From Mobula hypostoma (taxonomy: Eukaryota): a stretch of DNA of 64,000 nt. A program made the position numbers and the translations under genes. This document shows, in pieces, positions 1-64,000 of this stretch. The stretch spans positions 132,372,001-132,436,000 of the forward strand of contig NC_086097.1 in the NCBI RefSeq assembly GCF_963921235.1, in the 5' to 3' direction. How positions within the stretch are numbered: the first letter of the stretch is position 1; every line of letters starts with the position of its first letter. The notes under the pieces were generated by a model. It saw only the letters and a list, made by a program, of their open reading frames with translations, was not told the DNA's origin and made no database searches.

Positions 1-2063
1 GGAGCAGTTCATTCCAAAGAGGAAGAAAGATTCTAAGGGGAATAAGGGGCGACCGTGGATGACAAGGGAAGTCAAGGACAGTATAAAAATAAAAGAGAGG
101 AAGTATAACATAGCAAGGATGAGCGGGAAGCCTGAGGATTGGGAGACTTTTAAGGAGCAACAGAAGATAACTGGAAAGGCAATACGGGGGGGAAAGATGA
201 GGTACGAAGGTAAGCTAGCCATGAATATAAAGGAGGATAGTAAAAGCTTCTTTAGGTATGTGAAGAGGAAAAAATTAGTTAAGACCAAAGTTGGGCCCTT
301 GAGGACAGAAACGGGTGAAATTATTATGGGGAACAAGGAAATGGCAGACGAGCTGAACAGGTACTTTGGATCTGTCTTCACTAGGGAAGACACAAACAAT
401 CTTGCAGATATAATAGTGGCCAGAGGACCTAGGGTAACGGAGGAACTGAAGGAAATTCGCATTAGGTGGAAAATGGTGTTGGGCAAACTGATGGACCTGA
501 AGGCTGATAAATCCCCAGAGCCTGATGGTCTGCATTCCAGGGTACTTAAGGAGGTGGCTCTAGAAATCGTGGATGCATTGGTAATCATTTTCCAATGTTC
601 TATAGATTCAAGATCAGTTCCTGCGGATTGGAGGGTAGGCTAATGTTATCCCAATTTTTAAGAAAGGAGGGAGAGAGAAAACAGGCGATGATAGACCAGT
701 TAGTCTGATATCAGTGGTGGGGAAGATGCTGGAGTCAATTATAAAGGATGAAATAGCAGCATCTTTGGATAGTAGTAACAGGATCGGTCCGAGTCAGCAT
801 GGATTTACGAAGGGGAAATCATGCTTGACTAACCTTCTGGAATTTTTTGAGGATGTAACTATGAGAATGGACATGGGAAAGCCAGTGGATGTAGTGTACC
901 TGGACTTTCAGAAAGCCTTTGATAAGGTCCCACATAGGAGGTTAGCGGGCAAAATTAGAGCACATGGTATTGGGGGTAGGGTACTGACATGGATAGAAAA
1001 GTGGTTGGAGAACAGGAAACAAAGAGTAGGGATTAACGGGTCCCTTTCAGAATGGCAGGCAGTGACTAGTGGTGTACCGCAAGGCTTGGTGCTGGGAGTG
1101 CAGTTATTTATAATATATATTAATGATTTAGATGAAGGGATTAAAAGTAACATTAGCAAATTTGCAGATGACACAAAGCTGGGTGACTGTGAAATGTGAG
1201 GAGGACGTTATGAGAATGCAGGGTGACTTAGACAGGTTGGGTGAGTGGGCAGATGCAGTTTAATGTGGATAAATGTGAGGTTATCCACTTTGGTGGCAAA
1301 AACAGGAAGGCAGATTACTATCTGAATGGTGTCAAGTTAGGAAAAGGGGAAGTAGAACGAGATCTGGGTGTCCTTGTTCATCAGTCACTGAGAGGAAGCA
1401 TACAGGTACAGCAGGCAGTGAAGAAAGCTAATGGCATGTTGGCCTTCTTAACAAGGGGAGTTGAGTATAGGAGCAAAGAGGTCCTTCTGCAGTTGTACAA
1501 GGCCCTGGTGAGACTCCACCTGGAGTATTGTGTGCAGTTTTGATCTCCAAATTTGAGGAAGGACATTCTTGCTATGGAGGGAGTGCAGCATAGATTCACT
1601 GAGTTAGTTCCAGGGATGGTGGGAATGTCATATGTTGAAAGATTGGAGTAACCGGGCTTGTATAAACTGGAATTTAGAAGGATGAGAGGGGATCTGATTG
1701 AAACATATAAGATTATTAAAGGATTAGACACGCTAGAGGCAGGAAACATGTTCCTGATGTTGGGGGAGTTCAGAACCAGAGACTACAGTTTAAGAATAAG
1801 GGATGGACCATTTAGAATGGAGTTGAGGAAAAACTTTTTCACACAGAGGGTTGTGGATCTGTGGATGCTCTGCCTCAGAAGGCAGTGGAGGCCAATTCTC
1901 TGGATTCTTTCAAGAAAGAGTTAGATAGAGCTCTTAAAAATAGCAGAGTCAATGGATACGGGGAGAAGGCAGGAACAGGGTACTGATTGTGGGTGATCAG
2001 CCATGATCACAGTGAATGGCGGTACTGGCTCGAAGGGGTGAATGAGTTACTCCTGAACCTATT
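1..2063 (+). mobile_element. CR1-clade LINE copy A (ORF2 linker and reverse transcriptase, frameshifted, plus 3' UTR); 5' part lies outside the window
   Basis: ORF pieces 59-643, 714-1199, 1241-1543 and 1658-1924 give CR1 ORF2 motifs ([54 protein letters not shown]). The 3' UTR ends ...AACCTATT at 2063 and its tail resumes at 3451. Confidence 0.95.
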
Positions 2064-3450
2064 CGGTGGTGGGGAAACTGCTGGAGTCAGTTATCAAGGA
2101 TGTGATAACAGCACATTTGGAAAGCGGTGAAATGATCGGACAAAGTCAGCATGGATTTGTGAAAGGAAAATCATGTCTGATGAACCTCATAGAATTTTTT
2201 GAGGATGTAACTAGTAGAGTGGATAGGGGAGAACCAGTGGATGTGGTATATTTGGATTTTCAAAAGGCTTTTGACAAGGTCCCACACAGGAGATTAGTGT
2301 GCAAACTTAAAGCACACGGTATTGGGGGTAAGGTATTGGTGTGGGTGGAGAATTGGTTAGCAGACAGGAAGCAAAGAGTGGGAATAAACAGGACCTTTTC
2401 AGAATGGCAGGCGGTGACTAGTAGGGTACCGCAAGGCTCAGTGCTGGGACCCCAGTTGTTTACAATATATATTAATGACTTGGATGAGGGAATTAAATGC
2501 AGCATCTCCAAGTTTGCGGATGACACGAAGCTGGGTGGCAGTGTTAGCTGTGAGGAGGATGCTAAGAGGATGCAGGGTGACTTGGATAGTTTGGGTGAGT
2601 GGGCAAATTCATGGCAGATGCAATTTAATGTGGATAAACGTGAAGTTATCCACTTTGGTGGCAAAAATAGGAAAACAGATTATTATCTGAGTGGTGGCCG
2701 ATTAGGAAAAGGGGAGGTGCAACGAGACCTGGGTGTCATTATACACCAGTCATTGAAAGTGGGCATGCAGGTACAGCAGGCGGTGAAAAAGGCAAATGGT
2801 ATGCTGGCATTTATAGCGAGAGGATTCGAGTACAGGAGCAGGGAGGTACTACTGCAGTTGTACAAGGCCTTGGTGAGACCACACCTGGAGTATTGTGTGC
2901 ATTTTTGGTCCCCTAATCTGAGGAAAGACATCCTTGCCATAGAGGGAGTACAAAGAAGGTTCACCAGATTGATTCCTAGGATGGCAGGACTTTCATATGA
3001 AGAAAGACTGGATGAACTGGGCTCGTACTCGTTGGAATTTAGAAGATTGAGGGGGGATCTGATTGAAACGTATAAGACCCTAAAGGGATTGGACAGGCTA
3101 GATGCAGGAAGATTGTTCCCGATGTTGGGGAAGTCCAGAATGAGGGGCCACAGTTTGAGGATAGAGGGGAAACCTTTTAGGACCGAGATTAGGAAAAACT
3201 TCTTCACACAGAGAGTAGTGAATCTGTGGAATTCTCTGCCACAGGAAATAGTTGACGCCAGTTCATTGGCTATATTTAAGAGGGAGTTAGATATGGCCCT
3301 TGTGGCTGCGGGGGTCAGGGGGTATGGAGGGAAGGCTGGGGCAGGGTTCTGAGTTGGATGATCAGCCATGATCATAATAAATGGCGGTGCAGGCTCGAAG
3401 GGCCGAATGGCCTACTCCTGCACCTATTTTCTATGTTTCTATGTTTCTAT
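2064..3450 (+). mobile_element. CR1-clade LINE copy B, 5'-truncated and apparently young, with (TTTCTATG)n tail
   Basis: Uninterrupted 428-codon RT and C-terminal frame, followed by a 3' UTR and the tail TTTTCTATGTTTCTATGTTTCTAT ending at 3450. Confidence 0.96.
2066..3352 (+). pseudogene. Truncated CR1 ORF2: open reverse transcriptase and C-terminal region, no endonuclease
   Basis: Contains [32 protein letters not shown] and FADDTKL with no stop. It starts mid-RT, so it is not a complete gene. Confidence 0.9.
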
Positions 3451-3466
3451 TGTCTATTGTCTATTG

Positions 3467-3960
3467 CCTTGATATAGTGGACATGGAGGGGATGTTTCCT
3501 ACAGTGGGGGAGTCTAGGGCCAGAGGGCACAGGGACCTCCCTTTGGAACAATGTTGAGGAGGAATTTACTTGGCCAAAGGGTGGTGAACCTGTGAAATTC
3601 ATTGTCACGATCTGCTGTGGATGCCTAGTCATTGGATACATTAAAAGAGGATATTGATAGGTTCTTGATTAGTAAAGGCATCAAAGGTTATGGGGAGAAG
3701 GCAGGAGAATGAGGTCAAGAGAGATAATAAATCAGCCATGATGGAATGGCAGAACAGAATTGATAGACCAGATGGTCTAATTCTGCTCCTATGTCTTATG
3801 GCCTTTTCCCCAGCATTGGGAAATCAAGAATTAGAGAACGCAGTTTAAGAGTAAAGAGAGAAAAATGTAACAGGAATCTGAGGACCATGTTTTTCATCTG
3901 GAGTTTGGCAGTATTTGGAATGAGCTGCCAGGGAGGTTACAGGGCAATTGTAACATCATA
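3467..3960 (+). mobile_element. Two older CR1 3'-end fragments in tandem
   Basis: 3467-~3803 matches the CR1 ORF2 end and 3' UTR (...CTAATTCTGCTCCTATGTCTTATGG). 3803-3960 is a second, more degraded piece (GGAATGAGCTGCCAG). Confidence 0.8.
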
Positions 3961-4039
3961 GACGTTCAAATGAGGTGATTACAAAGTGTGTGGAGCACGA
4001 GTTAAGTCCTACATCCGTCCTTCCCATCTGTGGGCAAAG

Positions 4040-4335
4040 ATTGCTTCATTCCTTGAGGAAATTGGTTGTAAACCATCAGGGGTCATCCTGACCGCATGAA
4101 TGAAACTGAACATTGTGCAATCATCGTCAGACATTCACATTTCTGATGTTGTGATAGCCGCAAGATCATCGATGAAACAATTGAGGATGCTTGAACGTCT
4201 GACACTGTTCTGAAGAACTTCTTGGGCAGTGATGATTGACTTCCAGCCACAACAGTTGTTGTGCTTTGTCCATTGGAATTGTTTCTTTGATCCTCATTGA
4301 CTTCATTTTAACTAAGACTCCTTGGTGAAATGCAA
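4040..4335 (-). mobile_element. Ancient CR1-like LINE RT fragment, heavily degraded
   Basis: The minus strand gives a decayed VPQGSVL..IF.CFI.DL...SE...DDCTMF motif (TCTGACGATGATTGCACAATGTTCAG). Confidence 0.6.
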
Positions 4336-4699
4336 CATGTCACTGCGGCACTTCATCTCTCTGATCCATATTTCAGAATTGGAATCAGATTTATTATCAG
4401 TATTATGTGATGTAAAATGTGTTGTTTTTCAGCAGCAGTACAAACAGCAGTTCATTATTAGCTGAAGGAGGATGGCGAGGAGCAAACGACAAGAGAGTAT
4501 TTTGACCTCATAAATTTATTTACAGAATTTGGATTTTATTAGCTACAGCAATGTTTATTGCCCATCCATAATTGTTCTAAAATGTTGAAGGTGATCCTCT
4601 TCAATCTCATTAACACTTTACATATCCACAATGAGGATTTCAGGACCTTTCCATGTAATATCATTGAGCCACCATTCTTGGTAGGTCTGTTCTGATGTA

Positions 4700-4797
4700 A
4701 TACACAAAAAGCTGGCGGAACTCCATGGGTCAGGCACACCTATAAGGGGAAATGGACAGTCGATGTTCTGAATCACGACCCTTTATCTGGACTGAAA
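4700..4797 (-). mobile_element. PLE terminal fragment with a degenerate hammerhead
   Basis: ACACAAAAAGCTGGCGGAACTC...CAGTCGATGTT...GACCCTTTATCTGGACTG matches the PLE end seen at 25352-25482. Confidence 0.7.
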
Positions 4798-6184
4798 GAT
4801 AGAGGGGAGCTAGCCAGTATTTGCCCTGAAGTTGGGACTGGGCATTCCCTGAGATCACGGTGGAGCAGTCTGGACATCGATTGTTCTGTGAGGATGAATA
4901 ACACAGGCTGGGAGCAAATATTGGGAAAGAACTACAAAGCACCTATCAGCTCAGTGACCAAAGGAAAAATTTGCTCTTGGTGTTTAATTGACAGCATGCC
5001 CATCCATCTTCTGGATAAGAGAATGAACTGCCCTCTCAAGAAGATTTAGGATTATTTCAAAGAACAGGATTGAAAAAGATAACAGAAATACATGTTCTTA
5101 CTTTCCCTGTGGTTAGCGCAAGATAAACTGAAATATAAAATCTTATTCAGCCTCTCAGCCACTCCCCACCTTTCTGAAAATAATTTGTCTTATTATGGTC
5201 TTTATTATTTAATCTACTGAGAGATGTCTATGCAAATACTCCCCTATTCCCAAGGCAAACAAATAAGAGCGCAGAATATCTATCCATTCCCATGTCTGCT
5301 ACTTAATACTAACCTTGTGGCCTCACATACCATCAATCTCAGCTCCAACAGGACACGAATCGTAATCCTTGTGTCCTATAGAGCATTTGATCATCTGAAT
5401 CTATACTTATCCCTCTGACCTTCAATCCCATTAACAACCAGATATTTATCCAATTATTTTTACAGGAGTTAATTGCTGAATCATCAGCTGCTCTTGAAGG
5501 AGACTGCTTCATATATTCATTACTCCTTAATAATACATACATGACCTCAACTTATAAGTTTCTTTATTGACGTTATTAATGTAGCATAGATGAGTTAATT
5601 GTTCCTGGGTGCATGCTCCTAACGTGGAATCTTGTCCAACTGAAGTGCTGCTTTGTAAAACTAGCCTTATTATTTTATGGGGTCACACAGTGATTGTGCT
5701 ACCAGTTAAATACAGCTCTTTACTTGTCTGCCTCATACTGTAAATGTGATGATGATGGATGCTGGGCCTTCTAACTTACACTCGCATGTCCTTTTCTGCT
5801 ACAACGCATGCAAGGAGGCCACTTTTATTGGCCCCTTGTTGTTCACGTACAAAGGTTAAATACTTCAAACAGACAGAATTGTATAGCATAGAAGCAGGCC
5901 ATTTGGTCCCACTGATTTTTGCCTTTGCTTCTGTTCTGTTCAAGTCTCCATCAGACTAATCCCCTATTGAGACATCAATCTATCCACACCATTCCTAACG
6001 TCCTTTCCCCCACACTACACATTAGAAGTAATTTGTCAGGTAAAATCCTTAGGGATCTCATATATGTTCTAAAAAAACTGTGCGTTTCTTTCTTTCTCTT
6101 TCTCCCCTGTCTAACCTCTGCCCACTAACTCAATAAAATCATGAAGTCAACCAAAACTTTGCTGCCCATGATTTACTGTAATAT

Positions 6185-6750
6185 GGCATGCTGCCTGGAT
6201 AAGAGGGTGCGTTTGGAGGACAAGCTGGACAAACTTAGACCATTTTCTCTGGAGCAGTGGAGGCTGAGAAAAGACCAAACAGAAGGTTATAAGGTTATGG
6301 AAACCTTTGGTAGAGTAGACGGTCGCTATCTTTTTTCTTAGGATCAAAACGTCTCATATTAGAGTGCATGCATTTACAGTAAAGTGACAGGGAGTGAGTT
6401 CAATGGATATATGCAGGGCTAGTTTTTTTTAAGCAGAGTGATGGGTACCTGGAATACTCTGCCAGGTAGTGGAGGGAAATACAATAGAGGTATTTACATA
6501 AGTGGCTCTAAGAGAGGTACATGAATATGCGAGCACAGACGGATATGGATACTGTGAAGGCAGAAGGGAATGGTTCAGTTAGGCACTTACAGTAATTTCC
6601 AGTAATTTACACTTACAGTAATTTTTTGAATTTCCAGCATCTGCAGAATTCCTGTTGTTTGTTGGTTACTTACAGTAATTACTAGTTTTATTAGTTCTGC
6701 GCAACATTGTGGCCCATAGAGGCTTAGTCTTGTGCTGTACTGCTCTCTGT
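6185..6750 (+). mobile_element. CR1 3' fragment containing a short PLE tail insertion (6624-6667)
   Basis: ORF 6141-6341 (LDKLRPFSLEQWRLR) and a CR1-type 3' end. The insert CCAGCATCTGCAGAATTCCTGTTGTTT is the PLE terminus. Confidence 0.75.
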
Positions 6751-6962
6751 TGTTCGAGGTGACAGTGACCTATTTTATTGGACCACTGCAGTCTCTGTGG
6801 TGAAGATATTATATTCCCTCAATACTATTGAGTAGGAATTCCAGGACCAGAGGCAATGAAGGAATATTGACCATTTTCAGGTCAGGTTGGTACTGTATGT
6901 GACGGGAAATGGATGGCGTTGCTATGATTTGCTGTTCTTTCTCCTCCGCGGATGCTGTGGGG

Positions 6963-7435
6963 TTCAGAATCAGAATCAGATTTATTATCATTGACTTTGA
7001 TGATGTGAGATTTGTTGTTCTTCAGCAGCAGTATAGTGCTCATACATAAAATTAATATCAATTACAATATAAATAAATAGTGCAAAGAAAGGAACAACGT
7101 GGAAGTCTTCATAGGTATATGGACTGTTCAGAAATCTGGTGGTGTAGGGGAAGAAGCCGTTTTTGAATCAGTGAGCCTCTGTCTTCAGGCTCCTGTACCT
7201 CCTTCCTGATGGTAGTAATAAGAAGAGGATAGGTCTTAGGTGGTGAGTATCCTTAGTTGCCTTCTTAAGGCATTGTCTCTCAAAGATATCCTTGATAGAG
7301 AGGGTGGTTGTGCCTGTGATGGAGCTGGCTGAGTTTACAGCCCTCTCCAGCTTCTTTTGATCCTGTGCACTGGAGGTTTCATAATGTCCGATCGGAATGC
7401 TCACTGTCTCAGATGGGTGCTCAGAAGGTGCAGTT
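6963..7435 (-). mobile_element. Rex/Babar-type LINE 3' fragment
   Basis: ORF 7168-7476 reads AQDQKKLERAV..ASSITG..LLPSGRRYRSLKT. A (TTCTGA)n tail lies at 6963-6980. Confidence 0.75.
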
Positions 7436-7649
7436 AGAGTAGTCAACATTAAACTAAAATAACTTACCAAAAGCAATGTGAGTAACTGCCATGGATCTTA
7501 CAGATGGTTCACACTTCGACCATCTTACCCTGGCAGAAGAGCAGTGAAAGCTAACAGTGATGAATGAGGAGTCAGTCAAGCAGGCTCCTTTCTCCTGGAT
7601 GGTGTCAAGCTTCTTTGGGTGTTCTTACAATGTAGTCAGGTTTGGAATG

Positions 7650-7960
7650 TGGTACAGCTAACAAAACTGCTGCCTTACAGTTCTAGAAACCCAGCTTTAA
7701 TCCTGTCTTCAGCTTATTATTTTGTGAGTGAAGTTTGTGCTTTATGCTCGTGAGTGTGTGGGTTTTCTCAGGATGCTCCAGTCTTTTCCCATACCCTAAA
7801 CCATTAATTGGTTAATTAGTCTTTGTAACTTGCCCCTAGTGTGTGGGTGAGTGGTAGAATCTGGGAAAGCTGATGGGAATGTGAGGAGAATAGAATGGGA
7901 TATATGCACGATGGCTGTTGCAGACTTGATGGACTGAGTGCTTCTGTTCCATGCTGCACG
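7650..7960 (+). mobile_element. V-SINE, degraded
   Basis: V-domain-like GTGTGGGTTTTCTCAGGATGCTCCAGTCTTTTCCCA and a CR1-like 3' tail. Confidence 0.7.
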
Positions 7961-8066
7961 ATCCTAATGTAAGAAATATTGTGGCAATCCGGCTGGCGTG
8001 GCTGACAACTCACTCAATTATTCCTGGCGGCCAGCACTGCTTATTGTTCTTGTGTTAGAATGCATT

Positions 8067-8495
8067 TGTGGGATTGCGGTGGTATGTTCCAGTTCATTTA
8101 CTGTTACATTTTAGCTTATACAGTTAAATGGTTATACAGTTATCAGCTGGGGAGGGGGAGGGGATGGGACCAAGTATGAGTCTACTGCCCCTCTCGGAAG
8201 AAGGGACTATCCCCCACAAGCTGGGAAGCCACTGTGTGGGATTATAGTGGAATGTCCCAATTCATTTATTGTTACATTTTACCTTGGGTTATACAGTTAT
8301 TAGCTTGTGTGTTTGTGAGTCACCCTGACTGTAATGGGGTGTGTAATAATCACCTCCCCCATCTCTATGTGACTGAGTGGGTTCTCACTGAGCGATAGTG
8401 CTCTGTCTGTAATTGTGCTTGTGGAAATAAAACCAGTAGTTGAGATCAACAAGCTCTTCTTGTCTGTCATCATGGACCGAATACTCGGCACAATA
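8067..8495 (+). mobile_element. Probable solo LTR with an internal direct duplication
   Basis: Starts TGTGG and ends CACAATA. AATAAA at 8426. Possible 4-bp TSD CATT/CGTT. An imperfect ~70-bp direct repeat starts at 8067 and 8235. Confidence 0.45.
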
Positions 8496-9769
8496 CGTTG
8501 CTCAATTTCCAGGCAGTAAGGTCGCATGTAATGAAACATTCTTAAACTATGTGTACTTTATGTCCAAAAATTGGTCGTCTGCTGACATAGACGCAGAATT
8601 TTTAAAGAGCATTTTGAATCAAATTCATCAATGAAAATTGACCTGATCAGATTGACTCCTTGTTTCAAAGACTTTAAGATCTTGCTTGGGTGGGTCTGCC
8701 ATAAGTCACATACCTGTTTATAAATAAAATACTTGTGGATTCAGTTCGTACTCCAGAGCTCAGAACATGGAGGCCTAGTGGCTCTCTGTGCAGAGGTAGT
8801 GTGAGAATGTTGTACTCTCAAAGATCTTGTTTACTGGATTAACAAGACACTCTTCTCTCTCAGATGATCCTTCTTCAAAAAGGAGTTAAAGAATGATCTG
8901 AAACTTGCACTGATGGTAATATTTATTTCATTTGCAGCGAAATATTAAAAAATTTAATGCCCCATATTTGTGTTTGTTGTCATGGAGGCCGAGGGACACA
9001 AAAGTTAGTATGACAGCCTCCCAGCTCCAGGGATGCAGGTTCACACTGCATCTATGGCACTCTGTGTAAAATCTGCACATCCCCCCTGTGTCGTCAGTGC
9101 CGTGATTTCCTCTCACATGCTAAAGATCAGCTTTAGGGTAATTACCTGCTGTAAAGTACCCTTTATGTCAGGTGGGTGGCAAGGGGAGCAAATGGGCATG
9201 TGTGAGAGTACTAGGAAGTAAGAAAATGGGGATGCAACTGATAAGTACATTACTGTGACAGTGAGAAGTTTTTACAGAGTCAACGGGAAGGAAGTTGGTT
9301 TGCGTGATGGTCGGAGATGCATTCACATCTGTCAGGATATCTTGTGATCTTGGGCACACCAAGTTCTGATGCAAGTTGATAGGAAGCCTTTTATTGTTCA
9401 TCTGTAAAACTGATTGGGGTTATCAGGGACCAGCGTAGCCCCAGTAGGCTGAGGGGCCTCCTTCTGTATCCAAATATCTGCAATTTCTCCAAGGCAATTT
9501 GTTTGACCAGCAGTATTTTGCAAACTTGTAAAATCATCTTTTTGCAATGACATCTGTTAGCAACTAATCAAGAGAAGTGAAATCAGACCTCATGGGTCTC
9601 TAAGTATTTTTGGGCAACTTTCATCAAGGCATTTGGTGAACATTATCACTCTATGGCTGAAAGTTGTTCCCTGGTCATTGTGTCTCACTAGTCTATATTG
9701 TCCAACCTAACTTGCTCGGTCTATACTCCATATATATTTTATGCACATTCTTCCTCTGTGGTACATTCC

Positions 9770-10110
9770 CCAGGTCATTCCCCACCCAGATCATTCTCTC
9801 TTGTCATATCTGCCGTTGGGCAGAATATATGAAAGCTTAAAAACACGTACCACCAGGCTCAAGGATGGCTTCTATCCTGGTGATATCAGACCCTCTGCTA
9901 TGGTAAATGATGAACTCTTCATCTCTTGGACTGATCACCGTGGTCCTTGCATTTTATTTGTTCACCTGCACTGAACTTTCTCTGTAACTGTCATACTGTA
10001 TTCTGCATTCTCTTTCCTTTTCACTACCTTGATGTGCCTGTGTGTGACACAATCTGACTGGATGGCATGCATACAAATGCTTTTCACTATACCAGAGTAC
10101 ATGTAACAAA
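9770..10110 (+). mobile_element. Rex/Babar-type LINE 3' end
   Basis: Reads HP.HSLLSYLPLGR.Y.SLKTRTTRLKDGFYP, followed by the family 3' UTR. Confidence 0.7.
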
Positions 10111-10459
10111 GATATGACTCACCTATTCATGCTCTCCGCGTCAGGTGTTGTAGGTTCTGAAGAGCAAGATAGTGGCATTGCAGCAACATGTATAAACCTT
10201 GTTTTAAAGCACTTTGTATGGATCAGATAACTGAATCATTAATACATGGATTTCAGTTCTGTTCCACAGACTTGAACCCAAAAATTTTGGCTGGAAGCTT
10301 GTACAGGTGGGAGAAGTTCAGCAGAAATCTCTATCGCCTTCTGCATGAGATGTTGAGCAACAGACTCACCTGTTTTGATGATGATTTATCTCTCAAGCTG
10401 CACTAGTGAAGAGTCTGTTCTGGTTTTGATTTCTTATGTAATGGTAGATCACACTTCTA

Positions 10460-11235
10460 TGTCAAGTTGATTTTTATGTCCATAAGTACAGTGATGTAGA
10501 GGTGCAACGAAGAACTTGCTTGCAGTACTGTAACCGGCATGTAGACAGACACAACACACAGAACATAAATTGCACATAAAGTAAATGAGACAATGAAGAA
10601 AAAACCTATTGTTAAACAAATCATTAGTTCAAAAATACAATTAGATATAAGACAATGATAGTGCAAGAGGTGATCATGCTATTTAGTTTCTGAGGTAAGT
10701 TTGGGTTGTGCAGGTCTGTTCAAGAACAAGTAGAACCTACTTTCTGTAGTCTCTTACATTTCTGTGTGTTGCAACTGTCATATCAGGTCATGATGCAATC
10801 AATCAGGATACTTACAAAGGTACATCTGTGCAATTTAAAAAAAAAATTGGTGTCATGCCAATCTTTCTTGTTTTATTATATAAAATATATTATTATATGA
10901 AATATTATGTTATTATAAAAATATTGTATAAGGCGCCATGGTAGCGTAGCAGTTACAGTGGTGCTATTTCAGCTTGGGGATTGAAGTTCGGAGTTTAATT
11001 CCAGTGCCATCTGTAACAAGTTTGTTCATTCTCCAGAGGAAACGGTGTGGGTTTCCTCAAGGTGCTCCGGTTTCCTCCCTCAGTCCAAAGACATACCAGT
11101 TAGTAGGTTAATTGTTAATTGTCCTGTAATTAGGCTAGGTTTAAATAGGTGGGTTGTTGAGTGGCAAGGCTAGAAGGGCCTGTTCTATGCTGTATCTGTA
11201 AATAGTGTAACTTTCTGAGAAAGTAGAGGTGCCGC
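10460..11235 (-). mobile_element. Rex/Babar-type LINE fragment interrupted by a V-SINE
   Basis: 3' UTR at 10460-10700, decayed SILI.CIMTWY at ~10780-10830, and an LYFLRK piece at 11211-11235. Confidence 0.55.
10932..11204 (+). mobile_element. tRNA-derived V-SINE (HE1-like)
   Basis: A-box-like TGGTAGCGTAGC, B-box-like GAGTTTAATTCC, V-domain GTGGGTTTCCTCAAGGTGCTCCGGTTTCCTCCCTCAGTCCAAAGAC, and a CR1-derived tail GGGCCTGTTCTATGCTGTATC. Confidence 0.85.
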
Positions 11236-11464
11236 TTAAGGTAATGCAGAAGTGAGGAAGCATTCCTCTTCTCAGAGATTCATGAATGATAAGAATTGTC
11301 CACCCTAGAGAGTGACACTACAGTGGCATTGGGTAGAGAGGATATCAAGAATTATGGGGAACATACATCAAATGGCATTGAGGCCAGGATTAACTCAACG
11401 ATCATCTCATACAGAATGACAGAGCAGGTTCAAGAGGCCAAACGTCCAACTTCTAGTCATGAAC

Positions 11465-11625
11465 ACATTGCAGCTTGTGGGAGCTTGCTGTGTCCGAAAT
11501 GCCTATCACCATTTTAAATTAAAACAGTGGACTCTACTGATTGAAAAGTGTGCTTTGAATGCAAAGTCCTATGGAATGTCCTGAAAGGATTGTAAATAGT
11601 GTTATAAAAACACAGGCCTTTCTTT
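11465..11625 (+). mobile_element. DeuSINE (SacSINE1-like) 3' fragment
   Basis: ACATTGCAGCTTGTGGGAGCTTGCTGTG... resembles the 3' region of the copy at 32325-32748. Confidence 0.55.
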
Positions 11626-12619
11626 AGTTAAAGTGCGACAGGAGATACTTAGCTTAAAGGTTAACATCCTCCACCCCCCCCCCACCCCAAGTTCAATGAA
11701 ATGCTTTCCTTCTATATGGTTGCCATCCCATCTCTATTTATGACCTCTGCGTTAGAGAATGATGAGCAATTTTTCTTCCCAGTGTAGCCTGATAGAGCCA
11801 AAGACAACTCACGAAGTCTAGGAAATAGTTAAAGGCACGAAATACCTTATCTGCTGCAACAAAAGGAAATATTGGTTACTAGTAATCAATAAAAAGCTTT
11901 TTTTTAGCAGTTCCTTTTAAGGAATCGTGTATGATGTGGTGTGCTCAGTAACAATTTTTTTAGAGGCACATCACAGCGAGGGACACTGGTTCATGTAAGG
12001 TTCACCCATTACATTGCCCTCCTACCAGCTGGAGGCTAACCAGACTGATAACCCCAAACTGCCTTAGCACAGACCCAATGATTTTTACATCAAACAGCCT
12101 GATGTACTGCTTTGCTGTCTACCAATCCTGATTCATCATTGATCCATTCTTAAATGAGCCTTCTCAGCTTTGTACCATGAGCAATAATTAAAAAAACAGC
12201 ACATTGATTTTAACTAATATTATGAAGGATCAGGAAGTCCACATGTTCACAATTAAATCCCAAAGACTTCAGCTATCGTTCATCATATGACATAGTCTGC
12301 TAATTAAAATGCAAACCCAGTAAGAGCAAAACTAACATCTGTGCAATTAAACATGAGAAATTTTGTTTTATTTTTGGGTTTTATTAGAAATCTCCCCGGA
12401 TTACAGGCTCGCGGATTTTTTTACTCTTAGCCCACTAAATCAAGCGAAGCCCGAGAAGGGAAAAGGAGATGTCTGTGTCTTACGCCTTCATGGCAACTCT
12501 GGAGCCGTGCACTAACCCGACAAGACAGCATCACTGCATAAAGTAGTCCACCATGACACTGATGCATTATTGCGTCATTTGCTCCTGCTTGCTGTCAATG
12601 ATATTTACAGATATTATTG

Positions 12620-12995
12620 AATCATAGAGCAATACAGCGCAGATACAGACCTTGTGACTAAATGAGTCCATGCTGATCAAATTGTCCTTTCTAGTGCCAA
12701 TTTCCTGCATTCAGCCCACCTCCTTCTATGCCCTTCCCTCCAAGTGCTCCTTAAATGATACCATGTACCTGCTTAAACACTTCTGCTGTGAGATTATTGC
12801 ATATATTTACCACTCTCTCTGTAAAAGTTGCCCCTCGGGTCCCTTTTAAATCTTTCCCCTCTCATTCTAAATCTATGTTTTTCAATGTTGGACTCCTCTA
12901 CTCTGGGGAAAAGACTCCGCCCACCTTAGCTGTGCCTCTCATAATTTCAAAGAATTCTATGAAGTCACCCCTCTTTCTCCAATGTTCCAAGCAAT
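12620..12995 (-). mobile_element. CR1 3' fragment
   Basis: Reverse complement of the CR1 ORF2 end and 3' UTR. Confidence 0.7.
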
Positions 12996-13084
12996 AAAAA
13001 ACAAAGAACATTATTTCAAATCTCAATAAAAAGATATGCCTGAGGCTTGTTCTGCCCATTTCATTTATATTGATTTCATGGCAC

Positions 13085-13445
13085 AGAATCAGGCCATTTT
13101 TCCTTGGCCTTCTGAGGAAGTAGAAGCATTAGTGTGCTTTCTTGATCATAGATCAAGTGGTGGGTCAACCAGCACAAAGGCCTGGTGCTACTTACACCTA
13201 GGAAAATGAAGTTCTCAACCATTTCCCTGTAGTACCATTGGTACAGACAGAGGTGTTTACTCCACTGAATTCCTGAAGTCAACAACCAGCATTTATTTTG
13301 CTAACATTGAGGGAGGTGTTGTTAACTGGACACCAGTCCACCAGGCCATTAGACCATTAGGCTCTCTATCTCACTTACGTACTGGTTTAACTATTGTTTG
13401 AGATCTGGTCCTCTACAGTGGTGTCATCTGTAAATGGTGCTTGAG
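13085..13445 (-). mobile_element. Rex/Babar-type LINE RT fragment
   Basis: The minus strand gives decayed ..ENFIFLGV..KKAH*CFYFLRR. Confidence 0.6.
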
Positions 13446-13454
13446 TAAAATCTA

Positions 13455-14290
13455 GCCAGGTTGGATAGGCTTATTTCTTGGAGCATAGGAGGCCGAGGGG
13501 TGACCTTATAGAGGCTTATGAAGCACAACAAGTATAATAACCTACTGAATATTCAAAGGCCACTATAGAGTGGACGTGGAGAGGCTGTTGCCTCTGGTGA
13601 GGGAGTCTAATATTCTGAGAACACAGCCTCAGAATAGAGGGACATCCATTTAGAATGGGGATGAGGAGGAATTTCTTTAGCCAGAGAGTGGTGAACCTGT
13701 GGATTTCGTTTCCACAGGCGGCTATGGAGACTAATCAAGAATCTATCAACCTCTGCCTTAAATGAACTCAATGACTTGTTGAGTACATTTAAGGCAGAGG
13801 TTGATAGATTCTTGATTAGTCAGGGTATGAAGTGATACAGGGAGAGGGCAGGAGATTGGGGCTGAGAGGGAAATGGATCAGTCGAATGAAATGGCAGAGC
13901 AGACTCAATGGGCCAAATGGCCTAATTCTGCTCCCATATCTTATGATGTTATAAGAAGGTGAATGGAGACCATCAGGTTAGGGGAGTCTAAACGTAAAGG
14001 ATATCAGTTTAAAGTGAGAGAGGAAAACACCTAAATGGGACTTCAGTATGAATATCTTTATGCACAGGGTGGTGTGTACATGGAATGAGCTGCCAGAGAA
14101 GATGGTAGAGGTTGGTACAATAATGTCCCATTCAGAAGACATTTGGACAGATATATGGATTGGAAAATTTTAAAGGACTGCAGACCAAATACAGGCAAAT
14201 GGGACTAGCTGGATTATGCAACTTGGTTGGCATGGATGAGTTTGGCTGAAGGATCTGTTTCTGAGCTGTATCCTCCGAGTCTATGACTCA
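13455..14290 (+). mobile_element. Two interleaved CR1 3' fragments
   Basis: CR1 motifs (GGAGGAATTTCTTTAGCCAGAGAGTGGTGAA, GGAATGAGCTGCCAG) and two 3' UTRs ending at ~13950 and ~14290. Confidence 0.8.
13729..13821. repeat. Near-perfect inverted repeat (43-bp arms, 7-nt loop) inside a CR1 fragment
   Basis: 13729-13771 matches the reverse complement of 13779-13821 at 42 of 43 positions. Confidence 0.95.
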
Positions 14291-14439
14291 ATGACTCACT
14301 GGCCCACGGTGGAGCTTGAACCAACAATGATAAGAATCTCCAATGGGCATGTTAACTACAGAGCCACAACTGGTTCAGACAAGCTCTGTAATTTAGACAT
14401 GTAGAGCAGTCTGGTGGTACAGCAGTTAGTGTTGCAGCC

Positions 14440-14585
14440 CAAAACCCAGAGACTCTGTGCTCTCTGTGTGGAGTTGACACTTTCTCCCAATAACCACATG
14501 GATTTACCCCAGGTACTCTCATTTTCTCCAATACCCCAAAAACATGTCTGGGGGTTGACTGGCCACTGCAAATATCCCCTTAGTC
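14440..14585 (+). mobile_element. V-SINE fragment
   Basis: TGTGTGGAGTTGACACTTTCTCCC...GGATTTACCCCAGGTACTC is V-domain-like. Confidence 0.6.
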
Positions 14586-15339
14586 CAGGTTAATTATTCA
14601 AAATGGGAGTTGATTGAGTTGCAGAGCTACACAGAGTAAGACATACAGAAGTAGAACAGGTGGGTGTGGAATGCACTGCTGGGAACCAGAAAAGATGGGG
14701 TAGGCAGTTTGGTCTCCACTTGAGCTGTAGTATGTAATTAAGTAAAAGACAACCCCCTCTATGTCTGTTCAAAGCCTGACGTGTTCCATCTCTAGAAGAA
14801 AGAGGATATCCTTCCAACAAATACTTCCTCCAATCCTAGAATACTGCCACAATACTTATTACAGGATTAGAAAGTTCCTATAGATCCTTCAGTAAAACAG
14901 AAAAATTAAATTTGGCAGCTTGTCAAAAGGATTAATTTATGCTCTATCAAATAATTCTGAATCATCTTATATCATATCTATATATGTGATGCATTGAATT
15001 AATAAAGCTGGCTGCGGAAACTATAAAAAATTTAATCAGCCACCTTCCTTTCTACTGTCCTCCATAACATCATTTTATATTTTATGATTTACTTCTGCTC
15101 AGGGTGTCCTCCTCACTTCCAATTTTTTCCGTTTACTCATTCCAAATTACAGGCTGTAAGCACACAAGCACCGTCACCTTGTTCATGCAGGAATGACACA
15201 TCCCCGAACTCAGTATTTCAACCTCAAGGCATTGGTTGAAGCTGAGAACACTTGATGCACTGAAGAAGGAGAAAGTTCTTGCATTCTTATAGTGACTTTC
15301 TCAGCCTCAGGACACCATAACCTAACCAAAAACATCACA

Positions 15340-15750
15340 TACTCTGGGCATTCTCTCTCCTCCCCACTCCCATTGGTCAGAAGATACAAACCCCCAAGAG
15401 CACCTACCACCAGGTTCAAGGACAAACAGGAGAAAAAAGTCTGCAGATGATGGAAATCCAAGCAGTATACACAAAATGCTGAAAGAACTCAGCAGGTCAG
15501 GCAACATCTATAGAAAAGTGTAAACAGTCGACATTTCGGGACGATACCCTTCTTCAGATTCAAGGACAGCTTCTATCGTGCTGTTATAAGACTATTGAAT
15601 GGTCCCCTATTAAGGTAGGATGGACTCTTGACTTCGCAATCTACTTTGCTTTGGAATTGCTCCTTACTGCTTGCCTGCACTGCATTCTCCCTGTAATTGT
15701 AACACTTCATTCTGCATTCTATTATTATTTTGCACTAATGTTATGAAATG
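15340..15750 (+). mobile_element. Rex/Babar-type 3' end, host of a PLE mini-insertion
   Basis: ACCACCAGGTTCAAGGACA|GCTTCTAT (TTRFKDSFY) is restored once 15425-15568 is removed. Confidence 0.75.
15425..15558 (-). mobile_element. 134-bp PLE terminal mini-insertion with hammerhead core and 10-bp TSD
   Basis: TSD TTCAAGGACA at 15415-15424 and 15559-15568. The minus strand reads CTGAAGA-A-GGGTATCGTCCC-GAAA-T-GTC-GACTG. Confidence 0.85.
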
Positions 15751-15764
15751 ATATTAACAAGATA

Positions 15765-17558
15765 AGGCTGTGGAAGGCTGCTTAACAAAATAAAATCCTA
15801 TAGTGTTACGGGAAAGATGCTGGTATGATAGAGGAATGGCTGACAGGCAGGAGGCGGTGAGTGGGAATAAAGGGGACCATTTCTGGTTGGCTGCCAGTGA
15901 CCAGTGGTGTTCCTCAGGGTCAGTATTGGGTCTGATGTTTTTCACATTGTTTGTCAATGATTTGGATAGTGGAATTGATGGCCTTATGGCAAAGTTTGCG
16001 GATGATAGGTAAATAGTTGGAATGTTAAGTAGTGCTGAGGAAGCAATGCGATTGCGGTAGGACTTAGACAAATTGGAAACATCGGTAAAAAGAATGGCAG
16101 ATGGAATACAGTGTTGGGAAATGATAATGTATTTTGGTAAAAGGAATAATGTAGACTATTATCTAAATGGGGAGAAGGTTCAAACATCAGAAGTGCAGAG
16201 GGACTTAGGAGTCCTCATGCAAGACATCCCAGAAGGTTAATTTACAAGTTGAGTCTGTGGTAAGGAAGGCAAATGCAATATTGGCATTTATTTAAAGGGG
16301 AAGAGAATAGAAAATCAAGAAGATAATGCTGAGCAACACACACAGGATTCTGGAGAAACTCAGTAGGTCAGGCAACATCTATGGAAAAGAGTACAGTCAA
16401 CGTTTCGGGCCAAAACCCTTCAGCAGAACTGGAGGAAAAAAGCTGAGGAGTAGATTTAAAAGGTTGGGGAGGGGAGAGAGAAACACAAGGTGATAGGTGA
16501 AACCTAAAGGAGGAGTGATGATGTACAGAGCTGGAAAGCTGATTGACGAAAGAGACAGAAGACCATGGAAGAAAGAAAAGGGGAGAGGAGAACCAGAGGG
16601 AGGAGATGGGCTGGTAAGGAGATAAGGTGAGAGAGGGAAAGGGCTGGGAAATGATTGGGGGGGGCGGGTTTGAGAAACCAATGTACACACCATCAGTTTG
16701 GAGGATACCCAAACAGAATATGAGGTTTTGTTCCTCCAACTTAAATGTGGCTTCATCACAGCAGTGGAGGAGGCGATGGATGGACATATCAGAATGGGAA
16801 TGGTAAGTGGGATTAAGATGCCTGGCCACTGGGAGATCTGCTTTTTCTGGTGAACAGAGCATAGGTGCTCAGTGAAGCGGTCTCGCAATCTACGTCAGGT
16901 GATCTGCGGATTTTCTCTTGTTTGGGATATGTTGAGCCTTTATAAGACACTAGTCAGGCTGTATTTTTTTTTAGATTATGGGAACACTCAATCCTCAGCA
17001 CTTGGAGTATTGTCCACAGTTTTGGGCCCCATATCTCAGAAAGGATGAGTTGTCATTGGAGAGAATCCAGAGAAGGTTTACCTCCAGATTCCTGGAATGA
17101 AAAGGTTAAGAAATGAGGAGCATTTGACAGCTTTGGGCCTGTACTCACTGGAATTTAGAAGAATGTGGGGTGATCTCATTGAAACCTATTGAATGTTGAA
17201 AGGACTGGATAAGATGGATGTGGAGAGGATGCTTCCTATGGTGGGGGTATCCAGAACTAGAAGGCACAGCCTCAAAATTGAAGGGTTACCATTTAGAACA
17301 GCGGTATGGAGGAACCTTTTTAGCCAGAGAGTAGTGAATCTGTGAAATGCTCTGCCACAGACTGCGGTGGAAGCCAAGTCCATGGGTATATTTAAAGTGG
17401 AAGTTGATAGTTCCCTGATTGGTCAGGGCATCAAAGGATATGGCAAGAAGGCAAGTGTATAGGATTGAGTGGGATCCAGGATCAGCCATGATGGAATTGC
17501 AGAGCAGACTCAATAGGTTGAATGACCCGACTCTACTCCTATGAATGATGGTCTTATG
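15765..17558 (+). mobile_element. Degraded CR1 RT and 3' end, interrupted by a PLE
   Basis: SVLGLMFFTLFVNDLDSGIDGLMAKFADD (ORF 15803-16012) and a CR1 3' UTR ending at ~17558. Confidence 0.9.
16335..16923 (-). mobile_element. PLE 3' fragment (GIY-YIG C-terminus, pyrimidine tract, mutated hammerhead) with a short inverted tail
   Basis: Reads RDRFTEHL..DLPVARHLN..HSHSDMSI..KLEEQNLIFCLG.LQ.DG. The hammerhead at 16394-16431 has CTGCTGA. Imperfect TSD GATAATGCTGAGC/GATATGTTGAGC. Confidence 0.9.
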
Positions 17559-18491
17559 ATCTGCATGAATGGTTTGCAAGACAAGATTTTCACTGTACCT
17601 CAGTACATCTGACAATAATAAGCAAATTCCAGTTCTAATTCCAAGTATCTTGAGGCAATGAAACATGTTGAGGTAATAGAGGAAACTAGAAGCCCTTCTG
17701 AACACAGCAAGGTTCCACCAACTCCAGTGTGGTAAGGAATAAATAATGTATTGGTGTTGCCTAAACTGATTGGTTAGTGGTTTATTAATGTTACATGTAA
17801 CAAGATACAGTGAAAAACAGTGTATCCATGTCAACCAGACAGATCATTCTGTACACTGAGGTTGCACAAAGGTGAAAAGAGAATGCAGAATATAGTGTTA
17901 CATTTATAGCGAAAGTGCAGTGCAGGTAGACAAATACAGTGCAAGGGCCATAGGGAGATCAGATGTTTTACTTTAAGCATATGAACTGGTCATTCAAGAG
18001 GCTTATCACAGTGGGATAGAAGCTGTCCTTGATCTGGGTGGTACACGTCCTCATGTTTTTGTATCTTCTGCCTGATGGAACGGGGCAGAAGGGAAGAAAC
18101 CATTCCAATAACAAAATACAACCATAAGGATTTATTACCTCATTTTACACTCCATCCAAAGAGAACTTCTAGAGGACAGCATACATCTGGCGAACTGTTG
18201 CAGGAGTATCAGCCTGTATTACTCATTCACTACTCAGAGAGGGAAGTAGAATTTAAAACTCTTCATTCAAAACTGGGAAAGCTCTCCCTTGAACCACGTC
18301 AGGCCTTTGCAGTGTTGGGTATTCAAGGTATATCTGTAACATGTAAATTGTTTTTCTTTGTTTTAGTTTTCTCAAATAAAAATAGAACTGAATGAAGAGT
18401 GGATAAAAAAAATATTTTCCAGGGTTATGTTGTGGATGTTGCGGTTATTTATTAATGTCTGAGTTGATGAACATCAGTAAGATATTGAATT

Positions 18492-18940
18492 CATAGATTC
18501 ATAGAATTATACAGCTAGGAAATAGACCCTTTGGCCCAACTCATCTGTGCTGTTCAAGACTCCTATCTCACTAATCCCATCTGCCTGCATTTGGCCCATA
18601 TCTCTTTAAGTCTTTCCTGTTCATGTACTTGTCTTTTAAGCATTGTTAAAGTACCTACCTTTAACACCTCAGATCCCCTTCAAATCTTCTTAGACCATAT
18701 GCTGTCTAATTTGAGACTACTTTACCATGGTAAAAATACTGTGGCTTTTTGCCCTACCGCTGCAACTCATATTTTTGTAAGCCATTATAAAATCACCTCT
18801 CAGCTACCTCCACTCCAGGGCAAACAATCCCAATCTACCCAATCTGTCCTCTATCTCAAGCCTTCAAGTCCGGGCAAAGCTGCTGTGGATATTTGCTGCA
18901 CCATCACTAGCTTAATCACATCCTACCTCTAGCCAGAATT
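18492..18940 (-). mobile_element. CR1 3' fragment, degraded
   Basis: Reverse-complement CR1 3' UTR and an (CTATGAAT)-type tail at 18492-18507. Confidence 0.65.
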
Positions 18941-19089
18941 ACACACACACCCCTGCAAATCCTTTAGCTTCAATATATAACGTGCATAAAATAATCCTTG
19001 GCAAAATAATCTCCTGGAAGTGATGCATGAATGTTCAGCTAATTGTGCATTGCTTAGTTTTCACATTAGCCAAGAAACAAACTTCTCAA

Positions 19090-19420
19090 AATATGCACTG
19101 CCAATTTGCACGCCAGTCCTGATGCAGGGTCTGGATCTGAAACATTGACAATTTGTTTCCTCCTGTGGATGCTGCTTGATCTGTTCCTGCAGCAGATTGC
19201 TTTTTGCTCCAAATTCCACCATCTATCTTTTTTGTGTGTCTCCTTGCACACAGCAAGCTCCTATAGACAATAGGATAATAATTTGATGATCTGTTTTGGT
19301 AACGTTACCATGGGCCAGGACACTGGGGAGAGCCCATTCGTTCTTCTTTATATCCACCTGAGGGGGCAGGTGGGACCTCAGCTTAACTCTCATCCAAAAG
19401 GCGGTTTCTCTGGCAGTACA
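19090..19420 (-). mobile_element. DeuSINE-like relic interrupted by a PLE mini-insertion (19112-19243, + strand, TSD TTGCAC)
   Basis: Deu-domain-like GGCCAGGACACTGGGGAGAG...ATCCACCTGAGGGGGCAG...CTCATCCAAAAG. TTGCAC occurs at 19106-19111 and 19244-19249. Confidence 0.7.
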
Positions 19421-21394
19421 TTTTTTTGTGCTCAGTGAATAACGGCCTCAGAGATTTAGTCTTGTGAAAAATGCACAGTCTTTTCTATGTTCAGGAATTA
19501 GAAAGCCGGTTCTGTCTTTGTAAAGCAAACAGAAAATAATGACAAGTCACAAATGTTACACTTTTGCAAAGGAAAGCAGTAAGCTTGGATTGATAAGTCA
19601 AGCTGGTTTAAAAAAAGGTCAGTTCAATAAAAAAAAGACTTGCCATAGATTTTAAAACTATGCAGAGTTTTGAATTATAATTGGGTCATTAATGTTTACT
19701 AAAATATTGATGAACCCTAATTACATACATGGATTGTGCATAGCAACAAGCTACTGTTATTTGGTCTGCCCTCCATTCAGATTCACCCATCTCTGGAGGA
19801 AATCATGGAACTTAGATCGAGGAAAACTGGTTGAAATCTCAATAATGAATTGGGTAAATGTGTGTTATTCAACCCCAGGTTTCCACAAATATAAATCATG
19901 CATTACATCAATTTCCACTGGGGTAGAATCCAAGGGGTCCACACAGTATTCTCATCCCTTTCATTTAACTTACTTACCTGAATTATAACCAAGTCTGAAG
20001 GTAGTTCACTCAAAAATAAATAACATGGTGATTCTCTTCACTTTTGTGGGGTTTCCTGGGGCAAAACTTCTGTGCACTATGAACAAACAATTTGATGCTT
20101 CAGTTTGAAAGTACTAGTTTATAATTAGTGCATATAGCACAGAGTTAATATCCTCTCTTTTCTTTCTTTGAAGTATTGTGTAGTAGACTCTGATATAGTG
20201 TCACACAGTTGCAGAGCACAGAAGTGGGCCTCCTGGTCCATCGCATCCATGGCAATCTTCTTTGTAAGCCTCTTGGGAAAGTATGAACATGATCGCCTTG
20301 CTAGCCTACTTATCTCTAATTCTGGCCACTGAGTGGATTTGTGAGCAGAAGAATCTGAGCAAACATATCACATTAAACAAAGTCTGCTTTCTTTGGATCT
20401 AAGATTAGAGAGGAATGCTGAAGAAGTCCTGACTACCCAAACACTTCACTTCACCAACAGTGATCCAGTTGTTAATATGTTTGGTCTACTACATTCCTTC
20501 GCATTTAAGGTGGGGATAAAAGCTAATTGCTGTAACAAAGGGCATTAGTAGCTTATGTAAAGAGAGATACTTAGAGAAACTATTCAATCAAAAGTGAATA
20601 AAGTATGATGTATTATTAAATCTAACAATGAACCATGGTAAATTCTGGTAAGCTGACTTCAGATGTAACAGATAAAAGTCTGGGTCAGGCAGCATTTGTG
20701 AAGGGATTTCATGTCAATGCTTTGCATTTGCCATGTGTCACAATGGTTGCTTGCACAGTGAAGTGGGGTTTTGTAGCAACAGAAATGGTATTCATAGCTA
20801 ACAACAAAAAACAATTAAAAATTGGAATATTATGCAAAAGCTCAAATTAAACCTTGTCTGTTTGTCATGTTTCTGCTTACGACAATTTGGCAGCAGATCC
20901 CAGCATGTCCAAGTTTGGAAACAAAATAGGAAGGAGAGGAGACACAAGGATCTGGAGATGCTGAAATCTGGAACAGCAACAATCGGATGGAGGAAAGCAA
21001 TTTACTGCATCTCTTCAGTTTGTGTGAGCATCTTGTTTCCACGAAGCATGCTCTCAGCAACATAGTATTATGCTTTAAAAATCCTGATTGAAGGACAAGT
21101 ATTGGTCAGAACTTCAAGGATACCTGAAGTAGGGTCTTGACCTAAAACATCAACCATCCCTTTGTTTCCACAGATGATGCCTGATCCACTGACTTCCTTC
21201 TACAGTTTGTTTGTGTGTCCCAGGCTACAGTAGCTACAGTCCCTTGTGTCTTCGAGGTACCTACCCTGCTCCTCTTCAGAACAATGCTCTAAGATCTTTC
21301 ATACCGTGCCGAAGGGGAGGTCTCAGTTTATAATCTTGACAAGGGGATAGTCCCCTTCATTCTGCTCAGTGTGAGAGAGTAACCCATGAATGGA

Positions 21395-21690
21395 ATGGCT
21401 GGTGGAGCTACGGCCTCAAAAATCCAATGATCCAGATTTACCTCAAACTCTGGTGCTGTCTGTGTGGAGTTTGTATGTCCTCCCTGAGGCCATGTGGGTG
21501 TCACCCAGCTACTCTAGTTTCCTCCTATAACCCAAAGATACACAGGCTGATAGATTAATTGGCTGCTGTAAATCTCCGCCAGGGTGTGAGCGAAGGTTAG
21601 AATCTGACAAGAGTTTGGGGAGAACGGGATTAGTGTAAATGGGTGGTTAATTGTCAACACCAATTCAGTGGGCCAAATACCCTCTATGAA
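21395..21690 (+). mobile_element. V-SINE
   Basis: GTCTGTGTGGAGTTTGTATGTCCTCCC...GTTTCCTCCTATAACCCAAAGA. Confidence 0.7.
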
Positions 21691-21869
21691 TGTGAAGTAT
21701 CAGTGAGCTAAATGCTAATGTTTTGCAACATCGTGTGCTTAGTTTACCCACTGAAAGCCCATTATAATCACCAGTCACAACAAAACACTGATGATATCCT
21801 GTAGTACATATGGACAATTCCTCAGAGGTGCTTCCTTTATTTTTTATGCAGCATTGTCCATTATGATGA

Positions 21870-22330
21870 TGTGCTATGACAGCCCTTGAAATTCAGCTTT
21901 GAGCTCTAAATTGCTCCAATTACTCCTCCGGCATACAGGACCCCTGTACGAGGGGCAGCCTTAGCGCCGTGGTGAAAGCCAATAATCTTCACTTAATCTG
22001 GTCCCAGAGCACCTTGTCACTACCCTTCACCATAGCTTTTCATAATCCCGAGCATATGGTCATGTTTTGATGGGCATGAAATTGCATCAGGCGAGGTCAT
22101 TTTTAATAACTGTCAATATTCCCTGAATAGAAGTCAACCTTATTGACATCTAAACTGAGAGCTTGGGGAGCTGTCAAGGAGTTGACAGACTCAGCTTGGG
22201 AAAGCTAATCCAGTGGGAGGCAGATTAATATTGATATTAGTAAATTGTTATTGATATAGATTTGAAGGGTATTGTGTAGCTGGATAATACTGTAACTCAA
22301 GTGCCACTGACAGCAAATTATGTTTTATTT
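21870..22330. promoter_or_regulatory. Candidate developmental enhancer or conserved non-coding element
   Basis: Non-repetitive sequence with five TGACAG/CTGTCA and five TAATCC/TAATCT motifs in ~450 bp. Conservation has not been tested. Confidence 0.5.
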
Positions 22331-23264
22331 TTCATGTGGGATTTTCCCTGGACCTTTTTCTTTCTCCCTCTTTCAGTAAAGGTTATTTTATAAAGCCAAG
22401 CAGACAACGAATCAGAAAATAAAACCTACTGAAGGACGCATTGTTTAACCCTTGCCTTTCTCTGGATATGTGGTCCTGAATTTTTGACTCAGCCACGGTA
22501 CTCTATTGAGTAAACTGGAATTTGAGGCTCATTCTAGTTGATCCTCAGATATTAAAATAATATCTTCAAAGACAAGACCTGGAATGTAACTGCCTATTTC
22601 CTGTTAACAAACTCGTGTTCATAAATCCAAACAGGAGCACTGCTGCAAGACTGCTGATTTTGTAAAGAGGAGATCATTTAGTACTCCTCTTATTATAATA
22701 GCACAATAATTGCTTCAAAGGGTACCCCCATCACCTCAATGAGACTCCCATTAATCCTGCCATTTTTCCCAGTAATGGGTTTGAACAAATGCCTATGTTA
22801 GAGGTTTCATAACCACTTCTGTTGATTTATTGGAAGGATATAATTATTGAGGTTTATGAGACAGAGATAACTAGATCATTGAGGTTATGGATTTTACATC
22901 TTAGATATATTATTCTATCGGAACAAATCACAGCCCTTATTCAGGGTCAGGACTTTGAGTCAATACCTCTGTGGAATTAAAGTCGTCAAAACAGGAGTAT
23001 TTTAAACAGGGTGTATGTGGACATTAGATAGATCAATCATTTTGCTGCTGGGCCAATTCACTGATCCTGTCTCAATGTTTCCCTTATTCACTGTTAAAAA
23101 TACAAAATATAATAAATTATTAATCATTATAAATGTTAATAATAAACCAGTTTATTTCTGAGACAGCTTGCAGAACCAATCAGAACGCATTGTTGCTTTT
23201 AAGAGTGATAGCTCACTCTGGAAGTTCCATCACCGCACCTTGTCGGAGCACCAGTCTGCAGTTA

Positions 23265-23525
23265 GTGATGGGAATGAGAGTGGAAGTGGGGACGTGAGTG
23301 GGAATGGAAGTGGGTATGGGTGCGGCAGTGACAGTGGGTGTGGGTGTGGAACTGGGACTGGGAGTGGCGGAGGGAGTGGGAGTGAGTGCAGGAAAGGAGC
23401 GAGGAATTGAATTCTGGGTGCAGTCGAAAGTGCAGCTGGAAGTAGGAAGAGCAATGGGCCTGGAAGTTAGGCCAGAGAGGGCACAGTGTGGGAGTGGGAA
23501 TGAGGATGGGGAAAGAGGTTGGGAC
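23265..23525 (+). repeat. Degenerate G-rich hexamer repeat, (GGGAGT/GGAAGT)n-like
   Basis: 6-nt periodicity (GGAAGT GGGGAC GTGAGT GGGAAT GGAAGT GGGTAT...). A complementary tract lies at 24153-24192. Confidence 0.8.
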
Positions 23526-25444
23526 TAAATATATCCAAATGCCAGACCATCTGCACAAACAGCTGTCCTGTCTTTGCAGCTGTGATTTACTGGACTGCTT
23601 ATTATACCCCCACACCCGTCCCCAAATGTCCTGAGAACACTACCACCAGCTGGCCCACCGCTCACTCTTCAGCCAGGCTGCTGCTAAGATTCATTTCCAC
23701 AGGGCTGGAGAGGGAATGAAGGTTTGAGGGTGTGTGGTTGTGTAGCTGGGGCAGAGAAGTAGTTGTGTGAAGGTGTGGAGACTGAAGATCAGTATACCAA
23801 GGGAAGGAGAGGCAGAGAGATGCCAAGGAGCAGACTGTATGAAACGGGGGGAAATATGGGGTTTAGGGGGTTGGGGGGAATTCTGAGTAAGGGTGAATTG
23901 AACTCGCATTAAAACTAATTTTAGGCTTTGACTGGAACTAAAACTGAGTCCATCATCAACTTTACCTGCTGTCACTCTCTCAGAGTGTTTTGTGGGGCAG
24001 GGCCTCTCTTTCTTCACATCTGGAGCAGGTGGGAACCACAGATGGCTGCTCCTGCCTTGAGAACACACACCACCAAGCTCAAGGATAGCTTCTATCCCAC
24101 TATTATTAGATTCTTGTATGGACCTCTGTGCGATAAATCTGAACTATTGGCGCCCACTCCCACTCCTACTCCTACATCCAATTCCACTCCCATATTTAAA
24201 ATATATACTTCATGACATATCTTTGAGTCTGTGTATTGGGAGGGGTGCAAGAAACCCAGTCCTTGTAAACACCCCAGTCTTTGAAACTTCCAGGTGCTGG
24301 ACTGTATCACCAGAAAAGGGGCATCAACAGGTATTTGTTTGGCTCAGATATCACATCATGATATAATGAGTTATTAGGGTTGGATCAGAAGATTCATGAT
24401 TGCCTACAAGGAAGGGTGCAAGGCCAACACTCCAAGTGATGTTTTAGGAAGTTTAAAATTACTGCAAGTAAGGAGGCGTAGAGGACAAAACCTGAATTAC
24501 AGAAGGATGCTGAACAACTGTGACAGGGCTTGAATGCTATTACCTCCTACAAAGTAAAACCAAGTGACACTTGTGACAGCAGGTTTCACTCCCAGATGAG
24601 CTCAGCGCCTTTCATGCTCGCTTTGAATGACAAAACATGGAGACATCTTCACAAATTTCCACAGTCCCTGACGACACTGTGATTTCAGTTTCTGAGGTCA
24701 ACATAAGCAGAGTATCCCTCAGGAGGGTGAACCCACAGAAAGTATCTGGCCCAGGCAGTCTCTACTTTCTTAGAGATTTTCTTTGTGAAGATTCAGCATG
24801 TCTTCTAAAATTTCGATCAACTTCTATAGATGCGTGGAGGAGATTGTCCTGACAAACTTTGTATCTCAACCTGGTATGGAAATACTACTGCGCTTGAACA
24901 GAACAGACAACAAAACGTAGCCCAGTCCATCATGGGTAAAGCCCTTTCCTCCATTGAGCACATGTACAAGGTATAGTGAAGCAGAAAAGCAGCATCGATC
25001 GTCGAAGACCTGCACCATCCAGGCCGCATTCTCTTCTTGCTGTTGCCATCAGCAAGGAGGTAAAGGAGCTTGGGTTCCACTCCATCCGGTTCAGGAACAG
25101 TCATTACCCCTCCGCCATTAGGCTGTTGAACCAAAGGGGATAACTTCATTTAATATCACTTACCCCTACACTGAACCAATTCCACAACCTATGCACTAAA
25201 TTTCAAGGACTCCACAACTCATGTTCTCAATATTTACTGCTCATTTATTTATTACTATTATTTTTTTTTCTTTTTTGTATTTGCACAGTTTGTTGTCTTT
25301 TGCACATTGTTTGCTTGCCTATCTTGTTGTGTCCAGGTTTTCATTGATCCTAAACACAAAATAATCTGCAGATGCTGAGGTCAAAGCAACACTCACAACA
25401 CGCTGGAGGAACTCAGCAGGTCGGGCAGCATCTGTGGGAAAGAT

Positions 25445-25482
25445 CGGTCGACGTTTCGGGCCGGAACTCTTCGTCAGGACTG
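25445..25482 (-). ncRNA. Minimal type I hammerhead ribozyme motif, core intact
   Basis: The minus strand reads CAGTC CTGACGA A GAGTTCCGGCCC GAAA C GTC GACCG, with one mismatch each in stems I and II. Confidence 0.75.
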
Positions 25483-26052
25483 AAGAGGGAGGGGGCAGAG
25501 GCCCTATAAAGAAGGTGGGCGGAGGGTGGGAAGGAGAAGGCTGGTAGGTTCCAGGTGAAAAACCAGTAAGGGGAAAGATAAAGGGGTGGGGGAGGGGAAG
25601 CAGGGAGGGGATAGGCAGGAAAGGTGAAGAAGGAATAGGGGAAAACACAATGGGTAGTAGAAGGAGGCAGAACCATGGGGAACCATAAGCAACACCTCAT
25701 ATACTGTCTAGGCCCCTTGACAGGCCTCATATACTGTCTAGGCCTCCAGCCCCTTGGTATGAGCATAGAATTTTCCAACTTCCAACAATTCCCTCCCCCT
25801 CCCTTCCCCTATCCCTATGTCACTCTGCCCCCTCCCCCAGCCGCCTATCACCTCCCTTATGGTTCCGCCTCCTTCTACTACCCATTGGGTTTTCCCCTAA
25901 TCTTTCTTCACTTTTCCTGCCTATCATCTCCCTGCTTCCCCTCCCCCACCCCTTTATCTTTCCCCTTACTGGTTTTTCACCTGGAACCTACCAGCCTTCT
26001 CCTTCCCACCCTTCCCCCACCTTCTTTATAGGGCCTCTGCCCCTTTCCTCTA

Positions 26053-26090
26053 CAGTCCTGACGAAGGGTTCTGGCCCGAAACGTCGACCA
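26053..26090 (+). ncRNA. Minimal type I hammerhead ribozyme motif, core intact
   Basis: CAGTC CTGACGA A GGGTT-CT-GGCCC GAAA C GTC^ GACCA has the CUGANGA and GAAA boxes, a GUC triplet, stem II and a palindromic ACGT stem III. Confidence 0.8.
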
Positions 26091-26769
26091 ATCTTTCCCA
26101 CGGATGCTGCCCGACCTGCTGAGTTCCTCCAGCGTGTTGTGAGTGTTTCACTGATCCTGTTGTGTTTCTTTGTATTTACCATGAATACCCACAAGAAAAT
26201 GAATCTCAGGGATGTATATGGTGACGTATATGCACTTTGATAATGAAATTAGATTGAACTTTGACAATTTGCCAACATTCATTGCTACATTCTGGACTAT
26301 AACAGCTGAGAGACTACAAGGAGCAGATTCTGTTGTGATTTGTACGTGTAGTGCAAATATTTGTAGGAATATGCAGGTTAGCAAGGCAGGAGACATGATT
26401 CAAAAAAACAACACAGGTATAATGGTCAATAATCCTACTTGAATTACATGATTCTGCATGTTCTATGACTTCAGTATGAAGAGCTTATTTTGCTGTAAAT
26501 TACATCCTTTTGTATTGATTATGTAATCCTCCCTCAGCAATGGAAAGCTACACACCATCTCTTGCACTACTATGGACTTGTCTGACTTGTTTTACAGTCT
26601 TTTATATCTCTTCATTGCCTTGTATAATTGATATGTAACAAATATATAATTTATATTCTTGTATGTTTTCTGTAACTATGTGTCTGTGACGATGTTGCAA
26701 GTGAGTTTTTCATTGTACTTGTATCTCACCATACTTGTGCATGTGATATTAAACTTGACCTATACATTA

Positions 26770-27316
26770 TCAAGTACCTCCTTTGTTGAGCATCTCCACG
26801 CATTCCACCACAAGAGGGACTTCCGAGTGGCCGAACATTTTAATTCCCATACCCATTCCACAGTGTTGATCCATGGCTTTCTCTTCTGCCAAGATGAGGC
26901 CACCCTCAAGGTGGAGGAGCAACACCTTATATTCTATCTGGGTACCCTCCAACCTGATGGTATGAATATCAATTTCTCCTTCGGATGAATATATTTCCCC
27001 TCCCCCTTCTTCTTTCACTTCTTCTCACCTGCCTGTTACCTCCCCCGGGTCCCCTCCTCCTTCTCTTTCTCCTATTGTCCACTCTCTTCTCCTATCAGGT
27101 TCTTTCTTCTCCAGCCCTTTACCTTTCCCACCCACTTCTCTTCACCTATCACCTTCTGGATAGCCTCTTTCCCCTCCCTCCACCTTTTTATTCTGGCATC
27201 TTTTCCCTTCCTTCTCAGTCCTGAAGAAGATTCTCAACCTGGAACATCGCCTGTTTATTCTTTTCCATAGATGCTGCTTGACCTGCTGAGTTGCTCCAGT
27301 GTTTTGTGTGTGTTAC
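26770..27316 (+). mobile_element. PLE 3' fragment
   Basis: Reads FVEHL..DFRVAEHFNS..EATLKVEEQHLIFYLGTLQPDGMNINFS, then a pyrimidine tract and a degenerate hammerhead at 27216-27253. Confidence 0.9.
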
Positions 27317-28946
27317 TTAGAAATTATGAGATGCTTTGATGTGACAGATCTAGAGGAGATTTCTTTCACTTACAAGAGGGCTGGGTCCAACTAATAAAAT
27401 AGTCATTCACAAATCTATTGAGGGATTCAGAAGAAACTCTTAATAATGAGTGTCATGGGATTGTGGTGCTCACAAATGTACAAGGAGATTTGCTGTGTAG
27501 AGAACAGCTACATTTTAGAGAAGAGTGATTAACATGCTGGAGAGATAAAATTGTTGATGGGGTGACATCCAAAGTGAAATAAAAGTTGATGCATGGTAAA
27601 AACATCAGTATAAAAATTCCCACTCATCCTCTCTTCTGCTCCCTTCCATAAGGCAGAAGATGCAAAAGCCAGAGAAGGCATTCCACCAAGCTCAAACACA
27701 GCTTTGATCCCTCTGATATCAAACTCTTGAACTATATACGATAAAGATGAACCACTTTAAGCACTTTGCTAAATGCATGTGATGCCTCTGCAAGTAAGTT
27801 TTTCATTGCACCTGTGCATACACGAACCTGTCCATGTTCAATAAACCCAGCTTCGATGTTGACTCTGGAAACGTGTTTTCCTTATGAATGTAGTGGATCT
27901 ACTGCTGTATATCTGTGAGGCAGATTGGGGAAAAGAAAGTCTTGAGTTTTACTACTTCTTCTAAAAGTTGGTCCACTGAACAGTTTCAGACTGATGATTG
28001 AATCTGCCCTTCACTGCACATAAAAGTGGACAAAGCTGTAGTGTACCTCAACAATAAAACAGGGGTTCTTGACCTCGGAGATTCTTCAGCAGCTGCAGAG
28101 ACTCCTTCATGCAGCAATTCAGTGGATCTGATTCAATGTGTTTCAATTAATACTTATGCAATAATACTCTGTTAAACAATGTAACAGCAATCCTTTTAGT
28201 ATTTTTAACTTGCCCGAGATCACAGGGAAAATATGAGGTTGCACATCAGAATTGAACCTGAGCCTCTGGTGCTGCGAAGCAGCCTCCTACTTGTCCTTTG
28301 GGCCAAGTATCCCAGGTTCCGTATGGCCAATCTGAAAGCAAAGGTGCAAGACAAGTACCACAGCAGCGTTGCGGTTAGCGTGATGTTATTACTGCTCAGG
28401 TTGTCGGAGTTCATAGTTCAATTAGTTCAGTCGCAGTTGAATAAGCAACCCCTCCCTTTCAGGGATTGCAATTTCCTAGAGACAATTTTTCCTGGTTTCA
28501 AAGATATGTTTAGAATTTCTCATTTAAACTTGGATCAAGAGAGTTAAGTTTTGGAACACATTTACACTGGTCATAATGAATTTTATTATGTTTTACAATT
28601 CGGTTACTTCAAATAAAGTTTCATAAAACAGAACATACATGAAAATAAATTTCAAATTATTATGAGATGAAAGTGATTGGGCACGATGACTTGTCCAGCT
28701 CCTCCAATATTGTCCATAAGGTCAATCTAGGCACTTGTATTTAGTTAAAGCAAAGGCATCATGGAGAAACAACAGCCGACCTCTAACAGGGTTATAACAT
28801 AAAACATTGAACAGGATCAGACCATTCAGACCATTCAGCCCACCATGTGTTTGTCAGCAATAATACCAATTTAAAATGCAAATTTGCCTGCACATGGTCT
28901 ATATCCCTCCACCCACAGCCTGTTCATATTGTATATCTGACTAAAT

Positions 28947-31900
28947 CCCTGACTCCCTGGCCTTTACCATTATCATGGAAAAGGATAGAATCAGAGAGGA
29001 CAGGAAAATTTTTACTTGGGGAAGGGCAAATTATGAGGCTATAAGGCTAGAACTTGCGGGTGTGAATTGGGATGATGTTTTTGCAGGGAAATGTACTATG
29101 GACATGTGGTCGATGTTTAGGGATCTCTTGCAGGACGTTAGGGCAAAATTTGTCCCAGTGAGGAAGATAAAGAATGGTAGGGTGAAGGAACCATGGGTGA
29201 CAAGTGAGGTGGAAAATCTAGTCAGGTGGAAGAAGGCAGCATACATGAGGTTCAGGGAGCAAGGATCAAATGGGTCTATTGAGGAATATAGGGTAGCAAG
29301 AAAGAAGCTTAAGAAGGGGCTGAGGAGAGCAAGAAGGGGGCATGAGAAGGCCTTGGCAAGAAGGGTAATGGAAAATCCCAAGGCATTCTTCAATTATGTG
29401 AAGAATAAAACAATGACAGGAGTGAAGATAGGACCAAATAGAGATAAAGATGGGAAGATGTGCCTGGAGGCTGTGGAAGTGAACGAGGTCCTCAATGAAT
29501 ACTTCTCTTCGGTATTCACCAATGAGAGGGAACTTGATGATGGTGAGGACAATACGAGTGAGGTTAATGTTCTGGAGCAAGTTGATATTAAGGGAGAGGA
29601 GGTACTGGAGTTGTTAAAATACATTAGGATGGATAAGTCCCCGGGGCCTGACGGAATATTCCCAAGACTGCTCCACGAGGCGAGGAAAGAGATTGCTGAG
29701 CCTCTGGCTAGGATCTTTATGTCCTCCTTGTCCACAGGAATGGTACTGGAGGATTGGAGAGAGGCGAATGTTGTCCCTTTGTTCAAAAGAGGTAGTAGGG
29801 ATAGTCCGGGTAATTATAGACCAGTGAGCCTTACATCTGTTGTGGGAAAGCTGTTGGAAAATATTCTTAGAGATAGGATCTATGGGCATTTAGAGAATCA
29901 TGGTCTGATCAGGGACAGTCAGCATGGCTTTGTGAAGGGCAGATCATGTCTAACAAGCTTGATAGAGTTCTTTGAGGAGGTGACCAGCCATATAGATGAG
30001 GGTAGTGCAGTGGATGTGATCTACATGGATTTTAGTAAGGCATTTGACAAGGTTCCACATGGTAGGCTTATTTAAAAAGTCAGAAGGTATGGGATCCAGG
30101 GAAATTTGGCCAGGTGGATTCAGAATTGGCTTGCCTGCAGGAAGCAGAGGGTCGTGGTGGAGGGAGTACATTTGGACTGGAGGGTTGTGACTAGCGGTGT
30201 CCCACAAGGATTGGTTCTGGGACCTCTAGAAACCATAGAAACCATAGAAACTACAGCACAGAAACAGGCCTTTTGGTCCTTCTTGGCTGTCCCGAACCAT
30301 TTTCTGCCTAGTCCCACTGACCTGCACACGGACCATATCCCTCCATACACCTCCCATCCATGTATCTGTCCAATTTATTCTTAAATGTTAAAAAAGAACC
30401 CACATTTACCACCTCATCTGGCAGCTCATTCCATACTCCCACCACTCTCTGTGTGAAGAAGCCCCCCTTAATGTTCCCTTTAAACCTTTCCCCCCTCACC
30501 CTTAACCCGTGTCCTCTGGTTTTTTTCTCCCCTTCCCTCAGTGGAAAAAGCCTGCTTGCATTCACTCTATCTATACCCATCATAATTTTATATACCTCTA
30601 TCAAATCACCCCTCATTCTTCTACGCTCCAGGGAATAAAGTCCTGACCTATTCAACCTTTCTCTGTAACTGAGTTTCTCAAGTCCCGGCAACATCCTTGT
30701 AAACCTTCTCTGCACTCTTTCAACCTTATTTATATCCTTCTGTAATTTGGTGACCAAAACTGAACACAATACTCCAGATTCGGCCTCACCAATGCCTTAT
30801 ACAACCTCATCATAATATTCCAGCTCTTATACTCAATACTTTGATTAATAAAGGCCAATGTACTAAAAGCTCTCTTTACGACCCTATCTACTTGTGACGC
30901 CACTTTTAGGGAATTTTGTATCTGTATTCCCAGATCCCTCTGTTCTACTGCACTCCTCAGTGCCTTACCATTAACCCTGTATGTTCTACATTGGTTTGTG
31001 CCAGTTTTCAGCCTATTTTTCCAGCTGGTCCAAGTCCCTTTGCAGGCTCTGAAAACCTTCCTCACTGTCTACTACACCTCCAATCTTTGTATCATCAGCA
31101 AATTTGCTGATCCAATTTACCACATTATCATCCAGATCATTGATATAGATGACAAATAACAATGGACCCAGCACTGATCCCTGTGGCACACCACTAGTCA
31201 CAGGCCTCCACTCAGAGAAGCAATTCTCTACCACGACTCTTTGACTTCTTCCATTGAGCCAATGTCTAATCCAATTTACCACCTCTCCATGTATACCTAG
31301 CGACTGAATTTTCCTAACTAACCTCCCATGCAGGACTTTTCGTGATTTTTATTAACAACCTGGATGTGGAGGTAGAAGGGTGGGTTGGCAAGTTTGAAGA
31401 CGACACAAAGGTTGGTGGGGTTGTGGATAGTGTAGAGGATTGTCAAAGATTGCAGAGAGACATTGATAAGATGCAGAAGTGGGCTGAGAAGTGGCAGATG
31501 GAGTTCAACCCGGAGAAGTGTGAGGTGGTAAACTTTGGAAGGACAAATTCCAAGGCAGAGTACAAAGTAAATGGCAGGATACTTGGAAGTGTGGAGGAGC
31601 AGAGGGATCTGGGGGTACATGTCCATAGATCCCTGAAAGTTGCCTCACAGGTTGATAGGGTAGTTAAGAAAGCTTATGGAGTGTTAGTTTTCATAAGTCG
31701 TGGGATAGAGTTTAAGAGTCGCGGCGTAATGATGCAGCTCTATAAAACTCTGGTTAGGCCACACTTGGAGTACTGTGTCCAGTTCTGGTCGCCTCACTAT
31801 AGGAAGGATGTGGAAGCATTGGAAAGGGTACAGGGGAGATTTACCAGTATGCTGCCTGGTTTAGAGAGTATGCATTATGATCAGAGATTAAGGGAGCTAG

Positions 31901-32264
31901 GGATTTACTCTCTGGAGAGAAAGATATTAAGAGGAATAGATAGAGTGGACAGCCAGCACCTCTTCCCCAGGGCACCACTGCTCAATACAAGAGGACATGG
32001 CTTTAAGGTAAGGGGTGGGAAGTTCAAGGGGGATATTAGAGGAAGGTTTTTTACTCAGAGAGTGGTCGGTGCATGGAATACACTGCCTGAGTCAGTGGTG
32101 GAGGCAGATACACTAGTGAAGTTTGAGAGACTACTAGACAGGTATATGGAGGAATTTAAGGTGGGGGGTTATATGGGAGGCAGGGTTTAAGGGTCGGCAC
32201 AACATTGTGGGCCGAAGGGCCTGTACTGTGCTCTTCTATTCTATGTTCTATGTTCTATGTTCTA
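28947..32264 (+). mobile_element. CR1 copy D, from the end of the endonuclease to the 3' tail, interrupted by copy E
   Basis: ORFs 28975-30075 (premature TAA, frame continues to 30228) and 31336-32190. FADD is mutated to FEDD. Tail is (TTCTATG)n. TSD CTAAAT at 28941-28946 and 32262-32267. Confidence 0.95.
30229..31335 (-). mobile_element. CR1 copy E, 5'-truncated, inserted antisense in the RT of copy D
   Basis: Minus-strand ORFs contain [20 protein letters not shown] and LEYCVQFWSP. A (GGTTTCTAT)n tail lies at ~30227-30251. Confidence 0.95.
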
Positions 32265-32324
32265 AATGCCTCTTAAGCATTGTAGTTTTATCTGCTCTCA
32301 CCACTATCCCTGGCAATGTTGAAA

Positions 32325-32748
32325 GCTGTACAGCAAAGGAAATGAAAGGCTACCCTCAGAAGATCCCAGGTTAAATCCCATTCCAGAAAGACGTCTACAA
32401 AAATCTAGGCTCACACTTCAATGCTGTACTGAGGGGATGCTATGCTGTTAGCAATCTTGTCTTTAAAATGAGCCTTTAAACCAAAGCGCCATCTGTTTTC
32501 TCAGTCCGATGTAAACATTTCCCTGGCACCACTTCAAAGAAGAAAATTCCTTGAGCAATATTTATCTTACACTCAGGATTTCTAAAAGAAAATTAACTGG
32601 ACTTTATTGCACTGATTTTTTTTTTGGGAGCTTCCCGTATGTGAATTATCAAACATGTTTCCTGTTTCACAAAAGTACTTGATGGACCATAAAGTATTTG
32701 GATGTCTCAAAAGGCTAGGAAAGGCCCTGCTTAAATGGAAGTCTTTCA
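32325..32748 (+). mobile_element. DeuSINE (SacSINE1-like), nearly full length but diverged
   Basis: GTACTGAGGGGATGCT...TTAAACCAAAGCGCCATCTG..CTCAG..GATGTAAA...GGCAC..TTCAAAGAAGA...AATATTTATC...AAAAGTACTT...AAGTCTTTC follows the Deu-domain and tail order as recalled. Confidence 0.65.
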
Positions 32749-32829
32749 ATCATGTTGGATTTGAATTTGATCAGAACCCCACCCCATTCCCCCCACCCTG
32801 CATTACATCTGACTTTAATGTAAATGCTT

Positions 32830-33040
32830 GGAGACACAGGAGACTGCTGACGTTGAAATCCGGAGCCACACACAATCTGCTGGAAGAACTCAGCAGGTTG
32901 AGCAGCATCTGTGAGAGGGAACTAATTGTAAAGGTTGTAGGTTCAAACCCTGCATCAGGACTTGACCTAAAACATCAACAATTCTCACAGAAGCTGCTCA
33001 ACCCTTTGAATTTCTCCAGCACATTGTCTGTTGCTCTTAA
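32830..33040. mobile_element. Fold-back mini-element made of two inverted PLE termini
   Basis: A minus-strand terminus (32830-32962) is joined at the decayed hammerhead to a plus-strand terminus (32960-33040). Confidence 0.7.
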
Positions 33041-33913
33041 TGTAAATCTTGATGGGCTTGTCTAAAAGACACCACAGCGCTCCCTCAGTATAACACTGAA
33101 ATGTCAAGCTGTTAGATGTTACATGTGCTCACTGGGGTACTCATTTGAGATGCAGAAAATTACAAAAGATTCAAGAGCAGTAATGCAAAACGCAAAGTTT
33201 CCATCCTGAACACAGTTGTCCCAGTCATAAGAAAAGGTATTTGTACTCTAGACGGAAACTCCAAAACTCTGGGACACAGCTATATAAGGAAAAGACCTGT
33301 ACGAGTTACAGCCAAAGATAATCTCAAATATTCTGCCTTGTTCCATGCTTGGAAGCTCCAGTAGTGGTTTAACCTCACGTTCAAAAATCAGACCTGGAAA
33401 ATTTGAATCCACAAACTGAAATAGAAATGAAATTACAGAAGGGGAGTCACTCAGTCTGCAATAATGTTAGCATCCTGCCAGTTCTATTGTGGGCTAGTTA
33501 TTCTGGTTCAATTCTCCTTTTGAGGCCATTTCTGCAAAACCTGTATTTTGAATTGTTGCTAATTACAGGCACAATCATTAGCCCATCAGCAAGAAATTCC
33601 TTTGTTCTCTACAAGGATGGCAAACAATGAGCTAAATCTTTTGCAGGCAAAATTTGATTGACTATGAGCGCAAAGATTAAACGTAACTGATTACCTCCTT
33701 ATTCTACTGCTTACTTTCTATTTAGAAATGCCGACCAATTTCAGGGGACAGTTAAGATATAATCACACAGGACCTGGAATTATATTAAGGCTACTTCCTT
33801 CATTGCAAAGGTCCAGATGAAATTTAGCAACAATCTGATCGTTATGCAATTGCATAAGAAATAGAAGCATTATTTGCATCTGTTTAGTTGGAGCATTATT
33901 TATCCGCATCTAG

Positions 33914-34829
33914 AACAATTCTCCGTAACTTTAGATATCTCCAGTGGGATCTCACCACCAAGCACATCTTTTCCTCCCCCCCGGCCCATCCACTTTCTGC
34001 TTTCTGCAGGGATCACTCCTACATGACTTCCTTGAGCATTCATCCCTCCCTACTGACCTCGCTCCAGGTACTTATTCCTGCAAGCGGAACAAGTGCTACA
34101 CCTGCCCCAGCAATTCCTCCTTCACGACCATTCAGAGCCCCAAGCAGTCCTTCCAGATGAGGCAACACTGCACTGTGAGTCCGTTGGGGTCATATACTGT
34201 GTCCGGTGCTCCTGGTGTGGCCTCGTGTATATTGGTGAGACCTGACATGGATTGAGAGACCGCTTTGCTGAGCGCCTGCCAGAAAAAGCAGGATCTCCCA
34301 GTGGCCACACAGTTCAATTCTGCTTCCCATTTCCATTCCAACATGTCAGTCCATGGCCTCCTCTACTGCTGCAATGAGGCCACACTCAGGTTGGAGGAGC
34401 TACATCTTATATTCCGTCTGAGTAGCTTCCAACCTGATGGCAGGAAGATCGATTTCTTGAACTTTTGGTAATTGCTCCCCTTTGTTCACCATTTTCCATT
34501 CCCATTTTCTTCTCTCAGCTTATCTCCTTACCTGCCCATCATCTCTGCCTTCCCTTTCTTCCATGGTCTTCTGTCCGCTCCTATCAGATTCCCCCTTCTT
34601 TATCTTTTTCACCAATTGACTTCCAAGATCTTCACTCCTCCCTCTCTTCTGGTTTCACCTATCACCTACCACTTTGTACTTCTTCCTCCCCTCCCTCAAT
34701 TTCTTACTCTGACCTCATCTTTTTTCTCCAGTCCTGATGAAGAGTCGTGGCCGAAACATCAACTGTTTACTCTTTTCCATAGGTGCTGCCAGGCCTGCTG
34801 AGTTCCTCCAGCTTTTTGTGTGTGTTGCA
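33914..34829 (+). mobile_element. PLE fragment: Cys-rich linker, GIY-YIG endonuclease and terminal region
   Basis: Reads GTYSCKRNKCYTCP, VIYCVRCSWCGLVYIGET (~34189-34242) and DLPVATQFNS..LRLEELHLIFRLSSFQPDG, with frameshifts. Confidence 0.93.
34729..34765 (+). ncRNA. Hammerhead ribozyme motif, core boxes intact but stems decayed
   Basis: CAGTC CTGATGA A GAGTCGTGGCC GAAA C ATC AACTG. Confidence 0.6.
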
Positions 34830-34914
34830 GCATTAATTGAATATTTGATATCTGTTAACTGTTTTTTTGTCAAGATCAAATGTGGTCTTCAACCTTAACA
34901 CTATTTTTCTGTGG

Positions 34915-36185
34915 CATTTCCAAACTACTTAACATTCAGAAATCTATCAAACTCTGTTTTGAATGAACTCAGTCACTGGGCTTCAATGGTAAAGTATTCC
35001 AAACATTCACTACCCACCTTTGGAATCTGTAACCCTAGTTCCTACACTCCACAGCCAGGAGAATTTTCCCTGTACCTAGCCCATTGTACGCATTAAGCTT
35101 CAAAGAAATTGCTTCTCATTCAGCAATCCTTGAGAAAATACAGGCAATCCACACAATCTCTCCTTATACAGCAAATGCATCATGTGTATAACCATTCTGT
35201 TTTTTATCTTTGTTGCTTTTCATCAAAGTTAAGTATATTTATTTTTGGCTAAGAAGTCCAAAAATTGCACAATAATCCAAGTAAAATCTCACCAAATCTT
35301 ATATAACTGTAGTAAGATATCTTTATTCCTACAATCGAATTCTCTTGTAATAAAGGTTAACATTTTGTCCTCCTAAATACTTGCTGCTCTTGTGTGTTAT
35401 GTTTCAGCAACTTATGTACAAATAAAACTATGTCCCTTTGACCCTCAGCATTTCCCAATCTGCTCTATTCCTCAATTAGTTTTCCTGTGGTATCCACCTA
35501 AGTAATTGTTTTCATAATTTTCCACATTGTATTCCATCTGACATTTTTTTTTGCTCACTTACTCAGATCATCTGTATCCCTGAAGCCCTTTACATTCTTC
35601 TTCCTACTCACAAAGACACTTAATTTTATTTTATCACCAAACTTAGAAATTCAAACTTTGGTCCCTCTCAGTCGAATTGTTAAGAAAGACATTGAATTGT
35701 TGGGCCCCATGGGACCAGTTCCTGCAGTATGTATGTATTTATTTTTTTATTTACTGAGATACAGCATGAAGTATGCCCTTCCAGCCCTCTTAGCCACGCC
35801 ACCCAACGATCCCCCAATTTAATCCTAGCTTAATCACAGGACAATTTACAATCACCAATTTACCTACAGTATGTCTTCGGACTGTGAGAGGAAACCAGAG
35901 CACCTGGCAGAAACTCACACGGTTACGGAGAGTGCGTACAAACTCCTTACAAGCAGTGGTGGGAATTGAACCCTGTACTGTAAAGCATTGTGTTAACCAC
36001 TACGCTATCGTGCCACCAACTAGTCATAGTTTGCCAATCCAAGAAAGACTCATTTATGCCTTCTCTTTGCTCTCTATTAATCACTTTTCAATCCACTACA
36101 GTTTATTACTCCCAATTCCATGTGTACTAACCTTGTTGACCAACCTCCTGTATGAGACTTTATTCAAAGTTTTTAAATTCCTCAC
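34915..36185 (-). mobile_element. Degraded CR1 RT and 3' region interrupted by a V-SINE (~35750-36015)
   Basis: Reverse-complement remnants of LYKI.V..LDYC.IFG, KF.D..KL and the VP..RL..KV..HGI region. The V-domain GAGGAAACCAGAGCACCTGG is at ~35888. Confidence 0.7.
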
Positions 36186-37229
36186 CTATTTGTTTCCCTT
36201 TGTCTATTCTACTAGGCAGAGCACAGTCAAATATAATTAAGTTAATTACTGTCACATGCATCAGGATACAGTGAAAGCTTTCATTTGGGTGTCATCCAGA
36301 CATTATCCATACAAAGTACAAAAAGGAAAACTAGAGTGCAGAATATAGTGTTACAACTGCAGAGAAAATGCTGTATAAGTAGACAAATAAAGGGCAAGAG
36401 ACACAATGAGGTTGACTGAGAAAACAAGGGTTCATCTTTTAGCATTTAAGATGGTTCAGAATCCAAAAACAGTAGGACAGAAGTTGTTCCTGAGCCTGGT
36501 GGAATGTGTTACCAAGCACTTCTGTCATTGTCCAATGGAAGAGAAGAGAAGAGAGAATATCCTAGGTATTGTTGGCTGCTTTTCCAGAGCAGCAGGTAGT
36601 GTAGACAGAGGGAAGGCTGGTTTGGCTGATGGACTGGGTTTCCCTTTCAAAAATTCATGCTGATTCTACTCAACCCTACCATTCTTTTCTCAGTGTTGTA
36701 TTAATATACCCTTTATTACAGAGTCCAGCGTTTTCTCTTCTACTGATATTTGGCTAGCAGATCCCTTTTTTCTCTCCTTCTGTTCTGGAGTCCCCTTTGC
36801 TCTGCTCCAATCTATATGTGGCCACATCTTTCGAAACTCAGGGATGTGGATCAATAGCTCTCGAACACTGCGTAAAAGTTTCAGGAAATTCTGCTGCAGC
36901 TGCATAAAACTTTGTTTAGGCTGCACTTGGTTTACTGTGTGCGTTTCTAGCATTACAGGAAGTATGTGGGTGCTTTAGATAAGACACAGAAAATTCTTAC
37001 CAGGATGCTTCCTGGATTACAGGCTATGAGCCATGAAAAGAGGTTGGACGAACTAGAGTTGTTAGCTCTGGTGCAAAGGAGGCTGAGGCAAGACTGAGAG
37101 ATTATGAGTGGCATAGACGAAATAGACAGTCAGATCCCTTTCCCAGTGTAAAAATGTCTAATACTAGAAAGCATGCATTTAGGTGAGGGTGGGAAAGTTT
37201 AAAGGAGATGAGTGGGACAGGTTTTTATA

Positions 37230-37492
37230 CAGGCTCCATCTGCTACTGTCGCTACAGTCATTGCTATTCCCATGCCTGGTGGGACCCACTCATCATCATT
37301 CACCCTCCTCAGTCCACTAACCACATCGGACTCCTGTCTCATTCCTCCCCTTTCCCTCTTTATATCAGTTATCTCTCCTCTCCATACTCAGTCCTGATGC
37401 AGGGATTTAACACCGACAAACATTGACAATTGCTTTAGCCCTGCAGATGTTGTTTGACCAACTGAGTTCCTCCAACAGATTGTTTTTTGTTC
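37230..37492 (+). mobile_element. PLE terminal region, degraded
   Basis: Pyrimidine tract, then CAGTCCTGATGCAGGG...AAACATTGAC and CTGAGTTCCTCCAACAGA. Confidence 0.6.
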
Positions 37493-38339
37493 ATAGGATA
37501 GCCATTATAAATTCAATTATTTAATACGGGGCACTTTTAAGAAAGAACTGCCATCATAGTTTGTGAAAATAACTTAGAGAGCTTTGAGTTAAAATTCTAC
37601 AACTGACAGAGCTCTCAATTTCTTTCAGGATAAGACAGCCCACCATACTATGTCTTACAGTCAGGACCATGGAGAAAGTTAGGGGATAATGAGAGAACTT
37701 GGTTGCTCTTAAGATTTTAGATTTCCACTTCATTACATTTATAGCTGATAGAGTGCAACAGCTCACTGGCAAAGATTGGAGTTAGATGTACTGTATGTCT
37801 ACTCTCGGATCTGTCTTGCAGTAAGTGGCAGCAAAATATTAAAACATCAGTTTTGACTGTTCCCATGCAACTGTTTCCAAATAACTCCAAGCTTCATTTC
37901 TGCTCTTGAAGTCAAGTTCTTTCATACTGGTGTGAACTTGCTGTGTGTCATTTGGCAAGTATGTGCACCACTACATTCCCACTGGAGAACAGTCTGTGCT
38001 TGGTTTCATTCCAGTGTTAATTTTGCAGTATAAATGATGTTATTATGCGTTCTTTGTGCAAACGTTCAGGACTGTTACTCCTCGCCAGATTGGCTGGATC
38101 TGCCTCCATAGGCATATTCACTTGTTCATCACCTACTTCTGATCCCATGGAAGTCTTTGGCAGCAGTGACTGAACCTTGCTCATGTCGAACACAGAACAT
38201 GTTGAGAAGTGCACGTTAAAGGTAGGCTTCAAGGAATACTTAGCGAGTACCCTTGCATTTGTAAGTCAGGTTATATTTTGCTGTTTGAGAGACCAGAGGG
38301 ATGGATTAGAGCAGTATTTTACTGCGTTGCTGCAGAGTC

Positions 38340-38660
38340 TTGCAGCACAGAAACAGGCCCCTCATCCCACCAGGTTTATGTGAATTATCAAACAACCTTT
38401 TATACCAATGCTACACTAATGCCATTTTATTCTATATATGTTCCTATCATCCTCCTCAAAATTCTACCACTCACTTATACACTAGGGACAAATTATGCCG
38501 ACCAGTTAACCCAGCAACCTGCATGCCTTTTGGATGTGGGAGAAAACCAGAGCTTTTGTGGGAAACACAGGAAGTTACAGGGAGAACATGCAATCTCTAC
38601 AGAGACAGAACATGAGGTCAGGATTGAACACGGTCGGTAAAGCAGTGCCATTGTGCCAAC
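38340..38660 (-). mobile_element. V-SINE
   Basis: TTTTGGATGTGGGAGAAAACCAGAGC...GAAACACAGG..ACAGGGAGAACATGCAA. Confidence 0.75.
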
Positions 38661-38934
38661 AAATGAGATAACCAGCCAATGAGTTTTGGTGGTGTTAGTT
38701 GAAAGGTAGGTCGCTCCTATAGTTTTTGATTAAATTATCACAGCATCACCTGCATTCCTGTTGAACAGGTAGGACCTCGACTCCGCACCTCTAGTCAGGG
38801 GTCAGAATGACAAATATTGTTTTAGTGATGTAAAAGAATCCACAAATTCTGATTCCATACCAGAGAGCCAAGCTAATGTTGCACTTTATCATTGGACATC
38901 CCATTTATAGTTAGCTGGTTTGTTTTATAACTGG

Positions 38935-39360
38935 TCAAGATTCAAGATTCAAGTTTGTTTAATGTCATTTCCAGTACGGAAGTGTAAAGGAGAACAAAAT
39001 GATAGTTTCTCTGGATCCAATTGAGCACCAAAAAAAAAATACAATAATGATTTAAAAACACAATGAATATAAATACATAAGATAACTGATGTATCAGTAG
39101 ATTAATTGTGTATCCATAAAGTGATGCTAATCACAGGAGTATTTATACATAAAGTGAGTGACAGGAAATGATAAAGTAATAGTGGTTGGGGGTGTGGTGG
39201 TGGCTAAGTGAATGGAGGTCTTGATCTGCCTCTCTTCTTGGGGAAGGTAACTCTTGTTGAAGCTGGTGGTCCTGATGGGAGTGGGACAACAAGTCCATGA
39301 ACAGGATGGATGGGATCCTTCATAATCCTACTGGCCCTTTTCCGTCACCTTTCTGTGTAT
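38935..39360 (-). mobile_element. Rex/Babar-type 3' end with (TCTTGAA)n tail
   Basis: TCAAGATTCAAGATTCAAG tail, plus a decayed IMKDP.HP motif near 39300-39330. Confidence 0.6.
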
Positions 39361-39361
39361 A

Positions 39362-40355
39362 TTAGTAATGATCTTTCAATAATCACTAGATTCTGTAATG
39401 GTTCCAAAAGACTATAAAATTGCAAATGTCATTCTGCTCTTCAAGGAGGGAGAGAAGCAGAAGAAAGGAAATTATAGGCCAGTTAATCTGATCTCAGTGG
39501 TTGGGAAGCCGTTGGAGTCAATGATTAAGGTTGAGGTCTCAGAGTACTTGGAGGCACATGATAAAATAAGCCATAGTCAGCATGGTTTCCTCAAGGGAAA
39601 ATCTTGCCTGACAAATCTGTCGGAGTTCTTTGAAGAAACAACAAGCAGAAAAGACCAAGGAAAATTGGTTGATTCTAGCATGGATAAAGCAGTGGTTGAT
39701 TGGCAGAAGGCAAAAAGTGGGAATAAAGGGAGCCTTTTCTGGCTGGCTGCCAGAGACTAATAGTCTTCCACAGGGGTCTGTGTTGGGACCGATCCTTTTT
39801 ACATTACATGTCAATGATTTGGATGATGGAATTGATGGCTTTGTTGCAAAGTTTGCAGATGATATTAAGATAACTGGAGGGGCAGGCAGTTTTGAGGAAG
39901 TAGAGAGGCTACAGAAGGACTTGGATTAGGAGAATGGGCAAAGAAATGGCAAATGGAATACAGTGTTGGGAAGTGTATGGTTATACACTTTGGTAGAACA
40001 AATAAAAGAGTTGACTATTTTCTAAATGGAGAGAAAATACGAAAAAATGAGGCACAAAGGGACTTAGTGATCCATGCGCAGGATTCCCTAAAGGTTAATT
40101 TGCAGGTTGAATCTGTGGTGAGGAAGGCAAGTGCAACGTTAGCATTCATTTCAAGAGGACTAGAATATAAAAGCAGGGATGTAATGTTGAGATTTTGTAA
40201 AGTACTGGTGCGACCTCACGGAGTATTGTGAGCAGTTCTCAGCCTGATATCTTAGAAAGGATGTGCTGAAACTGGAGACGATTCAAAGGAGGTTCACGAA
40301 AATAATTCCAGGATTGAATGGCTTGTCATATGAAAAACGTTTGATGGCTCTGGGC
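39362..40355 (+). mobile_element. CR1 RT fragment, frameshifted and internally deleted
   Basis: [36 protein letters not shown] and KFADD. Confidence 0.92.
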
Positions 40356-42936
40356 CATCAATTTCCACTGCTGTCTGTAAGGAGTTTGTATGTTCTCCCC
40401 ACGACCACATGGGATTTCTCCAGATTCTTCCATTTCCTCCCTCATTCCAAAAACATATGGGTTAATGTTAGTTAGTTATGATCTTGCTATGTGGTGCCAT
40501 GTGCATGTCGGTACTTGCAGGCTACCTCAGCACGTTTCGGACTGTGTTGACCGTTGATGCAAAACAACACATTTCATTATATTTTTTATGTTTCTCTGTA
40601 CATCTGGCAAATAAAGCTGATCTTTAAAATTTTCTTACGTTAAATTCTGTACTAACAGAGTGCAAAACAAAATTATAGCCACTTTCTTAAAATTAAAGGT
40701 TAGAGTATAAACAGTAGATGAATGACCAGCAGTCCTGAATTTTGAGATATAGAGCATATAGAAAATACATATAGAGAAATATACATATATCAGAATCAGG
40801 TTTGATATCACAGACATATATCGTGAAATTTATTACATGCTATATAAATGTATGTGTGTGAATTATATTTTGCCTATGAGAATTGCATCTTTGTACGTGT
40901 ATTTACTTTGCCTCATTTTCCAAAGAAATGGAAGCCTGTAGTACCATATATATCTAGGCACATTTATATGGCATTATTTTCTTCATTTTATGAGCTTAAC
41001 ATTATGCTTAATTTTTTTCACCAGCATTTAAGTGTTGGGAAAATAAACAGAAATATTCCAAACATTTTCTGAAACTACTATCTTTGAGGTGTCAGTTACA
41101 TGGGAATCTCAACATAGACCCCAGATATATATTAAGTTTATCAGTGTAATCAGTATCATCATGAAATTAAAAACTAGTTCAGCAAGCTGTTACTTTTTGA
41201 TCTTGGGAAATCAGAAGGTTATTGTGTGCAATATTGATCATTCCATTACAGAAATGCTGCAGGTGCTTTGGAAAGGGTGCAGAAGAGTTTACAAGAATGC
41301 TGTTATAGTGAGAGGTGATGTGCTATAACGTGAGGTTGAACAAACTTGAGTTGTCTTCACTGGAGTGGAAGAGGATGAGAGGAGACCTGATAAAACTATA
41401 AGGCAAGAATAGGATTGACCGTCTGATTCTTTATCATTTGGTAGAATAATAAATTACAAGGGCCATGACGAGGGAGAATGGTAGATCAAGAAGTCATCTG
41501 TCAACATTTATGAGGTCCATTCAGGAGTTTGATCACAGTGAGATAAATCTGTCCTTGAATCTGCCAGTATATATTTTCAGGTTTTCGTATCTTCTGAGGG
41601 GAGAATAGAGAATTACTGTGGGGAGCAGTCCTTGATTATGTTGGAAGCAATCCTGAGGTAACAAGAAATGTAGATGGAGTCATTGGAGAGGAAGCATGAA
41701 GGCATAATGTCAAAGGCTGGTCGGGCAATGCTGGGGTGGGTGGGGTTAGGGGTTTCATTGCCTGAGGCCCATTTGCCACTTACGGCCCATTTTGCCTCAC
41801 AGAAAGGCTGTGGAGTGAAGGACCCTATACCCATATCCCAGTTGTACAGGAGTAGGTATGTAGGGCTGCAGGATTAATGTGGAATCTGAACGTGGGCAGC
41901 CAGTCGGATCGAACACAATCCGACCTTTACTTCCAGTCTTTGCGCCATTGTTTTATTTAATTTAACATCAGATCAGTTTGAATGCAAATACATGACAGTT
42001 CAGAAAGCACAAGAGCAAGTCCATTTCAGTCTGCACCTGCTCACGTCTCAGAGCAATTCCTTCCACCAGCACTCCCTCAAAGCTATTATTAGTGAGTCTA
42101 AAGTTCATGACCTTGTGCTGGACACAAGCACAGCAGCACAATAGATAACTGGTTGGCCATTCACGTGATGGAGCTCCCATGAGGCACATACAGAAATGGT
42201 ATCATTACTGAACCCACTATAACAAACGTGCAGCTACACGAAAGGAACACTCCCAACAATGGGTTTGAAAAAAATGATACAAAGAAAACGGCTAGCAGCA
42301 GAATTCATGAAAATCAGTAGAAACGATCAAAGATAGAACCAGCATCAATGTTCATACAGATAAAGTGTTATAAAACAGAATATTATTACTAATTGCATTT
42401 ACAATTATTATAACTAGAATGTTGTTATTGATTGCAATTTTAATTGACTCTATAATCAAAACAGATAACTTAAGACTTCTGTAGAATCCAGTCAGCTGAC
42501 TGAAATAACTAGAGGCAGCATAGATGTCACTATTTTAATTTTCTCACTTGCTACCTAAAGAGAATTTCTTAAAACAAAGGTGCTTTTTGCAGGATTGGTA
42601 AGACTATTGTGGTGGTTCTGACACATCAGACAAATTGATGTCTGACCATCAGTAAGAACATGATGGGCTGAATGGCCAACTTCCATGTTCTGTGCCTCTG
42701 AGGGAAATCTATAAAACATGACATAATAGATAATTTAATGGGATAAATATGGCATCCAAATTTGAAATAATATTTCTTTTATTATTAGGCAAAGGGATTG
42801 CAGAGAAAATACTAAATGTATTTTAAACCAAAAATCATACATTTTCCTAATCTTGAATTTTCAAAAACGTGACTTTTATACCTCTTTTTCTTGGTAGCAT
42901 CAGTATCTACATGAATACTTTATGGTGGTTGGATTT

Positions 42937-44555
42937 TAGAAACGTAGAAAGCCCACAAGACAATACAGGCCCTTCAGCCCTCAATGCTGTGCCGAACATG
43001 TACTTACTTTAGAAATTCCCTAGCGTTACCCATAGCCCTCTATTTTTCTGAGCTCCATGTACCTATCCAGGAGTCTCTTAAAAGACCCTATTGATCCGTC
43101 TCCACCACCAACGCCGGCAGCCCATTCCAAACACTCACCACTCTCTGCGTAAAAACTTACCCCTGACATCTCCTCTGTACCTACTTCCAAGCACCTTTAA
43201 ACTATGCCCTCCCATGTTTGCCATTTCAGCCCTGGGAAAAAGTCTCTGACTATCCACACAATCAATGCCTCTCATCATCTTATATTCCTCTATTTGGTCA
43301 CTTCTCATCCTCTGCCACTCCAAGGAGAAAAGGCCGAGTTCACTCAACCTATTCTCATAAGGCATGCTCCCCAATCCAGGCAACATCCTTGTAAATCTCC
43401 TCTGCACCCTTTCTATGGTTTCCACATCCTTCCTGTAGTGAGGTGACCAGAACTGAGCACAATACTCCAAGTGGGGTCTGACCAGCGTCCTATATAGCTG
43501 TAACATTGCTTCTCGGCTCTCAAACTCAATCCCACGGTTGATGAAGGCCAATGTTCCAAATGCCTTCTTAACCACGGAGCCAATCTGCGCCGCAGCTTTC
43601 AGTGTCCTATGGACTCGGACCCCAAGATCCCTCTGATCCTCCACACTGCCAAGAGTCTTACCATTAATACTATATTCTGCTATCATATTTGACCTATCAG
43701 AATGAACCACCTCACACTCCATCTGCCACTTTTCTGTCCAGTTTTGCATCCTATCAATGTCCCACTGTAGCCTCTGACAGCCCTCCACACTATCCACAAC
43801 ACCCCCAACTTTTGTGTCATCAGCAAATTTATGAACCCATCCCTCCACTTCCTCATCCAGGTCATTTATAAAAGTCATGAAGAGAAGGGGTCCCAGAACA
43901 GATCCCTGAGGCACATCACTGGTCACCAATCTCCATGCAGAACATGACCCATCTTCAACCACTCTTTTTGCCTTCTGTGGGCAAGCCAGTCCTGGATCCA
44001 CAAAGCCAGGTACCCTTGGATTCCATGCCTCCTTAGTTTCTCAATAAGCCTTGCATAGGGTACCTTATCAAATGCTTTTTTGAAGTCCATATGCTCTACC
44101 TTCATCAATGTGTTTAGTCACATCCTCAAAAAATTCAGTCAGGCTTGTGAGGCACAACCTGCCCTTGACAAAGATATGCTGACTCTTCCCAATCATATTA
44201 TGCCTCTCCAAATATTCATAAATCCTGCCTCTCGGGATCTTTTCCATCAACTTACCAACCACCGAAGTAAGACTCACTGGTCTATAATTTCCTGGGCTAT
44301 CTCTACTCCCTTTCTTGAATAAGGGAACAACATCTGCAAGGCTCCAATACTCCGGACACCCGCCCCCCCCCCCACACCCCGTCCCCATTGATAATGCAAA
44401 GATCATTGCCAAAGGCTCAGCAATCTCCTCCTTCACCTCCAACAGTAGCCTAGGTTACATCTCGTCTGGTCTCGGAGACTTATCCAACTTGATGCTTTCC
44501 CAAAGCTCCAGCACATTCTCTTTCTTAATGTCTGTATGCTCAAGCTTTTCAATCC
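42937..44555 (-). mobile_element. CR1 RT and 3' end
   Basis: ORFs 44068-44442, 43923-44108 and 43135-44001 contain [30 protein letters not shown] and KFADDTK. A TTTCTA-type tail lies at 42937. Confidence 0.95.
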
Positions 44556-44924
44556 ACTTGAGCATAAAGACATACAGATTTTGTACACTGAGAGGGCATA
44601 TTATCCACCAATATGATGGTCAGGAGCTCTCTTTCTCCGGTTCCCAGTTCTCTAAGATTTGCCCAAAATCTTCAAAAATTAAACAAGCTTAATCTCCTTT
44701 ATACAAATACTATTAACACAGAAAGAAAATCAGAAGGTTTTCTTTTGAATGTAGGTTTGCTTTTCGCCAACTTTAACCATATACATCTCTTACCTCTTAC
44801 CACATGTCAAGTGACCAATATTCAGTGTGTGAAAGTGGGACATTTTAAAATTATGTGATGAACACAGGATTATATCCAACCAAAACTGGCAACTATAACC
44901 TAACCAAAGTGTTTGAATGCTCTC

Positions 44925-45436
44925 GGACTGTACTCACTGGAGTTTATAAGAATGAAGATAGATCTTATTAAAAACTCATTGAATATTGAAGGGCCTAGAT
45001 AAGAGTGGGAGTGGAGAGGATGCTTCCAATAGCGGGGGAGTCTAAGGCCAAAGGGCACAGTCTCTGAACACAAGGGCTGCTCTTTAGAGCAGAGATGAGG
45101 AGGAATTTCTTTAGTGATAAATCTGTGGAATTCATTGCCACAAACAGCTGTGAATGCCTAGTCAATGGGTATATTTAAAGCAAAGGTTGATAGGTTCTTG
45201 ATTAGTAAGGGCGTCACAGAGAAGGCTAGAATAATAAATCACAAACAATAGAAAGTCTGCAGCTGCTTGAAATCCAAAGCAACACGCATAAAATGCTGAA
45301 GGATCTCAGCAGGTCAGGCAGCATCGACGGAAAAGAGTAAAGAGTCGATGTTTCCGGCCAGGACCCTTCTTCAAGACATATCGAGTATGACTGAATGGCC
45401 GACCAGACTCAATTCTGCTCTTATGTCTTATGGTCT
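44925..45436 (+). mobile_element. CR1 3' fragment with a PLE mini-insertion (45243-45377, minus strand)
   Basis: The CR1 3' UTR is split at ATAATAAATCA. The insert reads (minus) GTC TTGAAGA A GGGTCCTGGCCG GAAA C ATC GACTC. Confidence 0.8.
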
Positions 45437-45545
45437 AACCGTTCATTATTTTCAACAAAACAACAGTGATGAATAAAACAATAAGAAACATTTACAATGG
45501 CACTGTGATAATTGATTCAGGATTGACTTGTATTGCTTCTTTTGT

Positions 45546-45632
45546 AACACACATAAAAGTTGCTGGTGAACGCAGCAGGCCAGGCAGCATCTCTAGGAAG
45601 AGGTGCAGTCGACGTTTCAGGCCGAGACCCTT
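45546..45632 (-). mobile_element. PLE terminal mini-fragment ending in hammerhead stem II
   Basis: AACACACATAAAAGTTGCTGG...CAGTCGACGTTTCAGGCCGAGACCCTT. Confidence 0.75.
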
Positions 45633-46321
45633 TTGTGTTTCTTTTGTTGATATTCAAATGTATTATTAAGTACACATGTAACAAATATGCATAAGAGCTT
45701 TAATTTGGAATTTGTTATTGGGTTATTATTGTCACATGTACAGAGATACAGTGAAAAGCTTTAGTTTGTGTGCTGTCAGACAGTTGCTGCCTGACCTGCT
45801 GAGTGCATCTAGCATTTTGTGTTTCTGCATTTTAGATTTCCAAATCTGCAGTTTTGTGTGCTTTTCATTTAACATTTAAATCAATAACCTTTATTCACAA
45901 CTTTTCTATTACTTTCCTAGAACATGCCCAGCTGCCTTTTGAAAGTTCCTGTGGAATCTGATTTTACTTCCCTCAATATCTTTCTCTAAGTTGCAGGAAA
46001 TATAGTCAATAATTCAAGCCAACAACAAGTTACTATATTAAATAAAGTTGACAGTGTCAAGGTAGCAGCTCTTAGCCTGGGTTTTTCCACTGAGACAGGC
46101 AGACCCTTTGGAAAAATATTGTTGCAACAGCACAGTTAGTCACATCAAGCAGTCCTTCAAGTGAGTAAATGATTGATCACAGCTAGTATTAGAGATGATG
46201 TATATGATAAAATGCTATTGACTCTGGATTCTCACCACCAATAAAAACAAGACAGCAGGCATATGGCAACACTACAACCTACTGATTTCCTCTAAGTTTT
46301 GCACACATAATCCTGACTTGG

Positions 46322-46610
46322 AGCAGCTACTAGAGCCACTGACTCACTGTCCTTGTTACCCAGGTTAACTCAGACTTCACACACAGACTTTGTGTGGAAT
46401 TCATACATTCTCACTGTGACTATGTAGGTTTACTCCCACATCCCAAAGACGTGAGGCTTGGTAGGTTAGTTAGCCATTGTAAATTGCTCCTAGTGTAGGT
46501 GAATTGTAGGAAAATCAGGGTGAAGGTGATGGGCATATGTGAGGGAATAGGGAAATGTGAAGGAATGGGAGAGCTAGCATAGATCAGATGGGCTGAACAG
46601 TTGCATGTCA
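46322..46610 (+). mobile_element. V-SINE
   Basis: GGTTTACTCCCACATCCCAAAGACGTG...AGCCATTGTAAATTGCTCCTAGTGT. Confidence 0.7.
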
Positions 46611-47561
46611 TGGGAGAAAAATTTTAAAAATGTCATCATTATTTGGCTATTCTAGTAGAATGTTGAACTTCAGTTGCACATCCTTAATTTTAGCCAGTCT
46701 GTTTCATAAAAATGAATCCTAGGAACCCCTATGTAAATTGGGGTGGTAAACTTGTATTCAGTATAAACCACACTATCGACATTCCTTCACAATGCATCAA
46801 TTCCATAATGTGACTGACCATCACTTCCCAAGAGCAGTTAGGGATAAGTAAGAAATGTTGGTCTTGACTAAGTCCTATAAAAGTATCAAGGCACATTGAG
46901 CTTCCTGCTTTGCTGGTTCCTAGAAAGGTTTGCAGTGTTATAATAATGGAGCAGGAAAGAGAAGGACAAATGATGGCTTTGATTGTGAGTATCAGTTTTT
47001 TGTGGGGCCTTTCATAGCTTGTTCCCACTCATCGTGCCATCTTCTTGCTGCTACCATTGAGCAGGAGTACAGAAGCTAGAGAACCACATCACTGCACTTA
47101 TGCACAATTGATTATATTTGAATAAGCTTGCCTTGAATTCGCTCTCGTATGTGTTCAGTGTGACATCGTGGAGCACAAAACAATAGGTGAACAAAAAGGT
47201 CAAATCTTGCCCCTTTTTTACAATGTTGGCAGATTTCTATTTAGGTCTGTATTGGACTTTCTGTAAGTTACTTGACAAAACAAACAGGCCAACTCAAAGA
47301 TCTGTAATATCAGTTCAGCACTCTGCAGGTGATGATTCACAAAGCAACAATAAATTGAGACAGAGTGATGGATCTGCACAGACAAGAAAAGTAATCCTTA
47401 TCTAACAAAGACACTACATTGTATATAGCTCTTTTGCTAAAGAATGACTCCTGTGGAAGGGAGATTTACTGTCAAAGCAAAGATGACAAAAAGGCAACCA
47501 GCTTGAGATTTGTTTCTCTTAGTTACTAAACCCATCACTTTCCATCAATAATTTGTTAAGT

Positions 47562-47895
47562 AACACACACAAAATGCTGAAAGAACTCAGCAGGCCAGGC
47601 AGCTTCAATGGAGAGGAATAAACTGTCAATGTTTCAGGCCAAGACCTTCTCTTATGGTTCCAATTAGTGAGCTGCAGACTGGGTCCTATTGGAAGTTAGT
47701 TAAGGACTGTGCTGATTCGCCCTTCTGGGATCCATGTTTTTGAAATGGTGAAGGATCTCACCCTGATACATCGACTGCTTATTCTTCTCCATAGATGCTA
47801 CTCGACCTGCTGAGTTTCTCCAGATACTGTCTAACTTCTTGAGATCTCCTGTGTGTTACTCTGGATTTCCAGGGTCTGCAGAATCTCTTGAGTTA
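47562..47895. mobile_element. Fold-back pair of PLE termini around a ~95-bp spacer
   Basis: Minus-strand terminus at 47562-47650 and plus-strand terminus at 47746-47895, both cut at the hammerhead. Confidence 0.7.
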
Positions 47896-48295
47896 ATAAT
47901 TTGGTAAGAATTATTTCAATTCTATGTGGTAATCTGAAGAAAATGAAATGATAGGTCTTTTCATTCAGTCATGGAATATTGGCAACAGAAGTCAAGCAAG
48001 CATATAATACCTGTCCTTAATGCCCTTGAGAGGGAGGGCATGGACAATTTCCTTGCACAACATGCAACTAAGAAGATCATAATGCTCCCATTCTATGTTA
48101 CTGTTTTTATGCCATTGAACATTTGCTGTGGCATCTCAAACATCAATTTAGAATCAACCATGTTACCTTTTGTTTGGAGTCACACAAGTAAAGTTGGCAG
48201 ATTTCCTTTCCCTGGAAAACAGTGGTAAATTAGGTGATTTTCTCTACAGAAATCTATCAGAATCAGCAGCTTCAGTCTTCCTTTCCTGTTCACAG

Positions 48296-48772
48296 ATAGA
48301 CCATACAGCAGTATAGTACAGGAACAGGCCCTTCAGCCCACAATGTCTGTGTCAATTATCATATTCAATTAAACTAATTATCTTTTGTCTACACATAATC
48401 CACATCCATCCAATCCTTGCATATTCACATGTCTATCTAATAACCTCCTAAACATCACAGTCATATCTGCTTCCGCCACTCCCCCGGTTAGACTGAAACC
48501 ACCATTTGCCACTCTCTGTATAAAAACTTGCCCACATTCCTCCCTTAAGTTTTACCCCTCATACCTTACATATGCATTAAGTCCCTTAGCTCTTGACATT
48601 TCTACCCTGGGAAAATGATCCTGACTCTCCTCCCTATCTAAGCCTCTCATAATTTTATAAACTTCTATCAGGTCTCCCCCAAGCCTCTGAAGCTCCAGAG
48701 AAAATAATCCAAGTTTGTTCAACTTCACCTTATAGTTTGTACTCTCAAACCAGGCAGCATCCTGGTAAACCT
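48296..48772 (-). mobile_element. CR1 3' fragment
   Basis: Reverse complement of RF.RMLPG..LNKLGLFSLE..RL.GDLIEVYKIM and the 3' UTR. Confidence 0.8.
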
Positions 48773-49234
48773 GACAGTCAGATCATTCTGCACTGTATTT
48801 CACAACTCCAAGTCTTCTTTTTCCCTGTTCTCATTCCCTAATTACTCCCATTCATTTGCTGTTCAGATATCCTTGTTTCCAACTTATCCCTGATTTAACC
48901 CTAATGCATTCCACTCCCTAGTCTCCTTGCACCTAACAAGCATCTTTTGTCTCCTTCCCAGTTCCAGTGAAGGGTCTTAAACCTGAAACTTTACACCATT
49001 GTTCACTAGCGTCACAGTCGAGCATGTATCAAATTATAACCACTCCTCCATTAGCCTTTACTATCTCAGCGGTTAAGATCAATGGTTTCCACCCCCCTGA
49101 ATTTTTGATGTTGTTTTCTCCCTTTTAGTCTAAAGAGCAAACTTAACTGCTTAACCAAGATACTGCCTTCCTGCTCCTTCCACCCTAAACACAGTTTTAC
49201 AAGTTTCTTCTGTTGCCTTTTTTCTTAAATTTAG

Positions 49235-49660
49235 AGATACAGCATGATAACAGGTCCTTTTGGGCCAATAAGCCCGCACTGCCAAATTACACCTATGAGA
49301 CCAAATAACCTGTAACCTGCACACACAACATGCTGGAGGAACTCAGCAGGTCGGGCAGCATCCGTGGAAACGAACAGTCAACACTTCGGGTTGAGACTCT
49401 TCATCAGGACTGAAGAGGGAGGGGGCAGGGGTCCTATAAAGAAGGTCGGGGGGGGGTGGGAAGGAGAAGGCAGATAGGTGCCAGGTGAAAGGGGATAAAC
49501 CTATAACCTGAACATTTTTGGAATGTGGGAGGAAGTTAGAACACCTGAAGGAAACCCACATTGTCACAGGGAGAATATACAAACTCCTTACAGATAGTGG
49601 CGGAAGTGAACTTGCATTGATGGCACTATTATAGAATTAATTTAACCGCTCACGATCATG
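49235..49660 (-). mobile_element. V-SINE interrupted by a PLE terminal insertion (49320-49497) with a 13-bp TSD
   Basis: TSD AACCTGTAACCTG (49307-49319) / AACCTATAACCTG (49498-49510). The hammerhead at 49375-49412 has GAAG in place of GAAA. Confidence 0.85.
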
Positions 49661-50414
49661 CCCCCCCCCAAGAACCAAGAATCTCAATGAAAGATGGAAT
49701 AATTTCAAAGGACTGAATATGCTCTCATTCCTTACTACATCTCAAGACAATATCTCTTCGAATATGTTTTCCTGTTGTCTCAACAGGAAGTTCCACTATT
49801 CCCAATTTCAGTGGCATAAAGTGCATTAGGTATTGATAGAACTGTGAGTAGAATTCTCAGTCTTTGCTAAAACACCTTGTCAAAAAAACACCAAGGTTTT
49901 CTAAAATTGCAGGTTTCCAACTGAAAGGTGAGATCATCTATTGTATGTTTCATCCATCTTCTTGAGGATTTCAAATGTTGCCCATCTGTCAGTTATAGAC
50001 ATGAAAATGTAAACATGGCTCTCAAAACACTTTGTCTGTCATTTTCGATACAAGATAGAAGTGAGTGAAGGATGTGAAAGACTGTGACATGAAACCAGCT
50101 GGCAGAAGGACTCTGTCAAATAACTCATGCAACTCATGGGAATAATATCCATCAACCTGACAGCCTCTTTTGGAAGAGAGTTGAAATGATTGCATCCACT
50201 TAGCTGCTGCTCACAAGTAACTGTTGCTCAAGTACTATTCTACTGCCAGTGTGCTGGTAAAAAATCTTACCAATTGTCCTTCTGCTTTCAAAGAGGCCAA
50301 GATTTTGTTGCTGACAGATTTCCCGGTGTGCATGCCTTTGAGTTCGTCTGGGTTTATAAATTTCACAATGTGCAATTCCGGTTGCCTTCCACTGGAAAGA
50401 TGTTGAGGCTTTGA

Positions 50415-50690
50415 GAAGGGAACTGAAGAAGTTTACTAAGATTCTGCCTGGATTATAGGATATGAGCTGTAAGAAGATGCTGGACAAACTTGGGTTATTT
50501 TCTCTAGAGTGTCAAAGGCTGAGAGTAGACCTGATAGATGATTAAGCAACACACACAAATGCTAGAGAAACTCAGCAGGCCAGGCAACATCTGTGGAAAA
50601 GAGTAAACAGTCGATGTTTTGGGCAGAGACCTTTCATCAGGACTGAAAGAAGTTTATAAGATTATGAGATTATAGAAAGGGAAGAAGTAG
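50415..50690 (+). mobile_element. CR1 fragment with a PLE mini-insertion (~50544-50648, minus strand)
   Basis: GACCTGATAGA|AGTTTATAAG is split. The insert's hammerhead (50608-50645) reads CAGTC CTGATGA A AGGTCTCTGCCC AAAA C ATC GACTG. Confidence 0.8.
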
Positions 50691-51134
50691 TGTCCAAAAT
50701 GCAATTAGACAAATGCCTAAGAATGTAGGAAATAAAAGAATGGGCGGTATGATATATGGGATTGTGCACTTCTGTCATTTCAAAGGTTCAAAGGTTCAAT
50801 TTAATGTCAGAGAAATGTATACAATATACATCCTTAAATGCTTTTTCTTCACAAAACATCTACGAAATCAGAGAAGTGCCCCGAAGAATGAACGACAGTT
50901 AAACGTGAGAACCCCAAAGCCCAAAGATCCCCCCCCAGTTTTGCCTCCAACTTCTATATTTGAATACGATTATGGCTAATCTGATCATGGACTCCACCTT
51001 TTTGCCTGCTCTCCATAACCTTTGATTCCCCTGTTGTCCGAGCATCTATTTTACCCTACATTTCACTTGTTCAGTGACTCCACAAATTTCCAAAGTTGAG
51101 AATTTCAGAGATTCCCAACACTGCTATGACTTGT

Positions 51135-52245
51135 ACATTAAACGGCTGTGCCCTGGGTTGAAGAACAGAGATACCTAGGGGTACAGGTACATGGTCCCCT
51201 GAAAATGAAAACACAGGTAGATAGGGTTGTTAAGAAAGTCTTCATCAATCTGGACATTAAGTACAGGAATTGGAGTATCATGTTACAGCAATGCAAAACA
51301 TTAGTAAGGCCACATTGGGAGTACTGTTTACAGCTTAGGTCCCCTTGCAGTAGGAAGGATGACATTAAATTGGAAAGAGTATAGAGAAAGTTCAATGGTT
51401 CAATGTTTCAATTTAATATCAGGGAACGTATAGCATGCAACCTGAAATTCTCACTCTTCTTAGACATCCACGAAAGAAAAGAAAACAAAGAATGAATGAC
51501 AGAAACGTCAGAACCCCAAAGACCCCTCCCCCTCCCATGCACACGCAGCAGTAGAAGCACTGACCTTCCCCCTCCCCTCCCCACAATTGCACCAGCAAAG
51601 GCACTGACAAAAGCATAGACTCCCTCCTCCCACCATGCAAAAGCCCCCAAAGAGACCTTGATCTAGAGACAATCAAAACCCCAGTCCATTCCAGCGTTTT
51701 GTTATCTCAAACAGGCTCTCTCACTAGCGAGGGAGAGACAGATCGCTCCTGCAACAACAATGAGAGCAGGAGACCAGCAGTCTGCTGTCTTGATGTTGCT
51801 TTCTTCTGAGTTTATGAGAATAACACAAGGACTAGTGGGTCTGAATTACAGGCAGTGGTTGTATGAACTGGGATTTTTTTTCCCTGGTGCGTAGGAAGCT
51901 AAAGATTGGCTTTAATAGCGAGATTAGTTTTGGACACTCCATAGTAGGGGAGTCTAAAACTACAGGGTATTGGCTTAAAGTGAGAGGAGAAAAAATTGTA
52001 AAGGTTCTTGAGGGGCAACTTTATCACACAAGAGGGAGGTACATATATGGAACAAACTACCAAATGCAATGGTAGAGGTGGGTACAGTTGCTACATTTAA
52101 CTGAACTTTGGACAGGTACATGTATAGGAAAGGTTTAGAGGTGATGGGTTAAACTAGGCAAATGGGACCAGCTCAGGTAGGCACCTTGATCAGCATAGAC
52201 AGTTGGGTTGAAGAGCCTGTTTTCTGTGACATATTGCTGCATGAC
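51135..52245 (+). mobile_element. CR1 3' half interrupted by an antisense non-LTR 3'-end fragment (~51390-51810)
   Basis: EQRYLGVQVH..QVDRVVKK..LVRPHWEYC; the element resumes at ~51825 and runs to the 3' UTR. Confidence 0.8.
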
Positions 52246-52514
52246 ACTTTGATTCTTTGAGAGAAAAATAGGTCTTTTCTATCTCGATACAAAATGGATG
52301 CCACTTTATTCTGAGACATGCCACCTAGTTCTAGCTAACCCTACCAGTGAAAACATCCTCATGACTTTCACTCTGTAAAAGCTGCACAGAATCCTATATG
52401 TTTTAATATTACCACCTCTCATTCTTCTAAATGCCAATGAGTATTGGCCCAAATGGCTCAATCCTTGCTTAAAAGATTTATTACTTCAGTAATAAATCTT
52501 TCGTGATCTGTCCC

Positions 52515-52930
52515 CAGAGGTTGGACAAATTTGGGTTGTTTTCTCTGGAGCATCAAAAGCTGAGGAGAGACATAACAGAAGTTTTTAAAATCATGAAAGG
52601 CATAGACAGAGCAGACAGCCAGAACCTTTTTCCCAAGGTAGAAATATTAAATACCAGAAGATGTACATTTAAAGTGGGAGGGGAAAGCTTATAGGAAACA
52701 CCTGGGGGGCAATTTATTTTACACAGAAAGTGGCGGGTACATGAAGTGTGCTGTCAGAGGTTGTAGTGGGAGCAGATATGACAGTGTTGTTTAAGAGGCT
52801 CTTAGATACATAAATATGCAGGGAAACGACAGAAGTGGATCATGTACAGGCAGAAGAGATTTAGTTTACTTTGGCATCATTTTCAGCACAGATATAATGG
52901 GCTGAAGATCATTTTCCTATATGCTATTGT
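52515..52930 (+). mobile_element. CR1 3' fragment
   Basis: RLDKFGLFSLEHQKLRRDITEVFKIMKGIDR. Confidence 0.85.
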
Positions 52931-53084
52931 TAATAGGGAATACATTCAGTGATATTGGAGAAAGGGAGTGAAAAATAGGACGAGCTGGAAAGCTGTTTCA
53001 AAGGTGAAACATTAACACAGACGAACCCTGCCTCTTTGCTGCAATATTTGATGATTATATTATATTATTCCATAAGAAGTCCGT

Positions 53085-53400
53085 TGCAATAGCATAGTGA
53101 TTAACTTCCTAGCGTAGACAGAGATCTGTAGTATTGATTATGAGACATGTTCAGATCCCAGAATGCAAAAGGGGGAATTAAATTCAATTAAATAAATTAA
53201 GAACTAAAAAGATAATGGTGACCATGAAGTTGGTGAGAACTAATCTGGTTCATTAGTGTCACCAGGGAAAGGAAGTCTCATGTGCTTGTATGGACTTGAC
53301 TAAATGTAACTCCAGAACCATATCAGGTCTAAAGCCTTTCCTCTGACATGGTTAACAATTCCACTAATTTAGGAAGGAAATTGAGAAGTTGGAGAATAAA
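53085..53400 (+). mobile_element. Old SINE-like repeat, family not assigned
   Basis: Decayed tRNA-like head and GGTGACCATGAA...ATCTGGTTCATTAGTGTC..AGGGAAAGGAA..AACTCCAGA. A related antisense sequence lies at ~48160-48245. Confidence 0.4.
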
Positions 53401-54235
53401 TTCAATAAAATTGCTCTAGGGCTGAGAGTTACATGGCCAGTCAGCAGAAATTGAGATTGTCCTTGCAAGAGCAACTATGGCCAAGAAGGTATGCATGATA
53501 GATGTCTAAATTCATGAAGTGAATTGAGAAACTGCTCTCCCAGAAGGCACGGATATAAGGGGATTGGGTAAAGAACCAGAATTGCATTAGGATAAACTTT
53601 TTCATGCAAATCCATGAAGCAGAAAATATTATCCAAATACCAGGAATGAGTGGGAGAATCCTTCAGCAAAAGGCGATTTTATGAGGGGTGTGTGGTGGGG
53701 GGAGGGGGTTGCAGATTATGGGATGACCTGACTTACAACAATCCAACCTCATGCAAGTTCTCCCAGACTCAGCTCTCTGGTGTAATACTTGAATCTCTTC
53801 TCAAGGGAAGTTAAGTTTATTGTCATATGAACAAGTACATGTATACACTGGTGCAATAAAAACAAACTTACCTGCAGCAGCATCAAAGGCACCTAGCATC
53901 ATATACGTGCACACTTTCTTTTATTAAACTGCTGATAGTTTTTTTTTCTCACTGATTAGCTCTCTCCTGTCACTCCACCCAAGTGGCATTCAGACAAACA
54001 TTCGTCACCATTTACTTGCTGGTAACAGCTTCCATCACTTATACTGATCTTCCTCTGTCCACTCTTTGCAAATCAGACCCCATGGGCTGTTGAGGCTAAA
54101 GATTTCACATTTCTATCTTTGAGGATATTGTTCCTTTCAATTTATGGAAAATTCAGCTTATCGACAGTTCTCAGGACAGGAACTGTATATAACCCAGGGA
54201 CCCCTGTATTTGTGTTAAACAAATATCAAACAGTT

Positions 54236-54540
54236 CAAGAACACAAGAAAATAGGAGCTGGAGCAGGCTACTCTGCCCTTCAAGTCTGCTCCACCATTTA
54301 ATGTGATCAAGGTTTATCTTTGCTACCCTCAAATCCTCTTCTTTGCCAGTTCCTCATAGTCCTCAATTCCTCAATCTTTTTTATCTATCTCCACTTTAAA
54401 TATATTCAGTGATCTTTCCTTCACCACCCAAAGACTCACTACCCTCTGAGAGAGAGGAGAAGTCTGCACATCTCAGTTTTAACTGAGCAATTCCTGAGTT
54501 GTTGCTATGTCTTCTTGCTCGTGGCTCACGGATTCCAGTT
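54236..54540 (-). mobile_element. CR1 3' end
   Basis: ACAAGAAAATAGGAGCTGGAGCAGGC... is the reverse complement of a CR1 3' UTR. Confidence 0.65.
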
Positions 54541-55339
54541 GCACTAATTACATTGTTAAGTGTGTAAAATGAAATGAAGGACAATTTGTGGGATCCACTG
54601 AGGGGCCCTCATTAATGATGTTATATGTTTTAACATATCCTCTACATTTTATCTCATAGTTATCCTTTTTGAAGATCCATGCTGTTGATCTACTATCCCC
54701 TTGGTGACCATCAGGAGTCCATTTATACTGGCTCTGTATACCACCCTTTATGTTCAAGAGCTCATCCAGTTTTGTGAGAGTTCCTATGGCTGAGAGCTTG
54801 CCAGGAGTGTGTTCTAGATTGCTACTATTCTCTGGATAGAACTACATCCTCAGATCCCCTCAGACCTTCGCAGTCCTCGCTTTGCTTTGCATTTTCTTTT
54901 TTACTACCTCAATGTACCTATGTATGGAATTTCCTGTCTGGATGGTACCAAATACAAAAGTATTTCACTGCATCTCGGTGCATGTGACAATCATAAACAA
55001 ATTCTAGTTCCAGCTCAACCCTCTGGTTTTAGGTGTCTCCATTATGGGGAAATACCTTATCCACTTGTGGTAATTTTGTATACAGTAATTCGAACAGGTC
55101 CTACCTCAGCCTCCTTTTCTCCAAGGAAAACAAATCCAGCCTCTCCTTATAATTAAAAGATTAACTCTTAATGTTGTGATATTTTCTCAGAGCTATCATC
55201 AGGAGGACATGTCAGCAGAGGTGAGCAAAAACTTAGCCACAGAGACAGATTTTATGGAGTTCCTTGAAAGAAAAATAGGAAAAGAGGAGTTCAGAGATAC
55301 TAGTTTTTACAGATTTAAGGAGATTTGGCATATCATCGA

Positions 55340-55575
55340 AAACTCTGACAAACTTCTACCACTCTGGTGCATCATAACCTGGTGTAGGAACTCCAAATCA
55401 CAGGAACACAAAAGTCTACAGAAAGTGGTGGATTCAACCTGTTCTATCATCACTACAATGCTCCCTACCATCAAGAGCATCCACAAGAGGTGGTGTCTCA
55501 GGGTGGCACGTTCCCTATTAAGGACCCCAAGAGGGCCATGCCCTCTTCTTATTGCTGCCATCAAGCAGAGGTAAC
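55340..55575 (+). mobile_element. Rex/Babar-type fragment
   Basis: CIITWCRN..QEHKSLQKVVDS..SII.T.LPTI. Confidence 0.7.
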
Positions 55576-57479
55576 ACGAAACTAAAGATCCGCCTAGGAG
55601 TATATCCTGGTTATAAGCTTGAACTTGAAACTTGGAACTTGGCAATTGAACATATGGCAGCCCAGTATTGAGAATACTTTTAAATGTGAGGATCCACAAG
55701 TGTCCAGGAATGCACAGAGATCTCGTAGGACTACAGGATTGGAAAAGGGATGACTGCAGAACACTGAAAACACCGAAAAGAATTTTAAAATTAGGGTACT
55801 GTTGATCCGAAAGCCAGTGTAGGTCATTGGCAGGTTTTCAACCCAAAACATCACCAATCCCTTTCCTCCTAGGGATGCAGCTCATCCCATTAAATTTCTC
55901 CAGCAGGTAGTGTGTTGCTCCAGATTCCAGCATCTAGTCTCCTGTGTCTCAATTAGGTCATTAGGGTAATGGGAGAACAAGACTTGGGTGTAAGTTAAAA
56001 CAGTACTCAGTGACACACATTGGTGCTGCTGACCCATCTATCTCCGCATGGTCTAGGCTACAGATAGGGTGTGCATCTTATTTGATTTAACATGCTGTCC
56101 TCAACAAGATAAATATTCTCATTTCACAATTGCAATAACCCGTGGACTGAGCTAGTTTAAAGGTATTGGTTCCTTTCCGGAGTCGCAATGAGACCAGCTT
56201 GAATTGCTGTAAAGGAGACAATTTAACCTTTAAAAGTAGTTAATTAGGTTTAAAAATAAACAGAAATCTGACTACATCATCAACTGAGCAAATTTTACCA
56301 AGTGCTCTTTCATCCCAAGTCTGAGGGGGCAATATTGCCATCTAGTGACTAAGAGAGACAGGTTCTATTTTTACCGCAAGGGCTCCTAAATGCAGCCACT
56401 GATGTGTGCCATCATGTCCCACGTAACTCAGCACTGTAGGATGGTTACTGCAGGAACTGAGGACATTTGGCGCATTGCCCCTCTGTCAACCCTACCGAAA
56501 AAGAATATTGTTCATTCAACTTCCCTAAAATCTTCTCAGAGCACTGCAAATTCTTTCCTTTTAGGTACCTCCCTATCCAGCTCCCTGGAAAAAGGTGCTA
56601 TTGAATCGGCCTCTATTATTCACCCTGGTGATGCATTCTAGACCTCATCACTTAATGAATTGAATCATTTATTTTCACCTTGCTTTTCATTCTTTTGTCA
56701 AGTGTATTCATTATCTTTCTTGACCCCACCACCATCAAAAACAACTTCCCTCCATCTGCTTTATGTATATACTTTATGATTTATATACCAGTATCACAAA
56801 GTATGTATACTTTGACAATAAGTGTACTTTGAACTTTGAACCTGGACATCCTGTTGCAAGCTTTATTCTATGGAGACCAGCAGAAGCTTCTTCAGTCTAC
56901 TCACATAACTAAAACTCTTCATCCATGGAATCACTCTAATAAATCTCTTCTACACCCTTACTTGTTAACTTCTCTTCTTTCCTGAAGCAACATACAAATC
57001 ATTGGATCCAAAATGTTGACTGTCCACTTCCCTCCATAGATGCTGCCTGATCTCTTGAGTTTCTTCAGCGCTTTTTGTGTTGCTTCAGATTCTGGTATCT
57101 ACTGTTTTTTTGTGTCAACATTTCTTGTCAAAAGTCTGGTTCTCAGAACTGGACACACCTTGTTATTACTTTAGAACATAATCCAAAATGTACCCTCTTC
57201 ACACAGACACCTTCACCATACAACTTGTTGTAAAAGTTATACAGAGAGCTATTGACAATTGTATTATATCCAGGACCGTATCCATCACAAATGTGAAACA
57301 TGCTGCATATCTACATATTATATCTGTGTGAGATATTATATGGGTGTGAGATATAGAACAATACTACTTCAAGATTTGTAACTCAGCAGTTTTCCATCAC
57401 ATCACCTTCTGTTGCTTGTACTCTTGCAAAATTAGTAGCTTAGCTTTGTGATATGCATAATTGTCTTGTTAGCAGCTCC

Positions 57480-58021
57480 TCTCTCACCTCAGATGGTTGA
57501 AGAAGTTTGGTATGGGTCCATAAATCCTAAGGACTTTCTACAGGGGCACAATTGAGAGCATCCTGACTGGCTGCATCACTGCCTGGTATGGGAACTATAC
57601 TTCTCTCAATCGCAGGACTCTGCAGAGAGTGGTGCGGACAGCCCAGCGCCATCTGTAGATGTGAACTTCACACAATTCAGGATGTTTACAGAGACAGGTG
57701 CATAAGAAGGACCTGAAGGATCATTGGGGATCCAAGTCATCCCAACCACAAACTGTTCCAGCTGCTACCATCTGGGAAACGGTACCACAGCATAAAAGTC
57801 AGGACCAACAGGCTCCAGGACAGCTTCTTCCACCAGGCCATCAATTCATGCTGATATAATTGTATTTCTATGTTATATTGGCTGTCCTGTTGTACATACT
57901 GTTTATTACAAATCATTATAAGTTGCACATTGCATACTTAGGTGGAGATGTAACATAAAGATTTTCATTCCTCATGTATGCGAAGGATCTAAGTAATAAA
58001 GTCAATTCAATTCAATTCAAT
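57480..58021 (+). mobile_element. Rex/Babar-type LINE 3' end (DUF1891-like motif) with (ATTCA)n tail
   Basis: Reads LKKFGMGP*ILRTFYRGTIESILTGCITAWYGN..LQRVVRTAQ..LFQLLPSGKRY, ending AATAAAGTCAATTCAATTCAATTCAA. Confidence 0.88.
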
Positions 58022-58074
58022 ATAAAGTAGGTCAGCCTAATATTTTACTTAAGTTACGTAAACATACATGGAAT

Positions 58075-58780
58075 GTAGAAAAGAACATGCCAAACTAATT
58101 AAGTCAATGCCTGCACATGGTCCATATCCCTCCATTCTCTGCATATTCATATGCCTATGGAAGAGTATGTTAAACACCCCTATCATATCTTCCTTCACCA
58201 CCACTGCTCGCAACCTATTCCAGGACCCACTACTCTTGGTATAAAACAACTTGCCCTATCTATCTACTTCTAGCTTTCCCTTTCACTGTGAATGTGTGCC
58301 CTTTAATGTGAGACATTTTATTTATTTATTGAGATACAGCGCGGAGTAGACCCTTCTGATTTTTCGAGTCATGCCACCCAGAAACCACCAATTTAACCCT
58401 AGCCTAAACACAGGTCAATTTACAATGACCCATTTATCTACCTACCACTGCGTCTTTGCACTGTGGGAGGAAACCAGAGCACCTGGAGAAAATCCGTGTG
58501 GTCACAGCGAGAACGTACAAACTCCCTACCGACAGCAGCGAGAATAGAATCCAGGTCACTGGTACTGTAAAGTGTTGTGCTGACTACTACACTATCATGC
58601 CACTCCATTTCGAACCTGGATAAAAGATTATAATTTTATAAACTTCTCTTAGGTCACCCCTTAGCCTCTGTCACTCCAGTGAAAACAACCCAAGTTGGTC
58701 CAACCTTCCCACTAACCCAGGCAGCATCCTGAAAACCTCTTCTGCACCCTCTCCACGGACTCCATATCCTTCTTGTAATG
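58075..58780 (-). mobile_element. CR1 3' fragment interrupted by a V-SINE (~58320-58602)
   Basis: CR1 3' UTR and ORF2 end on the minus strand. V-domain TGTGGGAGGAAACCAGAGCACCTGGAG. Confidence 0.8.
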
Positions 58781-59326
58781 AAGATGCACCTCATTTCTAC
58801 GGGCTCAAGTCTTCAGATGGAGCCAATTGAAGGCAAGTGCTTTTTCCACAACTTGGTCGTGTCACTTGTGCAATGCAATGCCTTACTGAATGACAGATAC
58901 AGGAGAAGGCTTGCTTAATCTACAAAGTAGGACCAAACAAATAAAAGTGCAAACCAACCACAGAAGTAGACAGGAAACATGAAAATGGTGCGAGCTGTAA
59001 TTGAAAGGGATGGCTCTTTGATGTCCATGTCACTTCAAACCAAGAAGAGGTTGGTAGACCAGACATTTGGTTTCATCCTTTATTGGCCTTCTAAACAACC
59101 ATTCCCATATATTGACAAGTTTGCAACACAGGCTTTGAGGCATTGAGGCATGAAACACTGATTCCAATGTAACCCAGTGCAAAGCTATTCTGAAGAACTA
59201 TTGTCAAGTCTGCACCATTTACAGAGTATAGTTTGCATAACAAACTGAGACTATGAAGGGATTTGGGGTATATCTGAAACTAGTTCATGAATTAGCATTC
59301 AGCCAATGATATCGCTGCAGCAGTTT

Positions 59327-59385
59327 TGTCATTAGGTGGCAGTAACGCACCATGTGCGGGATGGACACAAGTGACATCTAGTGGT
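59327..59385. promoter_or_regulatory. Pair of convergent CTCF-like motifs
   Basis: Plus strand TGTCATTAGGTGGCAGTA (59327-59344) and minus strand ACCACTAGATGTCAC (59371-59385), compared with consensus CCACYAGRKGGCR. Confidence 0.45.
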
Positions 59386-59399
59386 GAACGTTATTTGGT

Positions 59400-60320
59400 A
59401 ATTGGCAATTGGCTAATTATTGTCACATGTAACAAGATGCAGTGAAAAGCTTTTGTTTGCCTGCCATCCAGAAAGATCATTCCATTGATGAGTACATCGA
59501 GGTAATACAAAAAGGAAAAGCAGAACGAGGAATATAGTGTTACAGATATTAAGAAAGTGCAGTGCAGGTAGAGAAATAAGGTGCAAGGTCCATGGCCATG
59601 ACAAAGTTGATTGAGAGATCAAGAATGTACCTTTTAGCATCTAAAAGGTCCATTTGAGTCCGATAACAGTAAGGCAGAAATTGTCCTTGAGACTGGTGGC
59701 ATGTGCTTTCAGGTTTTTGTATTTTTTTGCCCATTCGGAGGGTGGAGAAAGTTTAAAGTTCGAAGTAAATTTATTATTAAAGGACATATATACCTCACCA
59801 TATACAGACCTGAGATTAGTTTTCTTGTGGGAACATTCAAAAAATCCATAATAGAATAATATCCGTAACAGAATCAGTGAAAGAGTGCACCAACTCGGGA
59901 GTTCAACCAGTGTGGAAAAGCAACAACCTGTACAAGTACAAAAATAAATTAATAAATATCGAGAACATGAGATGAAGAGTCCTTGAAAGTGAGTCCATAG
60001 GTTGTGGGAACAGTTCAGTGATGAGGCAACTGAAAATGAGTGAGGCTATCCCTTTTAGTTCAAGTGCCTGATGGTTGAGGATAATTGTTCCTGAACCTGG
60101 TGGTGTGAGTCCTGATGTTCCTGTACCTTCTGCCTGTTGACAGTAATGAGAAGAGAGCATGTCCTGGGTGGTGGGCACCCCTGGTGATAGATGCTCCTTT
60201 CCTGCGATAGCGTTTCTTGTGGGTGTACTCAATGGTGGGGAGGTCTTTACCCGTGATGGACTGGGTCATATCCATTACTTTTTGTAGTGCGTTCCATTCA
60301 AGGGCAACGGTGGTTCCAAT
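59400..60320 (-). mobile_element. Two Rex/Babar-type 3' fragments
   Basis: QSITGKDLPTIE..HPGHALFSLLSTGRRYRNIRTHTTRFRN (ORF 60060-60275), and a second 3' end at 59400-59740. Confidence 0.8.
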
Positions 60321-60650
60321 ATCCTTATGGGTTGGTTTAAACTAGTTTAGCAGTGGGGTGAGAACCAGAGTGATAGGACTGAGGATGGAATAGTTGGTTT
60401 ACCAACAGAGGCAATATGTAGAGACACTACTAGAAATGACAAGCTGATGATAGGGCAAAATTGCAGTCAACAGGATGAGTTGCAATGTAAATGGGGCTCA
60501 AAATCAAAAAGGGTGATGAATACAGTACTCAAGGTGTTATATTTGAATGCACACAGTACACAGAATAAGGTAGATGAACTTGTAGCACAGATTCAAATTG
60601 GCACGTATGGCACTGTGGGCATCACTGAATAGTGGCTGAAAGAAGGTTAT
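60320..60650 (+). mobile_element. CR1 ORF1/ORF2 junction with the start of the APE endonuclease
   Basis: GGTTTAAACTAG (ORF1 end), then LKVLYLNAHSTQNKVDELVAQI..GTVGITE*WL. Confidence 0.8.
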
Positions 60651-61180
60651 AGCAGAGAGGGGAAGAAGCCTTTCCTGAGTCGCTGAGTGTGTGCCTTCAG
60701 GCTTCGCTACCTCCTTCCTGATAGTAACAATGAGAAGAGGGCGTGGCCTGGGTGATGGGATCCTTAATAATGGATGGCAACTTTCTGAGGCACTGTTCCT
60801 TGAAGATATCTTGGATACTATGGAGGTTAGTACCAAAGATGGAGATGACTAATTTTACAACTTGTTCTAGCTTCTTTTCGTCCTGTGCAGTAGCCAATGC
60901 TCCCCCACTCCCCCATGTCAGAATGCTCTCCAAGGTGTATCTACAGAAGCTTTTGAGTGTTGTAGGTGACACACCAAATCTCTTCAGACTCCTAAAGAAA
61001 TATAGCTGCTATTGTGTCTTCTTTACAGCTGCATTAATATGTTGGGACCAGGTTAGATCCTTAGAGATCTTGATATCCAGGAGCTTGAAATTGCTCACTC
61101 TCTCCACTTCTGATCCCTCTATGAGGATTGGTCCATGTTTCCTCTTCTTACACTTCCTGAAGTCCACAATCAGCTCTTCC
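60650..61180 (-). mobile_element. Rex/Babar-type fragment
   Basis: MSPTTLKSFCRYTLESILT..AQDEKKLEQVV..IIKDP. Confidence 0.8.
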
Positions 61181-61182
61181 AT

Positions 61183-62303
61183 CTAGTATTACAGGAAGGG
61201 TATTAGCATGGATGGAGCTTTGGGTGATTGGCGGAGGGAAAGAGTGGGAATAAAGATAATTTTTTTCTGGTTCGCTAACTGTGACTAATGGTATTCTATA
61301 GGGGCCTATGTTGCGACTGCTTCTTATTATGTTATATGTCAAGGATTTGGATGATGCAATTGTTGGCTTTGTGGACAATTTCGCAGAAAATATGATGATA
61401 GGTGGACAGGCAGATACTGTTGAGGAAGCAGAGAGGCTGCAGAAGGGCTTAGATAGATTAGGAGAATGGACAGAGAAGTGGCAGATGATATACAATGTTG
61501 GAAAGTGTTTGGTCATGCACTTTGGTAGAAGAAATAAAAGTGTAGACTATTTTCTAAATGGAGAGAAAATTCAAAAATCTGATGTGCAAAGGGACTTGGG
61601 AGTCCATGTGTAGGATTCCTTGAAGGTTAATTTGCAGGTTGAGTCAGTGGTGAGGAAGGCAAATACAATGTTAGCACTTATCTTGAGAGGACTAGAACAT
61701 AAAAGCAAGGATGTAATGTTGAGGCTTAATAAGGCACTGGTAAGGCCTCACTTACAGTATTGTGAGCAATTTTAAGCTCTTAATCTAAGAAAGGATGTGC
61801 TGATATAGGGGAGGGCACAAATGAGTTTTCACTAAAATGATTCTGTGATTGAAAGGTTTATTGTATGAGAAATGTTTGATGGCTCTGGGCCTGAACTCAC
61901 TGGAATTGAGAAGAATGAGGGGGGACCTCATTGGAACCTATTGAAAGTTGAAAGACCTCAATACAATGGATATGGAGAAGATGTTTCCTATAGTGGGAGA
62001 ATCTAAGACCAGAGGACACATCTTAGGAATAGGGGGATATACGTTTAGAATGGAGATGAGGAGGAATTTCTTTAGCCAGAGAGCGGCGAATTTGTGGAAT
62101 CCATTACTGCAGGCAGCTGTGGAGGCCAAGTCATTGGGTATATTTCAGGCCGAGGTTGACAGATTCTTGATTAGTCAGGGAATGAAGAGATACAGGGAGA
62201 AGGCAGGAAACTGGGGGTGACGGAAATAGATCAGACATGATAAAAAGGTGAAGCAGACTCGATGGGCCAAATGGCCTAATTCTGCTCCTATATCTTATGG
62301 TCT
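61183..62303 (+). mobile_element. CR1 RT and 3' end, degraded
   Basis: YVKDLDD..FAEN..ERLQKGLDRL.EW..KWQM..KC.VMHFG, with a 3' UTR ending TATCTTATGGTCT. Confidence 0.9.
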
Positions 62304-62943
62304 TACTCTGGTCTTGTATTTCCATACCAGACTGTGAGTGGAATGACTGGGATGGGAAGCAAAATAAAAAAACAATTCAATGAAATCTATGTGCCATTAT
62401 AAAGTGGTTATGGATCTAGCAATTCAGCAGATCACGCAGACAACAAATCAGAGGTAAACCAGGAATGTAAATAATGCTTTCTAACTTCCACCACCCTTGC
62501 ACTTTGTGATGCCTCCAAACTCCTGAAATTCAAGTCTCATGCAATGCCAGTTACAATGTGTCATCTTCTGGAGACCATATCCCTTCACCCCTCCCCCACC
62601 CTCACTACCTAGACTAAGATATTAAATTCCCCCCAAAGTTTCTCCCCTTCTTACTGCTCCTTTAAGACACTTGAACCTCCTTCAACGCGCTTCTGGAAGA
62701 CTGCTCCAATATCTCCTTGTGTATTGAATTTTGTTTCATACCTCCTATGAAACACTTTGAGACACTGCACTCTGCTAAAACTGATATGTAAAAGTAAGTC
62801 AGTACAAATCCCCTAATATGAAAACTTCTTTGGTTAATAATTCTGAAAAGAGTGAACTTCAGTTGTTCACAGAACTTTTCCTCTGAGTATTGTGAACATG
62901 ATCTATTCAAATTTTGAAGAAACTCACTTTGTGATGATAATCT

Positions 62944-63250
62944 GGATCCTCGCGTGGCCAAGTGATTAAGGCGTTTGTCTAGTGATTTGAAGGCCACTAG
63001 TTCGAGCCCTGGCTGAGGCAATGTGTGTGTCCTTGAGCACTTAACCACACATTGCTCTGCGACGACACTGGTGCCAAGCTGTATCAGCCCTAGTGCCCTT
63101 CCCTTGGACAACATTGGTGGCGTGGAGAGGGGAGACTTGCAGCATGGGCAACTGCTGGTCTTCCATACAACCTTGCCCAGGCCTGCGCCCTGGAAACCTT
63201 CCAAGGCGCAAATTCATGGTCTCATGAGACTAACGGATGCCTATATATAT
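62944..63250 (+). mobile_element. tRNA-derived SINE with a CORE-like motif and (TA)n tail
   Basis: A box TGGCCAAGTGA (62955), B box AGTTCGAGCC (62999), GTGTCCTTGAGCACTTAACC (63027-63046), and several internal hairpins. Confidence 0.8.
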
Positions 63251-63254
63251 AAAA

Positions 63255-63590
63255 TACAGAAAGACATGCAGCCCATTGAGTTGATATTAACTCTTGGATT
63301 GTACATCAATCCTGTTTCCCAAATTTCCTTGCATCCTATTCTCTCTCACATTACTATCAAATCCCCACCTCAATTTTCCTGTCTCTCACCCATACTAGGG
63401 ATAATTTGCAGTGACCAGATAACCTACCAAGCCGTCTTTGGGATATGGCAGAAAACCAGAGCAGCCAAGGGAGCCCACATTATCACAGGGAGAGCAAACT
63501 CCATATGTTCTCCTTGTGATCTGAGTTGCACCAGAGGTCAGGACTTCAAGCTGTAAGCTATCAGTGCTACTGCGATGCAATTGTGCCACT
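63255..63590 (-). mobile_element. V-SINE
   Basis: GTCTTTGGGATATGGCAGAAAACCAGAGCA..CCCAC..TCACAGGGAGAGCAAACTCCA. Confidence 0.7.
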
Positions 63591-64000
63591 CACCAGTTCT
63601 TGATTCCCTTTGGGTATCTCATTTTCCTGCCATTTCTTTACTCTGCATATACTGTATAGTATCAGGAATATTCTTTTGTGTCCGCCGATGGTCTGACATT
63701 CATTCTTTTGTGTTCTGTTAGCATCACATATGGAACTTCATCACAATATGAATAGATCATATTCACCATACTCAGAGGAAAAGTTCTATGGACAACTTAT
63801 TCTTTTGTTCTGTGATCTGCCTATTTCTTATCAGAAAATTTCCATAGAGTTCCAAAAGTTTTGCTCTATCACAAGGATGTTGCCTGCTTTTATTTTTCTT
63901 AAACAAGAGGACCATGAGCTGGAAATGTGCTCCTTCTATGGCATTCAGTTACCTTGACATTATTATTTAAATAGTAAAAACAAATTGCAGCACGCTGCTG

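What the first reader, a model, noticed from the sequence alone, without database searches (positions are those of the whole stretch)
26053..26090. Hammerhead ribozyme family carried by PLE ends, with an intact exemplar
Seen: CAGTC-CTGACGA-A-GGGTTCTGGCCC-GAAA-C-GTC-GACCA has both catalytic boxes, a GUC cleavage triplet, stem II, stem I pairing and only a palindromic ACGT for stem III. Related copies lie at 15525, 16394, 25445, 27216, 34729, 45342, 49375 and 50608, with more decayed ones elsewhere. Established: PLEs encode minimal type I hammerheads that typically cleave as dimers through the palindromic stem III, and an extra A between A9 and G10.1 is tolerated in a natural viroid hammerhead (CChMVd plus strand). 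Inference: more than ten ribozyme-derived motifs in 64 kb implies a very large genomic load, and a few could still cut host transcripts.
Basis: partly seen in the sequence, partly recalled or inferred. Interest (0 to 1): 0.72.

Follow-up and report, generated by a model that had tools for sequence, protein, structure and literature searches.

The report
Penelope hammerhead relics, one locked shut
The motif is a known kind of tiny, predicted self-cutting RNA left at the ends of broken Penelope jumping genes in what is likely a ray genome; only one of about twenty copies here keeps every required part, and it sits in a mirror-image repeat predicted to block it, so it likely does not cut host RNA.

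Summary
Observation confirmed. 26053-26090 is a minimal type I hammerhead: the only full-descriptor match in 64 kb, with 0 in 600 shuffles. It belongs to about 22 repeat copies, four of them downstream of GIY-YIG endonuclease remnants (Neptune-like Penelope elements, likely a ray). This is the min-HHR class of Cervera and De la Pena 2014. Cutting of host transcripts is not supported. The exemplar is one arm of a 296-nt head-to-head inverted insertion (13-bp target duplication). Read-through in either direction makes the antisense arm first, and the predicted hammerhead fold probability is 0. No intact same-strand dimer partner exists in the window. Two extras: 12 of 20 copies (10 firm) begin at the ribozyme's front edge and none at the cut site. 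An older subfamily carries C at core position 9 (0 of 5 copies have A, against 11 of 12 others), which I did not find in print. The scan reported this family and the edge pile-up before, on other DNA of this genome. Interest 0.3.

The parts
26053..26090 (+). Exemplar minimal type I hammerhead; predicted cut between 26085 and 26086; helix I 3 bp, helix II 4 bp, loop-less ACGU helix III
25352..26145 (.). Whole PLE insertion unit between target-site duplications: tail, inverted terminal repeat, endonuclease end, terminal repeat with the exemplar
25339..25351 (+). Left target-site duplication (12 of 13 identical to the right copy)
26146..26158 (+). Right target-site duplication
25352..25387 (-). 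About 36-nt tail extension present on the left arm only
   Evidence: alignment; resembles the loose-end consensus behind 34828; tail described in PMC8557442
25381..25676 (-). Left arm of the 296-nt inverted repeat (94% complementary); antisense to the exemplar on the + strand
25859..26154 (+). Right arm of the inverted repeat, holding the exemplar
25445..25482 (-). Sister hammerhead: core and palindrome intact, mismatch at pair 10.2-11.2
25687..25785 (+). Last ~24 codons of the PLE endonuclease, with a 30-nt internal duplication
33888..34465 (+). Frameshifted PLE remnant: Cys-X4-Cys-X2-Cys linker and GIY-YIG endonuclease, upstream of the 34729 copy
   Evidence: homologue P0004 has a GIY-YIG hit below the Pfam cut-off (E 0.002)
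34729..34765 (+). Decayed copy: core intact, helices I, II and palindrome broken
16653..16894 (-). Endonuclease remnant upstream of the 16394 copy
16394..16431 (-). Decayed copy, A6>C
26782..26985 (+). Endonuclease remnant upstream of the 27216 copy
27216..27253 (+). Decayed copy, A13>G; nearest same-strand neighbour of the exemplar
15525..15562 (-). Decayed copy: core intact, 5' end inside helix I, palindrome decayed
45342..45379 (-). Decayed copy, C3>U
49375..49412 (-). Decayed copy of the exemplar's subfamily, A15.1>G
50608..50645 (-). Decayed copy, G12>A
19114..19151 (+). Second (B-tail) subfamily copy with C at core position 9 (19125); a contig spans this locus in three other organisms
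32926..32963 (-). B-tail copy with C at position 9; one half of a fold-back pair with 32944-33031 (+)
37389..37429 (+). B-tail copy with C at position 9
21119..21156 (+). B-tail copy with T at position 9
55820..55857 (+). B-tail copy that starts at about G8; C at position 9
56977..57022 (+). Decayed copy with another tail type and C at position 9
4757..4794 (-). Decayed copy, several core changes
45606..45643 (-). Copy truncated at the start of helix II; head-to-head with tail-only copy 45780-45822 (+)
47623..47660 (-). Copy truncated at about G8; head-to-head with 47740-47777 (+)

Best explanation
The motif is a minimal type I hammerhead in the terminal repeat of 5'-truncated Penelope-like retrotransposon copies, which in an active element likely cuts only as a protein-assisted dimer, while the genomic copies here, the exemplar included, are predicted to be inert relics. 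Shown: the motif anatomy; its position about 270-340 nt downstream of the end of an endonuclease remnant in four copies; the insertion unit with target duplication, one-sided tail and inverted arm; core damage in most copies, concentrated at three CpGs. Inferred from published work: helix III has no loop, so two motifs must pair through the ACGU palindrome, and the element's protein is probably needed. Predicted here: alone, the 38-mer folds into a rod in which G5-G8 pair with the cleavage-site letters. In place, any read-through transcript makes the antisense arm first and buries the motif in a roughly 290-bp duplex. Inferred: insertions were copied from uncut RNA, because copies begin at the ribozyme's front edge and not at the cut.
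For: Unique full-descriptor match, 0 in 600 shuffles. Fits the published consensus CUGANGAH / G10.1-C11.1 / palindrome, including 3-bp helix I. Endonuclease remnants with a Cys linker upstream; the ten homologues looked up are all from rays, skates or a shark. 296-nt inverted repeat, 13-bp duplication, and flanks that match one other repeat copy in order, as in PMC8557442 and PMC3846280. Helix I and II pair probability is 0.0000 in the whole unit on both strands, and at most 0.09 once 13-20 nt of flank are included. Modelled double hammerhead -13.5 kcal/mol against -27.5 for the best dimer. Core mismatches 10 of 96 against tail 37 of 336, p=1. CpGs intact in 5, 3 and 8 of 13 copies. 12 of 20 copies (10 firm) start in a ~25-nt zone at the front edge, p about 1e-5 to 2e-4, none at the cut. 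Published: monomer inactive and dimers weak; the anole PLE hammerhead needs protein, is not needed for insertion in vitro, and shows no RNA-seq ends at its site.
Against: No cleavage was measured. Nearest-neighbour energies ignore the tertiary core and protein binding. No reverse-transcriptase part or full-length element lies in the window, so the clade rests on the endonuclease and linker only, and Pfam did not score the window fragments themselves. A transcript starting between the two arms would escape the antisense arm. The conservation test has only 12 copies and mixes subfamilies. Expression and strand at this locus are unknown.
Confidence: 0.87

Rival explanations
1. The exemplar or a few copies still cut host transcripts, as monomers or as dimers with other transcripts.
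For: All core letters, helix II and the palindrome are intact and the isolated 38-mer forms helices I and II. The family is very abundant, so trans partners exist in principle.
Against: Antisense arm made first and predicted fold probability 0. The other three copies with an intact ACGU palindrome (16394, 25445, 45606) are all on the opposite strand. No excess conservation. Monomers inactive and protein needed in published tests.
Confidence: 0.05
2. In this family the hammerhead region mainly does a non-catalytic job: it marks where the copied RNA begins or where copying stops (a start site, a splice acceptor inside helix I, or a fold that stalls reverse transcriptase), and cutting is dispensable.
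For: 5' ends pile up at the front edge, not at the cut; loose ends in three public runs show the same for the B subfamily. A pyrimidine tract ending in CAG runs into helix I in the long copies, as for the intron end in D. virilis Penelope. A subfamily multiplied with C at position 9. Catalytic mutants still insert in vitro.
Against: The main subfamilies keep every catalytic letter in their majority sequence, and all 56 published families keep A9, which argues for selection on catalysis in active lineages. No splice junction or start site was shown. This rival is compatible with the best explanation for the genomic copies and differs only on the active element.
Confidence: 0.3
3. The copies are a separate non-autonomous retrozyme or SINE-like element, not truncated PLE ends.
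For: Many copies are only about 100-150 nt. Non-LTR retrozymes derive from PLE terminal repeats and occur in one sampled chondrichthyan.
Against: Four copies are continuous with endonuclease remnants. 5' ends are ragged, and no head-to-tail array of hammerhead units is present; such arrays define active retrozymes in that preprint.
Confidence: 0.06
4. Chance resemblance to a hammerhead.
For: No Rfam hit; folding z-score -0.66; no covariation above shuffles.
Against: 0 descriptor matches in 600 shuffled windows; expected position in a PLE; near-identical architecture in published PLE families such as Acropora Neptune and Crassostrea.
Confidence: 0.01

Closest known systems
Minimal type I hammerheads (min-HHR) of metazoan PLE terminal repeats; Cervera and De la Pena 2014, PMC4209133 (read main text parts 1-2 of 4, supplement parts 1-2 of 3)
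   Same: CUGANGA plus extra base, G10.1-C11.1, loop-less palindromic helix III, short helix I, mostly single truncated copies, opposite-strand pairs 100-700 bp apart, very high copy number.
   Different: No cartilaginous fish among the 56 aligned families. All 56 have A9 (their descriptor required it), whereas the B subfamily here has C.
Endonuclease-positive PLE insertions, Neptune type; Craig et al. 2021 PMC8557442 and Arkhipova et al. 2013 PMC3846280 (passages read)
   Same: 5' truncation, adjacent inverted copy, 30-40 bp tail at one end, short target duplication, Cys-rich linker before a C-terminal GIY-YIG domain.
   Different: No reverse transcriptase in the window, so Neptune and Nematis cannot be told apart here.
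Anole Poseidon (PAc) hammerhead; Frangieh et al. 2024, PMC11167929 (read parts 1-2 of 4)
   Same: Vertebrate PLE hammerhead at the terminal repeat; insertions not shaped by the cut site.
   Different: Different clade. Its protein-assisted cleavage was measured; here nothing was assayed.
Non-LTR retrozymes; bioRxiv 10.64898/2026.07.22.740005 (read part 1 of 5 and passages; supplements closed)
   Same: PLE-derived type I hammerhead repeats in vertebrates.
   Different: Defined by tandem arrays with a ribozyme in each unit; none in this window.
CChMVd plus-strand hammerhead (review PMC3705267, passages read)
   Same: Extra A between A9 and G10.1.
   Different: Viroid ribozyme with loop-loop contacts; the review says the extra A moderately lowers the rate.

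Membership tests
min-HHR (type I hammerhead) | Conserved core C3-A9, G12-A15.1, U16.1, H17 | tested here: met
   Exemplar has all; 4 of the 9 named copies do
min-HHR (type I hammerhead) | Helix II closed by G10.1-C11.1 with an unpaired base before it | tested here: met
min-HHR (type I hammerhead) | Palindromic 15.1-16.1 stretch in place of helix III | tested here: met
   ACGU in the exemplar; CpG intact in 3 of 13 copies
min-HHR (type I hammerhead) | Helix I of 2-6 bp | tested here: met
   3 bp in the exemplar, 5 bp in the majority; published range
min-HHR (type I hammerhead) | Compensatory covariation in the helices | tested here: not met
   16 copies: covariation score 0.216 against 0.202 shuffled, 134 of 500 shuffles as high. 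Decayed genomic copies give little power; the one-sided U-A/U-G exchange at 10.4-11.4 (7 and 7) fits pairing.
min-HHR (type I hammerhead) | Site-specific self-cleavage (dimer or protein-assisted) | not testable with these tools
   Only contigs were available, which cannot show RNA ends
Rfam hammerhead families | Score at the gathering threshold | tested here: not met
Endonuclease-positive PLE | C-terminal GIY-YIG endonuclease upstream of the terminal repeat | tested here: met
   Pfam GIY-YIG only on homologues and below cut-off
Endonuclease-positive PLE | Inverted 5'-truncated copy, one-sided tail, target duplication | tested here: met
Endonuclease-positive PLE | Telomerase-like reverse transcriptase in the same ORF | not testable with these tools
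   No such part in the window and no genome held
Neptune clade | CX2-5CxxC linker between RT and EN | tested here: met
   Cys-X4-Cys-X2-Cys in the 34729 element; Nematis also has a linker motif
Neptune clade | RT phylogeny | not testable with these tools
   no RT sequence available
Non-LTR retrozyme | Tandem units each with a complete type I hammerhead | tested here: not met
   copies are dispersed or head-to-head

The most novel reading that the evidence does not exclude
An old, multi-copy subfamily of this PLE multiplied with C in place of A at hammerhead position 9 (CUGAUGC-A-G). Either it is an undescribed core register, with the spare base sitting between G8 and A9, or it is a natural crippled ribozyme in a successful lineage. 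The second reading would be evolutionary evidence that Penelope elements do not need self-cleavage and keep the motif as the landmark at which their copied RNA begins.
Probability: 0.4. Interest if true: 0.55.

Novelty: new member of a known kind. Interest (0 to 1): 0.3.

Why it matters
The finding as given extends a known ribozyme class to a ray-like genome and needs no new biology. Two points go further. First, the usual head-to-head PLE insertion always puts the antisense of its ribozyme upstream on either strand, and three CpGs sit on G12, the dimer palindrome and the cut site. Together these give a simple predicted reason why very many such motifs can be tolerated by a host. Second, the role of PLE hammerheads is still open in the papers read. 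A matched pair of natural subfamilies (A9 against C9) and the front-edge pile-up of 5' ends make it directly testable.

Tried and rejected
A first pattern search used a spacer one base too long and is uninformative. Rfam gave no hammerhead. No genome is held, so nothing genome-wide was counted here. Two word-indexed protein searches with endonuclease fragments found nothing; the full HMMER search found 47 relatives. Family patterns found 0 matches in metagenome contigs and viral contigs. No RNA holder was listed for 22000-31000; this is no evidence on expression. The laid contigs cannot show RNA ends or strand, and no empty-site joint for the exemplar's insertion was among the joints shown (4804 were hidden). 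Pfam scans of 23 long frames and of 115 of 125 non-repeat frames found CR1-type RT remnants and only weak sub-threshold hits otherwise, so no host gene was identified (of the ten frames not, seven were, two, and 33935-34252 is among those two); the window may still be intronic. The pairwise register misplaces the last column and hides indels, so searches were used for those positions. I rejected calling the exemplar defective for its 3-bp helix I, because published families have the same. Paper searches for the C9 variant and for shark or ray PLE hammerheads found no description; Figure 5 and supplements of PMC3088659 and the supplements of the 2026 preprint were not seen and may bear on both claims.

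Full report
Observation. The 38 letters are at 26053-26090 as written. Read as a type I hammerhead they give helix I 5' strand 26053-57, the C3-A9 box 26058-64, an extra A, a 4-bp helix II with a 4-nt loop, the GAAA box, the loop-less palindrome ACGU and C17 at 26085. A descriptor demanding both boxes, 3 bp of helix I, 4 bp of helix II and a Watson-Crick palindrome matches only this copy in the window and never in 600 shuffled windows. Rfam does not detect it. Helix I is 3 bp followed by two mismatches, whereas most copies could form 5 bp. Many published families also have 3 bp, one with the same GUC/GAC, so the word intact is fair.

Family. A profile built from the nine named copies finds 21 copies at E<=3e-5 among 22 hits; 10 shuffled windows gave none below E 0.1. 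A second profile adds one tail-only copy. Twenty copies hold at least part of the core. Of the eight named relatives, five have a core change (16394 A6>C, 27216 A13>G, 45342 C3>U, 49375 A15.1>G, 50608 G12>A) and three keep the core but have a broken helix or palindrome. Three CpG dinucleotides fall on C11.1-G12, C15.2-G16.2 and C17-G1.1; they are intact in 5, 3 and 8 of 13 gap-free copies. Methyl-C decay as the cause is inference.

Link to PLEs. Upstream of the copies at 16394, 27216 and 34729 lie broken endonuclease frames. The 34729 remnant has a Cys-X4-Cys-X2-Cys linker and the first GIY-YIG motif, and matches P0004, which has a sub-threshold GIY-YIG hit. The exemplar has the last ~24 endonuclease codons upstream. 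The ten relatives looked up are from Hypanus, Hemitrygon, Narcine, Rhinoraja, Leucoraja and Rhincodon, so the host is likely a ray. The linker fits the Neptune type, but no reverse transcriptase is present to place the clade.

The exemplar's insertion. It is the right arm of a 296-nt inverted repeat, 94% complementary, with 182 nt between the arms. The unit is bounded by a 13-bp duplication with one mismatch, and its two flanks match one other repeat copy in order. About 36 nt of tail are on the left arm only. This is the standard head-to-head PLE insertion (passages). Folding 25340-26200 gives helix I and II probabilities of 0.0000 on both strands, with 37 of 38 exemplar letters paired to the other arm. 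Without the other arm, adding 13-20 nt of flank drops helix II to 0.09 and helix I to 0.02. The bare 38-mer folds into a rod in which G5-G8 pair with the cleavage-site letters. A modelled double hammerhead scores -13.5 kcal/mol against -27.5 for the best dimer; this model ignores tertiary contacts. The other three copies with an intact palindrome are all on the opposite strand.

Selection. At eight non-CpG core positions 10 of 96 letters differ from the majority, against 37 of 336 in a 28-position tail control, p=1 (12 copies, leaving out three with indels in the motif, one with a tail deletion and four truncated ones). Pair counts on 16 copies show no covariation above shuffles (134 of 500 as high), though the true register beats all slid registers (73% paired against 19-44%). 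So the genomic copies look neutral. This does not test the active masters, whose majority sequence keeps the whole core.

Published function. In PMC4209133 (main text parts 1-2 of 4) a single min-HHR did not cleave, and dimers and trimers cleaved weakly. In PMC11167929 (parts 1-2 of 4) the anole PLE hammerhead cleaved only with the element's protein, catalytic mutants still inserted in vitro, and no RNA-seq reads ended at the site. The extra A of CChMVd is confirmed by a review passage. Together with the geometry, host-transcript cutting by this copy is unlikely (about 5%). I found no host gene in the window and have no expression data.

5' ends. Earlier notes of this scan reported a pile-up of 5' ends at the ribozyme's front edge elsewhere in this genome, and I tested it here. 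Six copies extend at least 100 nt upstream by homology, one more probably does, and one extends about 26 nt. Twelve of 20 (10 firm; 50608 and 56977 uncertain) start within about 25 nt at the front edge, and none at the cut (ends called by eye). Against the next 100 nt upstream, p is 1.4e-5 for 12 events or 1.7e-4 for 10, with approximate exposures. In three public runs, contigs laid on the 19114 copy show either a shared upstream sequence or unrelated flanks starting at 19115-19117. The simplest reading is that uncut RNA was copied. In the long copies a pyrimidine tract ending in CAG runs into helix I, like the intron end reported in D. virilis; whether it is a splice acceptor here is untested.

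A core variant. Copies with a distinct tail (classes assigned by eye) have C at position 9 in four cases and T in one, never A; 11 of 12 other readable copies have A (Fisher p=0.001; three copies truncated or folded back over this position and two tail-only copies left out; the C in 55820 is near its 5' end). On the 19114 copy, 448, 386 and 414 contigs were laid in three runs with summed depth of about 3600-4300 against 5.5-7.5 for the one contig spanning the locus, and no A was listed at 19125 at the 5% threshold. Seeding on this copy favours contigs with C, so this shows a multi-copy C form with its own flanking consensus, not its share of the family. The spanning contigs differ at 7-10 of 76 letters, so the insertion likely predates the split of those organisms. 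All 56 families in the published alignment have A9, but that search required it. The natural core variants named in section 8 of PMC3088659 do not include position 9 (Figure 5 not seen). Three text searches found no description. That A9 pairs with G12 and matters for rate is recalled, not read here; the mutagenesis passages read do not single out A9. Other agents noted impaired-core PLE families in other genomes, unchecked.

Verdict. The claim of residual host cutting is not supported. Interest 0.3; the C9 subfamily is the part worth an assay. PMC12192606 and PMC6155905 were seen as passages only and add nothing specific.

Noticed in passing
window 20954-21244, 32838-33061, 45519-45854, 47535-47865: Four more head-to-head pairs of family copies besides the exemplar's; in 32926/32944 the two arms overlap at a palindromic junction inside the ribozyme. 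Target duplications not checked.
   Followed up: partly
window 26040-26057, 27203-27220, 34716-34733, 49408-49425: A pyrimidine tract ending in CAG runs into helix I in every long copy, like a 3' splice acceptor; splicing there would replace the outer part of helix I.
   Followed up: no
window 25381-26154: The arms differ at 19 of 296 positions; a read-through transcript would form a long duplex, a likely substrate for RNA editing or small-RNA processing.
   Followed up: no
proteins P0001, P0009, P0029, P0031: Annotated ray and skate proteins (ATP synthase subunit C3-like, neuromedin-U receptor 1, RECQ5, NYAP1-like) carry this PLE endonuclease C-terminus as part of their sequence: exonisation or annotation artefact.
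   Followed up: no
window 25200-25351 and 26159-26290: The exemplar's unit landed inside another dispersed repeat, a second copy of which lies at about 59755-59988.
   Followed up: partly
window 639-3352, 28945-32190, 43135-44454: Several truncated CR1-type LINE reverse-transcriptase remnants; one public run has a contig joining 28940 to 32262, an empty site for the middle block.
   Followed up: no
window 25688-25742: A 30-nt tandem duplication inside the endonuclease end, close to the inversion junction.
   Followed up: no
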